UHGV virus genome: UHGV-0364294
Strand: one strand, 5' to 3'
Length of the DNA stretch: 20,105 nt
Source of the DNA: a virus
In this document: positions 1 through 20,105 of the stretch, piece by piece
Layout: each line of letters starts with the position of its first letter
Position numbering within the stretch: the first letter of the stretch is position 1
Notes under the pieces: generated by a model
What the model saw: the letters and a program-made list of their open reading frames with translations, nothing else
Told to the model about the DNA's origin: nothing
Database searches by the model: none
Program-made: the position numbers and the translations under genes

Positions 1-560
1 CAGCAAACCCTCAGGTGTTTCAAATAGCTGTTCTTTTTACGGAAATACTTATGAACTGGCTGGAATAAAGTGCAAGAAAATGTGACTACTATCTCATTTT
101 TATCTGACATGATCTGTTGCCACTCGCTGCCAAATTGTCGCGCTAAAGCTGATTAGCACGGTGATATTTGATACTCTGGCAGACAGCAGAAATAACGGAT
201 TTAACCTAATGATGAATGACGGTAAGCAACAATCTACCTTTTTGTTTCACGATTACGCGCAACACCCCTGAGAACCGCCATGAACAAGGGTTTCATGATT
301 TGTGATTTTAGTTTGGTACGCAATTTGGTACACAACACAATTTTCACTTCAGCGGGTAGTCATCAAACTCACCATAACGCACTTCGTTGATGATGTACGT
401 GATCACCAAAAATATCGCATCCGGACTAGTTCCATCTTCATGCGCAGGCATATGTTCATGCCTACCTGTCTGCAAACCAGTAATAAGCCATTACAGGGTG
501 ATAGTGATGCATCAACTACGTTAAGCGCAGAGAAATGATGCAGTGGTGGGCGGATTGGCT

Positions 561-587
561 TGATGAAAAGGTGGAGTGCTCCACCTT
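561..587 (-). terminator. Putative intrinsic terminator of the tailspike/membrane-protein transcript
   Basis: Inverted repeat AAGGTGGAG / CTCCACCTT (568-576 / 579-587); on the minus strand the stem is followed by TTTTCATC. Lies about 90 nt downstream of the stop of the 674-961 gene. Confidence 0.45.
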
Positions 588-673
588 AACCACTATCGAA
601 GATCACAAAGCCTTGCAATCCAGTGCAAAGCTTTGTGTGTCTCAGTTTTGTTTCATCGGTAATTATGTGTTCG

Positions 674-961
674 CTACGATGCAAGAATCCATACCAATAA
701 GCATCCGATAATTGGGAAAGAAAAATCCATAAGGCTTCCTACATCCCACACGCGTGGATCAAAACCACCCCACCACGGCATATTCATACGCTTGCCATGC
801 CCGAACATTTCAATCCAGCGATATTCTGCCTGGGTGTGTTCACGCGCAATGAAGAACGTACAACCGGCTATCGCACCGTAAGCCCAGTTTCCGGTAAAAA
901 GACCAATCAGTACCTGCGCAGCCACAGCACAAAACGCATGAAGGAAAGGTGTTATATCCAT
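674..961 (-). CDS. Small integral membrane protein (95 aa, about 3 predicted TM segments), unknown function; candidate lysogenic-conversion or exclusion moron
   Basis: ATG at 959-961 preceded on the minus strand by AAGGAG with 5-nt spacing, immediately after the tailspike stop. Hydrophobic stretches FLHAFCAVAAQVLIGLF, AYGAIAGCTFFIA and FSFPIIGCLLVWILAS. The longer ORF in the track (start 1030) overlaps the tailspike and has no RBS. Confidence 0.6.
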   Translation of the reverse strand: MDITPFLHAFCAVAAQVLIGLFTGNWAYGAIAGCTFFIAREHTQAEYRWIEMFGHGKRMNMPWWGGFDPRVWDVGSLMDFSFPIIGCLLVWILAS

Positions 962-995
962 TATCGCTCCTTTAACATAAGGATAAATAAACACA

Positions 996-3134
996 TCATA
1001 AAATAGATTTCGTCTTTGTAACAATAACATCTACAAAATCGCCTGCAGATATAGCTGATGGTACTGTATCTGCAAGAGTAATCTTTCCTGAAGAGATGCT
1101 TTGCACATCTAATAATTTATTTTCAATCCCATCCGTATATACCAATTTGATATCACTGAGTGGAGGGTAATAAGTGATTGTTCCTTGGTATACATATATT
1201 TCACTACCTGAAATCGATTTCACTACATACCTGCCCCTTACAAGATTAATTTTGAGTTCAGATAAATCGGTTTTATAACAGGTAATTCCTGAACCAATGT
1301 TAGCCATACTAATATCAGTATCACTATAATAAGTAAGTGCTTTCCCTTGTTTTAAAGTAAAAGTATTTTTACTTTTCCTTGGTAAGGATGTGCTATTTTT
1401 GTAATATCTACCAGTAAAGCATAGCCATGAAAATGCAGTATTCACTACATTACCACCAGAATACACAGCTAAACGAATTGCACTAACTGGAACCCCTTCA
1501 TTATTAATCCTGATCTTAATGGAAGAAATATTAACAGCAGTGACATACCTATGGTTGGCAGAATCCCATTGCATAGAAGAAGTTATGGCTTCTGTTTGTG
1601 AGGTTATGACATTCCCATCTCTATCTAATGCATACAGGTAAATGCGAAACGATGCCGTATCTGCTGAGAATGTAAACATATCACCATTTCTTACTGGTAC
1701 ATCTCCAGATTCCCATAACAACCCAAAATTCCGCATAAAAGCAAACTTAGAAGAAACCAGGTGACGGATATTATATAAACCATCAACATCTGTTTGATAT
1801 GCTAATGCACCAACTTCTCCATTGTTAGCACTGGATATAAATGGGGTGTTAGCATTTAAAGAAAACAATGTTACTTCATCGGATATATTTTCCTGAATAT
1901 GAAATACTGCATTCCCCTTGCCATTATCAGTTACCTCGACATAAGTGTAAGGCGATGGATTGTATGGCTCATTTGTATACGCAGGAGATGAAAGCCATGT
2001 AGCTTCAATTGAGTTATTCCACGTATATTCACCAAAGTTAATTATCAACTGTTGGTTAGTTGGGGATGATGGATATCGTTCAAAACGAAACCCGTAGAAG
2101 TAATTGTTATCACCTCTTTGAATATCAATTTTACCTGCCCCCTCCATAGTTCCACCATAAAACTTATTGTGGTTATGATGATATGGATTATCAGCGAAAA
2201 TGATATTATTCGTACGATTCAGATAAAAATAGTTTTCATTTATCCATCCTTTCTCAACTCCAAGAAAATGAATTGTATCGACCTTTTTCAGGTTAAAGGT
2301 TGAGTATGCTATTGAATAATCCGTCGATGCCACCGAAGCATTATAATTTGCATATAACTGTAAGTAGTCGCAACGCTCAATGTTTATATGCTGCCCTTTT
2401 GCCCCGATAATACGAATATCCGGTGTCGTTTCAGATGAAATACCAGAATTTCTGATAATCGTTCCGAAGTTTTGTCTTGGGTTGTTAGGGTTTGATGCAT
2501 TCCCGCCAAGCAATACCCCTATTCCTGAGTGGGATATGGTAAAAACAGCATTGGTCATTTCGAGGCTGACATTACGAAGATTTAATGTCTCCGTAATAAT
2601 AAAATTACCTTCCGCTCGTAATGTTCTGGATGATTCTCGTGCATATTCTGCAGCCAAGATCAATGCAGATGTATCATCTGTTATACCATCGCCTTTTGCC
2701 CCCCACCCTCTTACATCACAATCGTCCCTCCACCGAGATATCTGCAATTCAGGATATTTTTTAGCTCCATCCGGGTCTTCTAATTGCTGCCGTAGTTGAT
2801 CAGGGTCATACTTCAGCACATTCGGAAAATAGAACTGCTGTGTACCATACGCATCATAAACAGCCATAGAATGGCCTTGCACAGTTACGAACTTGGCAAT
2901 CTGTCCGTTATATACCGGATATCCAGCAGCGTTAATGATGATTGGTTGCGAAACAGGAACGTGAGAGCCGTCTTCGTTCTCTATATAAACCTGAATCTGG
3001 TTTTCAGGATTTACCGGGTCAGTGTCAATTTTACCGATATAAATTTTGCCATTAGCTACGGCTTTAAAAGAACGCGCCATAGTGAAGAGTTGCGAAGGCA
3101 TGCTCACTACAACATTGGCTGTAATGTCTGTCAT
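996..3134 (-). CDS. Tailspike protein: P22 gp9-type N-terminal head-binding domain fused to a pectate-lyase-like beta-helix receptor-binding/depolymerase domain
   Basis: The N-terminus [11 protein letters not shown]...[36 protein letters not shown]...[12 protein letters not shown]...NVLKYDPDQ matches the P22 tailspike N-terminal domain as I recall it. Downstream, the motif [16 protein letters not shown] is typical of pectate-lyase-superfamily depolymerase domains. Length 712 aa. Confidence 0.9.
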
Positions 3135-3204
3135 TTAATTTGCTCCAGATACAAGGAATCGCCGCAGCATTGCCGCAGTGATGCATTATTAATCAAAAAA
3201 ATAC

Positions 3205-3217
3205 GACCACCGTGGTC
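3205..3217. promoter_or_regulatory. Mnt-operator-like palindrome (GACCAC-C-GTGGTC) in the mnt/tailspike intergenic region
   Basis: Perfect 6-bp arms around a central C; the core CCACnGTGG resembles the P22 mnt operator core (TCCAC-G-GTGGA as I recall it). Sits 65 nt upstream of the mnt ATG and 71 nt upstream of the tailspike ATG, which is on the other strand. Confidence 0.45.
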
Positions 3218-3281
3218 TTATTGAGGATGCAATCAGCAGATAATAAGATGCCGATCCACTCACAAAAGCGAGGCATCAAGA

Positions 3282-3533
3282 ATGGGAAGAGATGACCCGC
3301 AATTTAATCTGCGGCTACCTTACGAATTAAAGGAAAAACTAAAACAGCGAGCCAAATCCAATGGCCGCTCTCTTAATTCAGAATTAGTTCAGATAGTGAC
3401 TGATGCTGTATCAAAGCCATCCAAAATTTCAGGCTATCGAGACGATGCGGAACGCATCGCTGATGAGCAGTCAGAGCTTGTTAAGAAGATGGTGTTTGAT
3501 ACGCTGAAGGATTTGTACAAAAAACCCACCTGA
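3282..3533 (+). CDS. mnt: Mnt repressor (ribbon-helix-helix, Arc/MetJ superfamily)
   Basis: The 83-aa product MGRDDPQFNLRLPYELKEKLKQRAKSNGRSLNSELVQIVTDAVSKPS...YRDDAERIADEQSELVKKMVFDTLKDLYKKPT is close to P22 Mnt as I recall it (MARDDPHFNFRMP...NGRSMNSELLQIVQDALSKPS...DLYKKTT). GAGG lies 8 nt upstream of the ATG. Confidence 0.9.
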   Translation: MGRDDPQFNLRLPYELKEKLKQRAKSNGRSLNSELVQIVTDAVSKPSKISGYRDDAERIADEQSELVKKMVFDTLKDLYKKPT

Positions 3534-3549
3534 AGGTGGGTTAATTTTT
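3524..3549 (+). terminator. Intrinsic terminator after mnt
   Basis: Stem ACCCACC (3524-3530), loop TGAA (contains the mnt stop), stem GGTGGGT (3535-3541), followed by TTAATTTTT. Confidence 0.6.
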
Positions 3550-3567
3550 GCATTTACCTGGGCCATA

Positions 3568-3596
3568 TTGACTACTTATAAAATGAGATCAATATT
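3568..3596 (+). promoter_or_regulatory. Putative sigma70-type promoter for the small 3633-3812 gene
   Basis: TTGACT (3568-3573), 17-nt spacer, AATATT (3591-3596); ATG about 37 nt downstream. Judged by eye only. Confidence 0.3.
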
Positions 3597-3632
3597 TAAT
3601 CGCCCAATAACGGGTGTATGTTGAGGTATATC

Positions 3633-3812
3633 ATGGCGAAAAAACCAGGTGAAAACACAGGAAAAAACGGCGGAATATACCAAGAAGTTGGCCCACGCGG
3701 CGGTAAGAAAGACAATTTTGCAACCGTCAAGGACAACGAAAGGCTTCCACCAACAACAAAGCCAGGTCATGGCTGGGTATTGGATAAGCGAACTCCAGAC
3801 AGCAAAAAGTAA
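3633..3812 (+). CDS. Small hypothetical protein (59 aa), YjzC-like glycine/lysine-rich protein
   Basis: ATG at 3633 with GAGGT 5 nt upstream (the track ORF starts at 3618 without an RBS). Sequence MAKKPGENTGKNGGIYQEVGPRGGKKDNFATVKDNERLPPTTKPGHGW resembles the YjzC-like small-protein pattern from memory. Flanked by terminator-like hairpins on both sides. Confidence 0.5.
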   Translation: MAKKPGENTGKNGGIYQEVGPRGGKKDNFATVKDNERLPPTTKPGHGWVLDKRTPDSKK

Positions 3813-3818
3813 TAATCA

Positions 3819-3840
3819 AGCCGGGTCACTCCGGCTTTTT
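3819..3840 (+). terminator. Intrinsic terminator (possibly bidirectional) between the convergent 3633-3812 and 3826-4191 genes
   Basis: Stem AGCCGG (3819-3824), loop GTCACT, stem CCGGCT (3831-3836), followed by TTTTT. It overlaps the 3' end of the minus-strand gene. Confidence 0.6.
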
Positions 3841-4191
3841 GATATGTCGCTCGCAGAACTCAACAAGCCTGCTCATTAAGTAGCAGTAAGTCTCGTTGGC
3901 TCTTCCTGGTTCAACATCAACACCTACCCTTGAGCAGATATCGAATGCCATGTGAGCGCACTCATGGGCAATAGTAGATAGTTTGCCATTGAACACGCCT
4001 ATCACATGAAAAACACCATTCTCGCTACTCATTGTATGAGACGCTCCGTTGGCGTCCGAGTCATGCACGTCAACGCCAAGTTTTTGATGCAGGCGTTGCC
4101 ATTCTGGAAAGTCTCTACAAAACACAATTGTACCGCTCTCAAAGAGCGGAACGAGCATCTTTGGTACGTTTCCAATGTTAACTTTTTTCAT
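3826..4191 (-). CDS. Small HExxH protein (121 aa), putative zinc metallopeptidase-like (ImmA/IrrE- or SprT-like motif); function unknown
   Basis: Motif TIAHECAHMAF (hydrophobic-AHExxH). A weak RBS (AGGA) precedes the ATG at 4191; an alternative start is the Met at 4158. It occupies the sieA position between the gp16-like gene and mnt. Confidence 0.5.
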   Translation of the reverse strand: MKKVNIGNVPKMLVPLFESGTIVFCRDFPEWQRLHQKLGVDVHDSDANGASHTMSSENGVFHVIGVFNGKLSTIAHECAHMAFDICSRVGVDVEPGRANETYCYLMSRLVEFCERHIKKPE

Positions 4192-4225
4192 GGTATCCTG
4201 CGCAAAACTAAGGAGAGTTAATTAT

Positions 4226-4711
4226 ATGAAAAAATCACTGTTAATTATCCCGCTTCTGCTGGCTGGGTGCGCAAAAGTAAGCGACTATCAGGCAAGTTGC
4301 GAGCAACGCTATCCAAAGCTTAGCGATATGGCTAATTGCCTTGATGCCAGCTTGAAGAACGACTCTCGCATGGCATCAGCACCAACACCTAAGCTGTATG
4401 TCCTTGCTGCGAAGATGCTCGGGCAAGGTGTCGATGAAGGCAAGATAAGTGACACACAGGCAAGACTTGAACTTCAGAATCTTTATGTTCAATTACAAAG
4501 CCAAGAACAAGCACAACAAATAGCACAAAGCCAAGCATTCCAGCAGGCTTTATTGAATTATCAGGCTGTAAACACAATGCAAGCGATCGAGCAAAAAGCG
4601 CGCCAGCCTGTTATAACTCAACCTTACCCAACACGCGTTGACACATATACAAACTGCAATTCAGGATTTGGAAACACGGTAACATGCAACAGTAGCAGTA
4701 ATATCAGATAG
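4226..4711 (+). CDS. Phage-encoded secreted lipoprotein (161 aa) with a Q-rich predicted coiled-coil segment; candidate superinfection-exclusion or lysogenic-conversion protein
   Basis: ATG at 4226 preceded by AAGGAGAG (4210-4217). The N-terminus MKKSLLIIPLLLAGC has a signal peptide and lipobox (LAGC). The track ORF start at 4175 lacks an RBS. Confidence 0.65.
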   Translation: MKKSLLIIPLLLAGCAKVSDYQASCEQRYPKLSDMANCLDASLKNDSRMASAPTPKLYVLAAKMLGQGVDEGKISDTQARLELQNLYVQLQSQEQAQQIAQSQAFQQALLNYQAVNTMQAIEQKARQPVITQPYPTRVDTYTNCNSGFGNTVTCNSSSNIR

Positions 4712-4724
4712 TTATATCTTATTT

Positions 4725-6572
4725 TTATTGCTGTTCTGCTGTAATTTGGCTTGAAAGTATAGGGCGTATCGCATTTGCAGCATTATTTAGCGCTCTTTCA
4801 TAGGCTGGTGTTCCTGCTTTGGTGTTTGCCAAACGTAAGAGAGCATTCCTTGCTGCTTTTGACTCATACAAGCGCATCATTGCACCGAAACCAGCCTCAA
4901 GCCCCATTGATACGCCAAGAGTCGCAGTTGCGCCAATCGTCCTTATCCTGTTGGCTTGCGATTGCCCCGTCTGAGTTACTACATTTGCGGTGTCTGACCT
5001 TGCTGTTTGCTGTAGAACTTCATGAAGAGAATCAAGCTCTTTCATGTGCTTTCCAGAAAAAATAGTGTTGTAAATTTCACCGCCTGACTGAGATTTCAGC
5101 TTATTAACTTCAGTGATGAACTTGGCTGGAGAGTCACCGGCCTTTTCCGCTATTTTGCTGACATAAGCTGCACGCATAGCATCTTTCCCTTTATTATCCA
5201 ATGCGCTCCAGATTCGTTTCACGTCAGATGGTTTTCTGCTTAATACAACGGTATTTATAAGTTCAGGACTGGCTTCACTGCTTGCCTTGTTGAGCTTGTT
5301 AGCAATGTTTTTATTAAGCACCTTATTATAAACGTTTGCATAATCGGAATTTGCTTTAAGGTATTTTGCTGCGTCTGATGCACCGAGGTTTTTTGCAACT
5401 GCGTTACGAAGATCTTTTGACATTGCATTCTCTACCATATTGGTAGCTGCTTTTGCCTGGTTTGGGAAGACCATAGCATCTCCCTGAACATTAGATCTAA
5501 ATGCTGTTCTGTGCTGACGCAAGAGATCAAACGTAACATCCAAATCAGTTGCAGGGTTTGCTAATTCTTCACGTAGGTTACGCAAGGATGTAAGCAGGCT
5601 TTGATTGGCAGACGTCCCAAGCCGTTCCTGTCTTGCGATCGCTGTATTCAGAGCATTCATGGTATTTGTGGTATCAACTGCGGCATTACCCATTTTATTG
5701 GTGACGTCATTGATAACAGCGCCAGCGGCATCCTTCCGCCCCCTTAACGTGGTGGTAAGAGATTTCACCACATCATCAGGGTTGTACTCACCAAAACGGT
5801 CAAAATAATTACTTACCAGCTTACTACGCGTTGCATATTGCTCCGCTCGCTTTGAGCCTGTCCCGAGCAAAGCCCCCTCGGCATCCTGAGTTAGGCCGCG
5901 AGTGAAAGCATTTTTCGGCGGGATAACATCAGATGTCATTGGTGTCACGCCCATCGATTCTGATGTGGCAATTTTCTTCGCCACTTCTGGCGCAATATCA
6001 CCTTTTATAGCCGTTATTCCACGCCCTATTCCCTTTGCTGCTGCGGAAAGAACCCCCTGAGCGGCAAGGTTAACTCCGGCATTTTTAGCTGCATTTTGTG
6101 CGAAATCGCCTTTCTGATTTGCGGCCTCTGCCAGTGATCCAATAGCCATGCTTCCTGCCGTTCCAACTCCTGGAACTAAATACCCGCCAATTGTTTCTCC
6201 AGCTTGCGCATAAGGGTCTGTTGGTCGATCGACTGGACGATAGACATCGTCCAAAACCTTGGGGCCACCAAGCCCCTGGCTGATTGCATTAATCAGACTT
6301 GCGCCGCCCTGCAATACGTCAAATGGTATGTTTACCAGACCACGACCAGCCTGTTCCGCAATTTGCCCTGCACTTTGACCACCAGTGAGCCAATCGCCAG
6401 CTTGTTGCATCAATGATGGTTCTTCCCGTGTTGGTGCATTATTGGCCTGATTAACTGTTTGTTGCTGAACAGCCTGACCAGCAAAATACTCATCAATGGC
6501 GGTGCCAATATCTTCGGTGCTCGTACCATCAGGAAAGGTAAATGTCTTACCGTTTGCAGTTACTTTCATCAT
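4725..6572 (-). CDS. Ejection (internal/E) protein, P22 gp16-like
   Basis: 615 aa (P22 gp16 is about 609 aa); last gene of the ejection-protein block; Ala/Gly/Gln-rich; 4-nt ATGA overlap with the upstream gene. Confidence 0.75.
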
Positions 6573-7975
6573 TCCACCGTAAATTGAATGCCTGATTTTG
6601 AGGTATATGATCCAACCTGATTCCGTGGTTCTCCTGAAGGTGTCGAATCTTGTGCTGGCGCTGCGTCAGTATTCATTGACATATACCGCTTAACGGCACT
6701 CCCCAATGATTCACCTTTTTTAACATCCAACCCCAATATCTGACCGCCATTACGCGATTGTCCAGGGTTGCCATTCGCGCTCATCCACTCAGCTTTAAAC
6801 TCATTAAACTGCGCGTTTCGTCGCTCAAGGTTTGCCATTGCATCAAGCCATCTTGCGACCGTCTCAGGGTTATCCATGTCAGTTGGCGCACCCTGTCGAA
6901 CGATCTCAACGTCTTTATCCGTTGCTGGGCCGGGAGGTAGGAATTTAAGAACCTGACTGTTAACAAGGGCATTTTGGCGAATGCGCAAATCACGCAATGT
7001 CGTATCGCTTCCGGTAAGTTTTGCGAACATGTTCTGTGCGTTACCGAACAAGCCGGTCGTTGGTTTTTCTGCTCTGAACTGTTGAGCAAGCGCACTCATG
7101 GAATTGGCTGAGTTTGATGATGCTGTGGCATTGTTTACAGCCGTCTCGATGCCTTTTTCCATGTTTACTGACAGCTTAGGTGCTTCGCTAATCAACTGCT
7201 GAGCCTTTTCCTGCGCTTGCTGCATCTTAAACCCGAACTCTTGCTGATCCAGAGCCAAGCGTTGTGCTGCGATATTGTGCCCAGTCATTGCTGACTGATA
7301 GGAAAGGTTTTGCCCTCTCGCCTGAAGTGCTTCACCAGCCTGATTGCTGCGGATTGTCTCTGCCAGCCCGCCTCGGTCAATCTCACGACCAGCCATCTTG
7401 TCCTGAACATTGAAGTAATCAATCGGACCAAGAGCAGCCATTCCAAGGTGATCAACAAACTCACCAAATCCTGAAGGATTCTGCTGATACATCTGAGCAA
7501 CGCTGTTAGGGTCAACACCGACGCGAGTCAGTTCCTTGGCGTTGTTTTGCAGCCATGATTGCATTGCTTCTGGAGACGATGACGCAAGGCGTGCGCCAGC
7601 CGCTAAGGTGCCGATAGAATTACGCTGCTCTTCATCAATGAATCCCATGCCTTTACGAACGGATTCAATCTGGTCTGGATATTGAGTAGCCAACTTACGC
7701 AAAGCACCGCGATCACCAGACGCATAAGCATTAGCGTACGCCTGCTGAAATTCTTTCTGCCGCTGAGCCTGCTTTTCCTGCTGAAACACCCCCGCAATAC
7801 CAGAAAGACCTTGCAAAGCTGTCAGCCCAACATTGTTAGCGCCTGAACGCTCAATATCATTGTTCTGCCTGATAAGCTGAAGCGTGTTGCCGATGTCATT
7901 TACGCTCGGAGCGTTTGAGTTGACACCACCGATACCAGCCAACAATCCGCCATTTGTTCCTTGCCAAGTAGCCAT
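6569..7975 (-). CDS. Ejection protein, P22 gp20-like
   Basis: 468 aa (P22 gp20 is about 471 aa); position between the gp7-like and gp16-like genes. Confidence 0.75.
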
Positions 7976-7984
7976 GATTACCCC

Positions 7985-8680
7985 TTAAAACAACGATCCA
8001 AGCAGGCCAAGTCCGCCGCCAATTGCCGCACCTAATCCAGTGCCAAGTCCTGGAACAATAGAGCCAAGAGCAGCGCCAGTCATAGCCCCTGAAGCTCCTC
8101 CGCTAATTGCTGTCTGAAGGCCTGATGGTTTATTGGCATTAGCAGCGGCAAGAGCTGCGCTTTGCTGTGCAATGCTGCTCATGTTGTTGGCGTACGTCTG
8201 CCCGGCGTTTGCCTGACCTTGCAGAGCACCAAGCCCAACGTTTGCCAGATTGTTGTAATTGCTCATCTGATTTGATAACCAAGACTGACCGAGTGTCGGC
8301 GCGATCGTAGCCAGTTGATTGCTTGTGGCTGTCGAACCAAGTCCACCCGTCGCCTCCGCAGCAGCAAGACTCTGGTAACGAGCCTGCCCTGCAAGGTCTT
8401 TATACTGCTGAGAGTTGTAATACTGATTAAGTGCCTGCCCCTGACCTTCTAAACTGGAAAGGCTCTGAAGCTGGTTAACATACTGCTCCGCAAGAGGCGT
8501 GAACTGAGCAAGGTTTTTCATGATCGTCTGCCACTGCTGATTTTGCAGGTCTGCAGCATACTTCTGGGCTTCTGCTGCATACTTTGCGCTTTTATCAGAA
8601 CTGCCACCTTTCCCGCCTTTTTCAGGGCAATAAGGTTCCTCGCCGCGCAGTTTTCTGCCCAGCTTAAATGCATATAACAT
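7985..8680 (-). CDS. Ejection protein, P22 gp7-like
   Basis: 231 aa (P22 gp7 is about 229 aa); Gly/Ala-rich C-terminus; position. Confidence 0.7.
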   Translation of the reverse strand: MLYAFKLGRKLRGEEPYCPEKGGKGGSSDKSAKYAAEAQKYAADLQNQQWQTIMKNLAQFTPLAEQYVNQLQSLSSLEGQGQALNQYYNSQQYKDLAGQARYQSLAAAEATGGLGSTATSNQLATIAPTLGQSWLSNQMSNYNNLANVGLGALQGQANAGQTYANNMSSIAQQSAALAAANANKPSGLQTAISGGASGAMTGAALGSIVPGLGTGLGAAIGGGLGLLGSLF

Positions 8681-8682
8681 GG

Positions 8683-9141
8683 CTATCTCCCGTGATTCAG
8701 GAAGTCGATTAGTTCTTCGCGTGTGGCGCTGTAAAACGTCACGTCATCCACGCCTTTAAAGTATTTCTTGATGGTTCCTACACGATTAAGGCCAATCATT
8801 GCGCAGTACATCTGCCCGTGGCGGAATTTGCGTGCAGCGAACGATGTGACACACTGAACAGTGGTGTTAGTCAGAATGTATCGCCAGAACGCCAGCCCGA
8901 TTTCCTTGCTGAATCCACGAACCTCTGGCAGGTACATGGCGTGGCAATCAAAGGTCAAAGGCTGAATCTCCTGATAGTAAACAATGCCGCCGAACTGCCC
9001 GTGCACGTTCACCTCGAAGTAACGGCATTCAGGCTTGTAGTCGTATCCATCACCGTTGTTGCTCCCGGCAATAATGTCAGGGTGATTTCCGACTGCTTCG
9101 ATCAGGTCGATGTTTCGCGTTGGGTTGAACTGAATCATCAC
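8683..9141 (-). CDS. P22 gp14-like protein (positional homolog, virion assembly/ejection-associated)
   Basis: 152-aa ORF directly downstream of the tail needle gene (start overlaps the needle stop), upstream of the gp7-like gene, as in P22. Confidence 0.55.
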
Positions 9142-10091
9142 TGCTCCGCGATTATCTTGATGGTTGTGGCAGTAAACGCCGCCACATTTGACTGGATGGT
9201 TAACGTACTGCCATTTGTGGCAAGAAAGCCGTCTTTATCCACGCTGAAGAACGTAGCTAACAGGATGTTATCGGTTGTTGTCGCCGAGTTGCGACTGCTT
9301 ACCAGTGTGTCAGGAACAGATCCGGAAAAGGTTAGCTGCATTGACCTGTTTGCGGTTCCGCTGGGCCACGTCCCGACAATCGACAGCTTGAAGAACAGGG
9401 TTTTGTTCTCGTTGAAAACAACCATCTTGTTGTTATCAGTATCGAAGAATGGTGCCAACGTCCCGGATGACGGCGTGAGCGTTTTCAGCAGGCTAACAAG
9501 GTTGGTCGGCGCTGTTGGAATGGTTACCGATACTCCTGAGTAAACAACCTCTGATTTCTTGCGCGTGGTGGCATACTCAAGCGCAGATATTCTTGTTGAG
9601 TGATCACCAACTGTGCTTTGTAGCGTCGAAATACTTCCCTCTGCCGCTGTGAGCCTGGTATCAAGTGCGTTGATATCGGTTGTATTCTGAGTTATTCGCG
9701 CATCATGGTTTGCTAACTCAGATTCATTGGCAGCAATTCGCGTCTCGTGATCAGCCAGCTCTGTTTCGGCAGCCGTAATCCTTGTTTCATGATCTGCAAG
9801 AGTGCTTTCCGCTGCTGCGATTCTATGTTCATGATTGACGAGAGTTGCTTCAGCAGCAGCAATTCTGGATTCATGGTCTGCAAGGGTGACATCCTGCTCA
9901 TCATTCTTCACCTGTGCATCATAAGCTCCCTTCCCTGCTTCGTTGGCCTTGTTAGCCACGTTACCAACATCAGTACCCTGTGCGATAACGTACAGCAGAT
10001 ATGACTGCGAGAAGATATTGCGTGGAAGGACTGATGTGTCGAGTCGTGTAGCCTGAATGATTACCGGCTCATTGAGATTCGAATCAGCCAT
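9138..10091 (-). CDS. Tail needle (P22 gp26-like) with central coiled-coil repeats and an extended beta-rich C-terminal domain
   Basis: The real start is the ATG at 10089-10091 (TAATG overlap with the gp10-like stop). [43 protein letters not shown]...[14 protein letters not shown] matches the P22 gp26 N-terminus as I recall it. 317 aa versus about 233 aa in P22. The track ORF of 351 aa is over-extended. Confidence 0.85.
9636..9887 (-). repeat. About six imperfect tandem 42-nt repeats encoding 14-residue (two-heptad) units of the tail-needle coiled coil
   Basis: Protein repeats [14 protein letters not shown] / [14 protein letters not shown] / [14 protein letters not shown] / [14 protein letters not shown] / [14 protein letters not shown] / [14 protein letters not shown]; the 42-nt periodicity is visible in the DNA. 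Confidence 0.7.
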
Positions 10092-11509
10092 TACTCGATC
10101 CTTATCTGGCAGCCAGACAGAGTGACAGGTGACTTCGTGATAACGCGCAATTTGAAGCCGACATTTTTCCTGATGCGCCCGACTCGCTTCCACAAAACAC
10201 GCTTGTCGTAAACGAACGGTTCATTCTGCTCAATCATCTGCTCACGACCGTAATTGATGCCATCAGTGGTTGCCGAGAGGAACAGGCGGTCGGCGTACTG
10301 AGCGACCCCCGTCGATGATTCCACCTCCAGATCAAAGCATCTGGCGTTATCTGCTTTGAAGAGTGGAGTAAACAGCAGGTGTTCTTGCTGTAGCCCATAC
10401 TGGCTGCTGATGTCGAACTGCAATTTTCCGGTCACGGACTCCAGCTTATCGCCGCACGTTATCTGATTGCCTTCGTAAATGAAGTCGATAGCGCGGTACA
10501 CATCGTCATACAGGCCTGTTTTCAGCACACACCATTGCGGACCATTGGCGCTTGAAGATGCGTCGTACACAAGGACGTGACGCGAAAGATGGATAATCAG
10601 CAACTCATGAGCATCAAACCGCAACGATTCCATCACACCATCAGCCAGTTCATCAGCAGTGTAGGAGCGGAGGATTTTCTCAATGCTCGCGCTGGCGATT
10701 GGTGATACCTGACCGGAGCCGATGATGTATACAGACGGAGCACCTGTTGCCGGATTGCTGATAAACGCATAGGAATCAGCAAACGGCGTTTTGCAGTAAG
10801 TTCCGGCAATGCCTTTCTGCACCATCAGTGATGGCTGTGCGACATACAAAGCGGCACCAACGGTGGTTGCCCCAGTCAGGGAAAAATATTCAATCGTCGA
10901 TGAACCAAAGCAGACGATGAAGTCTCGCCATGTTCCGATGCCGAGGATACCGTCCGGCTGCGATTCTGCGCGATATTGTGCGCTGTAACGGTCAGGATGC
11001 GATTCGTCTTCAAGGTCAGTGATAAACCATGAATCCGTGCCGTCTTTTGACCACGCATAACGCCCACGTAAACGCGTAATGTCGCGAACCGAACCTAACT
11101 CATACTGAGTGAATCCGCTGTCTGTAGGCCAGTTTGAGACTGTTTTAACCGTTCCATCATAGCGATACTCGACCAGTTGACCATTAACGCCTACCGCCTG
11201 AGATGTTCGACCATGCGCCATTGATACGCGACCACTTCCGGCAACATCACCGACCTCGCTTTCGCCCTTATACAACTTGCCACCGCAAACGCGATAAACA
11301 GCATTCTGCGCCATGTTGTACTCGACACCGCGCGATACACCATTCACATCAGAGCGTTTGGCAATGCCAGGGAATGAGCGAAGATATCCACTGCTGTTGA
11401 GGATTTCTTTGGGGGTTGCCAGCATATTCACTGGCAGATAGTCGATATAGTCGGCGTTTCGAAAGTCTTTGCCGACACCTTTCATAAGCGGAAGTTGCTG
11501 AATCGGCAT
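10091..11509 (-). CDS. Tail accessory/hub protein, P22 gp10-like
   Basis: 472 aa (same as P22 gp10); position between the gp4-like gene and the tail needle. Confidence 0.8.
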
Positions 11510-12009
11510 TATTCGCTCCCGTTATCGCAAGGTTCCTTTCGCTGGAAGTAATTCCAACCGTTCCACTTCGCCAACTGGTTACCACTACCAACAGGCATAC
11601 GGTTTGGATAACCGGACTTACATTTAGCGGCTTTTGCTCTGTCCATTGCAGACAGTTTGACGAGTCTCTCTTTCCCGTATCTGGCAGTGGTTATAAGTTT
11701 TGCAGACGCTTCCAGCGCATAATCCGGAGCAATGCGGCAGGCAAGGTTGAAAATGACGGCATTGATAGCGTTATTTGATAAACCGTGCTCATCGCCCGGA
11801 TCTGGAGCGACATCTGCATCAGCGAAAATGTAGCCAACGTTGATACCAGGTGACACATCACCGCCAAGCCATTCAGCCATCATCATTTCAAGGTCGTTGA
11901 CGCCGTCTTCCATAGACTGCGGTTCGACATCGGTTAACGTGGCATTTGATGCCACACCGAGCTTACGTAATGCCGCAAGAACTAAATCACCCTTCGTTGT
12001 CAGGTTCAT
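11509..12009 (-). CDS. Tail accessory (head-completion) protein, P22 gp4-like
   Basis: Start at 12007-12009 with AAGGCGG 7-8 nt upstream. [33 protein letters not shown]...[14 protein letters not shown] matches P22 gp4 as I recall it. The 196-aa track ORF has an N-terminal extension with no RBS. Confidence 0.85.
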
Positions 12010-12235
12010 CTGCTGCCGCCTTAGGTTTTCGACCAGGCTTTTTACGCTGTTTTTCTTCTGGCTCTGGCTCTGGCTCTGGCTCTGGCTCTGCAACATCATT
12101 CAGAAGATTATCAGGATGTGCAAACCAGCCAGCATCCAGATATTCCTGAAGCTCTTCGGCTTTCACGATTTCAAAGTCGTATCCAACGCCTTTCCATTTC
12201 TTCATGTCGCCATGACGAAAGATCATGTGTGTCAT
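11987..12235 (-). CDS. Small hypothetical protein (82 aa) with a (EP)n linker and a basic C-terminal tail; overlaps the gp4 start by 23 nt
   Basis: ATG (MTHMIF...) preceded by GGAGA with 5-nt spacing, directly after the coat-distal hairpin. The product contains [12 protein letters not shown] followed by [11 protein letters not shown]. No homolog recognised. Confidence 0.4.
12061..12090. repeat. Perfect hexanucleotide tandem repeat (GCTCTG)x5
   Basis: Read directly from the sequence; encodes (EP)n in the small-ORF frame and (SQ)n in the gp4 frame. Confidence 0.95.
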
Positions 12236-12249
12236 GCTTGTCTCCAGAT

Positions 12250-12271
12250 AAAAAAGGGAGCCGAAGCTCCC
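12250..12271 (-). terminator. Intrinsic terminator/attenuator-like hairpin immediately downstream of the coat gene
   Basis: Minus strand reads GGGAGC-TTCG-GCTCCC followed by TTTTTT (GC-rich 6-bp stem, tetraloop, T6), 8 nt after the coat stop codon. Confidence 0.55.
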
Positions 12272-12279
12272 TCTGGTTA

Positions 12280-13575
12280 TCACGCAGTCTGGTTAGGCAG
12301 ACCAACACCAATTGCCTCTGGTCGTACAGCACATGCTGAATACCACACAGCAATACGGCACTTACCAGACAGAGTGTTGATATCACCCTGCGTTGCGAAG
12401 ATGCCGTTAACACCAATACCTGGAATGCTGAAGGAAGAAGTTTTCATGCCAGCAAACAGTTCATGGGTTACCGGAATCGGCTGAGACAGCAGGCGGATTG
12501 AGTCATCAGCCCAGAACACGTTAGCGGTGGTTGTTGCCACGTTCAGAACGTTTACCGGAGTGGTATTAGCAAGAGAGGTGTTTACGTTAGCGTAAGCCTT
12601 CTCTTCTTTTGTCAGTGACGCGTCATCCAGCGCAATCGGCTTCGGCGTGATTTCGATGTGAGTACTATCGATCACTCGGGTGATTGAGAAAGTCGCATCA
12701 TCAGTCAGCACGTTCTTCGCCATCTGAGACAGGAATTTCACACCAGTGAAGCTGATTTTGTCGCCGCGCTTAAATCCGGTGGTGGAGGATACGGTCACCG
12801 TTGCAACACGGTTGTCGACGTTCTCCTTGTTACCATCGGTATCAAGGGTGTATGCCTGCGGCTTAAACTTCTGCGCTCCAGACACAGTTACACCAGTAGC
12901 GGTTGACTTGGTAACTGCCGGAAGTTTCGGTGAGCGAAGAATTTCATCAAAGCCAGCAATCTGACGCTGAATAGTACCGTTGCGATACGCTTCTTCAGGA
13001 ACGCGACCGAAGATGTCACCATCTACCAGGTTGCGGCCTGCTTTGCGGTAATCGTCAGGATTCAGGAAGTAACTGATGCCCATATCGCGGTTTAGCTCAC
13101 GGGAGAACATCAGTCGCTCTGCATCAGACACAAAATCCCATCCAGACAGGCCAGTAGATGGACCAATTGCGCGGGTATCGTGAACAACAAGCGAGCCCAT
13201 TTCAGTTGCCTGTTTGGCAATTGCTGACTCAATGTTATTCGCCAGTTTTTTGGCGGATGCCTGGATGCGGCGACGGTAAGAACGCTCATCACGCAGGTCA
13301 TCTGCACGAAGCTCGAAGAAATCGTTATCCGGATCGCCCATGTTGCATTTCACGGAGAGTTCCAGAATCCCGGTTGCGTTGTCAGTTAAATCCCAGCCAG
13401 TCTGGGTTGGCGCTTCCTGCTCAACAGGCATCCACACGGTGTTGCTTGAACGCTGCATTGATTCTGCCGGAGGGGTGTATTTTGTCACTTTGGACGCCAT
13501 TGGCGTCAGGTTCTGGACGGTTTCGATGATTTCATCCAGAGCATATGTGACCAGTTGACCTTCATTTAATGCCAT
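12280..13575 (-). CDS. Major capsid (coat) protein, P22 gp5-like (HK97 fold)
   Basis: 431 aa; [20 protein letters not shown]...[15 protein letters not shown]...[10 protein letters not shown]...GVGLPNQTA matches the P22 coat protein as I recall it; TAATG overlap with the scaffold gene. Confidence 0.92.
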
Positions 13576-14486
13576 TATCGAATTCCTTTATTCAGTTGCG
13601 CCTTAAGCTTGCGGTACGTCTCTACATCCCCTTTGTTTGCTGCCGCTTCCATCTGCTTTTCAATCGCAGAGATATTTGCAGCAACAGCGTGTCCCTGAAT
13701 GGGTTCATCAGGTAACGGGGCTTCTGAAACAGGCTTTGCTCGAGGCTTGAGAGTTAAACGTTCTGACAGTCGAGTGAGTTCAATCAGCGCGGATTGCCCG
13801 TCCATCGCCAGCAACTGGCGTGTTTTCTCAGGATTAGCACCAAGGTGATACATGAGAGCAGCGGATTTCTCCGGGAAGAGGCGCATGATGTCGGCACCGA
13901 CTGCTGTCGGCACCAGTTGCATGAATGCATCCTCTTTCTCCTGATAGTCAGGGATATTGAGCTTTTCCGCTGCGTCGTAGTGCTTACGGGCTGCCTCGAC
14001 GTATTGCGCTGATTGCTGGGTGAACTCCTGAGTTTTGCGACCCTGCTCGGCGACAGCCTGGCTTCGTGCGTCCATAGCCTTGATCTGCCATTCACTGTTT
14101 GCCTGCTGGAAGGCAGCCAGTGCGCGGCTCTGGTCATAGTCGTACTTAGCCAGTGCATCTTCGGAAAGATAATCGTTAGGGTCTGGTTGTTTTGGTAACT
14201 CAGGGTTCACCCGCAGGTGCTCCGGCAACTCTCCACGCTTAACCGCTTCCATCTGCTGCTCAAGCTCACGCTGGCGTTTGCGTTCGATGCGGCGACGGGC
14301 AAATTCAGCATTAGTTGCCGGGTCTTGTTTTGGTTTCTCATCGTCTTTCAGGACAATCTCAAAGCCTTCTTCCTGACCTGCACTGTCGTTGGCATTATCG
14401 ACAACTAAGCCATCAGCAGATGCCGCTGCATGATTGCCGGGCAGGGTTAATTCTTCAGAAGCCTGAATGTCGGTGGTTTGGTCCAT
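13575..14486 (-). CDS. Scaffolding protein, P22 gp8-like
   Basis: 303 aa (same as P22 gp8); [46 protein letters not shown]... and the C-terminus ...[11 protein letters not shown] match P22 scaffold as I recall it. Confidence 0.9.
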
Positions 14487-14499
14487 GGTTAACTCTCTC

Positions 14500-16665
14500 T
14501 TATTGAGGTGTCTCGGCTACTCCGCCGGAGGGGATTTGAACTTGACGCATAAGATTCGCGAAATCCATGCGTTGTGAATGAGTCTGGTCTGCATCTTTAA
14601 GAAGCAGCTCAGCGTTAGCACGAGCATCTTTGCTGCGCTGTTGCTGGAATTGACCTACGAGCTTGAGGTACTCACGCAGTTCTGCCTGCTTGTCGAGGTC
14701 CATATTGTTGAAGATTTCTGCAATCTTCGCGGCGTTGAGTTGGTTTTGGGCTTCAACCTTGGCGGCTTCAACCTGAATCTGCGCCTGTTGGTTCTCTGCC
14801 TTGAGCAATTCAGCCTGACCTTGCAGAAGGATACCCTGCGCCTGAATTTGCTCTGCTGATGGCTGCTGCGGCTGCTGTTGAGCCTGCTGTACCATCTCCA
14901 TCTCTTCAGGTGTTTCTGGTTTCTTCAGCCCCATCATCACCAGTTGCTTGTTCGCGTACTCTCGCATCATCTCGACGCCTTTACCGTCAAGCAGCGTGAA
15001 GTATTGCAGCATCAGCATCTGGAACTCTGGAGTACCTTGCGGAACCTTGGTGAGCAACTCCTGAATCTCTGCGCGGTTCTGTTCCTTCATACTCTGGAAG
15101 GATGGTCCAACGTCTGTATAGCACTCATAGCGACCGCGAATGTCGTTGAGTGTGACCACATTGCCGGACTGGTAATCGACAACTTGCGCGTAGAGTTGAA
15201 CGTCTTTCTCGCTACCATCTTCAAGTGTCAGCGTTACATGGCGAGGAACGTCATAAATATCGTTGACCATTGAGGCATAAATCTCGCCATCACGTCGCAT
15301 TGCGGTAGCTAGGTTATCCTGAAACACGTATGTCTCAAGGTCTGCCCGCATGTTCAGTTGATTGACGGTATCGAAAGCGACCTGAGAGTTTGCTGCCTGC
15401 GCATCCACACCAAGACTAGCCACCTCTTTCACTGCGTTGGTGGCAGCCTCAAGCATGTAAGCGTTGGCTTGCGGCACTTCAGGGTTTTCCATGTAGGAGA
15501 TTGGGCCAATCGGCAGGTCGTTACCGTTTTCATCGGTCTTGTTCTGCAGATAGTACGGATAGTCATCATTTCCACCGTACATGTATTCGTAGCCTTCGAT
15601 TTGCTCAGGGAAGAAGGTCGGTTTCTTCTTCGGTGAACGAGCAACAATATCGGCGTTGAATGACATGATCATGTTACGAAGGCGCTGACCGTCTTTCGTC
15701 AGCCTTACCACTCCTTCGTAGCACTCCTTGTCACCAGCGAATGACCATTCGCCATACACTGGAACGATTGGAATATGCTCTCCGGCTATCTTCTCGCGGT
15801 CTTTCAGTATCTGCGTGCAGGTGATGATCGACTTATACACACGCCGACGCTTCACCTTGCGCTCTGCTACCTTAATGAATCCACGATTAGCCAGGTCGTC
15901 GATGACGTCTTTGATATCTTGCTGGTAATAGCTGACCGGCTCACCTGTCAGCGGGTCGCGGTAGATGAAGACCTTCTCTTTCTTCTCTTCGACCTCGTAA
16001 TACTCAGCGACGTAGACGACATCATTCGATACCCACGGAAACAGCCATGTATCGTTCGGATTCTGGAAAGATGGCAGCGTGTCAGGATCAATACCGTAAT
16101 CCTCTGCGAACTCTTTCCAGCCATTGCGTGACAAAGCGTTAATCACCGTGCAGTGCTTAGCGTCGCTCTTATCCATCTGCTTGCTGTTTGCGTCCCATAT
16201 GACGTGTGAGCAGGCCTCATGGATTGGCAGGCGTCGGATTACCTGATTGTTGCTTGTTGGATCGTTGTCTTCGTACTGCGTGACCAGACGCCATGCACCA
16301 ACGCCGGACTCTATCTGCTCACGAACGCCAACGTTAACGGCAATTTTTGCCGTGTTATGGCGCATATCAGTACGATACATCCCCATCAGCACATCGGCAG
16401 CATCAGGATTAGCACCGTCTTTTGGTCGGAAGAGAACGTCGATAGGGTTCCGGCGCATCTCTGCGACCAACTTCCTGACAACCGGGCGGACAACATCGAA
16501 TTGTCCGCGATACTGCAGGGTGGTGTAGTTTGATAGCCAGTCATCCCATTGCGACACTCGGCTAAAATACAGGTCATTTGTCGCCTCGGTTCTGGCTTCA
16601 TCGCTCGCCATCCAGTCTGCGTCAAACTTACACAGAATGGAATTGAGTCTGTTTTCGTCGGCCAT
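14500..16665 (-). CDS. Portal protein, P22 gp1-like
   Basis: 721 aa (P22 portal about 725 aa); extensive match to the P22 portal as I recall it, including the Q-rich C-terminal barrel region ending ...SGGVAETPQ. Confidence 0.9.
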
Positions 16666-18165
16666 TTAAGTTCTCCGTGCGATGGGCCTGATTGGGGCTG
16701 GTATCTTTTTCTCTTTTGGTTTTTTGATGTCGCGCATCATTTTTGCGAAGCGACGCATCATGTATGCATAGCGAACGGCGGATAGCACGTCGTCGTTAAG
16801 CTTGACGATCTTCCCGTTTTCATCACGGTGATAGAGGCGGAACTCCTCAAAGAATGGCTCACAGGTGTTGAATACTTTGAAGCGACCATCGAGCATCATG
16901 TCTCGCAATTCAGTGATGCCAGGCTCAACAGCATTACCGCCATCAGGCCATGTCGCATGCTCCTGCAACATCATAAATCCAGCGTCTGCATACTGCCCTT
17001 TGAGCTGCTCACCACCGCCCTTCTCATGCTGGTTTCCGTCATGAGGCCATGCGGTTGGCACTTTATGCGCCCATGATTTAACAGCTCCCCACGCCTGAAC
17101 GGCTGTCTTTTCTTTCGCCTTCCACACGCGTGAAACGTAGATTGTGTCTGCGTCCTTATCCCACCAAAGCTGAACCTGCGCCTGCGGGTGATCCCATCCG
17201 AAATCCATCCCGCCAATTACGTAGAAGTGATCAGGGCACTCAAACGGCTGACACTTAATCGTCTCTTCCGGTATCTGGAAGATTCGCCCGCTACCCATCG
17301 TAGGAATACCGCGAGCACGCGCCTCTCTCTCATGCTCAGGATAGGATGCGATGATTTGCTCTTTCTGCTCGTCGGTGTAGTGCTCAGCGTCATAGATGGT
17401 CATGTTGACCACTTTCTGCGACTTGCTTGGATTCTTCAGGAACTTGGTAACAACGTCAGACATCCCCATCAGCGGGGTAAACGTCAGAATTGAGAATTGC
17501 CCGTATTTGTTGGTACGGGTAAGACCTTCGCCATAAATGCTGTATGGTGGCTCTTCGTCAAACCACACGCCGTGGATTGTGTCACCCTGCCAGCGAGCAC
17601 GGCCTTGCGAGTATGGCTTGAAGTAGCAGATTGAAATGCCATCTTCAACGCCATCAGCCGTGTGATGCTTAACCAGAAGATGATCAACAAGGTTCGGAAA
17701 GAAAGGAGACTTCTTCCAGCTAATGATGTCCTCTTTCGGTATTGAACCGTAGCCCGGTTCATCATTCTCTTCAATACGACCGCACAGGATGCGTTGAGTC
17801 GTTTTGGTTACCGTCTCGTTTGTCTCGCCGCCAATCCAGAAGACAACAGGCTCATAGAAACGCTTACCTTTCCACTCACCGCCATATTTACCATCAGCAG
17901 GATAGCCTTTTGTGCCCGGATAACGCCCTGTAAGGTGAAACGCGACTTCAGCAGCACCAGTAAATGACTTACCAAGCTGGTTACCAGCCATAAAACATCG
18001 CTCTGGATAGTCATGCCCGGCGTCGATGAACTCACGCTGTTTGCTGTATGGCGTAAATTCATATAGCAGGTGTGTGTTACGGTAGTTCTCTTCTTCTTCG
18101 AGTAGCTCGAGCAATTCGATTTGCTCTTCGTCGCTCAGGTTATCAAGAATCGCGTCCAGTTCCAC
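16666..18165 (-). CDS. Terminase large subunit, P22 gp2-like
   Basis: 499 aa; [37 protein letters not shown]... matches P22 TerL as I recall it; overlaps the small-terminase gene by 23 nt. Confidence 0.93.
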
Positions 18166-18637
18166 GGTTGAATAGCTCCTTGATACGAGATCGTCGCTTA
18201 TCGCGATCTCCCTTATCAGGTGTCACGTCTTCAACTTGCGACTGCTCTTTGAGGCCCAAATCACGGGCGATGATGTTAGCGTTGAGAAGGTCAGCGGCTG
18301 CGCCAGAGAATTTCTGGTCGTAGATGATGTCTTCCGCTCGTGATGTGACGTCAGAAAAACCTTCCATTGACCGGAAGGTCCCCCATGTTTGCCTGGTGAT
18401 ATCAAGGAAGGTACACAATCCTGAAATAGTCATGGCTCGCATCTTAGGGACATTAGCCTTAATTATTTCTCCCTGATATGAAAATACCTTACCCTCCCAT
18501 AGCGGGTTATCATCAGCCCACTCGAAGTATTCACAACAAGCAGCCCACAGCGCCTCAGGCGATTCGAATTTAGGGTTTCGCCCATGACTACTGCGGGCCT
18601 CCCAAAATCGGTTGCCCTTTGGTGCTGCCATATTCAT
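18143..18637 (-). CDS. Terminase small subunit, P22 gp3-like
   Basis: [40 protein letters not shown]...[24 protein letters not shown] matches P22 gp3 as I recall it; the start may be the ATG at 18637 or at 18631. Confidence 0.9.
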
Positions 18638-18666
18638 CTCACTTAGTTGTTATTTCAGGTTGAGCA

Positions 18667-18909
18667 TCATGCTCCGGTAGTGAACAGGTCTAACGCTTCC
18701 TTAGATTTACGCACCGCTTCGAATGTGCGGATCGTGATATCCGAATTAGCGCCGCCTGACTGGAAGTGAATTTTGAATAGCTCAAGCTTCAGTTCGTCAG
18801 TGCCAATGAACTGAAATGCTTCCTCTGCGGCTGCGTTCTGGTTCATGACCAGTTTGTAAATCTCTAACTGGAATTTCTGTTCTTCAGTCATGGGAATAAT
18901 CTCTGCCAT
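18667..18909 (-). CDS. Small hypothetical protein (80 aa), positional equivalent of P22 orf80 upstream of terminase
   Basis: ATG preceded by ACGGAG; acidic 80-aa product; the position and length recall the small ORF before gene 3 in P22. Confidence 0.5.
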   Translation of the reverse strand: MAEIIPMTEEQKFQLEIYKLVMNQNAAAEEAFQFIGTDELKLELFKIHFQSGGANSDITIRTFEAVRKSKEALDLFTTGA

Positions 18910-19012
18910 TGTTGGCTCCGTTTATCCGTTAAAAGGGATATCAGTTAAGTTATCCCGTGTAGGGTATAAGCCATTATCAAAGCCACTCTGTAGGGAATGG
19001 CTTTTGTAATAA

Positions 19013-19393
19013 CTACTGTTCGCTTAGCTTCTGCTTCAGCAAGTAACCTTCGAGCATCCAGATTTTGTTTACAGCATTTTGCCGGGCAATCTTCCGACCA
19101 ATTTCTGCATCAAAGTTTTCCGTGCTTGCACAGGCACTCTCTCCGGTGACGGTGAAGCCATTCTTCAGCACCAGTACGCAGAAAGTGAGCAACTTCAATG
19201 GTGATAAATCACGATCGCCTTCTTCTGGTTTTTCCCTGCCACAATATTCGTTGCTGGAAATGGCACCATTACGTCCATCATAAGCAGTAAAGTAATGCTC
19301 GCTTTTAATCACGTCTTCGATGTGCTGCGGAGTGATTCGCGGTGCCGTTTTGCCTTTCTCAACGATTTCTTTTTCGATTTGCTGGTCGTTCAT
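19013..19393 (-). CDS. Conserved phage protein, likely Phage_gp49_66 (N4 gp49 / Sf6 gp66) family; function unknown
   Basis: 126 aa with a HYFTAYDG...LTFCVLVLKNGFTVTGESACASTENFDAEIGRKIARQNA pattern that I recall as characteristic of this family. Located between the lysis and terminase genes. Confidence 0.55.
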   Translation of the reverse strand: MNDQQIEKEIVEKGKTAPRITPQHIEDVIKSEHYFTAYDGRNGAISSNEYCGREKPEEGDRDLSPLKLLTFCVLVLKNGFTVTGESACASTENFDAEIGRKIARQNAVNKIWMLEGYLLKQKLSEQ

Positions 19394-19771
19394 AATTATG
19401 ACCCTGTGGAGTGGTTGCTTGATTAGGATGTCTTTCCATCAGTCCGCCACCACAAAGAATCTTTTTTGCCATCAGGCAGGAGGTTCATCTTTCAGTGGCT
19501 GCCAGTGTTATTTCCCCACTTACTGGCTTGGGTTGTTTCGCGGTACTGCCGTAACTGGTTGCCCAGAATAAATTCCGGTTTCATTATCAAGCCCACCCGT
19601 AGATAGGCTTTGTAATGAACCGGCTCTTATCTCAACGCCGCCCCTTACCGCGCGCCATATGCTTAACTTCAAGCATCAGCAATGAGATGTTTAATCTGGA
19701 TTCACTCCAGAAGTGATCACCACCCTGTCTACAGAGCCAGATGTGAAGGATGATGAGTAAAATTATCGCTA

Positions 19772-20105
19772 TCATCGAAGGCATTGCGTCCTGATGTACT
19801 CCTGCAAGTAGTTAACCTGCGCGGTTATCCTGTCGATTCCACTTCGGAGACGGTAATAATTGAGTTCAGCATCTGCTGTAAGTCTTGGGATTTCTCCATC
19901 GCCCATGCTGCTGGCTCCGGTCGTTGACTTTGCACAGGTGGCGGAGACTTGCAGGCGCTTACGACCAGCAGAAACATCAGCACGGAGACTTTCGATAGTC
20001 GCGTTAGCATCAGCAAGCTCCTTTGTGTATCTGGCGTCGAGTTCTGCTACATCACGTTGACGCTTCTGCATGTCAGCGATGATGTACGTGGCTTTATCGC
20101 GCTGT
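19772..20105 (-). CDS. Rz: Rz-like i-spanin, 3' portion (start lies beyond the right edge of the window)
   Basis: ...MQKRQRDVAELDARYTKELADA...LRADVSAGRKRLQV.A.C...PRLTADAE.NYYRLR matches lambda Rz (MQMRQRDVAALDAKYTKELADA...DDVAAGRRRLHIKAVC...PRLADTAERDYFTLR) as I recall it. The reading frame is open to the window end. Confidence 0.8.
   Translation of the reverse strand, partial: QRDKATYIIADMQKRQRDVAELDARYTKELADANATIESLRADVSAGRKRLQVSATCAKSTTGASSMGDGEIPRLTADAELNYYRLRSGIDRITAQVNYLQEYIRTQCLR
19825..20016 (-). CDS. Rz1: Rz1-like o-spanin lipoprotein embedded out of frame within Rz
   Basis: 63-aa ORF in an alternative frame inside Rz; MLMLTRLSKVSVLMFLLVVSAC has a signal peptide and lipobox Cys, followed by a proline-rich segment (KSPPPVQSQRPEP), like lambda Rz1. 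Confidence 0.7.
   Translation of the reverse strand: MLMLTRLSKVSVLMFLLVVSACKSPPPVQSQRPEPAAWAMEKSQDLQQMLNSIITVSEVESTG

What the first reader, a model, noticed from the sequence alone, without database searches (positions are those of the whole stretch)
674..961. Small membrane protein co-transcribed downstream of the tailspike (lysogenic-conversion position)
In P22 the region after gene 9 carries the gtrABC O-antigen conversion cassette. Here a single 95-aa, roughly 3-TM membrane protein with a strong AAGGAG RBS follows the tailspike on the same strand and is followed by a terminator-like hairpin. I do not recognise it as GtrA or any named protein, so it is a candidate conversion or exclusion moron.
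Basis: partly seen in the sequence, partly recalled or inferred. Interest (0 to 1): 0.6.

Follow-up and report, generated by a model that had tools for sequence, protein, structure and literature searches.

The report
Conserved small membrane gene after tailspike
A real 95-residue membrane-protein gene sits just after the tailspike gene of an E. coli prophage; it belongs to a very common but unstudied phage family that follows receptor-binding genes in many kinds of phage, and its function is still unknown.

Summary
The ORF is real. It lies on the minus strand (961 to 674), has an AAGGAG ribosome site, follows the tailspike gene by 34 nt, and is followed by two strong hairpins. It is a full-length member of PHROG 1443 (E 2e-55), a stand-alone 90-130 aa family. 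No Pfam, NCBIfam, PADLOC, PDB or fold match was found.

The family occurs in 35% of complete E. coli genomes, with up to 7 copies per genome. Its central loop is nearly invariant (R40, E41, E46, W72). In podo-, sipho-, myo-, P1-like and DGR phages it sits directly downstream of the last tail fibre or tailspike gene. Orphan chromosomal copies and copies in virulent jumbo phages also exist.

It is not GtrA-like and not a fragment of a larger gene. Published LF82 RNA-seq shows that the closest studied homologue (Gally gene 17) stays at prophage background in lysogens and rises together with the tailspike gene. That argues against an autonomously expressed conversion moron.

Best reading: a passenger of receptor-binding-gene cassettes, expressed with the late operon, that acts at the inner membrane. 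The specific role is inferred only, and exclusion of incoming phage is my first guess.

The parts
674..961 (-). 95-aa ORF, small three-helix membrane protein, member of PHROG 1443
   Evidence: ORF list. phrog_1443 E 2.1e-55 over residues 1-94 of a 97-position profile. 559 homologous clusters. AF2 pLDDT 92.7, helices 4-23, 26-53, 74-94. Family invariants R40, E41, E46, W72.
967..972 (-). Shine-Dalgarno AAGGAG, 5 nt upstream of the ATG
   Evidence: Read directly from the sequence. A purine-rich ribosome-site-like stretch sits a few nt before the ATG in all six compared contexts, but only the ATG and coding sequence align.
996..3134 (-). Tailspike gene (712 aa): conserved head-binding N-terminus plus AT-rich receptor-binding part
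   Evidence: Pfam Head_binding E 9.5e-68; phrog_18162 tail fibre E 7e-300 over residues 135-712. GC is 32-38% across most of the gene, against 45-50% in the small ORF.
995..1024 (-). Weak sigma-70-like promoter match inside the tailspike 3' end (TTGTTA-18-TATGAT, 9 of 12)
   Evidence: The number of such matches in the region is not above the shuffle expectation, and the sequence is not conserved in other contexts. Probably not significant.
604..637 (-). 14-bp-stem hairpin 37 nt after the stop codon
   Evidence: RNA fold.
568..587 (-). GC-rich 8-bp hairpin followed by UUCAUC; terminator-like
   Evidence: RNA fold, region z = -4.0. Not picked up by the pattern scan.
258..673 (.). Prophage-end remnant holding a UmuD/HumD-like pseudogene fragment (about 344-528, minus strand)
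   Evidence: RefSeq annotation of the 97.9%-identical locus in strain EC11. Homology to K-12 stops at 257.
1..257 (.). Host DNA: dacD-sbcB intergenic region and the first 49 nt of sbcB (ATG at 209); prophage junction at about 257
   Evidence: 98.4% identity to K-12 MG1655 over 1-257.

Best explanation
SHOWN:
- The ORF is a real gene for a compact three-helix membrane protein of a widespread, uncharacterised, stand-alone family (PHROG 1443).
- The family behaves as the 3' passenger of receptor-binding-protein (tail fibre or tailspike) gene cassettes. It recurs directly downstream of the last such gene in unrelated phage architectures, and it is moved with or without the 3' end of that gene by recombination.
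- In this P22-like prophage, integrated in the 5' end of sbcB, it is the last gene of the late operon, 34 nt after the tailspike gene with no terminator between them. It should therefore be made by read-through of antiterminated late transcription.
- Its closest studied homologue is at background in lysogens and tracks tailspike expression.
- The helices vary between alleles, but the 36-residue segment between helices 2 and 3 is almost invariant from Escherichia to Comamonas, sphingomonads and jumbo Aeromonas phages: R40-E41-x2-Q44-A45-E46-x-R48 ... R58 ... P62-W-W-G-G-F-D ... W72.

INFERRED:
- The loop, anchored at the inner membrane, binds or acts on a conserved envelope component of Gram-negative cells. 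The helices are mainly anchors.
- Because orphan copies are kept in fixed chromosomal positions in Aeromonas and Leclercia, the protein needs no other phage protein.
- My committed guess for the role is protection of the cell's inner membrane against a second phage, in the manner of T4 Imm, P22 SieA or HK97 gp15: a block after adsorption, at genome entry. It would act during lytic growth in phages and constitutively where the gene is chromosomal.
- I put the family and passenger/late-expression part at about 0.8, and the specific exclusion mechanism at about 0.25-0.3.
For: Gene reality and family.

Receptor-binding-gene linkage (gap to the upstream gene given where measured):
- window tailspike, 34 nt
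- phage 21 and lambda-like Stf
- CFT073 and Tritos S74-type fibre
- HP1/P2-like fibre in Leclercia, gap 0
- GDSL tailspikes
- Comamonas gpJ
- P1-like fibres
- between two tailspike genes in Salmonella
- between a 383-aa protein and bAvd plus reverse transcriptase in DGR cassettes
- PHROG tail and tail-fibre families dominate the upstream neighbours.

Cassette transfer:
- vB_EcoP-611R6 carries the last 37 codons of the CFT073-type fibre in front of the ORF.
- The HC6 group keeps a decayed copy after an S74 fibre.
- Homology breakpoints lie at the ATG and inside the last 45 nt of the ORF.

Late, non-autonomous expression:
- No shared promoter.
- A terminator-like hairpin lies between the fibre or tailspike gene and the ORF in Tritos/CFT073/611R6 and in Gally.
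- LF82 RNA-seq: GALLYPH_17 averages 18.3 against a prophage median of 15.6 and a moron cut-off of 78. It rises in step with tailspike GALLYPH_16 over five conditions. PERCE_24 and TRITO_22 are also at background.
- Intact homologues occur in virulent jumbo Aeromonas phages.

Independence from other phage genes: conserved non-phage synteny in Aeromonas (pirin, ORF, RIO1) and Leclercia, and housekeeping neighbours in alphaproteobacteria.

Loop conservation with variable helices.
Against: - No sequence, profile or fold similarity to any known exclusion protein or any other characterised protein.
- Known prophage exclusion genes (sieA, gp15) are expressed in lysogens, whereas the Gally, Perceval and Tritos copies are not detectably so. 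Late-only expression is an odd time for exclusion.
- Carriers use different genome-entry routes (podo, sipho, myo), so a single conserved exclusion target is not obvious.
- Topology is unresolved. The K+R count (loop 5.9, helix 1-2 turn 0.14) favours a cytoplasmic loop. Positively charged C-tails favour a periplasmic loop. The depositors' TMHMM note for phage 21 gives 2 TMDs, N-in, C-in.
- The RNA-seq covers one strain and five conditions. Reads from the 96%-identical Tritos and Perceval copies may have been filtered out.
- The gene is dispensable: a sister prophage lacks it.
Confidence: 0.3

Rival explanations
1. One reading: a lysogenic-conversion moron, expressed from the prophage, that changes the cell surface. 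For example, it could inhibit or modulate an O-antigen/LPS assembly step at the inner membrane, as small hydrophobic phage peptides next to tailspike genes do in epsilon15 and D3 (from my own knowledge, not tested here). That would block adsorption by phages that use the same receptor.
For: - Position between the tailspike and the prophage end.
- Higher GC than the adjacent tailspike part.
- Weak promoter-like site at 1024-995, and hairpins downstream.
- In Gally: a terminator-like hairpin, a promoter-like site, then the ORF.
- Orphan chromosomal copies imply a benefit to the cell without a phage.
- Linkage to receptor-binding genes, as for gtr, oac, cor and llp.
- The family was recovered essentially only from Proteobacteria.
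Against: - LF82 RNA-seq: all three homologues are at prophage background in lysogens.
- No conserved promoter; the promoter-like counts are not above shuffles.
- The gene lies inside tail operons and is often tightly coupled to the upstream gene.
- It is present in virulent phages.
- One near-identical loop accompanies receptor-binding proteins of quite different specificities, which does not fit receptor-specific conversion.
- No Gtr, Oac or Wzy partner genes are next to it in the window.
Confidence: 0.2
2. An accessory of the lysis programme: a holin-like, antiholin-like or lysis-timing membrane protein made late.
For: - About 100 aa with three helices, like class I holins.
- Late co-expression.
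- In at least five lineages the next genes are the lysis cassette: Comamonas L004, L006/L039, E. coli L067 (Phage_holin_8, Phage_holin_3_7, GH19, spanin), and P1-like L064 (a LydA-like protein with a weak match, then LydB).
- Weak Phage_holin_8 hits in 2 of 103 members.
Against: - In the window the lysis cassette is about 19 kb away (Rz-like spanin at 19772-20071). The same holds in lambda-like and P22-like carriers.
- Adjacency to lysis genes occurs only where the lysis cassette follows the tail genes anyway.
- In Salmonella the gene lies between two tailspike genes, and in DGR phages before bAvd.
- There is no long charged C-terminal tail. Holins rarely have a long invariant loop.
- Those phages already have two holin-like genes.
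- Conserved orphan chromosomal copies are hard to explain.
Confidence: 0.12
3. A minimal membrane enzyme, or a binder of a lipid-linked intermediate (for example of undecaprenyl-phosphate-linked or lipid A/phospholipid head groups). Its invariant Arg/Glu/His/Trp cluster at the membrane surface would form an active or binding site, and its effect on phage is indirect.
For: - Invariant or near-invariant charged and aromatic residues (H8, R40, E41, E46, R48, R58, D68, W72) cluster at the ends of the helices and in the loop, while the helices drift.
- The fold of the loop is predicted with very high confidence.
- Cellular copies sit in housekeeping neighbourhoods.
- There is no partner gene.
Against: No motif, profile or fold match to any enzyme family. 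The protein is very small. No consistent metabolic neighbour was found. This is pure inference from the conservation pattern.
Confidence: 0.12
4. No function of its own. It would be a conserved stretch kept only as a homology arm for swapping receptor-binding genes, or an annotation artefact.
For: - Recombination breakpoints lie at its start and inside its 3' end.
- It decays in the HC6 group.
- It is absent from a sister prophage.
Against: - Protein-level conservation down to about 30-40% identity, with invariant residues and preserved length across classes of Proteobacteria and jumbo phages.
- 1922 of 1974 E. coli records carry copies covering at least 80% of the ORF.
- The fold is predicted with high confidence.
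Confidence: 0.03

Closest known systems
PHROG 1443 / RefSeq 'hypothetical protein' (WP_113343373.1 at the near-identical EC11 locus); phage 21 CPT_21_24 'putative membrane protein'; Gally GALLYPH_17; Perceval PERCE_24; Tritos TRITO_22
   Same: Same sequence family, full length, 84-98% identical within E. coli, and the same position after the last tail fibre or tailspike gene.
   Different: Nothing essential differs. Alleles differ in helix 1 and in the last 15 residues. None has an assigned function.
P22 gtrABC (GtrA) and Sf6/611R6-type O-acetylase conversion genes
   Same: They occupy the slot between the tailspike gene and the prophage end.
   Different: No GtrA, GtrB or acyltransferase match. 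The gene stands alone and has three helices. It is not expressed in lysogens in the one strain with data. In 611R6 it coexists with an O-acetylase rather than replacing it.
Small hydrophobic inhibitors of O-antigen polymerase in seroconverting phages (epsilon15, D3 Iap); recalled from knowledge, not tested
   Same: Small membrane proteins encoded close to the tailspike or conversion region.
   Different: Those are serotype-specific and come with a replacement polymerase. This family is conserved across genera and comes with no partner. Sequence similarity could not be tested with the libraries at hand.
Inner-membrane superinfection-exclusion proteins (T4 Imm, P22 SieA, HK97 gp15)
   Same: Small phage-encoded inner-membrane proteins with no recognisable enzymatic domain, dispensable for growth; this is the mechanism I guess at.
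   Different: No similarity was detected by the library-wide sequence, profile and fold searches; no direct pairwise comparison was run. SieA and gp15 are expressed from the prophage. Here the conserved determinant is a long loop, not the helices.
Cor (phi80/N15/T1) and Llp (T5) exclusion lipoproteins
   Same: Encoded next to receptor-binding genes.
   Different: Those are outer-membrane lipoproteins specific for one receptor (FhuA). This protein has no signal or lipobox in the typical member, and it accompanies many different receptor-binding proteins.
Class I holins (lambda S105, P22 gp13)
   Same: About 100 aa, three helices, late expression.
   Different: It has a long invariant loop and no long charged C-tail, and it is not next to the endolysin in the window or in lambda-like or P22-like carriers. 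Only 2 of 103 members give weak Phage_holin_8 hits.

Membership tests
PHROG 1443 (uncharacterised phage protein family) | Full-length match to the family profile | tested here: met
   E 2.1e-55, residues 1-94 on profile positions 1-94 of 97.
PHROG 1443 (uncharacterised phage protein family) | Conserved core motif G/A-R-E-x2-Q-A-E-x-R ... R ... P-W-x-G ... W ... D ... P and a length of 90-130 aa | tested here: met
   All invariant and near-invariant positions are present (H8, R40, E41, Q44, A45, E46, R58, W72, P83); length 95 aa.
GtrA-like O-antigen conversion protein (gtrABC) | Pfam GtrA-like domain; about 120 aa with four helices | tested here: not met
   No Pfam hit other than a sub-threshold PhoR match. 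The model has three helices.
GtrA-like O-antigen conversion protein (gtrABC) | Adjacent gtrB (bactoprenol glucosyltransferase) and gtrC genes | tested here: not met
   Only a UmuD-like pseudogene remnant and host DNA lie beyond the ORF.
Moron (autonomous transcription unit expressed in the lysogen) | Own promoter and terminator flanking the gene | tested here: inconclusive
   Hairpins lie downstream. Upstream there is only a 9/12 promoter-like match, not above the shuffle expectation and not conserved in other contexts.
Moron (autonomous transcription unit expressed in the lysogen) | Transcribed well above prophage background during lysogeny | tested here: not met
   Tested for homologues only, from published RNA-seq of LF82. 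GALLYPH_17 is 1.2x the prophage median, where the cut-off is 5x. PERCE_24 and TRITO_22 are also at background. The window's own strain was not measured.
Class I holin | Three transmembrane domains, N-out/C-in, with a charged C-terminal cytoplasmic tail | tested here: inconclusive
   Three helices. The window protein ends ...VWILAS with no charged tail. Homologues have tails averaging about 6 residues, 46% of them with K/R. Sidedness is unresolved.
Class I holin | Encoded in the lysis cassette next to the endolysin and spanin genes | tested here: not met
   The Rz-like spanin is at 19772-20071, about 19 kb away. Adjacency occurs only in phages whose lysis cassette follows the tail genes.
Inner-membrane superinfection-exclusion proteins (Imm/SieA/gp15 type) | Blocks genome entry of a superinfecting phage without blocking adsorption | not testable with these tools
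   Needs plating-efficiency, adsorption and DNA-entry assays.
Inner-membrane superinfection-exclusion proteins (Imm/SieA/gp15 type) | Sequence or fold relationship to a characterised exclusion protein | tested here: not met
Known anti-phage defence systems (PADLOC) | Match to any defence-system protein model | tested here: not met
   0 families at E up to 1.

The most novel reading that the evidence does not exclude
PHROG 1443 is a so far unrecognised class of phage (and domesticated bacterial) inner-membrane effector that travels with receptor-binding-gene cassettes across all tailed-phage morphotypes. Through its invariant Arg/Glu/Trp loop it would act on one conserved envelope target. Either it shuts the inner membrane to incoming phage genomes, or it alters the supply of lipid-linked surface-glycan receptors during late infection. 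That would be a morphotype-independent mechanism with no known homologue.
Probability: 0.3. Interest if true: 0.7.

Novelty: new member of a known kind. Interest (0 to 1): 0.42.

Why it matters
The gene is present in about a third of complete E. coli genomes, often in several intact copies. It also occurs in phages as different as P22-like, lambda-like, P2/HP1-like, P1-like, DGR-bearing and jumbo Aeromonas phages. Yet it has no Pfam family, no structural relative and no tested function.

Three features make it a cheap and well-defined target for experiments:
- it sits almost always next to the gene that decides host range;
- it has an almost invariant loop;
- orphan copies are kept in fixed chromosomal positions in some genera.

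If it controls phage entry or receptor supply, it would matter for reading prophage-mediated phage resistance in gut and clinical E. coli and for phage-therapy host-range prediction. Its conserved DNA also serves as a downstream homology arm for swapping receptor-binding genes, which bears on how host range evolves.

Tried and rejected
- **Pfam, NCBIfam and PADLOC on the protein.** Only sub-threshold hits appeared: PhoR N-terminal region at 13 bits against a cut-off of 27, and MlaA at 12 bits against 375.
- **Pfam on 103 family members.** The PhoR N-terminal hit recurs in 8 of 103 (best E 0.003). I judge it compositional (a helical hairpin followed by a Trp/Arg-rich segment) and not evidence of homology.
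- **PDB sequence searches** with the single sequence and with the family profile found nothing.
- **Exhaustive HMM search for fusions to larger proteins** found none. The only variants are a ~45-residue insertion in the loop in three members and N-terminal extensions. This rejects 'fragment of a larger gene'.
- **The extended 118-aa ORF** was rejected on N-terminal conservation.
- **A shared C-terminal motif in the upstream receptor-binding proteins** was not found. S74-type fibres are frequent but not universal.
- **Topology from charge statistics** gave contradictory signals, so I leave it open.
- **Literature searches** for phrog_1443, ybl63, phage 21 sitABCD, tailspike conversion and exclusion terms found no functional study.
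  - Kapi1's candidate conversion genes showed no LPS effect in that study, and Kapi1 was not among the phage records matching this protein.
  - The LF82 CRISPRi preprint does not mention the gene.

Full report
**1.

The ORF lies at 674..961 on the minus strand: ATG at 961-959, TAG at 676-674, 95 aa. AAGGAG is at 972-967, five bases before the ATG. The 712-aa ORF at 3134..996 on the same strand is a tailspike. It has the P22-type head-binding N-terminus (Pfam Head_binding, E 9.5e-68) and a tail-fibre PHROG over residues 135-712. Only 34 nt separate the two genes.

Downstream on the ORF strand the RNA fold gives a 14-bp hairpin (637-604). It also gives an 8-bp GC-rich hairpin (587-568) followed by UUCAUC. 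The region folds 4 sd better than shuffles.

The rest of the window is a P22-like late region: DNA-transfer proteins, portal, coat, terminase and an Rz-like spanin at 19772-20071.

Window 1-257 is 98.4% identical to the K-12 dacD-sbcB intergenic region plus the first 49 nt of sbcB. The prophage therefore ends at about 257. The ORF is the last intact gene before that end, separated from it by a UmuD/HumD-like pseudogene remnant.

**2. A real, widespread, unnamed family**

The protein matches PHROG 1443 ('unknown function') over its whole length (E 2e-55). It has no hit above threshold in Pfam, NCBIfam, PADLOC or PDB sequences.

- A word-indexed search found 559 clusters.
- An exhaustive profile search found 468 representatives at 50% identity. 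Those listed are 66-146 aa and none is fused to another domain. The ORF is therefore not a fragment.
- A 41-sequence alignment gives 19 invariant columns.
- Over 103 sequences reaching down to about 30% identity, R40, E41, E46 and W72 remain invariant. H8, Q44, A45, R58 and P83 are nearly so.
- Helix 1 and the last 15 residues come in several alleles within E. coli, while the segment between helices 2 and 3 is unchanged.

By blastn the gene is in 1924 of 5426 complete E. coli genomes, median two and up to seven copies. In every listed full-length hit it is annotated 'hypothetical protein'.

**3. Context: it follows receptor-binding genes**

| Context | Arrangement |
|---|---|
| Window, Gally | P22-like tailspike, then ORF |
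| Phage 21, Perceval, many lambda-like phages | side tail fibre, a ~92-aa protein, ORF, then converging sitABCD |
| CFT073, Tritos | S74-chaperone tail fibre, ORF, tfa fragment (annotated in CFT073), invertase |
| HP1/P2-like cluster in Leclercia | tail fibre stop codon abuts the ORF start; more tail genes follow |
| GDSL-esterase tailspikes | tailspike, then ORF |
| Comamonas | gpJ, a 72-aa ORF, then ORF |
| P1-like phage-plasmids | tail fibres, ORF, a LydA-like gene (weak match), lydB |
| Salmonella myophage | ORF between two tailspike genes |
| Two betaproteobacterial DGR cassettes | 383-aa protein, ORF, bAvd, reverse transcriptase |

Upstream neighbours across 43 loci are dominated by tail and tail-fibre PHROGs. 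They share no common C-terminal sequence.

The unit moves by recombination.
- vB_EcoP-611R6 carries the last 37 codons of the CFT073-type fibre just before the ORF, downstream of its own tailspike and O-acetylase.
- The HC6 group of phages keeps only a decayed copy behind an S74 fibre.
- Homology between contexts starts at the ATG and often ends 45 nt before the stop.
- A sister prophage in the same sbcB slot (strain DP051) has a different tailspike and only the last 24 nt of the ORF. The gene is therefore dispensable.

**4. It is not confined to temperate phages**

Intact, clearly homologous genes (GRE-x2-QAE-x-R ... KR-x-N-x-PW ... W ... D ... P) occur in the following:
- virulent jumbo Aeromonas phages, after a helicase/terminase-like gene;
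- Aeromonas phage 62AhydR11PP;
- inside the tail genes of a P22-like Aeromonas phage.

Orphan copies sit in the same non-phage position (pirin, ORF, RIO1) in at least three Aeromonas species. Others sit at a shared chromosomal locus in at least three Leclercia genomes, with non-phage neighbours where checked. Still others lie next to housekeeping genes (pnp, ligA, cfa) in alphaproteobacteria. The protein therefore does not need another phage protein.

**5. Expression evidence**

No promoter is shared between contexts. The promoter-like match at 1024-995 is 9/12 and not above chance.

In Tritos, CFT073 and 611R6 a terminator-like hairpin (GGGGC-CGAGC-GCCCC followed by GTTTTATT) lies between the fibre gene and the ORF. 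In Gally a 9-bp hairpin follows the tailspike gene. In those phages the ORF should be reached mainly by antiterminated late transcription.

Strain LF82 carries three homologues. The published RNA-seq analysis lists no moron for Gally (PMC9928086, Table 1).

| Gene | LB lysogen average | Comparison | Behaviour over five conditions |
|---|---|---|---|
| GALLYPH_17 | 18.3 | prophage median 15.6; moron cut-off 78 | rises in step with tailspike GALLYPH_16 |
| PERCE_24 | 11.5 | similar to its upstream neighbours | follows its upstream genes |
| TRITO_22 | 10.4 | above its upstream fibre genes (~6-7) | stays at floor while the fibre gene upstream of the hairpin rises |

The Gally copy is only 78-79% identical in DNA to the other two, so its reads map uniquely. 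The Tritos and Perceval copies are 96% identical, and the q30 mapping filter may depress their counts. These data cover one strain and five conditions, but they speak against an autonomously expressed conversion gene.

**6. Topology is open**

Charge counts over 103 members are as follows.

| Segment | Mean K+R |
|---|---|
| loop | 5.9 |
| helix 1-2 turn | 0.14 |
| N-tail | 0.68 |
| C-tail | 0.75 |

The positive-inside rule then puts the loop in the cytoplasm (N-in, C-out). The consistently positive C-tails argue for C-in. The depositors' TMHMM note for phage 21 gives two TMDs, N-in and C-in. Helix 2 is only weakly hydrophobic. I do not commit on sidedness.

**7. Interpretation**

Shown: a real, strongly constrained, small membrane protein; a passenger of receptor-binding-gene cassettes; co-expressed with late genes where measured; dispensable; able to persist as a lone chromosomal gene.

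Inferred: the invariant loop acts on a conserved envelope component.

- Exclusion at genome entry (Imm/SieA/gp15-like), about 0.25-0.3. This is my committed guess. It is the one role that would pay in temperate phages, virulent phages and orphan chromosomal copies alike, and such genes are typically small inner-membrane proteins. Against it stand the lack of lysogen expression and the diversity of entry routes among carriers.
- Surface-conversion moron, 0.2. Weakened by sections 3-5.
- Lysis accessory, 0.12. Adjacency to lysis cassettes occurs only where these follow the tail genes, and in the window the cassette is 19 kb away.
- Minimal membrane enzyme or lipid binder, 0.12. This rests on the conservation pattern only.
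- No function of its own, 0.03.

**8. Comparison, novelty and verdict**

The gene is a member of PHROG 1443, and both membership tests are met. It is not GtrA-like. It is not demonstrably a moron in the strict sense. It is not a holin by context. It has no detectable relation to known exclusion or defence proteins.

It is an additional member of a catalogued but unstudied family, so it is ordinary as an annotation. The cross-morphotype linkage to host-range genes, the invariant loop and the high prevalence make the family a worthwhile experimental target. Interest is moderate.

Noticed in passing
window 1-257 (junction at about 257): The P22-like prophage is integrated in the 5' end of sbcB. 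The window begins right after dacD and contains the sbcB start codon at 209 and its first 49 nt, 98.4% identical to K-12.
   Followed up: partly
window 344-528 (minus strand); also L004 10248-11795 and L010 8922-10184: A UmuD/HumD-like (S24 peptidase) pseudogene fragment lies between the ORF and the prophage end. Intact umuDC-like genes lie a few genes downstream of the same small ORF in unrelated Comamonas and metagenomic prophages.
   Followed up: no
L002 4710-4988 (phage 21 gp23); L060 3627-3908; L064 4994-5278 and 6601-6888; L021; L006 7475-7999: A second recurrent small protein family (~92-95 aa, no Pfam hit) follows side-tail-fibre genes and often sits just before the membrane ORF. It may be a fibre chaperone.
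   Followed up: partly
L038 4785-8051 and L040 (Comamonas nitrativorans, Pigmentiphaga humi): In these diversity-generating retroelement cassettes the small membrane ORF lies between the presumed variable target gene (383 aa, no Pfam hit) and bAvd plus reverse transcriptase.
   Followed up: partly
L070 3490-3650 (Escherichia phage HC6; also ZCEC08, PBM-2, ST1UNAM, 6947, HC8A): An unannotated, frame-disrupted remnant of the family (…RRRANIPWWGGFDWRAWDLPSLLD) lies directly after an 859-aa S74-type tailspike. The gene seems to have arrived with the fibre 3' end and decayed.
   Followed up: partly
L073 2965-2979 (Tritos; same in CFT073 L060 and 611R6 L003); L072 2789-2809 (Gally): Terminator-like hairpins lie between the fibre or tailspike gene and the small ORF. 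In LF82 RNA-seq, TRITO_22 stays at floor while the fibre gene upstream of the hairpin rises.
   Followed up: partly
window 996-3134: The tailspike is a mosaic. The head-binding N-terminus is about 43-45% GC. Most of the receptor-binding part is 32-38% GC and matches a 'tail fiber' PHROG (18162) rather than P22-type tailspike families.
   Followed up: no
L060 5314-6112 (CFT073) and L073 3522-4112 (Tritos): A Pin-type invertase gene lies just beyond the small ORF, with a tail-fibre-assembly gene fragment annotated between them in CFT073. This suggests a degenerate invertible fibre segment in which the ORF took the place of tfa.
   Followed up: no
window 3826-4191 (minus) and 4175-4711 (plus): Two ORFs of unknown function (phrog_1365, phrog_6067) occupy the immI/sieA-equivalent region between the DNA-transfer gene and the arc/mnt-like genes.
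   Followed up: no
L005, L016-L018 (Aeromonas) and L020, L023-L025, L029 (Leclercia): Orphan copies of the family sit at fixed non-phage chromosomal positions across species: pirin, ORF, RIO1 kinase in Aeromonas, and near prlC and an ABC-transporter operon in Leclercia.
   Followed up: partly

Follow-up and report, generated by a model that had tools for sequence, protein, structure and literature searches.

The questions raised by this locus are what has been joined to the head-binding domain of a P22-type tailspike, and which surface glycan the joined part is directed to. The gene lies near one end of the 20,105-nt stretch of viral DNA that was analyzed, called the window here, and its parts and surroundings are collected in Table 1.

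Table 1. Positions in the window of the tailspike gene, its parts and its flanks
Feature	Window position	Strand	Basis or remark
Tailspike gene	996..3134	-	712 aa and stop codon; from the ORF list
Head-binding (particle-attachment) domain, residues 1-117	2784..3134	-	PF09008 and structure matches
Linker/neck, residues 118-143	2706..2783	-	Common to CUS-3 and PDB 9vvr_A
N-cap motif, residues 143-158, also recombination junction	2661..2708	-	Homology start and end points
Right-handed parallel beta-helix, residues 144-415, predicted catalytic and receptor-binding domain	1890..2705	-	Structure model
Candidate active site on successive beta-helix rungs	2079..2246	-	W297, N299, E300, F303, Y318, N323, E331, R350, E352 invariant
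C-terminal beta-sandwich domains, residues 416-712	999..1889	-	Lowest G+C of the gene (0.33-0.37)
Small hydrophobic gene, 95 aa, predicted membrane protein	674..961	-	phrog_1443; conserved right flank of cassette
Host chromosome upstream of dacD	1..518	.	E. coli genome matches

The neighbors of the tailspike gene form a P22-like virion module that is entirely on the minus strand. It has portal-sized and scaffold- and coat-sized open reading frames (ORFs), gp10 (Phage_stabilise), an Sf6-type needle knob and a DUF2824 protein, then the ejection proteins gp7, gp20 (Inj_translocase) and a gp16-sized ORF, and an Mnt/Arc repressor gene is encoded directly upstream of the tailspike ORF. The Pfam matches in the window (Phage_stabilise, Phage_tail_NK, P22_gp7, Inj_translocase and Arc/Mnt), together with synteny with annotated prophages, identify this as a P22-like virion module at a prophage end. 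Window positions 1-700 are matched in 5420 of 5426 E. coli genomes, with 316 covering most of 1-700, and in strain MS14385 the full 1-700 stretch immediately precedes dacD. Homology to prophages at other integration sites ends at 519. Because 1-700 matches E. coli chromosomes and adjoins dacD, the prophage end is placed near 519 and the host junction is inside the window. The phage is thus a P22-like temperate one, integrated beside dacD in E. coli, and the gene encodes its tailspike. The gene is present at full length in 11 E. coli genomes at 96.5-99.8% identity, where it is annotated as a phage head-binding domain-containing protein. The 95-aa protein encoded downstream has no Pfam or NCBIfam match, and its phrog_1443 family is listed as function unknown.

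The N-terminus is a P22-type head-binding domain. PF09008 (Head_binding) spans residues 1-113 with E = 9.5e-68 and 226 bits against a gathering cutoff of 24, in agreement with the sequence-only reading of this DNA, which had compared about the first 110 residues to P22 gp9; Pfam finds nothing beyond PF09008 on the whole protein. That reading also had the rest of the protein diverging, and this is what a PDB search returns: the Sf6, P22 and HK620 tailspike structures match at E = 1e-45 to 5e-65 over residues 1-118 only, the match at 5e-65 being Sf6 gp14 from a solved virion structure. By megablast against 50,697 phage records, 32 P22-like phages (HK620, Sf6, CUS-3, epsilon34 and others) match at 81-94% nucleotide identity, limited to gene nucleotides 1-330 up to 1-470. 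The P22 gp9, Sf6 gp14, HK620 gp9 and CUS-3 tailspikes have in common with this one the PF09008 domain, the plan of head-binder, linker and beta-helix, and the position after mnt/arc/ant at the prophage end, but sequence similarity is absent from residue 144 for P22, Sf6 and HK620 and from 158 for CUS-3. Since the CUS-3 endosialidase tailspike shares residues 1-158 (88.8% nucleotide identity) and then diverges, the linker at 118-143 is a third, separately distributed piece. It is also present in PDB 9vvr_A, and is missing from the T7-like version of the protein described below and from the IR53017 prophage. The CUS-3 bsq1 boundary sequence was considered as a domain junction and rejected, being intergenic and upstream of the gene.

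Related genomes display the exchange directly. The IR53017 prophage is 99.7-99.8% identical to window 2780-20104 and 96% identical over 519-958, and between 2780 and 958 it has an unrelated 663-aa tailspike, with homology resuming at 958, at the downstream small gene. A T7-like prophage of strain S87, which has a T7 gp14-family core protein and an SLT-domain protein, encodes a 771-aa protein with the module: after a different N-terminus, the last 569 codons and most of the next small gene have 97.8% nucleotide identity to window 732-2702. Homology to this T7-like prophage gene starts exactly at GGGGCAAAAGGCGATGGT (codons G144-AKGDG), identity runs from residue 144 to the stop codon, and homology continues through the downstream small gene to window 732. 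Strains 20AR0300 and N1131 have the gene in common only up to nucleotide 1245 (residue 415), at 84-89% identity, and residue 415 is where the beta-helix ends in the structure model, so there is a further breakpoint near this residue. A 64%-identical variant of the module (P0010) also exists. The tailspike is therefore a modular fusion of a conserved head-binding domain with an interchangeable cassette from residue 144, a receptor-binding module of beta-helix and beta-sandwich, which is the kind of mosaic that had been proposed from the sequence. Copies of the cassette, with the small gene downstream, circulate among prophages of both the P22-like and the T7-like kind and are about 97-100% identical in nucleotide sequence. 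Its left exchange point is the head-binding/linker region and the GAKGDG-coding cap motif, and its right exchange point is the small downstream gene. Overall, the protein is a mosaic of at least four parts, these being the head-binding domain (1-117), linker (118-143), beta-helix (144-415) and C-terminal beta-sandwich domains (416-712).

In a collection of 5.8 billion proteins, the module is found behind PF09008, PF18668, PF12571 (Aeromonas), PF27114 (Pasteurella and Haemophilus) or no recognized adaptor. The dN/dS ratio of 0.2 between the P22-like copy and the T7-like prophage copy indicates purifying selection on the module. Because it is textbook knowledge that P22-like phages, capsule-specific ones like CUS-3 among them, exchange tailspike modules, the mosaic itself adds little. 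It is a clean example of one receptor-binding cassette in two unrelated podovirus lineages with the junction within a conserved motif.

An A+T-rich stretch at about 996-2400 had been noted by eye, and the G+C scan bears this out. Residues 145-712 have a G+C of 0.365 (GC3 0.28) and the head-binding domain has 0.429, where 306 other windows of 1704 nt have a mean of 0.496, a standard deviation of 0.022 and a minimum of 0.436. The best single change-point is at gene nucleotide 768, window about 2366, and the recombination junction (residue 144, window 2705) is upstream of it. Hence G+C is not uniform across the gene, and homology to the solved P22, Sf6 and HK620-type tailspikes stops at residue 118. 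Module exchange is seen directly, but G+C alone identifies no donor, because the one alternative module checked, the different tailspike module of the near-isogenic prophage IR53017, is equally A+T-rich at 0.363. For that reason, we reject the argument that an A+T-rich module must come from one particular donor. The module also parallels the capsule loci in having similarly low G+C, and in that feature only.

The AlphaFold model of residues 116-712, made from 45 homologs, has a mean pLDDT of 91.6. In it, a right-handed parallel beta-helix of the type in pectin-lyase-like depolymerases extends over residues about 144-415, and the fold matches of the model include the Sf6, Det7 and CBA120 tailspikes. 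What had been called a pectate-lyase-superfamily motif is there at residues 143-158, and the model backs the fold, but PF12708 (Pectate_lyase_3) has no match to the protein at E ≤ 1, placing it outside that family, and the motif is a generic N-terminal cap with which many beta-helix enzymes begin. A family-profile search links the module by the N-cap motif alone to GH55 glucanases, polygalacturonases, mannuronan epimerases and many tailspikes. Precomputed PF12708 matches exist for some distant homologs, and alignment to proteins of this kind is confined to the N-cap motif. When the module was searched against Pfam, NCBIfam and PDB sequences, no catalytic family emerged, and the N-cap motif was the sole match. 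The K5 lyase KflA of coliphage K5A, RbmB, chondroitinase B/PL6 and the alginate lyases and epimerases likewise have no sequence similarity detectable beyond this motif.

The family to which the module belongs is already in PHROGs, without a characterized E. coli member. The phrog_18162 profile, named tail fiber protein, aligns its positions 216-800 to residues 135-712 (E = 7e-300), and the family includes the 771-aa protein of T7-like E. coli prophages, which differs in its N-terminal adaptor (about 190-215 residues) and in the type of virion. The closest relatives in isolated phages are in two Vectrevirus genomes, PDP21P6/P3, at 48% identity; the phage collection holds no isolated phage with the module above 48%, and a literature search on PDP21P6/P3 found nothing published. 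The next relatives are in the Pasteurella multocida phages PHB02, Pa7, Pmp1, ZA29 and F108, which match 97% of the module at about 31% identity (E = 1e-72). Phage PHB02 is a Wuhanvirus, and its match is gp17, a 968-aa tail fiber, which is identified with the depolymerase Dep-ORF8 because both are about 109.6 kDa. Dep-ORF8 is homologous across the beta-helix and the C-terminal domains, and the context of its capsule substrate is also of glycosaminoglycan type, but it has a T7 gp17-like N-terminal adaptor and belongs to another host genus and capsule. Hyaluronan is the type A capsule of P. multocida, and hyaluronan and chondroitin have the same GlcA-beta1,3-HexNAc-beta1,4 backbone, with the difference only at hexosamine C4. 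Published work gives the P. multocida capsule as hyaluronan (PMC12691920), and recombinant Dep-ORF8 formed translucent spots on lawns of every type A P. multocida strain tested (31 of 31) and left capsule-deficient mutants unaffected (PMC6090149). An identity of 31% is too low for specificity to be transferred from Dep-ORF8.

The other line of evidence on the target is the distribution of the module among hosts. With gene nucleotides 433-2139 as the query and 5426 complete E. coli genomes as the sample, the module is found in 15 genomes, 11 with the P22-like form and four with the T7-like form only. Two genomes have more than one copy, and PS_131_S11 has one P22-like and one T7-like. The P22-like prophages of carriers are integrated at argW and dacD, and the T7-like ones near yfgI. 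Carrier PEC011 is O102 and MS14385 is O1, with tailspikes 99.8% and 98.9% identical to that of the window, and JNE070796 is O166:H15 according to its strain name, with a module at 97.4% nucleotide identity. There is one carrier among the 60 O102 genomes listed, of 107. This distribution bears on whether the tailspike could be O-antigen-specific like those of P22, Sf6 and HK620, with the K4-family capsule link described next a by-product of lineages carrying both. There is precedent for that in the classical P22-like tailspikes with the same head-binding domain, which are O-antigen endoglycosidases or deacetylases, and in the Sf6, Det7 and CBA120 fold matches, and the O clusters of PEC011 and MS14385 both have a rhamnose pathway. 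The occurrence of nearly identical tailspikes in O102 and O1 hosts and of the module in an O166:H15 host, the scarcity of carriers in the O102 genomes listed, and a capsule association seen in both phage families and with each of four divergent K-locus variants all argue the other way. Since carriers differ in O type and only 1 of the 60 O102 genomes listed is a carrier, we reject the O-antigen as the target, and regard the chance that it is the target after all as very small.

K4 has a fructosylated chondroitin backbone (Rodriguez et al. 1988, as cited in PMC10272209), and KL4 is a member of a cluster of related K loci that have kfoA-D in common (PMC13171598). The K loci of four carriers were inspected, namely PEC011, MS14385, PS_131_S11 and S87. 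Region 2 of the kps locus in PEC011 is K4 proper. It encodes a 686-aa GT2 protein whose score to 2Z86, the solved K4 chondroitin synthase, is 1455 bits; it also has a galE-like gene, a 546-aa ORF, a UDP-sugar dehydrogenase and more genes, and it contains an IS element. This K4 segment is present in 20 of the 5426 genomes, including carriers PEC011 and 23CRST013. In MS14385, the locus encodes a 690-aa KfoC homolog that scores 1124 bits to 2Z86, along with galE, a sulfotransferase-like/DUF8374 protein, a dehydrogenase and a pyruvyl transferase. Megablast with it finds 27 near-identical genomes, among them two carriers (MS14385 and EC11) and two partial carriers (N1131 and 20AR0300). A third type, 80% identical to the MS14385 locus, is in 18 genomes of which nine are carriers; in PS_131_S11, which represents it, there are kfoA-, B-, C-, F- and G-like genes only. 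The fourth and more divergent locus, in S87, has a KfoC homolog with 825 bits to 2Z86. Because this locus is without kfoA/galE and the synthase shares no more than 54-56% identity with the KfoC proteins of the other types, the S87 polymer may not be chondroitin. Across the four variants, the KfoC proteins are 54-86% identical.

To count KfoC, a chimeric query of the module and a kfoC segment was run with sensitive blastn, and 14 of the 15 carriers had a second or third match. Either part was matched in 68 genomes, which leads to 67 genomes with a KfoC-like gene. Such a gene is present in 14 of the 15 module carriers as against 67 of the 5426 genomes overall, where 0.19 carriers would be expected by chance (Fisher's exact p = 7e-27, in a test that ignores the shared ancestry of genomes). 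The host distribution thus follows the K4 family independently of O type, with the one exception of W46. W46 is the sole carrier without a KfoC-type locus, and its region 2 is of a glycerol-phosphotransferase, K2-like type. Its prophage is at argW, as in the K4-positive PEC011, and a switch of capsule following lysogeny would account for the exception.

The exception, along with the neglect of phylogeny by the Fisher statistics and the near-clonality of several carriers (100117/100248, AST20/AST240 and MS14385/EC11), could be taken to mean that another surface glycan or a lineage-specific structure is the target, and that co-occurrence with the K4 family reflects the shared ancestry or ecology of a few clones. 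Carriers nevertheless span at least three O types and four K-locus variants, with P22-like prophages at argW and dacD and T7-like prophages elsewhere; the homology to a capsule-specific Pasteurella depolymerase is independent of the E. coli clones; and W46 can be accommodated by the capsule switch that its argW prophage suggests. We consider this alternative unlikely.

Host distribution and PHB02 homology converge, so the target is taken to be a capsule of glycosaminoglycan type. Lysogen co-occurrence and the 31% identity to Dep-ORF8 make a chondroitin-backbone group 2 capsule (K4 and close K loci), rather than O-antigen, the likely target of the module. That predicted target sets this tailspike apart from those of P22, Sf6 and HK620, which are directed to O-antigen, and from that of CUS-3, which is directed to polysialic acid. 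A 99.9%-identical module occurs in hosts with different decorations, K4 with fructosylation genes in one case and the pyruvyl transferase type in the other, so the module would need either to accept side groups or to be active where the chain is undecorated. The explanation as a whole, which is a tailspike of a P22-like phage with a swappable module that recognizes and cleaves a chondroitin-backbone (K4-family) capsule, we put at about two chances in three.

Whether cleavage is to be expected depends on the beta-helix. Twelve residues are invariant in the 45 homologs, down to 22% identity: G244, Y277, W297, N299, E300, F303, Y318, N323, E331, R350, E352 and N374. The set includes three Glu, two Tyr and one Arg, and H320 and N321 are conserved in at least 90% of the homologs. 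The invariant residues are spaced about 22-28 residues apart, roughly one helix rung, and this spacing, as opposed to coordinates, suggests that they lie on one face of the beta-helix and make up a single candidate active site. An alternative is that the module binds the K4-family capsule without cleaving it, as an adhesin-type spike like the inactive tailspike variants. Conservation of these twelve residues on successive rungs in homologs so distant, and the spots made by the Pasteurella homolog, which are typical of capsule stripping, leave such a spike quite improbable.

For the cleaving tailspike, the mechanism we propose begins with the head-binding domain, which plugs the spike into the virion, and continues with recognition of the K4-family group 2 capsule of E. 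coli by the module. The virion-bound depolymerase, presumably trimeric by analogy with other tailspikes, would cleave the GlcA-GalNAc backbone processively, and the phage would tunnel through the capsule to the outer membrane. Catalysis is assigned provisionally to the row of invariant Glu, Tyr, His, Arg and Asn residues on the beta-helix. Because the substrate would be a uronic-acid polymer, beta-elimination by a lyase is slightly favored over hydrolysis as a prediction. The invariant Tyr, His, Arg, Asn and Glu are compatible with a lyase or a hydrolase alike, and the three Glu fit a hydrolase equally well. Several top fold matches of the module also favor a lyase.

What this analysis adds is a concrete host-range prediction. 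K4, K1 and K5 are E. coli capsules that mimic host glycans, and the depolymerases for K1 and K5 are long-standing typing and therapeutic tools. We found no K4-specific phage depolymerase in the literature searched, a search with most subscription journals outside its coverage and in which older K-phage papers may be missed. K4-family (KL4-like) strains cause bloodstream infections (PMC13171598). If confirmed, the tailspike would serve as a reagent to type such strains, as a candidate capsule-stripping enzyme, and possibly as a tool for trimming microbial chondroitin. A bolder version, which we hold tentatively and at clearly less than even odds, is that the module is the founding E. coli member of a beta-helix family (PHROG 18162/PHB02 Dep-ORF8) that depolymerizes unsulfated glycosaminoglycan capsules. 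It would then be the first phage chondroitinase, to stand beside the K1 endosialidases and K5 lyases, and its Pasteurella and Aeromonas relatives would suggest that a low-G+C module has moved between genera on phage tail genes.

The match between the window's tailspike module and those of 20AR0300 and N1131 is confined to the beta-helix part, at 84-89% nucleotide identity, and the C-terminal region of the tailspike differs in both. A second recombination breakpoint thus lies within the module (Table), and the C-terminal beta-sandwich domains can be swapped independently of the beta-helix.

Two genomes, PS_131_S11 and AST20 (NZ_AP043617.1), have the module in multiple copies. PS_131_S11 has it in both a P22-like and a T7-like prophage, one copy in each, and this genome has a K4-like capsule locus as well. 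In the K4-family loci of module carriers (L012, L013, L014 and L015), the kps region 2 genes have a G+C content of 32-36% and kps region 1 is at 50%. The G+C content of the tailspike module, 36.5%, is as low as that of region 2.

The K4-like capsule locus of S87 (L015) has a 1.2-kb unannotated gap (3205-4448) at the position of kfoA/galE in the other K4-family variants, and blastn and tblastn searches of the gap for a galE remnant returned none. Since the S87 homologue of the chondroitin synthase KfoC has just 54-56% identity to the other KfoC homologues, the polymer of S87 may differ from that of the other variants; possibly it is a GlcNAc-containing, hyaluronan-like one.

The prophage ends near window position 519, and the integration site near dacD is common to this prophage and strains MS14385 and EC11. 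Two ORFs near the virion genes have no match in Pfam. The first contains an HExxH motif (HECAH) and is possibly an accessory gene (moron) for a small metalloprotease-like protein. The second, with a Gln-rich middle and on the strand opposite to the virion genes, is a candidate for a lipoprotein acting in lysogenic conversion or exclusion.

Features of the window
Feature	Position	Strand	Remarks
Host chromosome	1-518		upstream of dacD, non-phage
95-aa hydrophobic protein gene	674-961	-	directly after tailspike; phrog_1443; predicted membrane location
Second recombination breakpoint	~1890		within module; gene nt 1245, residue 415
121-aa ORF	3826-4191	-	between gp16-like gene and mnt
ORF with lipoprotein-type signal sequence	4226-4711	+	MKKSLLIIPLLLAGC

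The 95-aa protein, for which Pfam and NCBIfam searches gave no match, is encoded beside the module in the T7-like prophages too, and its gene also flanks the different module of the near-isogenic prophage. Homologues of the 95-aa protein (P0152) and of the tailspike module (P0019) each come from an Aeromonas salmonicida contig of 384,860 bp, probably one and the same. The gene may act as the right-hand homology arm in cassette exchange.

What the first reader, a model, noticed from the sequence alone, without database searches (positions are those of the whole stretch)
3135..3533. Mnt repressor retained without arc/ant; operator abuts the tailspike gene
P22 immI is mnt, arc, ant, with Mnt repressing the ant promoter at O_mnt. 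Here Mnt and an O_mnt-like palindrome (GACCACCGTGGTC, 3205-3217) are present, but the tailspike ATG is only about 150 bp from mnt and there is no room for arc or ant. The operator may therefore act directly on a promoter reading into the tailspike (and the downstream membrane-protein gene), or on mnt autoregulation. Either would be a rewired immI circuit.
Basis: partly seen in the sequence, partly recalled or inferred. Interest (0 to 1): 0.6.

Follow-up and report, generated by a model that had tools for sequence, protein, structure and literature searches.

The report
Orphan Mnt repressor cassette beside tailspike
This E. coli P22-like prophage keeps the Mnt repressor, its operator and its own promoter but has lost the arc and ant genes that Mnt normally controls. 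The layout is already described in phages L, ST64T and ST104, is common, and appears to be kept by selection, and it shows no sign of a promoter driving the tailspike gene.

Summary
A 13-bp palindrome (3205-3217) sits exactly where P22 has O_mnt. No arc or ant is found in the window, or in a 99%-identical complete prophage.

1. The layout is not new. Phages L, ST64T, ST104, SE1, ST160, Gally and 720R6 carry the same module, and the literature describes it. About 112 of 5,426 complete E. coli genomes carry it.
2. The P_ant equivalent has decayed. The best promoter score on the tailspike strand is 4.9 bits, below the window's background. The P_mnt homologue scores 10.5 bits. Mnt control of a tailspike promoter is therefore not supported.
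3. The cassette is not junk. mnt has dN/dS of about 0.1 across E. coli and Salmonella copies that share the same deletion junction. The operator half-sites are near-invariant while the centre base takes all four values. Each genome has only one operator.

A point I did not find described in the papers I could search or read: this lineage has Gln6 in place of His6, paired with a symmetric operator change (GGTCCAC to AGACCAC).

Best reading: a self-contained, probably autoregulated orphan mnt cassette. Why selection keeps it is unknown.

The parts
996..3134 (-). Tailspike gene (P22 gene 9 homologue), divergent from mnt
   Evidence: Pfam Head_binding at residues 1-113, 9.5e-68. Annotated as tailspike in related phages.
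3135..3183 (-). Tailspike leader, homologous to the P22 ant-gene 9 spacer just upstream of gene 9. This is the left flank of the arc-sar-ant deletion.
   Evidence: Alignment with P22 L004 2415-2470 and with HK620.
3184..3204 (.). Junction segment with no P22 counterpart. It is variable among relatives and includes an A-run.
   Evidence: Alignment A2 and per-position variation. E. coli-type and Salmonella-type copies share the motif ATGC.T.ATTAA.
3205..3217 (.). O_mnt homologue of the Gln6 class: GACCAC-C-GTGGTC. Relatives mostly have the 15-bp form AGACCAC-N-GTGGTCT.
   Evidence: Positional homology to P22 O_mnt. Unique in the window and in complete genomes. Half-sites intact in 105 of 111 locus records, while the centre base takes all four values.
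3221..3249 (+). P_mnt homologue: -35 TTGAGG, 17-bp spacer, -10 TAAGAT
   Evidence: Same position as the annotated P22 P_mnt. PWM score 10.5 bits against a window maximum of 10.8. Conserved as TTGTGG/TATGAT in Salmonella-type copies.
3226..3254 (-). Decayed P_ant equivalent: -35 TCGGCA (reverse complement of 3249-3254) and -10 TGCATC (reverse complement of 3226-3231)
   Evidence: Alignment to P22 P_ant TTGACA-17-TATATT. It is not among the top-scoring sites on the - strand.
3270..3273 (+). Likely Shine-Dalgarno sequence (GAGG), 8 nt before the mnt ATG
   Evidence: Read directly from the sequence. Invariant among 31 unique upstream sequences.
3282..3533 (+). mnt: ribbon-helix-helix repressor with a C-terminal tetramerisation domain. 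It has Gln in place of His6 (mature numbering).
   Evidence: Pfam, PDB 1MNT and 1QEY, alignment A1, dN/dS 0.095 against ST160.
3523..3542 (.). Bidirectional terminator-like hairpin overlapping the mnt stop codon
   Evidence: Terminator scan hits on both strands. Homologous to the hairpin at the mnt remnant in HK620, annotated tMNT.

Best explanation
This is the 'mnt-only' version of the P22 immI / 'ant moron' region. It consists of P_mnt, one operator and mnt, and is what remained after an old deletion removed arc, sar, ant and the transcribed part of P_ant from an immI of the Gln6 specificity class.

**Shown**
- The protein is a full-length Mnt.
- The palindrome occupies the O_mnt position, abutting the -35 of a conserved P_mnt homologue. 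The operator centre is about 45 bp upstream of the predicted start.
- The P_ant hexamers and O_arc are gone.
- The operator is the only such site in complete genomes.
- Both the gene and the operator half-sites are conserved by selection in copies that share the same deletion junction.

**Inferred**
- Gln6 Mnt binds this operator as a tetramer. Its only cis effect is on its own promoter, that is autoregulation, with the sign unknown.
- The tailspike is transcribed by antiterminated late-operon read-through across mnt, as in relatives that lack immI entirely. It is not transcribed from an Mnt-controlled promoter.

The selective benefit of keeping the cassette is unresolved.
For: **Identity and homology**
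- Family membership.
- Operator and promoter homology, with no indel between the operator and the -35.

**Promoters**
- The P_mnt homologue scores 10.5 bits. The best score on the tailspike strand is 4.9, below the background median of 5.6.
- For comparison, P22 P_ant scores 15.5 and P22 P_mnt 13.1.

**Distribution**
- All 65 IMG/VR loci with the MGRDDPQFNLRL N-terminus have the tailspike upstream and no arc or ant: 136-149 nt upstream in most, about 425 nt in some, and 932 nt in one IS1-disrupted copy.
- All 11 loci with the P22-type N-terminus (MARDDPHFNFRMPM) have Arc next to mnt plus Ant. Four further His6 loci (MARDDPHFNFRMPL; L079-L082) have an Ant homologue but no recognisable Arc and no O_mnt-like palindrome.
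- 112 of 5,426 complete E. coli genomes hold at least 80% of 3140-3540.

**Selection**
- dN/dS is 0.095 with dS 0.51 for window against ST160 mnt. These copies share the junction motif ATGC.T.ATTAA.
- Half-sites are intact in 105 of 111 locus records, and the centre base varies among C, A, G and T.
- There is one operator per genome in Gally, ST160 and the LD67-1 prophage, even with 2 mismatches allowed.

**Ancestry**
- A complete mnt-arc-ant module of the same class exists: Mnt MARDDPQFNLRM with operator AGACCACCGTGGTCT, and P_ant scoring 11.3 bits.

**Literature**
- PMC2629481 and PMC8022706 describe mnt-only regions.
Against: - No binding or transcription data exist for this Mnt variant. 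Promoter calls rest on hexamer scoring only.
- An autoregulated repressor with no other target does not by itself explain purifying selection. Some cis or trans target must exist that I did not identify.
- The tailspike is the only neighbour conserved across all copies. That is compatible with a cis effect on tailspike transcription by some route other than a sigma-70 promoter.
- A few copies are decaying: a stop at codon 53 plus an operator mutation in L073, and the same stop in L078 with an intact operator.
Confidence: 0.6

Rival explanations
1. Stand-alone immunity. Prophage-made orphan Mnt acts in trans on the O_mnt/P_ant of incoming phages of the same operator class. This blocks their antirepressor and protects the resident prophage from Ant-mediated induction. 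It is compatible with the best explanation and would supply the missing selective benefit.
For: - mnt and the operator half-sites are under purifying selection without a cis ant.
- Complete mnt-arc-ant modules with the same Gln6 Mnt and AGACCAC operator exist (L099, L152, L163).
- In P22, prophage Mnt represses ant (PMC11016777).
Against: - The only Gln6-class ant modules found resemble Erwinia phage Midgardsormr38.
- None was found in 5,426 E. coli genomes by megablast.
- The one E. coli mnt-arc pair I examined has the P22-type His6 operator, as does EC11.
- Trans-immunity would not require keeping the operator in cis.
- Phage L, which carries this module, lacks functional secondary immunity according to the title of Susskind & Botstein 1978, cited in PMC8022706.
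Confidence: 0.2
2. One reading: the operator controls a promoter that reads directly into the tailspike gene and the small downstream ORF, so Mnt keeps the tailspike silent in lysogens.
For: - The operator lies between mnt and the tailspike.
- The tailspike is the one neighbour conserved in all 65 or more loci.
- A -10-like hexamer (TATTAT or TATGAT) persists on the - strand.
Against: - Both P_ant hexamers have decayed (TCGGCA and TGCATC).
- The best - strand score is 4.9 bits, below the background median of 5.6, and the consensus scan found nothing.
- The -10-like hexamer has no usable -35 and no TG extension.
- Relatives with no immI at all (HK620) still express the tailspike from the late operon.
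Confidence: 0.08
3. A functionless relic of a degrading immI region, drifting toward loss.
For: - PMC8022706 raises this possibility for phage L.
- HK620 shows a further-degraded state with only mnt and ant remnants.
- L073 and L078 carry a premature stop; L073 also has an operator mutation.
Against: - dN/dS is 0.095 at dS 0.51 after the deletion.
- Operator half-sites are intact in 105 of 111 records while the adjacent junction bases and the centre base vary freely.
- The P_mnt hexamers and the Shine-Dalgarno sequence are conserved.
- The module is present in plaque-forming phages and in about 2% of E. coli genomes.
Confidence: 0.07
4. Roadblock or gate. Mnt bound at the single operator, together with the bidirectional terminator at 3523-3542, limits stray or late read-through transcription from the ejection-gene side into the tailspike gene.
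For: - The operator and terminator both lie in the path of late-operon transcription.
- PMC2629481 notes that the region influences tailspike levels in P22 and that Mnt and Arc 'may have a role'.
Against: - There is no direct evidence.
- In P22, antiterminated late transcription passes the occupied O_mnt.
- Nothing in the sequence distinguishes this idea from simple autoregulation.
Confidence: 0.05

Closest known systems
mnt-only 'ant moron' of Salmonella phages L / ST64T / ST104 (also SE1, ST160) and E. coli phages Gally and vB_EcoP-720R6
   Same: - Same gene order: ejection genes, small moron genes, mnt, then a divergent tailspike.
- Same Mnt N-terminus (MGRDDPQFNLRLPY).
- Same operator class (AGACCAC-N-GTGGTCT).
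- Same P_mnt region and the same junction with the tailspike leader.
- Gally and 720R6 Mnt are 100% identical to the window's.
   Different: - The left half-site flank is C rather than A, giving a 13-bp rather than 15-bp perfect palindrome.
- There is an 11-nt longer junction than in the Salmonella type.
- Phage L has a different C-terminal Mnt domain.
- The neighbouring moron genes and the tailspike receptor domain differ.
P22 immI (mnt - O_mnt/P_ant/P_mnt/O_arc - arc - sar - ant)
   Same: - Mnt is 76% identical.
- The operator geometry is the same, as is its spacing to the P_mnt -35.
- The location is the same, between gene 16 and gene 9.
   Different: - arc, sar and ant are absent.
- The P_ant hexamers and O_arc are not conserved.
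- His6 is replaced by Gln.
- The operator differs symmetrically at +-5 (T:A to A:T) and in the outer flank at +-7.
[quoted passage not shown]
   Same: Same tailspike leader, same hkcC and orf59a-type neighbours, and the same terminator at the end of mnt.
   Different: HK620 has lost mnt, the operator and P_mnt as well. Only annotated remnants of mnt and ant remain.
Gln6-class complete immI (IMG/VR loci L099, L152, L163; nearest isolate Erwinia phage Midgardsormr38)
   Same: Gln at position 6, Leu9, and the operator AGACCACCGTGGTCT followed by TATTGA.
   Different: It has arc and ant with a good P_ant (11.3 bits). Its Mnt is only about 58% identical over the N-terminal domain. No P22-type head-binding tailspike was found in the DNA held for these loci.

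Membership tests
Mnt repressor (P22-type ribbon-helix-helix tetramer) | N-terminal Arc-like ribbon-helix-helix domain | tested here: met
   Pfam PF03869 2.8e-22 over residues 3-50. PDB 1MNT 2.8e-34.
Mnt repressor (P22-type ribbon-helix-helix tetramer) | C-terminal Mnt tetramerisation domain | tested here: met
   Pfam PF11423 2.2e-18 over residues 53-80. PDB 1QEY 3.1e-12.
Mnt repressor (P22-type ribbon-helix-helix tetramer) | Beta-strand DNA-contact residues Arg2, His6, Asn8, Arg10 (mature numbering; the identity of these contact residues is from my own knowledge of Knight & Sauer's work) | tested here: inconclusive
   Arg2, Asn8 and Arg10 are kept, and His6 is Gln. The change goes with a symmetric operator change in three separate contexts. 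This fits altered specificity rather than loss of function.
Mnt repressor (P22-type ribbon-helix-helix tetramer) | Binds a palindromic operator with an odd centre beside its own promoter | not testable with these tools
   The site is present, unique and conserved. Binding needs EMSA or footprinting.
Complete P22 immI secondary immunity region | arc gene next to mnt | tested here: not met
   No Arc homologue other than Mnt itself in the window or the LD67-1 prophage.
Complete P22 immI secondary immunity region | ant antirepressor gene downstream of arc | tested here: not met
   No P22 Ant homologue. The 147-bp intergenic region leaves no room.
Complete P22 immI secondary immunity region | Strong P_ant overlapping O_mnt and O_arc | tested here: not met
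   The hexamers read TCGGCA and TGCATC. The best - strand score is 4.9 bits, against 15.5 for P22 P_ant.
Complete P22 immI secondary immunity region | sar antisense RNA | tested here: not met
   The arc-ant spacer that encodes sar is deleted. No Rfam hit reaches its gathering score in 2900-4300.
mnt-only 'ant moron' (L / ST64T / ST104 type) | mnt is the only immI gene, lying between the gene-16 side and a divergent tailspike | tested here: met
   Gene order. Same as phage L, ST160, and Gally and 720R6. Described in PMC2629481 and PMC8022706.
mnt-only 'ant moron' (L / ST64T / ST104 type) | Shared deletion junction and Gln6/AGACCAC operator class | tested here: met
   Alignment A2, upstream sequences.

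The most novel reading that the evidence does not exclude
Orphan Mnt-operator pairs may be an actively maintained, specificity-diversifying system in their own right. At least three protein/operator classes sit beside P22-like tailspike genes:
- His6 with GGTCCAC;
- Gln6 with AGACCAC;
- the Sf101 type with ATACC-N5-GGTAC.

In the Gln6 and Sf101 classes there is no antirepressor in cis. They might serve as portable 'anti-antirepressor' immunity determinants against Ant-carrying competitors, or as a gate on tailspike expression. The natural Gln6 and +-5 A:T pair would then be a naturally occurring counterpart of the laboratory 'master residue' specificity switches.
Probability: 0.25. Interest if true: 0.5.

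Novelty: already known. Interest (0 to 1): 0.25.

Why it matters
The finding as stated adds no new architecture. It is another copy of a module already drawn in the epsilon34 (2008) and phage L (2020) genome papers, and already annotated in E. coli phages.

What this analysis adds:
- The orphan mnt and its operator are under clear purifying selection. This bears on the question the phage L paper left open: 'another function' or 'a remnant'.
- The module's operator and recognition residue differ from P22 in a matched way (Gln6 with a symmetric change at +-5). This would explain why phage L behaves genetically as if it lacks P22-type immI.

If someone tests it, the system is a small and tractable case of a repressor that outlived its target gene.

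Tried and rejected
- **Genome-contig scan with the Mnt alignment.** It returned only 9 loci. Three were enterobacterial-type relatives with an adjacent Arc homologue (Pluralibacter, Pectobacterium, Phlomobacter) and six were distant alphaproteobacterial Mnt-like proteins. None was an E. coli or Salmonella copy of the mnt-only module, so it added little on architecture.
- **Gln6-class complete immI in E. coli.** Megablast gave no match. blastn gave 74 genomes at about 66% identity, and the one I examined was P22-type His6. I found no E. coli phage whose ant this Mnt would obviously repress.
- **Exact-pattern scan of viral contigs for AGACCACNGTGGTCT.** 71 of the 120 loci had none of the four query proteins and are probably chance matches. 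Counts from it are lower bounds.
- **Operator numbering and residue-6 papers.** I tried to read PMC55749, PMC140065 and PMC506813. None is held. The link between residue 6 and operator positions 16/17 rests on my own knowledge and on one sentence in PMC1184061.
- **Palindrome plus T-run on the - strand as a terminator.** Rejected: the stem is 5 bp, and the A/T run is not conserved in 720R6 or ST160.
- **Rfam scan of 2900-4300.** It gave only sub-threshold hits to the terminator hairpin.
- **KilAC 'antirepressor' in the nin region of the LD67-1 and Gally prophages.** Considered as a hidden Mnt target and rejected. No operator-like site with 2 or fewer mismatches exists anywhere else in the prophage.

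Full report
**1. What is in the sequence**

The window is the late region of a P22-like prophage of E. coli. It runs on the - strand from small terminase to tailspike. The prophage lies between dacD and sbcB in near-identical genomes.

- ORF 3282-3533 (+) is a full-length Mnt. It matches Pfam Arc (2.8e-22) and Repressor_Mnt (2.2e-18), and PDB 1MNT and 1QEY. It is 76% identical to P22 Mnt.
- ORF 996-3134 (-) is a tailspike with the P22 head-binding domain.
- The two start codons are 147 bp apart, and the genes are divergent.
- The palindrome GACCACCGTGGTC is at 3205-3217. It is the only such site in the window even with 2 mismatches allowed; 0.03 are expected by chance at up to 1 mismatch.
- No Arc or Ant homologue is in the window. 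None is in the complete prophage of E. coli LD67-1 either, which is about 98-99% identical to the window outside the tailspike receptor domain.

**2. Homology to P22 immI and the deletion endpoints**

In the annotated P22-pbi record, O_mnt is AGGTCCACCGTGGACCT. It is followed directly by TATTGAGAAT, the -35 region of P_mnt. P_ant (TTGACA-17-TATATT) lies on the other strand and overlaps O_arc.

The window aligns without indels from the palindrome through TATTGAGGAT to the mnt ATG. The palindrome is therefore the positional homologue of O_mnt.

To its left, 3135-3183 is homologous to the P22 spacer just upstream of gene 9. A short junction with no P22 counterpart lies between them. The deletion thus runs from a few bases left of O_mnt to about 48 nt upstream of the tailspike ATG. 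It removed the P_ant leader, arc, sar, ant and the ant terminator.

E. coli-type and Salmonella-type copies share the junction motif ATGC.T.ATTAA. This points to a single old event rather than repeated recent ones.

**3. The layout is already known and widespread**

- The same module is in Salmonella phages ST160, SE1 and ST-35, and in E. coli phages vB_EcoP-720R6 and Gally. In those records the gene is annotated as Mnt next to the tailspike.
- Phage L has the same Mnt N-terminus, operator and intergenic region, but a different C-terminal Mnt domain.
- Villafane et al. [quoted passage not shown] - In IMG/VR, all 65 loci with the MGRDDPQFNLRL N-terminus have the tailspike upstream and no arc or ant. 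The tailspike lies 136-149 nt upstream in most, about 425 nt in some, and 932 nt in one IS1-disrupted copy.
- All 11 loci with the P22-type N-terminus have Arc next to mnt plus Ant. Four further His6 loci (L079-L082) have an Ant homologue but no recognisable Arc and no O_mnt-like palindrome.
- In 5,426 complete E. coli genomes, 112 hold at least 80% of 3140-3540. A blastn search with a Gln6-class mnt-operator-arc query (L163) matched 74 genomes spanning an mnt-arc pair.
- The tailspike itself is mosaic. E. coli EC11 has this window's tailspike (98% identical) joined to a complete P22-type immI.

**4. Promoters**

I scored sigma-70 hexamers with a simple weight matrix, using P22 as the positive control.

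| Site | Score (bits) |
|---|---|
| P22 P_ant | 15.5 |
| P22 P_mnt | 13.1 |
| Window P_mnt homologue (TTGAGG-17-TAAGAT, 3221-3249) | 10.5 |
| Best site on the tailspike strand of 3135-3300 | 4.9 |
| Maximum of any 166-nt window in the 20 kb | 10.8 |
| 90th percentile of 166-nt windows | 8.3 |
| Median of 166-nt windows | 5.6 |

The P_ant positions now read TCGGCA and TGCATC, so the two most conserved -10 positions are lost. The stricter consensus scan also found nothing there. ST160 and 720R6 behave the same way.

There is therefore no sequence support for an Mnt-controlled promoter reading into the tailspike. The tailspike is most simply expressed by late-operon read-through. This must also be true for HK620, where only remnants of mnt and ant remain.

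**5. The cassette is under selection**

- Window against ST160 mnt gives dS 0.51, dN 0.048 and dN/dS 0.095. These copies share the deletion junction, so this selection acted in the absence of arc and ant.
- I examined 111 locus records (some contigs were fetched twice), which gave 31 unique upstream sequences. Both half-sites are intact in 105 records.
- The centre base is the most variable position of the whole 90 nt. Among unique sequences it is C in 10, A in 9, G in 6 and T in 6. The junction bases to the left also vary.
- The -35, -10 and Shine-Dalgarno positions are conserved.
- Complete genomes (ST160, most of Gally, and the LD67-1 prophage) have exactly one operator, even with 2 mismatches allowed.
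- A few copies are decaying. L073 and L078 have a stop at codon 53, and L073 also has a half-site mutation.

**6. A matched change of protein and operator**

| Feature | P22 class | This lineage |
|---|---|---|
| Residue 6 (mature numbering) | His | Gln |
| Residue 9 | Phe | Leu |
| Arg2, Asn8, Arg10 | present | retained |
| Operator half-site | GGTCCAC | AGACCAC |

The operator differs symmetrically at +-5 from the centre (T:A to A:T) and at +-7.

The same Gln6/AGACCAC pairing recurs in two other contexts. One is phage L, which has a different C-terminal domain. The other is a set of complete mnt-arc-ant modules whose Mnt is only about 58% identical (L099, L152, L163); their nearest isolate is Erwinia phage Midgardsormr38.

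Sf101 has yet another N-terminus with another palindrome (ATACCGAAATGGTAC), again without arc or ant and again next to the tailspike.

From my own knowledge, residue 6 is the Mnt 'master residue' that governs operator positions 16/17, which correspond to +5/+6. PMC1184061 states only that one amino-acid change in Mnt alters preference mainly at two adjacent positions. I could not read the primary papers.

This class difference would explain why phage L scored genetically as lacking P22-type secondary immunity (title of Susskind & Botstein 1978, cited). That explanation is an inference.

**7. Mechanism**

*Shown.* There is one operator, centred about 45 bp upstream of the predicted P_mnt start and abutting its -35. 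There is no P_ant and no O_arc. The cassette ends in a bidirectional terminator at 3523-3542.

*Inferred.* Gln6 Mnt binds the operator and modulates only its own promoter.

In P22, as I recall from Vershon et al. 1987, Mnt raises P_mnt activity by shutting off the competing P_ant. PMC2724298 confirms only that P_ant and P_mnt are 'divergent and overlapping'. With P_ant gone that indirect route is moot, so the sign of autoregulation here cannot be predicted.

Autoregulation alone does not explain why selection keeps the cassette. Trans-immunity against Ant-carrying phages of the same operator class is the most attractive addition. However, I found such phages only outside E. coli and Salmonella. 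A roadblock role on transcription entering the tailspike cannot be excluded.

**8. Verdict**

- The 'rewired circuit driving the tailspike' reading is not supported.
- The architecture is already in the literature and in annotated phage records.
- The residual interest lies in two points. Selection clearly maintains the orphan repressor/operator pair. The pair is also a natural specificity variant, Gln6 with AGACCAC, which I did not find described in the papers I could search or read.

Noticed in passing
window 3211 (centre of the operator); loci L014-L078 and others: The centre base of the palindrome is the most polymorphic position in the 90 nt upstream of mnt. Among 31 unique sequences it is C in 10, A in 9, G in 6 and T in 6. 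All four bases occur on otherwise identical E. coli-type haplotypes. This suggests recurrent change at the palindrome centre, through hypermutability or template switching, or else recombination.
   Followed up: partly
L222 (Shigella phage Sf101) 1865-2246: A third mnt-only module lies directly beside a tailspike. Its Mnt N-terminus is different (..DEAQFHLRLPHEL) and so is its palindrome (ATACCGAAATGGTAC). It is followed by the same CTATTGAG -35 region.
   Followed up: partly
L099, L152, L163 (IMG/VR contigs): Complete mnt-arc-ant modules have Gln6 Mnt and the operator AGACCACCGTGGTCT. Their nearest isolate is Erwinia phage Midgardsormr38 at about 80% identity over arc-ant. This is the probable ancestral state of the orphan module.
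   Followed up: partly
L073, L078: Some copies of the orphan mnt are decaying. L073 and L078 have a premature stop at codon 53, and L073 also has a half-site mutation (GTGATC).
   Followed up: no
L032, L043, L060-L064, L069, L073, L078 (about 280 bp left of the operator); L040: In these loci an AT-rich insert of about 280 bp separates a vestigial tailspike start (TATCTGTCAT plus leader) from the real tailspike start. This implies tailspike replacement by recombination just inside the gene. L040 has an IS1-like insertion in the tailspike N-terminus.
   Followed up: partly
window 959-2776 against L220; L094 3996-6134: The tailspike receptor-binding part is mosaic. The otherwise 99%-identical LD67-1 prophage has a different tailspike body. 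EC11 has this window's tailspike joined to a complete P22-type immI.
   Followed up: partly
window 3523-3542 and 3568-3812: A bidirectional terminator-like hairpin overlaps the mnt stop. Downstream, a promoter-like TTGACT-17-AATATT (3568-3596) precedes a 59-aa ORF (3634-3812). The ORF is homologous to P22 orf59a / HK620 hkcD and ends at a second hairpin at 3818-3837.
   Followed up: no
window 4226-4711 (+), 3826-4191 (-), 674-1030 (-): A lipoprotein-like ORF (LLAGC lipobox, PHROG 6067) sits where P22 has sieA. An hkcC homologue (PHROG 1365) lies next to it. A small ORF (PHROG 1443, function unknown) follows the tailspike at the prophage end near dacD.
   Followed up: no
L008-L013 (alphaproteobacterial genome contigs): Distant Mnt-like proteins (MARDDPHFRLRLP...) have two or three copies of GACGCAC-N-GTGCGTC-like palindromes upstream. 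This is a multi-operator arrangement, unlike the single enterobacterial operator.
   Followed up: no
RefSeq phage records NC_014900, NC_011802, NC_004348, NC_027398: In several RefSeq phage records the mnt gene product is named 'partition protein ATPase'. This looks like a propagated annotation error for an 83-aa ribbon-helix-helix repressor.
   Followed up: no

What the first reader, a model, noticed from the sequence alone, without database searches (positions are those of the whole stretch)
3826..4711. Unassigned divergent gene pair (HExxH protein and lipoprotein) in the sieA/immI hotspot
In P22 the interval between gene 16 and mnt carries sieA. Here that slot holds a 121-aa HExxH (metallopeptidase-like) protein on the minus strand and a 161-aa secreted lipoprotein with a Q-rich coiled coil on the plus strand. 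Their start codons are only 34 bp apart (4191 and 4226), so each promoter must lie inside or overlap the other gene's 5' end. I recognise neither as sieA or any other characterised P22 immunity gene. Prophage lipoproteins (Cor, Llp and similar) and small metallopeptidase-like proteins are recurrent exclusion or defence effectors, so this is my best candidate for an undescribed exclusion or anti-phage module.
Basis: partly seen in the sequence, partly recalled or inferred. Interest (0 to 1): 0.8.

Follow-up and report, generated by a model that had tools for sequence, protein, structure and literature searches.

The report
Prophage lipoprotein replacing P22 sieA
Both genes are real but they are not a unit: the HExxH gene is hkcC, an uncharacterised gene that P22 and HK620 also carry, while the lipoprotein is a separate cassette that replaces the superinfection-exclusion gene sieA behind the same promoter, which makes it a plausible but untested new exclusion protein.

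Summary
In detail: a 121-aa HECAH protein (3826-4191, minus strand) and a 161-aa lipoprotein (4226-4711, plus strand) have start codons 34 bp apart in the gene 16 / mnt interval of a P22-like E. coli prophage.

- **HExxH gene.** It is hkcC (98% identical to HK620 hkcC). It is intact in P22 itself and is already listed in the literature as a gene of unknown function. It points the same way as the late operon, and its diverged homologues also sit in late operons. It looks like a minimal HExxH-x19-E zinc peptidase.
- **Lipoprotein.** Homology to P22 (115/116 nt across the PsieA region) ends exactly at the Shine-Dalgarno sequence, so this ORF replaces sieA behind the sieA promoter.
- **Position.** In about 100 loci from at least seven genera the lipoprotein gene lies at the gene 16 end of P22-like (pro)phages. 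It never occurs with SieA type A or B, and it has hkcC beside it in only about 10-22% of cases.
- **No two-gene module.** The two genes are inherited independently.

The lipoprotein belongs to an uncharacterised family with no Pfam, PADLOC or PDB match. It is predicted to be anchored in the outer membrane. I consider it a credible, untested candidate for a non-homologous substitute for SieA. Interest is moderate.

The parts
4226..4711 (+). 161-aa lipoprotein gene, a moron occupying the sieA position. Layout: signal peptide and lipobox (Cys15), helical N-terminal domain with Cys25/Cys38, Q-rich helix, Pro-rich linker, C-terminal Cys144/Cys154 hairpin.
   Evidence: ORF and sequence. phrog_6067, unknown function, E=2.9e-109. 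No Pfam, NCBIfam or PADLOC hit. Family alignment with invariant Cys. dN/dS 0.04-0.05. Position next to gene 16 in about 100 loci.
4226..4270 (+). Signal peptide and lipobox L-A-G-C. The Cys15 codon is 4268-4270. Residue +2 is Ala, so the standard Lol sorting rule predicts outer-membrane localisation.
   Evidence: Sequence. Cys15 is invariant, and +2 is A, T, Q, S or V and never Asp across the family. Localisation is inferred from the +2 rule (established knowledge).
4646..4708 (+). C-terminal module: T-x-C-x8-C disulfide-type hairpin (residues 141-161). It is mosaic and variable between close relatives.
   Evidence: Cys at 144 and 154. P0056 is 87-95% identical over the N-terminal and Q-rich parts but 21% over this module. 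The hairpin motif is conserved across the distant superfamily.
4100..4215 (+). PsieA-type promoter region plus Shine-Dalgarno AAGGAG (4210-4215), shared with P22. The PsieA annotation in P22 maps to 4161-4191. An extended -10-like TGGTATCCT lies at 4191-4199.
   Evidence: 115/116 nt identical to P22, and homology breaks right after AAGGAG. PsieA annotation in AF527608. 85 bp upstream of sieA is enough for single-copy exclusion in P22 (PMC10883804). The TGnTATCCT...AAGGAG element is retained in most architectures, including those where hkcC is deleted.
3826..4191 (-). hkcC: 121-aa predicted cytoplasmic minimal zinc metallopeptidase. HECAH is at 3952-3966 and N99-E100 at 3892-3897. It is co-oriented with the late operon.
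   Evidence: 98% identical to HK620 hkcC and to the P22 ORF. phrog_1365 E=1.8e-39. H76, E77, C78, H80, A98, N99, E100 and T101 are invariant, also in a Pseudomonas phage homologue. AF2 pLDDT 87.6. Weak zincin fold matches. Phage-wide fold family.
3818..3837 (.). Hairpin terminator between orf59a and hkcC. It corresponds to t-mnt of P22 and to the bidirectional tORF59A of HK620. The T-run is on the plus strand only.
   Evidence: Terminator scan. P22 and HK620 annotations.
3618..3812 (+). orf59a homologue (64 aa, weakly YjzC-like). Context gene of the 'ant moron'.
   Evidence: 98% identical to P22 orf59a. phrog_3202. PF14168 E=0.0017, below the cutoff.
3282..3533 (+). mnt (Arc/Mnt-family repressor, 83 aa). 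Context gene. No arc or ant is present in this window.
   Evidence: Pfam Arc 2.8e-22 and Repressor_Mnt 2.2e-18. ORF list.
4725..6572 (-). Gene 16 (ejection / DNA-transfer protein, 615 aa). It is convergent with the lipoprotein gene, with stop codons 13 bp apart and no terminator predicted between them.
   Evidence: phrog_770 E=7.5e-280. 74% identical to P22 gp16. Terminator scan.

Best explanation
The two ORFs are independent genes that happen to be neighbours in the hypervariable 'ant moron' of a P22-like prophage.

**1. The lipoprotein gene (4226-4711).**
- *Shown:* it is a self-contained moron that replaces the sieA ORF exactly at the Shine-Dalgarno sequence, behind the conserved PsieA promoter.
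- *Inferred from P22 experiments on the near-identical promoter:* it is transcribed constitutively from the prophage, antisense to the late operon.
- *Inferred from the lipobox, Ala at +2 and the conserved Cys pairs:* the product is exported, lipidated at Cys15 and sorted to the periplasmic face of the outer membrane.
- *Most likely function, about 40-45%, inferred and untested:* envelope-level superinfection exclusion of P22-like phages. It could block either an outer-membrane step (tail needle or secondary receptor) or assembly of the gp7/gp20/gp16 trans-periplasmic DNA conduit. That would make it a non-homologous substitute for the inner-membrane protein SieA. The variable C-terminal Cys hairpin is the probable specificity element.

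**2. hkcC (3826-4191).**
- It is a conserved gene of P22, HK620 and related phages.
- It encodes a small cytoplasmic HExxH-x19-E (gluzincin-like) zinc peptidase.
- It is probably transcribed by late-operon read-through during lytic growth.
- Its substrate is unknown, and it is not a partner of the lipoprotein.
For: **Junction**
- Window 4100-4215 is 115/116 identical to P22, and identity ends after AAGGAG.
- P22 annotates PsieA inside this stretch.
- sieA with 85 bp of upstream DNA gives at least 10^7-fold exclusion in single copy (PMC10883804).

**Slot behaviour**
- In 16 annotated or genomic loci the lipoprotein gene lies between the tailspike gene and gene 16 wherever there is enough flank. 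The genera are Escherichia, Salmonella, Proteus, Serratia, Yersinia, Providencia and Tatumella.
- In 80 IMG/VR contigs it abuts gene 16 in 77, across three gp16 sequence types.
- SieA is reported at the same slot in all examined cases.
- No lipoprotein locus carries SieA type A or B.
- The other occupants behind the same junction are also membrane-anchored: SieA, HK620 hkcB and the ST160 ORF, each with an N-terminal TM segment and a coiled coil.
- In BTP1 the same slot produces an immunity RNA (PMC7067206).

**Protein features**
- Cys15 is invariant (lipobox L-A-G-C in the window protein), no Asp occurs at +2, and the Cys pairs are conserved.
- The C-terminal module is mosaic.
- Purifying selection is strong.

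**Independence of the two genes**.

**hkcC**
- Identity to the P22 and HK620 genes, and its listing in PMC2629481.
- Invariant HECxH and ANET motifs.
- Confident AF2 model with a beta-sheet, the HExxH helix and a helix that starts at the Glu.
- The spacing equals that of thermolysin.
- Late-operon position of homologues in ST64T and mEp021, and presence in lytic phages.
- No minus-strand terminator between gene 16 and hkcC.
Against: **Lipoprotein**
- No functional data exist for it.
- It has no homology to any known exclusion protein. The Cor PHROG hit is E=0.09 and covers the signal peptide only. PADLOC gives nothing.
- The model is weak (pLDDT 61.7) and has no fold match.
- Position alone is weak evidence. 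This slot is described as the only place in the late operon where morons occur (PMC2629481).
- Distant relatives also occur in chromosomal-looking neighbourhoods (L021, L105) and in non-P22 phage contexts. The fold is therefore not specific to P22-like phages and may have a cellular envelope role.
- Promoter activity here is inferred from P22 and was not measured.

**hkcC**
- No Pfam peptidase family matches.
- Zinc binding and catalysis are unproven, and late expression is inferred from orientation only.
Confidence: 0.5

Rival explanations
1. The lipoprotein is a lysogenic-conversion or host-fitness factor and not an anti-phage one. It would be an outer-membrane lipoprotein that changes envelope properties, such as serum resistance (as lambda Bor / Iss), stress tolerance or adhesion. 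It sits in this slot only because the slot tolerates morons.
For: - The slot is described as the only moron-tolerant site in the late operon (PMC2629481).
- Distant family members occur in chromosomal housekeeping neighbourhoods (L021 next to uvrC, udg and bio genes; L105), which suggests a cellular envelope role for the fold.
- The gene is frequent in pathogenic lineages, including O104:H4, ST131 and genomes over 5.7 Mb of EHEC-like size.
Against: - No match to the Bor/Iss family or any Pfam or NCBIfam family.
- Every member of the close subfamily (50% identity or more) whose context was examined lies in a P22-like element at the gene 16 end. It replaces sieA one-for-one behind PsieA and never co-occurs with SieA. 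A general fitness moron would be expected to spread to other lambdoid phages.
- The mosaic, fast-changing C-terminal module fits an arms race better.
Confidence: 0.25
2. The two genes form a functional pair. One version resembles the phi80 Tai/Ati 'noncontiguous operon': a constitutively expressed defence gene (the lipoprotein) embedded antisense in the late operon, next to a late-expressed counter-defence gene (the hkcC protease) that spares the resident phage.
For: - The layout is the same as the Tai/Ati arrangement: opposite-strand constitutive gene, adjacent late-operon-oriented gene, overlapping control region (PMC11364771).
- The start codons are 34 bp apart, and PsieA lies inside hkcC.
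Against: - The genes are inherited independently. hkcC is adjacent in 18 of 80 viral contigs, and the pair occurs in 18 E. coli genomes against 186 with the lipoprotein gene and 131 with hkcC.
- hkcC pairs with sieA, hkcB or another ORF elsewhere.
- hkcC homologues sit between the lysis and terminase genes, with no partner in this slot, and occur in strictly lytic phages.
- hkcC has no signal peptide, while the lipoprotein is periplasmic.
- phi80 was not among the tblastn hits of either protein.
Confidence: 0.06
3. The active product is partly or mainly the RNA. The PsieA transcript runs through the lipoprotein ORF and, lacking a terminator, on into the 3' end of gene 16 as an antisense RNA. 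It would then silence gene 16 / late transcripts of incoming related phages, as STnc6030 does in BTP1.
For: [quoted passage not shown]
- Here the lipoprotein stop is 13 bp from the gene 16 stop, and no terminator is predicted between them.
Against: - The ORF is under strong protein-level purifying selection (dN/dS 0.04-0.05), with conserved Cys residues (invariant lipobox Cys15) across genera at 50-60% aa identity. The protein is therefore the selected product.
- The same lipoprotein gene abuts three unrelated gp16 sequence types, so any antisense effect would be incidental and specific to the resident phage.
- No Rfam family matches.
Confidence: 0.08
4. The lipoprotein serves the phage's own lytic cycle and not the lysogen. 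For example, it could protect progeny from abortive ejection on cell debris (the role proposed for T5 Llp), or it could assist lysis or release.
For: - sieA is reported to be upregulated during induction (PMC10883804), so genes in this slot can be active in lytic growth.
- Receptor-masking lipoproteins such as T5 Llp are known (general knowledge).
Against: - The gene is antisense to the late operon, so late transcription should collide with it. In phi80, Q expression reduced TaiEcA.
- The phage already has its own Rz/Rz1 spanins at about 19.8-20.1 kb.
- Many P22-like phages lack the gene entirely.
Confidence: 0.08

Closest known systems
P22 SieA (types A, B, C), inner-membrane superinfection-exclusion protein (Leavitt et al. 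2024, PMC10883804)
   Same: Identical genomic position (convergent with gene 16), the same promoter and SD region (115/116 nt), similar size (161 vs 164 aa), envelope location, restriction of the close subfamily to P22-like prophages of several enterobacterial genera, and mutual exclusivity in the slot.
   Different: No sequence similarity. SieA is a polytopic inner-membrane protein with a cytoplasmic FxRYPxEAxxFNK motif. This protein is a lipobox lipoprotein predicted to sit in the outer membrane, with no TM helices. Its function is untested.
Cor (phi80/N15/HK022) and Llp (T5), outer-membrane lipoproteins that block the FhuA receptor
   Same: Phage-encoded small lipoproteins predicted to sit in the outer membrane. 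They are expressed independently of morphogenesis genes and contain disulfide-forming Cys.
   Different: No homology: the phrog_1119 (Cor) hit has E=0.09 and covers only the signal peptide. This protein is about twice as long and has a Q-rich helix. The resident phages are O-antigen-binding podoviruses that do not use FhuA.
HK620 hkcC / unannotated P22 ORF / L and ST64T Orf129 (phrog_1365)
   Same: The 121-aa HExxH protein is this gene: 98% identical to the HK620 and P22 copies and 37-39% to Orf129, with the same orientation and the same neighbours orf59a and mnt.
   Different: Nothing material. Only the gene on its 5' side differs: lipoprotein here, sieA in P22, hkcB in HK620.
Gluzincin metallopeptidases (thermolysin M4, M3 oligopeptidases) and minimal zincins (SprT-like, IrrE/ImmA M78, 'zincin-like' 3E11)
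   Same: HExxH in a helix, followed by a conserved Glu 20 residues after the second His at the start of the next helix (NE motif, the same spacing as thermolysin H146-E166). A beta-sheet precedes the active-site helix. These families recur among the best fold hits.
Tai/Ati 'noncontiguous operon' of phi80 (PMC11364771)
   Same: A constitutive antisense gene interrupts the Q-dependent late operon, next to a gene oriented with the late operon.
   Different: No homology at tblastn level. Tai is a 26-kDa protein that blocks tail assembly. The two genes here are not co-inherited.
BTP1 STnc6030 antisense RNA (PMC7067206)
   Same: A prophage-expressed product from the same inter-16/9 region and the same strand that confers immunity to superinfection.
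   Different: STnc6030 is non-coding. Here the selected product is a conserved protein.

Membership tests
Bacterial lipoprotein (Lgt/LspA/Lnt substrate), outer-membrane sorted | N-terminal signal peptide ending in a lipobox [LVI][ASTVI][GAS]C with an invariant Cys | tested here: met
   MKKSLLIIPLLLAG-C15. Cys15 is invariant in 40 close and 33 distant homologues.
Bacterial lipoprotein (Lgt/LspA/Lnt substrate), outer-membrane sorted | No Asp at +2 (Lol avoidance signal absent), so outer-membrane destination | tested here: met
   +2 is Ala here, and A, T, Q, S or V across the family. Actual localisation cannot be tested with these tools.
SieA superinfection-exclusion family (types A/B/C) | Sequence homology, including the FxRYPxEAxxFNK motif and multiple TM helices | tested here: not met
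   BLASTP finds no alignment to P22 SieA. As a positive control, the HS1 type B protein aligns with P22 SieA at 28% identity with the motif present. The mature lipoprotein is hydrophilic.
SieA superinfection-exclusion family (types A/B/C) | Position between genes 16 and 9 of a P22-like prophage, convergent with gene 16, own promoter | tested here: met
   This is a positional equivalence, not family membership.
SieA superinfection-exclusion family (types A/B/C) | Blocks DNA injection by P22-like phages | not testable with these tools
   Needs EOP, lysogenisation and K+ efflux assays.
Cor / Llp receptor-blocking lipoproteins; Bor/Iss lipoproteins | Sequence homology to the family | tested here: not met
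   The PHROG Cor family hit is E=0.092 over residues 1-29 only. No Pfam or NCBIfam hit, so none to any Bor or Cor model in those libraries.
Phage moron (independently expressed insert in an operon) | Present or absent among otherwise syntenic relatives, own promoter, orientation or expression independent of the surrounding operon | tested here: met
   The gene is variably present and its neighbours vary. A conserved promoter-like element plus SD travels with the ORF. It is antisense to the late operon. Promoter activity is inferred from P22.
Known anti-phage defence systems (PADLOC-DB v2) | Match to any defence-protein HMM | tested here: not met
   No hit for either protein at E up to 1.
hkcC / phrog_1365 | Full-length sequence homology | tested here: met
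   phrog_1365 E=1.8e-39 over residues 1-121. 98.3% identity to HK620 hkcC and to the P22 ORF.
Gluzincin zinc metallopeptidase | HExxH in a helix, with a third-ligand Glu in the following helix | tested here: met
   H76, E77, H80 and E100 are invariant. The model has helices 71-88 and 100-116. The +20 spacing matches thermolysin.
Gluzincin zinc metallopeptidase | Significant sequence or structural similarity to a recognised peptidase family (MEROPS/Pfam) | tested here: not met
Gluzincin zinc metallopeptidase | Zinc binding and peptidase activity | not testable with these tools
   Needs a biochemical assay and H76A/E77A mutants.
Tai/Ati defence and counter-defence pair | Homology to Tai or Ati, and co-inheritance of the two genes | tested here: not met
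   phi80 is absent from the tblastn hits of both proteins in the phage collection. The pair is adjacent in only 18 of 80 loci.

The most novel reading that the evidence does not exclude
The lipoprotein family would be a previously unrecognised, outer-membrane-anchored superinfection-exclusion system of P22-like phages. It would be a second, non-homologous answer to the problem SieA solves, acting from the outer-membrane side of the periplasm on the tail needle or the gp7/gp20/gp16 ejection conduit. The recombining C-terminal disulfide hairpin would set target specificity. Its distant relatives on satellites and other phages would then be a broader class of envelope-level anti-phage lipoproteins.
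Probability: 0.3. Interest if true: 0.6.

Novelty: new variant of a known kind. Interest (0 to 1): 0.4.

Why it matters

- **If the lipoprotein is an exclusion protein.** A non-homologous, outer-membrane-anchored protein that evolution has swapped into the same promoter slot would probe the outer-membrane and periplasmic half of the P22 ejection-protein conduit. It would be a natural partner to SieA for mapping how gp7, gp20 and gp16 cross the envelope.
- **Prevalence.** The gene is common: 186 of 5,426 complete E. coli genomes carry it, including O104:H4 and ST131 strains. It could therefore affect how susceptible clinical strains are to P22-like or therapeutic podoviruses.
- **hkcC.** Recognising it as a widely conserved, late-oriented minimal zinc peptidase gives a testable handle on a long-ignored P22 and HK620 gene.
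- **If the lipoprotein is only a fitness moron.** The finding is ordinary.

Tried and rejected
- **Family libraries.** Pfam, NCBIfam and PADLOC scans of both proteins gave no meaningful hit. The lantibiotic hits on hkcC are noise, with E above 0.02 and scores below the cutoff.
- **PDB sequence searches.** Single-sequence searches gave only a weak thermolysin hit for hkcC and nothing for the lipoprotein. Family-profile searches gave nothing for hkcC and only noise (E about 0.9) for the lipoprotein.
- **Fold searches.**
  - Foldseek of the lipoprotein model against PDB found nothing, and the model has low confidence.
  - The AFDB50 library was unavailable.
- **Second hkcC copy in the window.** I tested the 126-aa ORF at 19013-19393, which sits where ST64T has Orf129. 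It is unrelated.
- **The 161-aa lipoprotein as the o-spanin.** Rejected, because Rz/Rz1 lie at about 19.8-20.1 kb.
- **Rfam scan of the whole window.** No family matched.
- **Literature.** A search for hkcC returned only unrelated acronyms. I found no paper describing this lipoprotein.
- **The 178-aa reading from ATG 4175.** Rejected in favour of the start at 4226.
Full report
**Observation.** The window is the late-operon end of a P22-like (Lederbergvirus) prophage of E. coli. The minus strand carries the terminase, portal, coat, ejection genes 7/20/16 and the tailspike. The 20-kb region is essentially identical to a prophage next to dacD/sbmC in strain Ecol_881, and the 886-bp pair is 99.9% identical in ST131 isolates.

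Between gene 16 (4725-6572, minus) and the tailspike (996-3134, minus) lie four genes:
- mnt (3282-3533, plus)
- an orf59a homologue (3618-3812, plus)
- the 121-aa HECAH ORF (3826-4191, minus)
- the 161-aa lipoprotein ORF (4226-4711, plus)

The start codons are 34 bp apart, as reported. Both ORFs are real genes: dN/dS is 0.04-0.05 for the lipoprotein and 0.10-0.17 for the HExxH gene, and both have many homologues.

**The HExxH gene is hkcC, and P22 has it too.**
- Megablast shows that P22 records match window 3435-4219 at about 97%.
- P22 contains an intact 121-aa ORF (125 aa counted from an upstream GTG) that is 98% identical to the window protein. AF527608 and BK000583 leave it unannotated.
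- In HK620 it is annotated hkcC.
- Villafane et al. [quoted passage not shown] They call the whole inter-16/9 region the hypervariable "ant moron", with ten types in sixteen genomes (PMC2629481).
- tblastn finds the gene in 82 phage records. 52 are at more than 95% identity. About 29 are at under 60% (37-39% in L Orf129, ST64T, epsilon34 and ST104; about 36% in mEp021-like phages; 32% in the N4-like lytic Pseudomonas phage phCDa).

**What hkcC looks like.**
- Across this range, P15, L16, F17, G49, T73, H76, E77, C78, H80, G90, V91, A98, N99, E100 and T101 are invariant.
- The Glu lies 20 residues after the second His, the same spacing as thermolysin H146-E166. The only PDB sequence hit is thermolysin or neutral protease, and it aligns on exactly these motifs, though weakly (E=0.15).
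- The AlphaFold model is confident (pLDDT 87.6, pTM 0.83). It has a beta-sheet, a helix at 71-88 carrying HExxH, and a helix at 100-116 that begins at E100.
- Foldseek against BFVD finds 25 phage proteins at E<1e-3, from temperate and strictly lytic phages. A few are labelled SprT-like.
- A profile search finds 321 clusters, none with a Pfam domain.
- There is no signal peptide.

I conclude that hkcC is a minimal gluzincin-like zinc peptidase of unknown substrate. Membership in any curated peptidase family is not established.

**Orientation and probable expression of hkcC.**
- hkcC reads in the same direction as gene 16 and the tailspike gene.
- No minus-strand terminator is predicted between gene 16 and hkcC.
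- Its diverged homologues in ST64T/L and mEp021 lie in the late operon between the lysis genes and the small terminase, again co-oriented.

This points to late, lytic-cycle expression by read-through (inference). It argues against a function expressed from the prophage.

**The lipoprotein replaces sieA at a fixed junction.**
- Window 4100-4215 is 115/116 identical to P22. Identity ends immediately after the Shine-Dalgarno AAGGAG (4210-4215). After that point P22 continues into sieA and the window continues into the lipoprotein ORF.
- P22's annotated PsieA maps to window 4161-4191, inside the hkcC 5' end.
- Leavitt et al. showed that sieA with only 85 bp of upstream DNA, in single copy, excludes P22 by at least 10^7-fold (PMC10883804). 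Since this promoter region is nearly identical here, the lipoprotein is very probably expressed from the prophage (inference).
- ST160/SE1 and HK620 use the same junction for other ORFs (an unnamed ORF and hkcB). Both are small proteins with an N-terminal TM segment and a coiled coil. So every occupant seen behind this junction is a membrane-anchored protein.
- A short element, CATG[G/A]TATCCTG..AAAACTAAGGAGAGTTAA (extended -10-like TGnTATCCT at 4191-4199, plus the SD), accompanies the lipoprotein ORF in most architectures, including those where hkcC is deleted. Together they form a self-contained moron.

**Where the lipoprotein gene occurs.**
- In five phage genomes (Gally, vB_EcoP-720R6, VSe13, MS2 LVA, Proteus phage Brookers) and in Serratia, Yersinia, Providencia, Tatumella and Citrobacter genomes, the gene lies between the tailspike and gene 16 of a P22-like element wherever there is enough flank.
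- In 80 IMG/VR contigs with 97-100% identical copies, gene 16 follows immediately in 77, and it belongs to three different sequence types. hkcC is the upstream neighbour in only 18. In the rest the neighbour is mnt, an Sf6-gp15-like gene or ant.
- In complete E. coli genomes the lipoprotein gene is in 186 of 5,426 and hkcC in 131. The two are adjacent in 18.
- No lipoprotein locus (107 loci searched) carries SieA type A or type B. HS1 SieA-B was retrieved and confirmed as a positive control.

The constant association is therefore lipoprotein with the gene 16 end, the same as Leavitt et al. report for SieA. It is not lipoprotein with hkcC. The two-gene-module reading is not supported.

**What the lipoprotein looks like.**
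- The lipobox is L-A-G-C15, with Ala at +2. Asp never occurs at +2 in the family, so the Lol rule predicts outer-membrane anchoring facing the periplasm (the rule is established knowledge).
- Cys25/Cys38 and Cys144/Cys154 are conserved, which fits disulfides formed in the periplasm.
- AlphaFold gives a moderately confident helical domain (residues about 18-97, pLDDT about 80), a low-confidence Q-rich helix, a Pro-rich linker and a C-terminal beta-hairpin. No PDB fold or sequence match was found.
- The C-terminal hairpin module is mosaic. P0056 is 87-95% identical over the N-terminal and Q-rich parts but 21% over this module. That pattern is typical of a specificity element under diversifying pressure.
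- An exhaustive profile search finds 234 representative clusters with the same architecture: lipobox, the Cys pair, a KLYxLxA...G.ISD.DAR.ELQ motif, a variable linker and a T-x-C-x8-C hairpin. None of those scanned has a Pfam family.
- Their contexts are mixed: two chromosomal-looking, one cargo of an integrase/AlpA/primase satellite-like element next to a T5orf172 gene, two in other phage-like contigs, and one P22-like.

**Mechanism.**
- *Shown:* the cassette replacement at the PsieA/SD junction; the slot specificity; the mutual exclusivity with SieA; the lipoprotein features; the independence from hkcC.
- *Inferred:* constitutive expression from the prophage; outer-membrane localisation.
- *Hypothesised (about 40-45%):* exclusion of superinfecting P22-like phages at the envelope, from the outer-membrane side. 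The target could be the needle or a secondary receptor, or assembly of the gp7/gp20/gp16 conduit that SieA is thought to block at the inner membrane.

The prior for this hypothesis is raised by three precedents of immunity or exclusion functions in this region: SieA types A, B and C; the immI genes; and the STnc6030 antisense RNA of BTP1 (PMC7067206).

**Rivals.**
- A Bor-like host-fitness moron (about 25%). The moron-permissive nature of the site and the chromosomal relatives support it.
- An incidental antisense-RNA effect on gene 16. The stop codons are 13 bp apart with no terminator. Strong protein-level selection argues against this being the main function.
- A role in the lytic cycle.
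- A Tai/Ati-like defence and counter-defence pair. The architecture is analogous (PMC11364771), but the co-occurrence data contradict it.

**Novelty and verdict.** hkcC is already known as an ORF. What is new here is only its recognition as a conserved minimal zinc peptidase oriented with the late operon. I found no description of the lipoprotein as an alternative occupant of the sieA slot in the searchable literature. If it is an exclusion protein, it is a new variant of a known kind (prophage Sie proteins) with no homology to SieA, Cor or Llp. Half of the 'pair' is a standard P22 gene, the module hypothesis fails, and the function of the lipoprotein remains an inference from position.

Noticed in passing
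window 4711-4727: The lipoprotein stop codon and the gene 16 stop codon are only 13 bp apart, and no terminator is predicted between them. A PsieA transcript would run antisense into the 3' end of gene 16, which recalls the immunity-conferring antisense RNA STnc6030 of BTP1.
   Followed up: partly
window 4221-4226 (minus strand): A perfect TATAAT hexamer on the minus strand overlaps the lipoprotein start codon, about 30 nt upstream of the hkcC ATG. It is created by the cassette junction and is absent from P22. It might give hkcC a weak promoter of its own in this arrangement. It has no good -35 and the promoter scan did not flag it.
   Followed up: partly
window 3282-3533 and 3134-3282: The immI region is reduced to mnt alone: there is no arc, ant or sar, so Mnt is an orphan repressor here. 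Many related loci show the same reduction, and some keep ant.
   Followed up: partly
window 3618-3812: The orf59a homologue (64 aa, Gly/Lys-rich) matches the YjzC-like family (PF14168) weakly, below the cutoff, and phrog_3202. It is 98-100% conserved with P22, ST160 and HK620, and its function is unknown.
   Followed up: no
L008 2641-2970 (HK620 hkcB); L003 about 3121-3450 (ST160): The other ORFs found behind the same PsieA/SD junction are small proteins with an N-terminal transmembrane segment followed by a coiled coil. Every occupant seen behind this junction is therefore envelope-anchored.
   Followed up: partly
L022 5001-5534 and L023: A distant member of the lipoprotein superfamily (177 aa) is cargo on a small integrase/AlpA/primase-AAA_25 element resembling a phage satellite. 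It sits next to a T5orf172/MUG113 gene, a position where satellites often carry defence genes.
   Followed up: no
phage records SE1, ST160, ST-35, UAB_Phi20 (places_in_record = 2): Some Salmonella P22-like phages have two hkcC-family matches in their record. In those where both positions are known the pattern would be one copy in the ant moron and one Orf129-type copy between the lysis and terminase genes. This window has only the ant-moron copy.
   Followed up: partly
L009-L011 (Serratia marcescens): The lipoprotein lies beside a truncated gp16-like gene (490 aa), which is followed by DNA polymerase A and SNF2 genes instead of gene 20 and gene 7. This looks like a hybrid or remnant element and not an intact P22-like prophage.
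   Followed up: no
L108 40899-49001 (E. coli HS): A BREX type 1 system and an HsdM-like methyltransferase cluster lie directly beyond the integrase end of the HS1 prophage, so a defence island adjoins the prophage.
   Followed up: no
window 19772-20071 and 19825-20016 (minus strand): The Rz / Rz1 spanin pair is visible as an embedded lipoprotein ORF (MLMLTRLSKVSVLMFLLVVSAC...) inside the Rz frame. This confirms that the phage has its own o-spanin.
   Followed up: no

Follow-up and report, generated by a model that had tools for sequence, protein, structure and literature searches.

The stretch analyzed here, 20,105 nucleotides of UHGV virus genome UHGV-0364294 (hereafter the window), carries the genes of a P22-like late operon: small and large terminase, portal, scaffold, coat, gp4, gp10, tail needle, a DUF2824 protein and three ejection proteins, together with an immI-like region and the tailspike. 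The needle gene (a homologue of P22 gp26 and Sf6 gp9, of HS1 type according to its ORF, identical RefSeq DNA and identity to the HS1 needle) occupies positions 9138-10091 on the minus strand. ORF calling and translation give an ATG at 10091, a stop at 9138-9140 and 317 codons plus the stop. The gene directly upstream, also on the minus strand, encodes the gp10 tail hub (10091-11509, 472 aa; PF11134, E 3e-299, and annotation), and its stop is overlapped by the needle ATG by one base (TAATG). The gene directly downstream is a DUF2824 gene in the gp14 position (8683-9138, minus strand, 151 aa; PF11039, E 1.5e-52, and annotation), whose start is overlapped by the needle stop (TGATG). The gp4 gene, assigned from gene order and Pfam/annotation, lies at 11509-12099 (minus strand). 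The order on the minus strand is gp4, gp10, needle, DUF2824 and then gp7-, gp20- and gp16-like genes, with overlapping stops and starts. The needle gene is thus found where gp26-family genes are expected, directly after gp4 and gp10 and ahead of the ejection-protein genes.

The DNA of the needle gene is 100% identical to that of RefSeq genes in Escherichia coli chromosomes, whose product is named "tail needle knob protein" (WP_032333369.1). In an E. coli chromosome carrying a 100% identical needle gene, the late operon adjoins dacD. The late operon in the window belongs to a P22-like E. coli prophage. Compared with locus L001, the window differs by an indel and a replaced tailspike segment.

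Several observations concern the neighboring genes. The tailspike ORF (996-3134, minus strand, 712 aa) has the head-binding domain PF09008 at aa 1-113. No DNA matching its receptor-binding part (window positions 958-2777) is present in the near-identical prophage carried by E. coli Ecol_881, whose tailspike has 663 aa; the tailspike body has been swapped behind a conserved N-terminus. A perfect hexanucleotide repeat on the coding strand, (GAGCCA) x 5.7 at 12057-12090, encodes (Glu-Pro)n in a 98-aa ORF (11987-12283, minus strand) that lies between the coat and gp4 genes and has no Pfam match. The alignment with the Ecol_881 prophage, otherwise 98-99.7% identical, breaks exactly at this repeat in BLAST, and the protein annotated there has 92 aa. 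Three further ORFs without Pfam match are found at 3826-4191 (minus strand, 121 aa), 4175-4711 (plus strand, 178 aa) and 674-1030 (minus strand, 118 aa). They fall in the variable stretch that separates the tailspike from the ejection-protein genes, or past the tailspike, a location where exclusion or lysogenic-conversion genes are frequent in P22-like phages. Finally, near-identical gp10-needle segments are joined in loci L002-L016 to two unrelated sets of head genes, one of P22 type as in the window (499-aa terminase, 721-aa portal, 431-aa coat) and one of Sf6 type (471-aa terminase, 732-aa portal, 417-aa coat). The combination points to a mosaic boundary upstream of gp4/gp10.

Domain layout of the needle and comparison with known needles

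Residues 1-55 (9927-10091, minus strand) correspond to the N-terminal virion-binding (plug) domain, according to matches with 5BU5 and P22 gp26 and to many invariant columns in a 23-sequence alignment. In phmmer searches of the PDB, the HK620 needle (5BU5) is nearly identical over aa 1-79, and P22 gp26 chains, including 2POH, 3C9I and 8EAP, match at E 1e-41 to 2e-47. The alignment of P22 gp26 (2POH, 233 aa) covers residues 1-139 of the query only.

The plug is followed by the predicted coiled-coil shaft, aa 56-173 (9573-9926, minus strand), delimited from the heptad register, an AlphaFold2 helix and the 16 heptads of HS1. The register runs without a break over aa 56-171 (a/d positions A56, A59, N63, Q66, L70, H73 ... 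I168, L171). AlphaFold2, run on the 23-sequence alignment as a monomer, i.e., as a single chain of a predicted trimer, gives one helix at 42-176, in which pLDDT exceeds 90 for most of the shaft (blocks 61-160), then a beta-rich domain with seven strands. This model is weak at the N-terminus (pLDDT about 45-55) and in the knob (10-residue block means of 49-87), as expected for a chain outside its trimer. The register listing also places a polar-core motif, N63-x-x-Q66-D67, in the shaft; NxxQD is the reported Ca2+ site of P22 gp26 (PMC13580157). In addition, His recurs at every second core d position (H73, H87, H101, H115, H129 and H164), forming a regularly spaced polar core within aa 70-173 (9573-9884).

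Within the shaft, unit matrices, Tandem Repeats Finder, shuffles and junctions in relatives delimit five tandem units of 42 nt or 14 aa at aa 70-139 (9675-9884, minus strand), four of them clear and the last half-diverged. Units 1-4 (aa 70-125) agree pairwise at 8-11 of 14 residues and at 20-31 of 42 nt; unit 5 (aa 126-139) is weaker, with 5-7 of 14 residues. A degenerate repeat tail follows at aa 140-174 (9570-9674, minus strand), delimited from the unit matrices and from a junction in a 268-aa allele. It includes a marginal unit 6 (aa 140-153) and an extra copy shifted by 7 residues, hence out of register (aa 161-174). At the DNA level, the units are 48-74% identical to each other, and Tandem Repeats Finder reports a period of 42 with 3.0 copies at 9765-9888 and 68% matches.

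The C-terminal knob (aa 174-317; 9141-9572, minus strand), assigned from 4K6B, 3RWN, PF16532 and a residue check, has 144 aa, 28% of which are Ser or Thr. In the phmmer search of the PDB, residues 165-317 match the knobs of HS1 (4K6B, E 2e-88) and Sf6 (3RWN, E 2e-87) with three to four differences in 153 residues (~98% identity), and not one P22 gp26 or HK620 chain aligned with the C-terminal domain. The profile PF16532 (Phage_tail_NK, "Sf6-type phage tail needle knob") matches over positions 1-175 of 175 with 351.6 bits (cut-off 27; E 8.6e-106). In the HS1 knob, E181, K235, S283, D285, L290 and K312 hold three L-glutamate molecules and the S266-R267-N268 triad binds phosphate (Leavitt et al. 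2013, PMC3741392). All nine residues (HS1 numbering) are present in the window needle and are invariant in the 23-sequence alignment. Since the alignments of P22 gp26 and HK620 are confined to the N-terminal and coiled-coil part, the knob is supported as an extra domain rather than a diverged P22 tip. Its fold, a TNF-like jellyroll in the solved homologues, is near-certain given the ~98% identity to 4K6B and 3RWN.

Much of this layout had been anticipated by the sequence-only reading, which had proposed a 317-aa tail needle at exactly 9138-10091, with a gp26-like N-terminus and about 85 residues more than P22 gp26 (317 - 233 = 84). It had also judged the needle consistent with the knob-bearing class, on the basis of a C-terminal domain absent from P22 gp26; the profile score, the identity to the HS1 and Sf6 knobs and the full set of published glutamate-contact residues support this reading, as do the seven predicted strands and the restricted alignment of the P22 and HK620 chains. 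Two of its estimates need adjustment. The Ser/Thr-rich character of the C-terminal domain holds, but its size is 144 aa rather than about 130. Likewise, the 42-nt period is real, but its count of roughly six repeats was generous, four being clear, two degenerate and one out of register.

The closest known needle is that of HS1, the prophage of E. coli HS (EcHS_A0316; L013:30116-31069). It has the same length (317 aa), gene position and layout of 14-residue units, and is identical at 306 of 317 residues and 908 of 954 nt. The 11 substitutions (window residue first) are E8V, K54Q, K62R, A78E, V85I, D100E, A107D, T138A, N141D, D219V and V303G. Ser169 and Ala305, the residues that set HS1 apart from Sf6, are both found in the window needle. 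The prophage mosaics differ: terminase, portal, scaffold and coat are of P22 type in the window but of Sf6 type in HS1, and the tailspikes differ. The HS1 needle was described as a 317-aa protein with 16 heptads, compared to 11 in Sf6 and P22 (Leavitt et al. 2013, PMC3741392). The needle of the window is therefore an allele of the published HS1-type needle, not a new domain or class.

Sf6 gp9 (282 aa; knob 3RWN) has a homologous N-terminal domain and a near-identical knob with the same L-glutamate site, but its shaft is diverged in sequence and 35 residues (5 heptads) shorter, with 11 heptads instead of 16. At the DNA level, the match with the Sf6 needle gene has 90% identity but is limited to 79% of the gene and split into two pieces. 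The needles of P22 (gp26) and HK620 (233 aa; 2POH, 3C9I, 5BU5) resemble the window needle in the plug domain and in the first part of the coiled coil, where the NDEQD motif and the initial "LADHE.RI" unit are common to them, but their helical/beta tip is unrelated to the knob, and alignments with needles of this type end by about query residue 139-184. An engineered elongated gp26 fiber (4LIN, 300 aa), a laboratory construct with a P22 tip and devoid of knob, aligns to query residues 1-184 through its lengthened, repeat-containing helical core, which is consistent with a needle core that accepts added helical segments.

Among the matches listed, knob-type needles of 317 or 316 aa with 72-78% identity are found in Klebsiella aerogenes, Serratia marcescens and Serratia fonticola. 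A Klebsiella pneumoniae phage also carries one, with ~90% DNA identity over 79% of the gene. In a survey published in 2013, the P22-like phages reported to have this knob were all from Escherichia and Shigella.

The function of the needle can be proposed by analogy. The P22 needle plugs the tail channel after packaging, projects past the tailspikes and is released as DNA delivery starts (PMC3741392), and the tail structure of Sf6 shows needle N-termini within the channel of the gp8 hub (PMC9728967). By analogy with P22, Sf6 and HS1 (PMC3741392, PMC9728967), three chains would form a parallel coiled coil, whose N-terminus would plug the gp10 hub and retain the packaged DNA, while the shaft would extend past the tailspikes. 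At infection, the needle would be released and its tip could influence the speed of DNA delivery. P22 carrying the HS1 knob in place of its own tip is viable but releases K+ more slowly, and mutation of the glutamate site had no detected effect (PMC3741392).

Shaft length among related needles

From the 2,456 homologues retrieved in a search of a protein collection, the 120 best cluster representatives were inspected, the shaft of each protein being measured between the conserved residues flanking it. Among these best 120 of 2,456, total lengths form a ladder of 254, 268, 282, 289, 296, 303, 310, 317, 331, 338 and 345 aa. The shaft, which ranges from 41 to 132 residues, differs from that of the window by a multiple of 7 residues in 116 of the 120, and the knob has 144 aa in 118 of them. 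Copy number is therefore not invariant, the lengths being spread over 254-345 aa at intervals of 7 or 14 residues. Four proteins of the 120 (285, 298, 309 and 316 aa) have a shaft difference that is not a multiple of 7; these off-phase forms may be errors, pseudogenes or tolerated stutters. A single 324-aa entry results from an N-terminal extension and is not a shaft variant. Full-text searches of the literature on tail-needle length variation returned nothing specific beyond PMC3741392.

Junctions were mapped at the DNA level for seven variant alleles of the HS1 lineage, relative to the window units U1-U5. They include five independent in-register deletions, each located at a microhomology of 6-8 nt. 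Three distinct deletions give a 303-aa form, by junction of U4 to U5 within CGCGAAT, of U1 to U2 within AGAATTGC or of U2 to U3 within ATCATGAA. In a 289-aa form, 84 nt are deleted and U1 is joined to U3 within CATGAA. In a 268-aa form (L010), the deletion of 147 nt joins U4 to the out-of-register copy within TGATCAC, a shift by an odd number of heptads. Conversely, an 84-nt tandem duplication of U1-U2, perfect or with one mismatch, is present in the 345- and 331-aa forms. Every mapped deletion or duplication junction in relatives thus involves units of the repeat array, the partner in the 268-aa allele being the copy at aa 161-174. Sf6-type shafts also vary in blocks of 14 or 28 residues, from 282 aa down to 268 and 254 and up to 296, 310 and 338 aa.

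Two loci with needles of 303 aa (L003) and 289 aa (L009) are 99.91% identical over 20.9 kb. They align without interruption apart from a 42-nt offset in the repeat, and their needle genes show the same SNP pattern on both sides of it. Since these loci are near-identical apart from one 42-nt unit, some of the length changes are recent. The variant alleles sit in complete morphogenesis modules; several are found on 7-24 independent contigs and the 345-aa, 338-aa and 303c alleles on a single contig each. In addition, the first 420 nt of one 303-aa allele match the window except at position 273, apart from the 42-nt deletion, and its knob differs at ~5% of positions. The needle gene itself appears to be a mosaic joint as well.

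The same loci indicate which tailspikes accompany which needles. A 748-aa tailspike type, with copies 98-100% identical, is paired with needles of 303, 289 and 268 aa, a 655-aa type with needles of 303 and 289 aa, and an 825-aa type with needles of 303 and 331 aa. Furthermore, one and the same 303-aa needle protein is paired with two unrelated tailspikes. The possibility that needle length is matched to tailspike type was therefore rejected, on a small sample in which one type goes with several lengths; the length would not be matched to the receptor-binding protein.

Origin and meaning of the length variation

Overall, we are highly confident that the gene encodes a three-part needle of a P22-like E. 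coli prophage, of the HS1 subtype, whose shaft varies by whole units through in-register deletion and duplication. The comparison with relatives shows a shaft made of diverged 14-residue (two-heptad, 42-nt) units, whole numbers of which have been gained or lost. Deletion junctions fall in 6-8-nt stretches common to two units, and the length steps are of 14 and occasionally 7 residues with a constant plug and knob. The junction sequences suggest replication slippage or short-homology recombination as the source of these gains and losses. Products out of heptad phase would then be eliminated by selection, and each unit would alter the length of the needle by about 2 nm.

The earlier proposal that the 42-nt repeats are a substrate for recombinational length variation is supported, with a refinement. 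Length does vary, with breakpoints inside the units, but the process looks like slippage or short-homology recombination rather than classical homologous recombination. The longest exact match between any two units of the window allele is 8-10 nt. Classical RecA-type recombination between long identical repeats was rejected for this allele on that ground, and an origin by slippage or short homology is proposed because the units share only such short exact matches. However, RecA-type recombination is plausible for the alleles with perfect 84-nt duplications, since such repeats, once made by duplication, would permit ordinary homologous recombination.

Rather than neutral slippage filtered only by heptad phase, the length polymorphism could reflect adaptive tuning, for example of the reach of the knob past the tailspikes through O-antigen or capsule or of ejection kinetics, an explanation that we consider rather unlikely. 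Many independent events have been kept in intact prophages, which speaks for it, and a 2009 title by Bhardwaj reportedly states that stability correlates with coiled-coil length, which counts in the same direction. The tip and shaft composition of the needle also alter the kinetics of K+ release in P22 hybrids (PMC3741392). Such tuning is nevertheless at odds with the association of single tailspike types with several needle lengths, and with that of one 303-aa needle with two unrelated tailspikes. The tailspike data are compatible with a needle length tuned to ejection kinetics or to surface features of another kind. The variation, part of it recent, is observed; any phenotypic effect is putative.

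A second explanation does away with unit gain and loss altogether: the 14-residue period could be a by-product of the coiled-coil constraint, which favors hydrophobic residues or His at a/d positions, and have nothing to do with duplication or recombination. Over the whole shaft, identity at offset 42 is 0.49, compared to 0.295 +/- 0.025 in codon shuffles (z 7.7) and 0.419 +/- 0.023 in shuffles that preserve heptad positions (z 3.1). Heptad-preserving shuffles alone thus reach 0.42, so that much of the periodic signal comes from the heptad constraint, and the units share no more than 8-10 nt of exact identity. The observed value exceeds this constraint all the same, and does so more clearly for aa 70-139 alone (0.61 against 0.48 in heptad-position-preserving shuffles, z 4.2). 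The observed identity is reached by 5 of 5000 such shuffles for the whole shaft and by 0 of 5000 for aa 70-139. Furthermore, identity is 0.41 at offset 21 and 0.49 at offset 42, a period of 14 residues and not 7, and relatives differ by exact whole units with hybrid units at the junctions, some of them with perfect 84-nt duplications. The 42-nt period is therefore real, above chance and above what heptad constraints alone impose, and a mere by-product is very improbable.

The least credible explanation is that the length variants are assembly artefacts, tandem repeats having been collapsed or expanded in short-read assemblies: although several variants do come from short-read or metagenome assemblies, a few lie on one contig and the four odd-length forms may be errors, units diverged to 48-74% identity allow reads to be placed uniquely, variant proteins of identical sequence come from 7-24 independent contigs and also from NCBI assemblies, with contigs of up to ~1.3 Mb, the cloned and published needles of Sf6 (282 aa) and HS1 (317 aa) are already 35 residues apart, and random mis-assembly would not keep the heptad phase in 116 of the best 120 of 2,456 homologues.

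With unit gain and loss by in-register deletion and duplication as the preferred reading, the object itself is already known: the knob class, the length and heptad count of the HS1 needle and a range of 11-16 heptads have been published, and parts of the picture of shaft repeats and length variation may also be in print. The additions made here are incremental and concern a wider range, about 7-20 heptads (by the published count), a quantization by 14 residues, microhomology junctions, recent events and independence from the tailspike. As a more speculative proposal, which we hold to be improbable, the repeat array could be a built-in module for length variation, providing needles of about 7-20 heptads that would be selected on surface-layer reach or ejection kinetics independently of the tailspike. 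The practical outcome is a confident annotation of the gene as an HS1-type knobbed needle of a P22-like E. coli prophage. Beyond this annotation, the alleles found in related prophages constitute a natural series that is ready for testing the effect of needle length on infection.

Follow-up and report, generated by a model that had tools for sequence, protein, structure and literature searches.

A small gene of the P22 orf69 family, lodged between the coat gene and gene 4, carries an in-frame Glu-Pro repeat of hypervariable length

The closest described relative of the gene analyzed here is orf69 of Salmonella phage P22 (NP_059631; PHROG 1175, E 4.5e-31), annotated as hypothetical, which lies behind the coat gene and its stem-loop and whose stop codon is located 17 nt inside gene 4. 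At the same locus, phages L and ST64T carry orf186 (PHROG 3769), and a 196-aa allele occupies it in E. coli prophages. A search of the literature on orf69, orf186, WDGH or the interval between the coat gene and gene 4 returned no functional study. A positional counterpart is known from phage lambda, where the gene of the DNA-packaging chaperone gpFI lies between the major capsid gene E, which is followed by a stem-loop, and the adaptor gene FII. The gpFI protein is said to be small, acidic and two-part with a flexible linker, and not to be a component of the virion. The P22 annotation itself notes the parallel stem-loop with lambda.

We compared these systems with the corresponding locus of UHGV virus genome UHGV-0364294, analyzed as a stretch of 20,105 nt (the window), in which all features described below lie on the minus strand. 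The gene of a P22-type coat protein of 431 aa (12280..13575; PF11651, E 1.3e-165) is followed by a small ORF of 82 aa (11987..12235; ATG at 12235..12233, TGA at 11989..11987) and by the gene of the head-tail adaptor gp4 (166 aa, 11509..12009; PF11650, E 2.8e-58, residues 2-160), whose true start reads MNLTTKGDL. The interval between the coat stop and the Shine-Dalgarno sequence of the small ORF holds a terminator-like hairpin, GGGAGC UUCG GCUCCC with a U-run (12247..12274; dG -21.1 kcal/mol, z = -3.3), which is kept in relatives and annotated as a stem_loop in P22 and as a terminator in phage L. This order of coat gene, hairpin, small ORF and gp4 was found in every locus examined, including relatives at 36-50% identity. 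The ribosome-binding site GGAGA that an earlier note on this DNA had placed before the 82-aa ORF was indeed read at 12241..12245, 5 nt ahead of the ATG; it was invariant in seven phages and present at 77 of 80 IMG/VR loci, the other three carrying ATGGAGA or TGTAGA variants of TGGAGA. A longer version of the gene, 98 aa from a GTG at 12283 and present among some JGI gene calls, was rejected, as it would cross the coat stop and the hairpin, and the upstream frame shuts 1-6 codons from the ATG in 5 of 14 relatives. Since 11400-12700 yielded no sigma-70-like promoter, the small ORF is expressed from the late operon. Neither is it arranged like a moron, with a promoter and a terminator of its own: the lone terminator-like site lies upstream of it, and gp4 is overlapped. 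A search of Rfam with 11400-12700 returned no RNA family. The small ORF belongs to the head-gene transcript, in which it follows the post-coat hairpin and ends inside the gp4 start.

The protein, which the earlier note did not recognize, turned out to be a homologue of the product of P22 orf69. The PHROG 1175 profile matched it with an E value of 8.9e-37, residues 1-80 aligning with positions 1-72 of the 72 in the profile, and the P22 and window proteins align at 33% identity with the invariant residues in common. All marks of the orf69 family were found, namely (i) the full-length profile match, (ii) the slot running from the coat gene and stem-loop to gene 4, (iii) the N-domain residues and (iv) the K-x-G-x-K-P-K motif. 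Among 353 homologues the N-domain and tail were near-invariant. By tblastn against phage GenBank records just 8 close relatives were retrieved, a yield limited by the short query and the low-complexity filter, while Pfam and NCBIfam gave low-complexity matches only (Trypan_PARP, E 0.006; TonB, E 0.82). The N-terminal domain showed a dN/dS of 0.115 at a dS of about 1.4 (10 loci from 7 enterobacterial genera). As for conservation in relatives, the ORF is kept in the same slot and was intact in 79 of the 80 IMG/VR copies; the sole broken one, L097, is interrupted by a nonsense point mutation at W14, and repeat length is not the cause. The earlier note's picture of a genuine small gene, built of N-terminal domain, EP linker and basic tail, is supported. 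These findings leave very little doubt that the small ORF is a genuine conserved late gene and that it represents the P22 orf69 family (PHROG 1175) in E. coli prophages. The family was already known as hypothetical; the polymorphism of the repeat is new.

The product is small and acidic (net charge about -8) and consists of three parts: a beta-hairpin/helix "GW" domain of about 45 residues, an extended acidic (EP)n spacer and a basic KKPG(R/P)KPK motif. The N-terminal folded domain (aa 1-48, 12092..12235) comprises a beta-hairpin at residues 2-25, a helix at 26-34, the GW pair and a helix at 41-48; AlphaFold2 gave a pLDDT of about 90 over residues 1-45 and predicted the remainder to be disordered. 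In the alignment G9, G16, G36, W37, H40 and P41 were invariant family-wide, P22 orf69 included. The acidic linker of 13 residues (12053..12091) contains the perfect (CAGAGC)5 at 12061-12090. It is followed by the basic motif of 11 residues (12020..12052, charge +7), whose residues, conserved as KKPG(R/P)KPK, are retained despite synonymous codon changes and the last of which are partly set by the gp4 Shine-Dalgarno sequence. Comparison of the N-domain profile, an endonuclease-module profile and the WDGH allele with PDB sequences yielded nothing meaningful, and the structural relatives of the protein in BFVD were all small uncharacterized phage proteins.

With P22 orf69 the window gene shares its post-coat/stem-loop position, G9, G16, GW, the HP signature and a basic K-G-R-K-P-K-A, but the linker of orf69, PVEADDV, is acidic, short and free of repeats where the window has (EP)n, and the orf69 product is near neutral (+0.6) as compared with -8. 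The orf186 and 196-aa alleles have a related N-domain (25-31% identity) and the same KKPG(P/R)KPK tail and gp4 overlap, and the E. coli allele shares its 3' end, from an 18-residue stretch onward, with the window at the DNA level; they differ in that a WDGH domain of about 100 residues (PF25311, E 2e-39) is placed between N-domain and tail and in having 0-2 EP units. In composition and order, with an acidic Glu-Pro stretch first and a basic Lys/Pro stretch second, the linker and tail recall TonB, whose (EP)n-(KP)n region forms an extended, stiff spacer. However, the two are not homologous: the NCBIfam TonB match was confined to the low-complexity stretch (9.4 bits, the cut-off being 265). The window protein is also cytoplasmic, lacking both signal and membrane anchor, and only one tenth as large. 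The short basic motif with Pro and Gly resembles an AT-hook (PF02178), yet the window reads K-P-G-R-K-P-K and gave no Pfam AT_hook match at E <= 1; a single relative, P0137, has the canonical RRGRPPK, with a weak AT_hook match (E 0.047). The likeness to lambda gpFI would be one of position and architecture alone: no similarity of sequence or fold was found between gpFI, its C-terminal head-binding domain included, and the window protein, and P22 packages by the headful mechanism whereas lambda packages from cos.

Tandem Repeats Finder reported an array at 12057-12090 with a period of 6, 5.7 copies and 100% matches, and the 18-mer (CAGAGC)3 was expected 0.00 times in shuffles. The earlier description of the linker as (EP)6 specified by a perfect hexanucleotide repeat was right about the repeat and wrong about the length, which is (EP)5 followed by EE. 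The number of (CAGAGC) units ranged from 1 to 29 in E. coli genomes and prophages and from 3 to 15 across IMG/VR loci. Six loci that share identical 586-nt flanks had six different tract lengths, and one prophage that matches the window at 99.8% identity across 9.2 kb carried 10 units as compared with 5. The length thus varies among isolates, a point that the earlier note had proposed to check. As the note anticipated, changes in copy number keep both frames: over the range of 1-29 units the small ORF and gp4 were intact in every copy that was read through except L097. In Yersinia the unit is GAGCCT, which preserves the EP reading with a different codon, and the tract is absent from P22 and from one Citrobacter relative. 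Elsewhere it stays both EP and a perfect repeat in at least 5 genera, with adjacent synonymous sites saturated. Perfect units that differ in number on otherwise identical sequences are what slippage at an in-frame coding VNTR produces, while an on/off, phase-variable switch is not indicated, as the unit is 6 nt long and length changes never broke the small ORF or gp4. (CAGAGC)n is accordingly an in-frame hypervariable tract, at which slippage, judging from these comparisons of sequences, far outpaces mutation of the flanks.

At its 3' end the small ORF overlaps gp4 by 23 nt (11987..12009; gp4 ATG at 12009..12007), as it does in 79 of the 80 IMG/VR loci; in other lineages the overlap is 17, 14 or 11 nt, or there is a 3-nt gap. 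The gp4 Shine-Dalgarno sequence AAGGCGG (12016..12022) falls within the small ORF's codons for K-A and is spaced 6 nt from the gp4 ATG, and an AAGG equivalent was present in every relative checked. Folding of the RNA around the gp4 start revealed no special structure (z = 0.82), and structure-based coupling was rejected, as no RNA structure sequesters the gp4 Shine-Dalgarno. The arrangement in which the earlier note had seen translational coupling is therefore real, conserved and compatible with coupling, but coupling would be optional at most because gp4 has a good Shine-Dalgarno of its own, free of sequestering structure. Upstream of the gp4 ATG the frame is open to 12099 (12010..12099) and reads (SQ)n across the repeat; the note had correctly remarked that this stretch lacks a ribosome-binding site, and we judged it not to be translated. 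In 7 of 14 diverse loci, P22 included, the extension is shut by a stop codon that lies 1-2 codons ahead of the gp4 ATG, 3 further loci of the 14 have no start codon in it, and gp4 of P22 begins at the homologous MQIKTKGDL. On these sequence grounds the (SQ)n extension appears to be a by-product, though it is annotated in some GenBank records.

Two readings would assign this region to gp4 rather than to the small protein. According to one, gp4 starts at the ATG at 12099 with an N-terminal (SQ)n and the 82-aa ORF is spurious, as the open frame with ATG codons within it and the annotation of three GenBank records (phages Louie, Dewey and IME10) would have it. Besides the stops and missing start codons just described, this is opposed by Yersinia, where the alternative frame becomes (SL)n while EP stays, by three loci where gp4 lies in the small ORF's own frame behind a TAG stop, by the absence of a Shine-Dalgarno ahead of 12099 and by the Pfam gp4 domain, which in the short form begins at residue 2; we give it practically no credence. 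According to the other, the ORF is chiefly a translated leader that feeds ribosomes to gp4, its peptide being largely irrelevant. That would suit a stop codon that never lies more than about 25 nt from the gp4 start, final codons that contain the gp4 Shine-Dalgarno, and 8-10 C-terminal residues set by the overlapping gp4 codons. A leader, however, has no need of 70-190 conserved codons or of a WDGH domain, the N-domain combines a dN/dS of 0.1 with a confident predicted fold, the basic motif is conserved as protein through synonymous changes, and the strong Shine-Dalgarno of gp4 is unoccluded, so that this reading is very improbable.

Our preferred mechanism, put forward tentatively and at odds clearly short of even, is that the protein acts as a variable-length tether, a late, non-virion accessory to the P22-type head/neck module. 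The N-domain would grip a protein partner, the basic AT-hook-like motif would hold DNA or an acidic surface, and the stiff EP rod would merely space the one from the other. Tolerance of spacers anywhere between 0 and about 58 residues long would follow from this. Some initiation at gp4 may also be coupled, through ribosomes that reach the small ORF's stop 23 nt into gp4, in addition to that from gp4's own Shine-Dalgarno. In the report on phage L virion mass spectrometry (PMC8022706), the ten known P22-type virion proteins are listed together with Dec, scaffold and the small terminase, and nine further phage proteins are left unnamed in the text. This list fits a non-virion role, though only weakly. 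Several observations count against a tether: (i) the motif reads GRKP, not the AT-hook core RGRP, and many relatives have GPKP, without the core arginine; (ii) two allele classes, one with and one without WDGH, share just 31% identity in the N-domain while the coat and gp4 sequences on either side of them are almost the same, so that close co-evolution with coat or gp4 is not favoured; (iii) the final residues of the motif are in part set by the gp4 Shine-Dalgarno sequence; and (iv) P22 and one Citrobacter relative have no EP tract.

Other functions of the protein were weighed against the tether. It could be an accessory, host-interaction or counter-defence gene lodged by chance in the head operon, its diversity reflecting an arms race and not assembly, and the slot does look like a hot-spot of diversity amid very conserved genes: it holds the WDGH-domain allele with the same tail and the orf186 of Salmonella phages, a Kluyvera prophage has an extra 78-aa ORF there, and the WDGH domain is found by itself in unrelated phages of Listeria, Bacillus, Streptococcus and Lactococcus. 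The hypervariable repeat and the uncharacterized BFVD relatives point the same way. Cargo of this kind is hard to reconcile with a strictly conserved position, a gp4 overlap that persists down to 36% identity, strong purifying selection and the lack of a promoter and terminator of its own; counter-defence genes are, moreover, seldom expressed late, and the failure to find a PADLOC match weighs little, as PADLOC covers defence systems and not anti-defence genes. We consider this explanation unlikely, though the least so of the alternatives. A small DNA-binding protein is a more doubtful proposition, in which the N-domain would be a homing-endonuclease-type DNA-binding module that, with the AT-hook-like tail, binds phage or host DNA late, for instance as a regulator, a packaging-site helper or a homing endonuclease remnant. 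With residues 1-47, phmmer found a repeated W-I-N-x-G ... V-K-x-x-E-L-Q-x-Y-L-D-x-G-W in GIY-YIG/HNH proteins (E 4e-7 to 8e-4) that carry GIY-YIG, NUMOD3 or HNH domains and belong to PHROG "homing endonuclease" families; the same proteins matched PHROG 1175 reciprocally (E down to 2e-14), profile-profile comparison by hhalign gave a probability of 96.4% (E 1.3e-9), and the RGRP of P0137 fits as well. The strand-K-x-x-E-L-Q-x-Y-L-D-x-G-W is thus common to the window N-domain and to the YLDxGW modules in the C-terminal regions of such endonucleases (PHROG 655 and 314), but the alignment spans just 22 columns (strand-helix-GW), and the window has a single copy with a hairpin 8 residues longer, acidic (-4) where the modules are basic (+2 each). 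No Pfam nuclease domain is present in the small ORF or elsewhere at the locus. DNA contact by the modules is itself deduced from their placement; no Pfam family covering them and, in the PDB search, no solved structure was found, and an AlphaFold2 model of the four-module endonuclease-like P0132, made without an alignment, had a pLDDT of 34 and was unusable for fold comparison. Taken as a whole, the best explanation remains a genuine orf69-family late gene whose product would be a tether-type non-virion accessory factor, to which we assign a probability of roughly 0.5.

A bolder proposal, which we regard as a long shot, is that selection acts on (EP)n, which, far from being a neutral spacer, would be a hypermutable length-tuner within a protein of the phage head module. 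If so, slippage would alter reach (0.6 to about 17 nm) or charge (-1 per unit against the +7 of the basic motif), affecting the bridging of DNA to capsid, portal or terminase, escape from a host sensor, or the amount of gp4, and the tract would be a contingency-type repeat within the morphogenetic operon of temperate phages.

For annotation, the analysis corrects several GenBank phage records in which the small gene is missing and gp4 wrongly begins with (SQ)n, and shows that PGAP calls long-repeat and WDGH alleles pseudogenes despite their open frames. The repeat could also serve in high-resolution typing of these prophages. P22 is among the best-studied assembly systems, and in the middle of its head/neck operon lies a small gene that is conserved in P22-like phages of many enterobacterial genera. 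Strong purifying selection, a fixed slot and a fast-slipping in-frame spacer together offer a concrete handle on its role, and the natural alleles of 0 to 29 units on identical backgrounds are ready material for functional comparison.

The small ORF lies on the minus strand of the window and encodes 82 amino acids, starting with an ATG at 12235..12233 and ending with a TGA at 11989..11987; a Shine-Dalgarno sequence, GGAGA, was read from the sequence 5 nt 5' of the ATG. Its upstream neighbor is a P22-type coat gene (13575..12280, minus strand; PF11651, E 1e-165) and its downstream neighbor is gp4 (12009..11509, minus strand; PF11650, E 3e-58), which has a Shine-Dalgarno sequence, AAGGCGG (12022..12016, minus strand), 6 nt before its ATG. 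These coordinates and neighbors confirm the gene and ribosome-binding site proposed in an earlier note, and the stop codon indeed falls 23 nt inside gp4. The protein, which that note had left unrecognized, proved to be a homolog of P22 orf69: it matches PHROG 1175 along its whole length (E 8.9e-37), and the same PHROG is matched by P22 orf69 (E 4.5e-31), which is annotated at 6135-6344 in the gene 5/gene 4 interval and overlaps gene 4 by 17 nt. The two proteins are 33% identical and have in common G9, G16, G36-W37, and H40-P41 as well as the basic motif K-G-R-K-P-K-A. On these comparisons, the small ORF is a real gene and a member of an already annotated hypothetical family. Window positions 2900-19617 match a P22-like prophage in E. 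coli strain Ecol_881 at 98.3-99.8% identity, so the window most likely represents a Lederbergvirus-type prophage or phage of E. coli.

A search of 5.8 billion proteins yielded 353 homologs; among the matches listed, the 120 closest are nearly invariant in residues 1-48 and the last 23, and variable in the linker. Over codons 1-46, dN/dS was 0.115 (dS ~1.4) across 10 loci from Escherichia, Shigella, Citrobacter, Buttiauxella, Kluyvera, Yersinia, and Rahnella, which indicates strong purifying selection on the protein. As to whether close relatives lack or interrupt the ORF, 79 of 80 IMG/VR copies are intact, the sole broken one (L097, 2501-2542) carrying a TGG->TAG change at the invariant W14. 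The ORF holds its place between coat and gp4 down to 36% identity, as the most divergent relatives (36-50% identity) are flanked by P22_CoatProtein and P22_Tail-4 genes and overlap the P22_Tail-4 start.

AlphaFold2, run with a 13-sequence alignment, predicted a beta-hairpin (2-14, 17-25), a helix (26-34), the invariant GW, and a second helix (41-48), with pLDDT ~90 for residues 1-45 and disorder for all residues past 49. Charge is distributed unevenly, with -4 in the N-domain, -7 in the linker, +7 in an 11-residue basic stretch, and -4 at the C-terminal end (total -8). The terminal DEPDNEG is fixed by the overlapping gp4 codons (MNLTTKGD), and the gp4 Shine-Dalgarno sequence falls within the codons for the 'K-A' of the basic motif. 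Because K-K-P-G-(R/P)-K-P-K survives synonymous changes (CCT/CCG, GGT/GGG/GGC, AAA/AAG) in distant lineages, selection on it acts at the level of the protein. The canonical AT-hook core RRGRPPK is present in one relative, whereas the window's GRKP and the commonly seen GPKP are non-canonical.

The linker is encoded by a single tandem array at 12057-12090 (Tandem Repeats Finder; period 6, 5.7 copies, 100% matches), whose 18-mer has an expected count of 0.00 in shuffles. The perfect hexamer repeat thus stands as first described, but the (EP)6 run does not, the actual sequence being (EP)5 followed by E-E. Copy number varies among isolates, as the earlier note suggested checking: seven close phages have 2, 5, 5, 5, 6, 8, and 8 units, the best 80 IMG/VR loci have 3-15 perfect units, and an evenly spaced sample of complete E. 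coli genomes has 1 to 29, with modes at 2 and 6. Both frames are intact in the directly read 29-unit (ECONIH6) and 20-unit (CUVET19-970) alleles, as predicted, and spans that are not multiples of six were traced to ±1 nt in an intergenic T-run outside the ORF. In a set of 91 loci, the exact 586-nt flank haplotype of the window was present six times, each time with a different tract length, and further haplotypes vary in the same way. The Ecol_881 prophage matches the window at 99.8% identity across 9.2 kb but carries 10 units where the window carries 5. The tract thus changes its copy number far more rapidly than point substitutions accumulate, the behavior expected of a perfect hexamer subject to slipped-strand mispairing; since the unit is 6 nt, the variation is in length and not of the on/off phase type. 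Interrupted alleles with ES, EQ, DP, ET, or EL units show the decay of older tracts. Very long alleles are mis-flagged in annotation; PGAP calls that of ECONIH6 (L008, 416-661) an incomplete pseudogene, while its full (EP)29 ORF is intact. A separate 42-nt (14-aa) repeat (9765-9888, minus strand; three copies, 68% identity) lies in the tail-needle gene (gp26-like, 'tail needle knob'; ORF 9138..10193) and encodes ADHETRI(A/T)AAE coiled-coil units.

Immediately after the coat stop, and close ahead of the Shine-Dalgarno sequence of the small ORF, lies a terminator-like hairpin (12247-12274, minus strand) with a UUCG loop and U-run, GGGAGC-UUCG-GCUCCC plus U6 (dG -21 kcal/mol, z = -3.3). All relatives keep it, P22 and a metagenomic one at 36% identity among them; the P22 record describes a stem-loop 'similar in location to stem-loops in phage HK97 and phage lambda', and the phage L record a terminator. 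The hairpin probably sets the ratio of coat to downstream expression or shields the 3' end of coat mRNA. No sigma-70-like promoter and no Rfam family was detected in 11400-12700, and folding revealed no unusual RNA structure near the gp4 start. The lack of a promoter in this interval implies that the antiterminated late transcript carries the small ORF, whose expression is presumably below that of coat.

Diversity is locally concentrated at the coat-gp4 site. In some E. coli prophages whose flanks are 98% identical, the slot is filled by a 196-aa allele that combines a related N-domain (31% identity) with an inserted WDGH domain (PF25311, E 2e-39) and an ending identical to that of the window protein; its equivalent, orf186, is present in Salmonella phages L, ST64T, ST104, BTP1, and others. 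These alleles (L007 1615-2208; L010; L011 1501-2061, phage L orf186) occupy the same slot and have the same basic tail. PGAP breaks the E. coli form into two 'pseudogene' fragments, although the 196-aa frame is open. Without the other parts, the WDGH domain is widespread among phages of Listeria, Bacillus, Streptococcus, and Lactococcus. In a Kluyvera prophage (L017, 2268-2504), the small gene is preceded by an additional ORF of 78 aa, with a weak PHROG 8729 match and a stop overlapping the ATG of the small gene, so the gap accommodates additional small genes. In the accessible parts of the literature, orf186 is given as 'detailed function unknown', and the phage L virion proteome lists known virion proteins without naming orf186 in the accessible text (PMC8022706).

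The frame that owns the repeat bears on whether the tract serves an N-terminal extension of gp4. The gp4 frame is open upstream as far as 12099, as had been noted, and all frames of the repeat are free of stop codons. However, in 7 of 14 diverse loci, P22 included, the extension is closed by a stop 1-2 codons 5' of the gp4 ATG; three further loci have no start codon within it, and the Yersinia version would encode (SL)n. The EP reading is kept in all lineages, even with the Yersinia unit GAGCCT in place of GAGCCA. As the extension is not conserved, the gp4 Pfam domain begins at residue 2 of the short form, and the short start has a good Shine-Dalgarno sequence, we rejected the (SQ)n form; it is a by-product of the stop-free repeat, and a gp4 extension is highly improbable. 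A 98-aa GTG start of the small ORF at 12283 was likewise rejected by comparison among relatives. GenBank records of phages Louie, Dewey, and IME10 (L001 1755-2342, L002 555-, L003 555-) omit the small gene and place the gp4 start in the SQ tract, with a false N-terminus M(M)LQSQSQ..., whereas APC_JM3.2 and Bas106 annotate the small gene correctly; the APC_JM3.2 record (L004, 660-) names gp4 'recombinase RmuC'. In L015, L017, and L018 (Citrobacter, Kluyvera, gut Enterobacteriaceae), both genes share one frame split by TAG-CAG, where amber suppression or readthrough would yield a fusion. Termination within gp4 may add coupled initiation, but gp4 has its own Shine-Dalgarno sequence; that the small ORF is a mere coupling leader seems improbable.

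It is also unlikely, though slightly less so, that the small ORF encodes a DNA-binding protein that arose from a module of homing endonucleases. Exhaustive phmmer with residues 1-47 against 1.84 billion cluster representatives yielded about 10 family clusters and proteins in which a 35-40-residue module, 'G-K-x-W-I-N-x-G-...-K-x-I-x-x-x-E-L-Q-x-Y-L-D-x-G-W-x-x-G', is repeated 3-7 times. Their domains are either GIY-YIG plus NUMOD3 or HNH, and they match both 'homing endonuclease' families of PHROG and, reciprocally, PHROG 1175; profile-profile comparison with the N-domain gave a probability of 96.4% (E 1.3e-9, 22 columns). The N-domain therefore shares a strand-helix-GW module with presumed DNA-binding regions of homing endonucleases, but those modules are basic and the N-domain is acidic. 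The module looks like an undescribed part of homing-endonuclease-like enzymes: no Pfam family matched it in the metagenomic GIY-YIG/HNH proteins scanned (P0130-P0145; 'WINNG...K.I...ELQ.YLD.GW..G', 3-7 times per protein), and no solved structure was found in the PDB. A fold search with the ORF model found nothing in the PDB and only uncharacterized small phage proteins in BFVD. Accessory or counter-defence cargo is a somewhat stronger, still doubtful candidate, favored by allelic diversity but disfavored by rigid synteny and late expression.

We tentatively prefer (probability about 0.3) a non-virion accessory tether, in which the N-domain would hold a partner protein, the basic motif would attach to DNA or an acidic surface, and the stiff EP rod would act as a length-tolerant spacer. 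The lambda gpFI gene lies between the capsid gene (plus a stem-loop) and the adaptor gene, the same slot, and gpFI offers the closest functional analogy; family membership is unsupported, with no similarity in sequence or fold. New, as far as we found, are (i) the extent and speed of (EP)n length polymorphism, (ii) the conservation of EP across genera, and (iii) the link between the N-domain and the homing-endonuclease repeat module. The small ORF itself is conserved as a late gene in the P22 head/neck module, and its product has three parts, with an in-frame hypermutable repeat as the spacer.

Follow-up and report, generated by a model that had tools for sequence, protein, structure and literature searches.

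A conserved hairpin with terminator architecture directly after the coat gene of a P22-like phage late operon

The late operon of a P22-like phage has to supply proteins in very different amounts, and this locus raises the question of why a strong terminator-like hairpin should lie directly after the coat gene when the genes for head completion, the tail needle and injection still have to be transcribed beyond it. The 20,105-nt stretch of DNA analyzed here (UHGV-0364294, hereafter the window) comes from a P22-like (Lederbergvirus) E. coli phage or prophage and represents its late region, with virion and lysis genes. Its late genes are on the minus strand and their identities were assigned from PHROG scans (Table 1). 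Among sequenced phages, Louie, HZ41, Dewey, IME10, and APC_JM3.2 are nearest, with 95-98% DNA identity around the site, and 217 of 5426 complete genomes of E. coli contain the segment comprising coat gene and hairpin.

The hairpin and its place in the late operon

The coat protein encoded in the window is 73% identical to that of P22. The start of the gp4 homolog, which is 99% identical to IME10 gp4, was set at ATG 12009 because the phrog_637 match begins at residue 31 of the long ORF. The needle, at about 317 aa, is of the long, knob-bearing type and differs from the 233-aa type of P22 gp26.

Table 1. Features of the window that bear on the post-coat hairpin, with neighboring late genes
Feature	Position	Strand	Basis or remark
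Rz	window starts inside gene, partial	(-)	PHROG scan
Small terminase	18637..18143	(-)	PHROG scan
Large terminase	after small terminase	(-)	PHROG scan
Portal	16665..14500	(-)	PHROG scan
Scaffold	14486..13575	(-)	PHROG scan
Major coat (P22 gp5 homolog, 431 aa)	12280..13575	(-)	major head protein phrog_283, E = 2e-111
Coat stop TGA	12282-12280	(-)	sequence
Second in-frame stop TAA, adjoining coat TGA	12277..12279	(-)	sequence
Extended hairpin, 9 pairs via AGA/UUU	12253..12274	(-)	AGAGGGAGC/GCUCCCUUU
Core stem GGGAGC / GCUCCC	12271-12266 / 12261-12256	(-)	sequence, fold
C(UUCG)G tetraloop	loop 12265-12262	(-)	sequence
U6 tract, directly 3' of G+C stem core	12250..12255	(-)	sequence
Shine-Dalgarno GGAG of next gene	12242..12245	(-)	6 nt before ATG 12235
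82-aa ORF, phrog_1175	11987..12235, ATG 12235	(-)	PHROG; first gene past hairpin
gp4 homolog (head-tail adaptor Ad3, 166 aa)	11509..12009	(-)	phrog_637, E = 1e-66
Head-closure gp10	after gp4	(-)	PHROG scan
Needle with knob domain	9138-10091	(-)	PHROG 'tail needle knob'
Counterparts of P22 genes 14, 7, 20, 16	further downstream	(-)	ORF length and gene order only
Tailspike, 712 aa	further downstream than gene 16 position		

Read along the minus strand, the order of elements is TGA TAA CCAGA GGGAGC UUCG GCUCCC UUUUUU AUCU GGAG ACAAGC AUG, the last being the start codon at 12235. The initial annotation had placed the hairpin and its T tract at 12250-12271, on the coding strand of the late operon and 8 nt after the coat stop, and the sequence agrees with this exactly: the core stem starts 8 nt past the coat TGA. 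The core has 6 bp, of which five are G-C pairs, and a 4-nt loop, within the roughly 5-14 bp and 3-8 nt expected of the G+C-rich stem and the loop of a Rho-independent terminator. Its predicted energy is -10.8 kcal/mol, that of the extended stem is -14.4 kcal/mol, and the 50-nt context folds at -18.0 kcal/mol (z = -2.7), with 2 of 200 shuffles folding as well.

The U tract is likewise of the kind found in intrinsic terminators. Its six uridines give a tail score of 5.36, against a background of 2.00 ± 0.51 on the sense strand of the operon, where 0.01% of positions reach that value; the score is TransTermHP-style and was computed with a reconstructed formula. While terminator-like matches across the whole window are not enriched (26 vs. 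18.8 ± 4.3 expected), this hairpin (nine pairs, five of them G-C, 4-nt loop) is the best sense-strand terminator candidate, and between 4725 and 18637 it is the sole sense-strand site with at least five G-C pairs. The earlier description of a strong terminator-like hairpin, GGGAGC-TTCG-GCTCCC followed by T6, is confirmed.

On the plus strand the stem is followed by TCTGGTTATC, without a T run, and the element is therefore unidirectional. For the same reason we rejected a bidirectional terminator of the kind annotated on both strands in phage L. Sequestration of the Shine-Dalgarno sequence by an outer helix was also considered and gained no support, since the GGAG is unpaired in the predicted fold and the CCAGA/UCUGG complementarity is not conserved. 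A site for RNase III was discarded as well, as that enzyme needs a far longer stem than 6-9 bp. A scan of the whole window against Rfam 15 gave no matches at the gathering score.

The hairpin occupies a gap of 44 nt (12279-12236). In the 13.9-kb block of 13 genes from the small terminase to gp16, every other junction in the ORF table is an overlap or measures at most 13 nt. A restart promoter 3' of the hairpin was sought and only weak matches (9 of 12 positions) were found, fewer than in shuffled sequence. Similarly, no strong internal promoter was found in the window, which has 19 promoter-like sites, all weak, compared with 27.6 expected. With nothing promoter-like to restart transcription, polymerase has to pass the hairpin for gp4, gp10, the needle, and the injection proteins to be made. 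The initial annotation had assumed that the genes downstream must still be transcribed, and the operon does continue in this way; its picture is to be amended in that the next gene is the 82-aa ORF and not gp4. The latter heads the series of low-copy genes for head completion and the tail whose expression requires read-through.

The 82-aa ORF overlaps the gp4 start by 23 nt, and its counterpart is recorded in APC_JM3.2 as a hypothetical protein. It contains a perfect hexanucleotide tandem repeat of 5.7 copies (12057-12090) that encodes (EP)5, and the length of the repeat region differs between phages, being 18 nt longer in IME10 and APC_JM3.2 and 6 nt longer in Dewey. The N-terminus, M-x-x-M-I-F-R-x-G...K-x-W, recurs at the start of the first post-hairpin gene of most P22-like phages, among them phage L orf186, which has a Pfam WDGH domain, and Sf101 gp06, annotated as a 'virion structural protein'.

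Several other hairpins are present in the window. Two strong ones, at 3523-3542 and 3818-3837 (eight pairs, five of them G-C, in each), lie between gp16 and the tailspike and flank an Arc/Mnt-like gene (3282-3533, plus strand) and ORFs of unknown function on both strands. The first is terminator-like on both strands, with T-rich tails, and the second has a T run on the plus strand only. This interval is the 'ant moron' region, which presumably modulates read-through into the tailspike gene in P22. Elsewhere, a gap of about 380 nt on the minus strand (19394-19771) separates the Rz-like spanin from the next ORF of the late operon (phrog_322) and holds only short ORFs, together with several terminator-like hairpins of the plus strand (19322-19345, 19462-19483).

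The same element in P22-like phages and more distant relatives

The post-coat hairpin is already known, as it is annotated as a putative terminator in the reference genomes of Sf6, HK620, P22, and L, and almost all P22-like and lambda-like phages have it. In Sf6 (NC_005344, 6147..6173) a stem-loop is annotated as a likely transcription terminator, 't coat', and in HK620 (AF335538, 25827..25853) 'tGP5' is described as a consensus termination sequence after the major capsid transcript; both elements read AAGGGGC-UUAC-GCCCCUU-UUAUGUUUU. The same element of phage L (MW013503, 6356..6392; GGGGC-UUCG-GCCCC) is annotated 'terminator', and that of P22 (BK000583, 6102..6119; GGGGC-UGCG-GCCCC-UUUCUUU) is a putative 'stem_loop' whose location is likened to that of the HK97 and lambda stem-loops. 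All four lie a few nucleotides past the coat stop and ahead of a small ORF that precedes gp4, and all have a G+C stem of 5-7 bp that is close in sequence to that of the window, a tetraloop, and a T-rich tail. The order scaffold-coat-(hairpin)-82-aa ORF-gp4-gp10-needle places the hairpin of the window where 't coat' and 'tGP5' are annotated. It differs from the P22 element in that the lineage of the window has one extra A-U stem pair and an unbroken U6, which on paper make it a somewhat stronger terminator than that of P22. The next ORF also differs, being the 82-aa phrog_1175 version in the window, orf69 in P22, and orf186 in phage L.

The element is also carried by APSE-3 and a Vibrio P22-like phage. 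Two apparent exceptions, Proteus phage Brookers and Pseudomonas phage AH02, with annotated gaps of 7 and 15 nt, were rejected as such: Brookers carries GGGAGC-UUCG-GCUCCC-U7 and AH02 carries GGGGCC-GAAA-GGCCCC-UUUCUUUU. The element appeared to be absent because the start of the next gene had been annotated too far upstream. The annotated starts of gp6 in both phages lie upstream of or inside the hairpin, and the true starts are probably the ATGs after the GGAG just past the T tract.

In 80 IMG/VR relatives with a coat identity of at least 99%, the 12 stem positions do not vary, while loop, U tract, and flanks change occasionally. Two other comparative scans yielded only relatives at 98% identity or above. 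The distant set was drawn from one genome per bacterial species, scanned by coat-protein alignment, which gave 49 distinct loci, 44 of them readable past the coat stop. These loci represent Enterobacterales, Pseudomonadales, Burkholderiales, and further lineages, their coat identities range from 98% down to 24%, and nearly all have a G+C hairpin 5-25 nt past the coat stop.

Under fixed criteria (at least five pairs, at least four G-C pairs, at least five T in eight, and no more than 70 nt from the coat stop), the hairpin and T-rich tail were found in 34 of 41 species-level loci, compared with 3 of 1515 control windows drawn from the same loci and strand. Most of the seven loci that fell short (L265, L267, L282, L284, L290, L292, and L298) keep the hairpin and have a poor T tail; a hairpin is present in at least 40 of the 41. 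When 294 loci were reduced to 89 distinct post-coat sequences, 87 had a hairpin, and 62 of these 87 variants had a UUCG loop in the sense orientation. Of the 8 nt that follow the G+C core in the relatives, 6.2 are T on average, against a T background of 22%.

The pairing itself is also retained. In 45 distinct stem-loops aligned on the loop, 96.7% of cells are paired, a fraction that is biased upwards because the alignment was anchored on preselected hairpins. Four of the six stem pairs change on both sides in distant relatives (for example, pair 3 from G-C to A-U, and pair 6 among A-U, G-C, and U-A), and the covariation score was reached by none of 500 shuffles. Retention with two-sided changes at most stem pairs is what we expect of a P22-like post-coat terminator.

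These comparisons bear on the idea that the hairpin is functionless, or is a palindrome acting at the DNA level as a protein-binding site or a recombination joint between modules. The site does coincide with a mosaic (recombination) boundary: in 17 of the 80 close relatives (L009-L011, L028, L032, L034, L066, L075, and others), otherwise nearly identical and with coat genes at least 99% alike, a different version of the ORF (MSVMIFQAGG...) stands directly after the T tract. However, non-coding spacers make terminators at module boundaries an expected by-product. Moreover, a DNA palindrome would hold neither the loop as UUCG over CGAA nor a one-sided T tract; the single loop orientation and the one-sided U tract point to a function exerted by the sense RNA. 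The ratio of loci to control windows and the compensatory changes exclude a chance origin. We therefore consider both ideas effectively excluded, and the comparative sequence data support the post-coat hairpin being a selected, strand-specific element at the RNA level with the full architecture of an intrinsic terminator.

One divergent variant is that of L190, an IMG/VR genome with a P22-type coat, in which the coat stop is followed by GGGGC-TTCG-GCCC-AAAAAATATTT. Its 3' arm is shortened and an A tract replaces the T tract; the sequence may have been rearranged locally or misassembled, or the terminator may have been lost naturally.

Analogues in lambda, HK97, T7, and T4

Elements of the same placement and form occur inside the Q-antiterminated late operons of lambda and HK97. 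In lambda the 41-nt gap between E and FI contains UGGCCC-UUCG-GGGCCA-UUGUUUCUCU, and HK97 has putative terminators behind both its major capsid gene gp5 and its major tail gene, its hairpin reading GGGCGGG-GAAA-CCCGCCC-UUUU. The flanking genes are unrelated, the capsid genes being of different families, and the likeness to lambda and HK97 is therefore analogous or convergent and not demonstrably homologous. With equivalents annotated in HK97 as well as in Sf6, HK620, L, and P22, the hairpin offers nothing new as a discovery, and the tone of the initial annotation, which had treated it as more unusual than it is, has to be adjusted; the interpretation given there matches the published expert reading of a putative terminator.

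In T7 the single terminator, the leaky T-phi, lies at the end of the major-capsid gene 10, lower transcript abundance is expected downstream of it, and simulations reproduce the drop (PMC6938266, PMC9157156). The likeness to the window is that T-phi stands directly after the structural gene needed most, and essential downstream genes rely on read-through. Unlike the hairpin of the window, however, T-phi acts on T7 RNA polymerase and not on antiterminator-modified host polymerase, and its partial efficiency has been measured, whereas for the window partial efficiency is inferred. As to the loop, C(UUCG)G hairpins are reportedly found in intercistronic regions of phage T4 and in E. coli intrinsic terminators, and are said to have been described there by Tuerk et al. 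in 1988 and d'Aubenton Carafa et al. in 1990. They share with our element the extra-stable tetraloop, the C-G closing pair, and a short, G+C intergenic stem; C(UUCG)G is a general RNA motif and not a family of common descent, so this resemblance says nothing on membership.

Proposed roles in termination, read-through, and mRNA stability

The hairpin adjoins the gene of highest copy number and lies in the one intergenic gap of appreciable size within the structural block. Our preferred reading, which we hold to be probable with some reserve, is that it is a putative intrinsic terminator, mostly read through under Q, whose residual termination and 3' protection favor coat and scaffold mRNA. The late mRNA would fold into a G+C hairpin of 6-9 bp, capped by C(UUCG)G and followed by U6, at which unmodified host RNA polymerase would stop. 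During lytic growth, polymerase with a phage Q-type antiterminator would mostly read through, and this would allow the 82-aa ORF, gp4, gp10, the needle, and the injection genes still to be expressed. The fraction of transcripts ending at the hairpin would raise coat and scaffold mRNA over that of the low-copy genes. In addition, read-through transcripts may be cut downstream and trimmed back to the hairpin, which would block 3'-to-5' exonucleases.

The setting of the operon is in keeping with a role for Q, as Q antitermination activates the late operons of lambdoid phages and P22 gp23 has lambda Q specificity (PMC2629481). The window begins in Rz and so does not include Q or the late promoter; in IME10 (96.5% identical) a lambda-like Q lies upstream of S-R-Rz-3-2-1-8-5. 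Q-modified polymerase is highly terminator-resistant, and the terminated fraction in lytic growth may consequently be negligible. A search of the literature on P22, BTP1, and lambda transcriptomics, Term-seq, and ONT-cappable-seq returned no 3'-end, read-through, or half-life data for post-coat hairpins in lambdoid or P22-like phages, including P22, Sf6, and lambda. The initial annotation had proposed either a leaky terminator or attenuator, or a stabilizing hairpin. This proposal is supported in part: the sequences establish the anatomy, strand specificity, position, and covarying conservation of the element, and termination, read-through, stabilization, and the effect on stoichiometry are inferred.

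It is somewhat unlikely that practically all late polymerases read through and that the hairpin is purely an element of mRNA stability or processing. In that case an endonucleolytic cut in the U-rich segment would leave the hairpin as a 3' cap shielding the scaffold-coat RNA from PNPase and RNase II, and the downstream segment would decay faster. This would fit with Q-antiterminated late transcription, with a C(UUCG)G loop that gives a short stem maximal stability, and with a hairpin that is better conserved than the U tract, seven loci having poor tails. Indeed, the retention of the hairpin at loci with poor T tails indicates that termination may not be the selected activity everywhere. However, a pure stabilizer needs no U tract, yet the U tract is conserved and strongly enriched in T, which favors the terminator reading. 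It is also conceivable that selection maintains the T-rich stretch because its A/U-rich RNA enhances translation of the following gene.

An intrinsic terminator might alternatively serve as a safety device, or insulator, against polymerases without Q in lysogens or early infection, blocking leakage from the late promoter or starts inside the capsid genes. The head-completion, needle, and injection genes would thereby be kept silent, with little role for the hairpin in lytic stoichiometry. By its architecture the hairpin should be able to stop unmodified polymerase, and in BTP1, a P22-like prophage, four coding-strand promoters have been mapped within the capsid cluster and a low level of late-gene signal is seen in cultures of lysogens (PMC7067206). 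In the window, on the other hand, the promoter-like sites are all weak and fewer than expected. Insulation also fails to explain why the element always stands exactly after the major capsid gene, or why HK97 has similar elements behind its major capsid and major tail genes and T7 behind gene 10, and we regard it as quite unlikely.

The position of the hairpin suggests one further mechanism. The 5' arm begins 5-8 nt past the coat stop in the window, and in most relatives it is 6-11 nt from the first base of the coat stop codon, so near that a ribosome terminating on coat mRNA would occlude the hairpin. The hairpin might then be a conditional terminator coupled to translation, or likewise the 3' end of a processed scaffold-coat mRNA that serves the post-transcriptional autoregulation of the P22 scaffolding protein; we rate these proposals as very unlikely. 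If it were coupled to translation, the ratio of coat to tail-gene products would be tuned by how closely coat translation trails the polymerase.

The post-coat hairpin is real, functional-looking, and strongly conserved, yet ordinary. As a mostly read-through terminator it would represent a textbook-style phage solution to obtaining unequal output from one long operon, in which coat and scaffold amount to hundreds of copies per virion vs. 3-12 of gp4, gp10, and the needle. The locus may also provide a simple test case for the respective shares of leaky termination and 3'-hairpin protection under Q antitermination.
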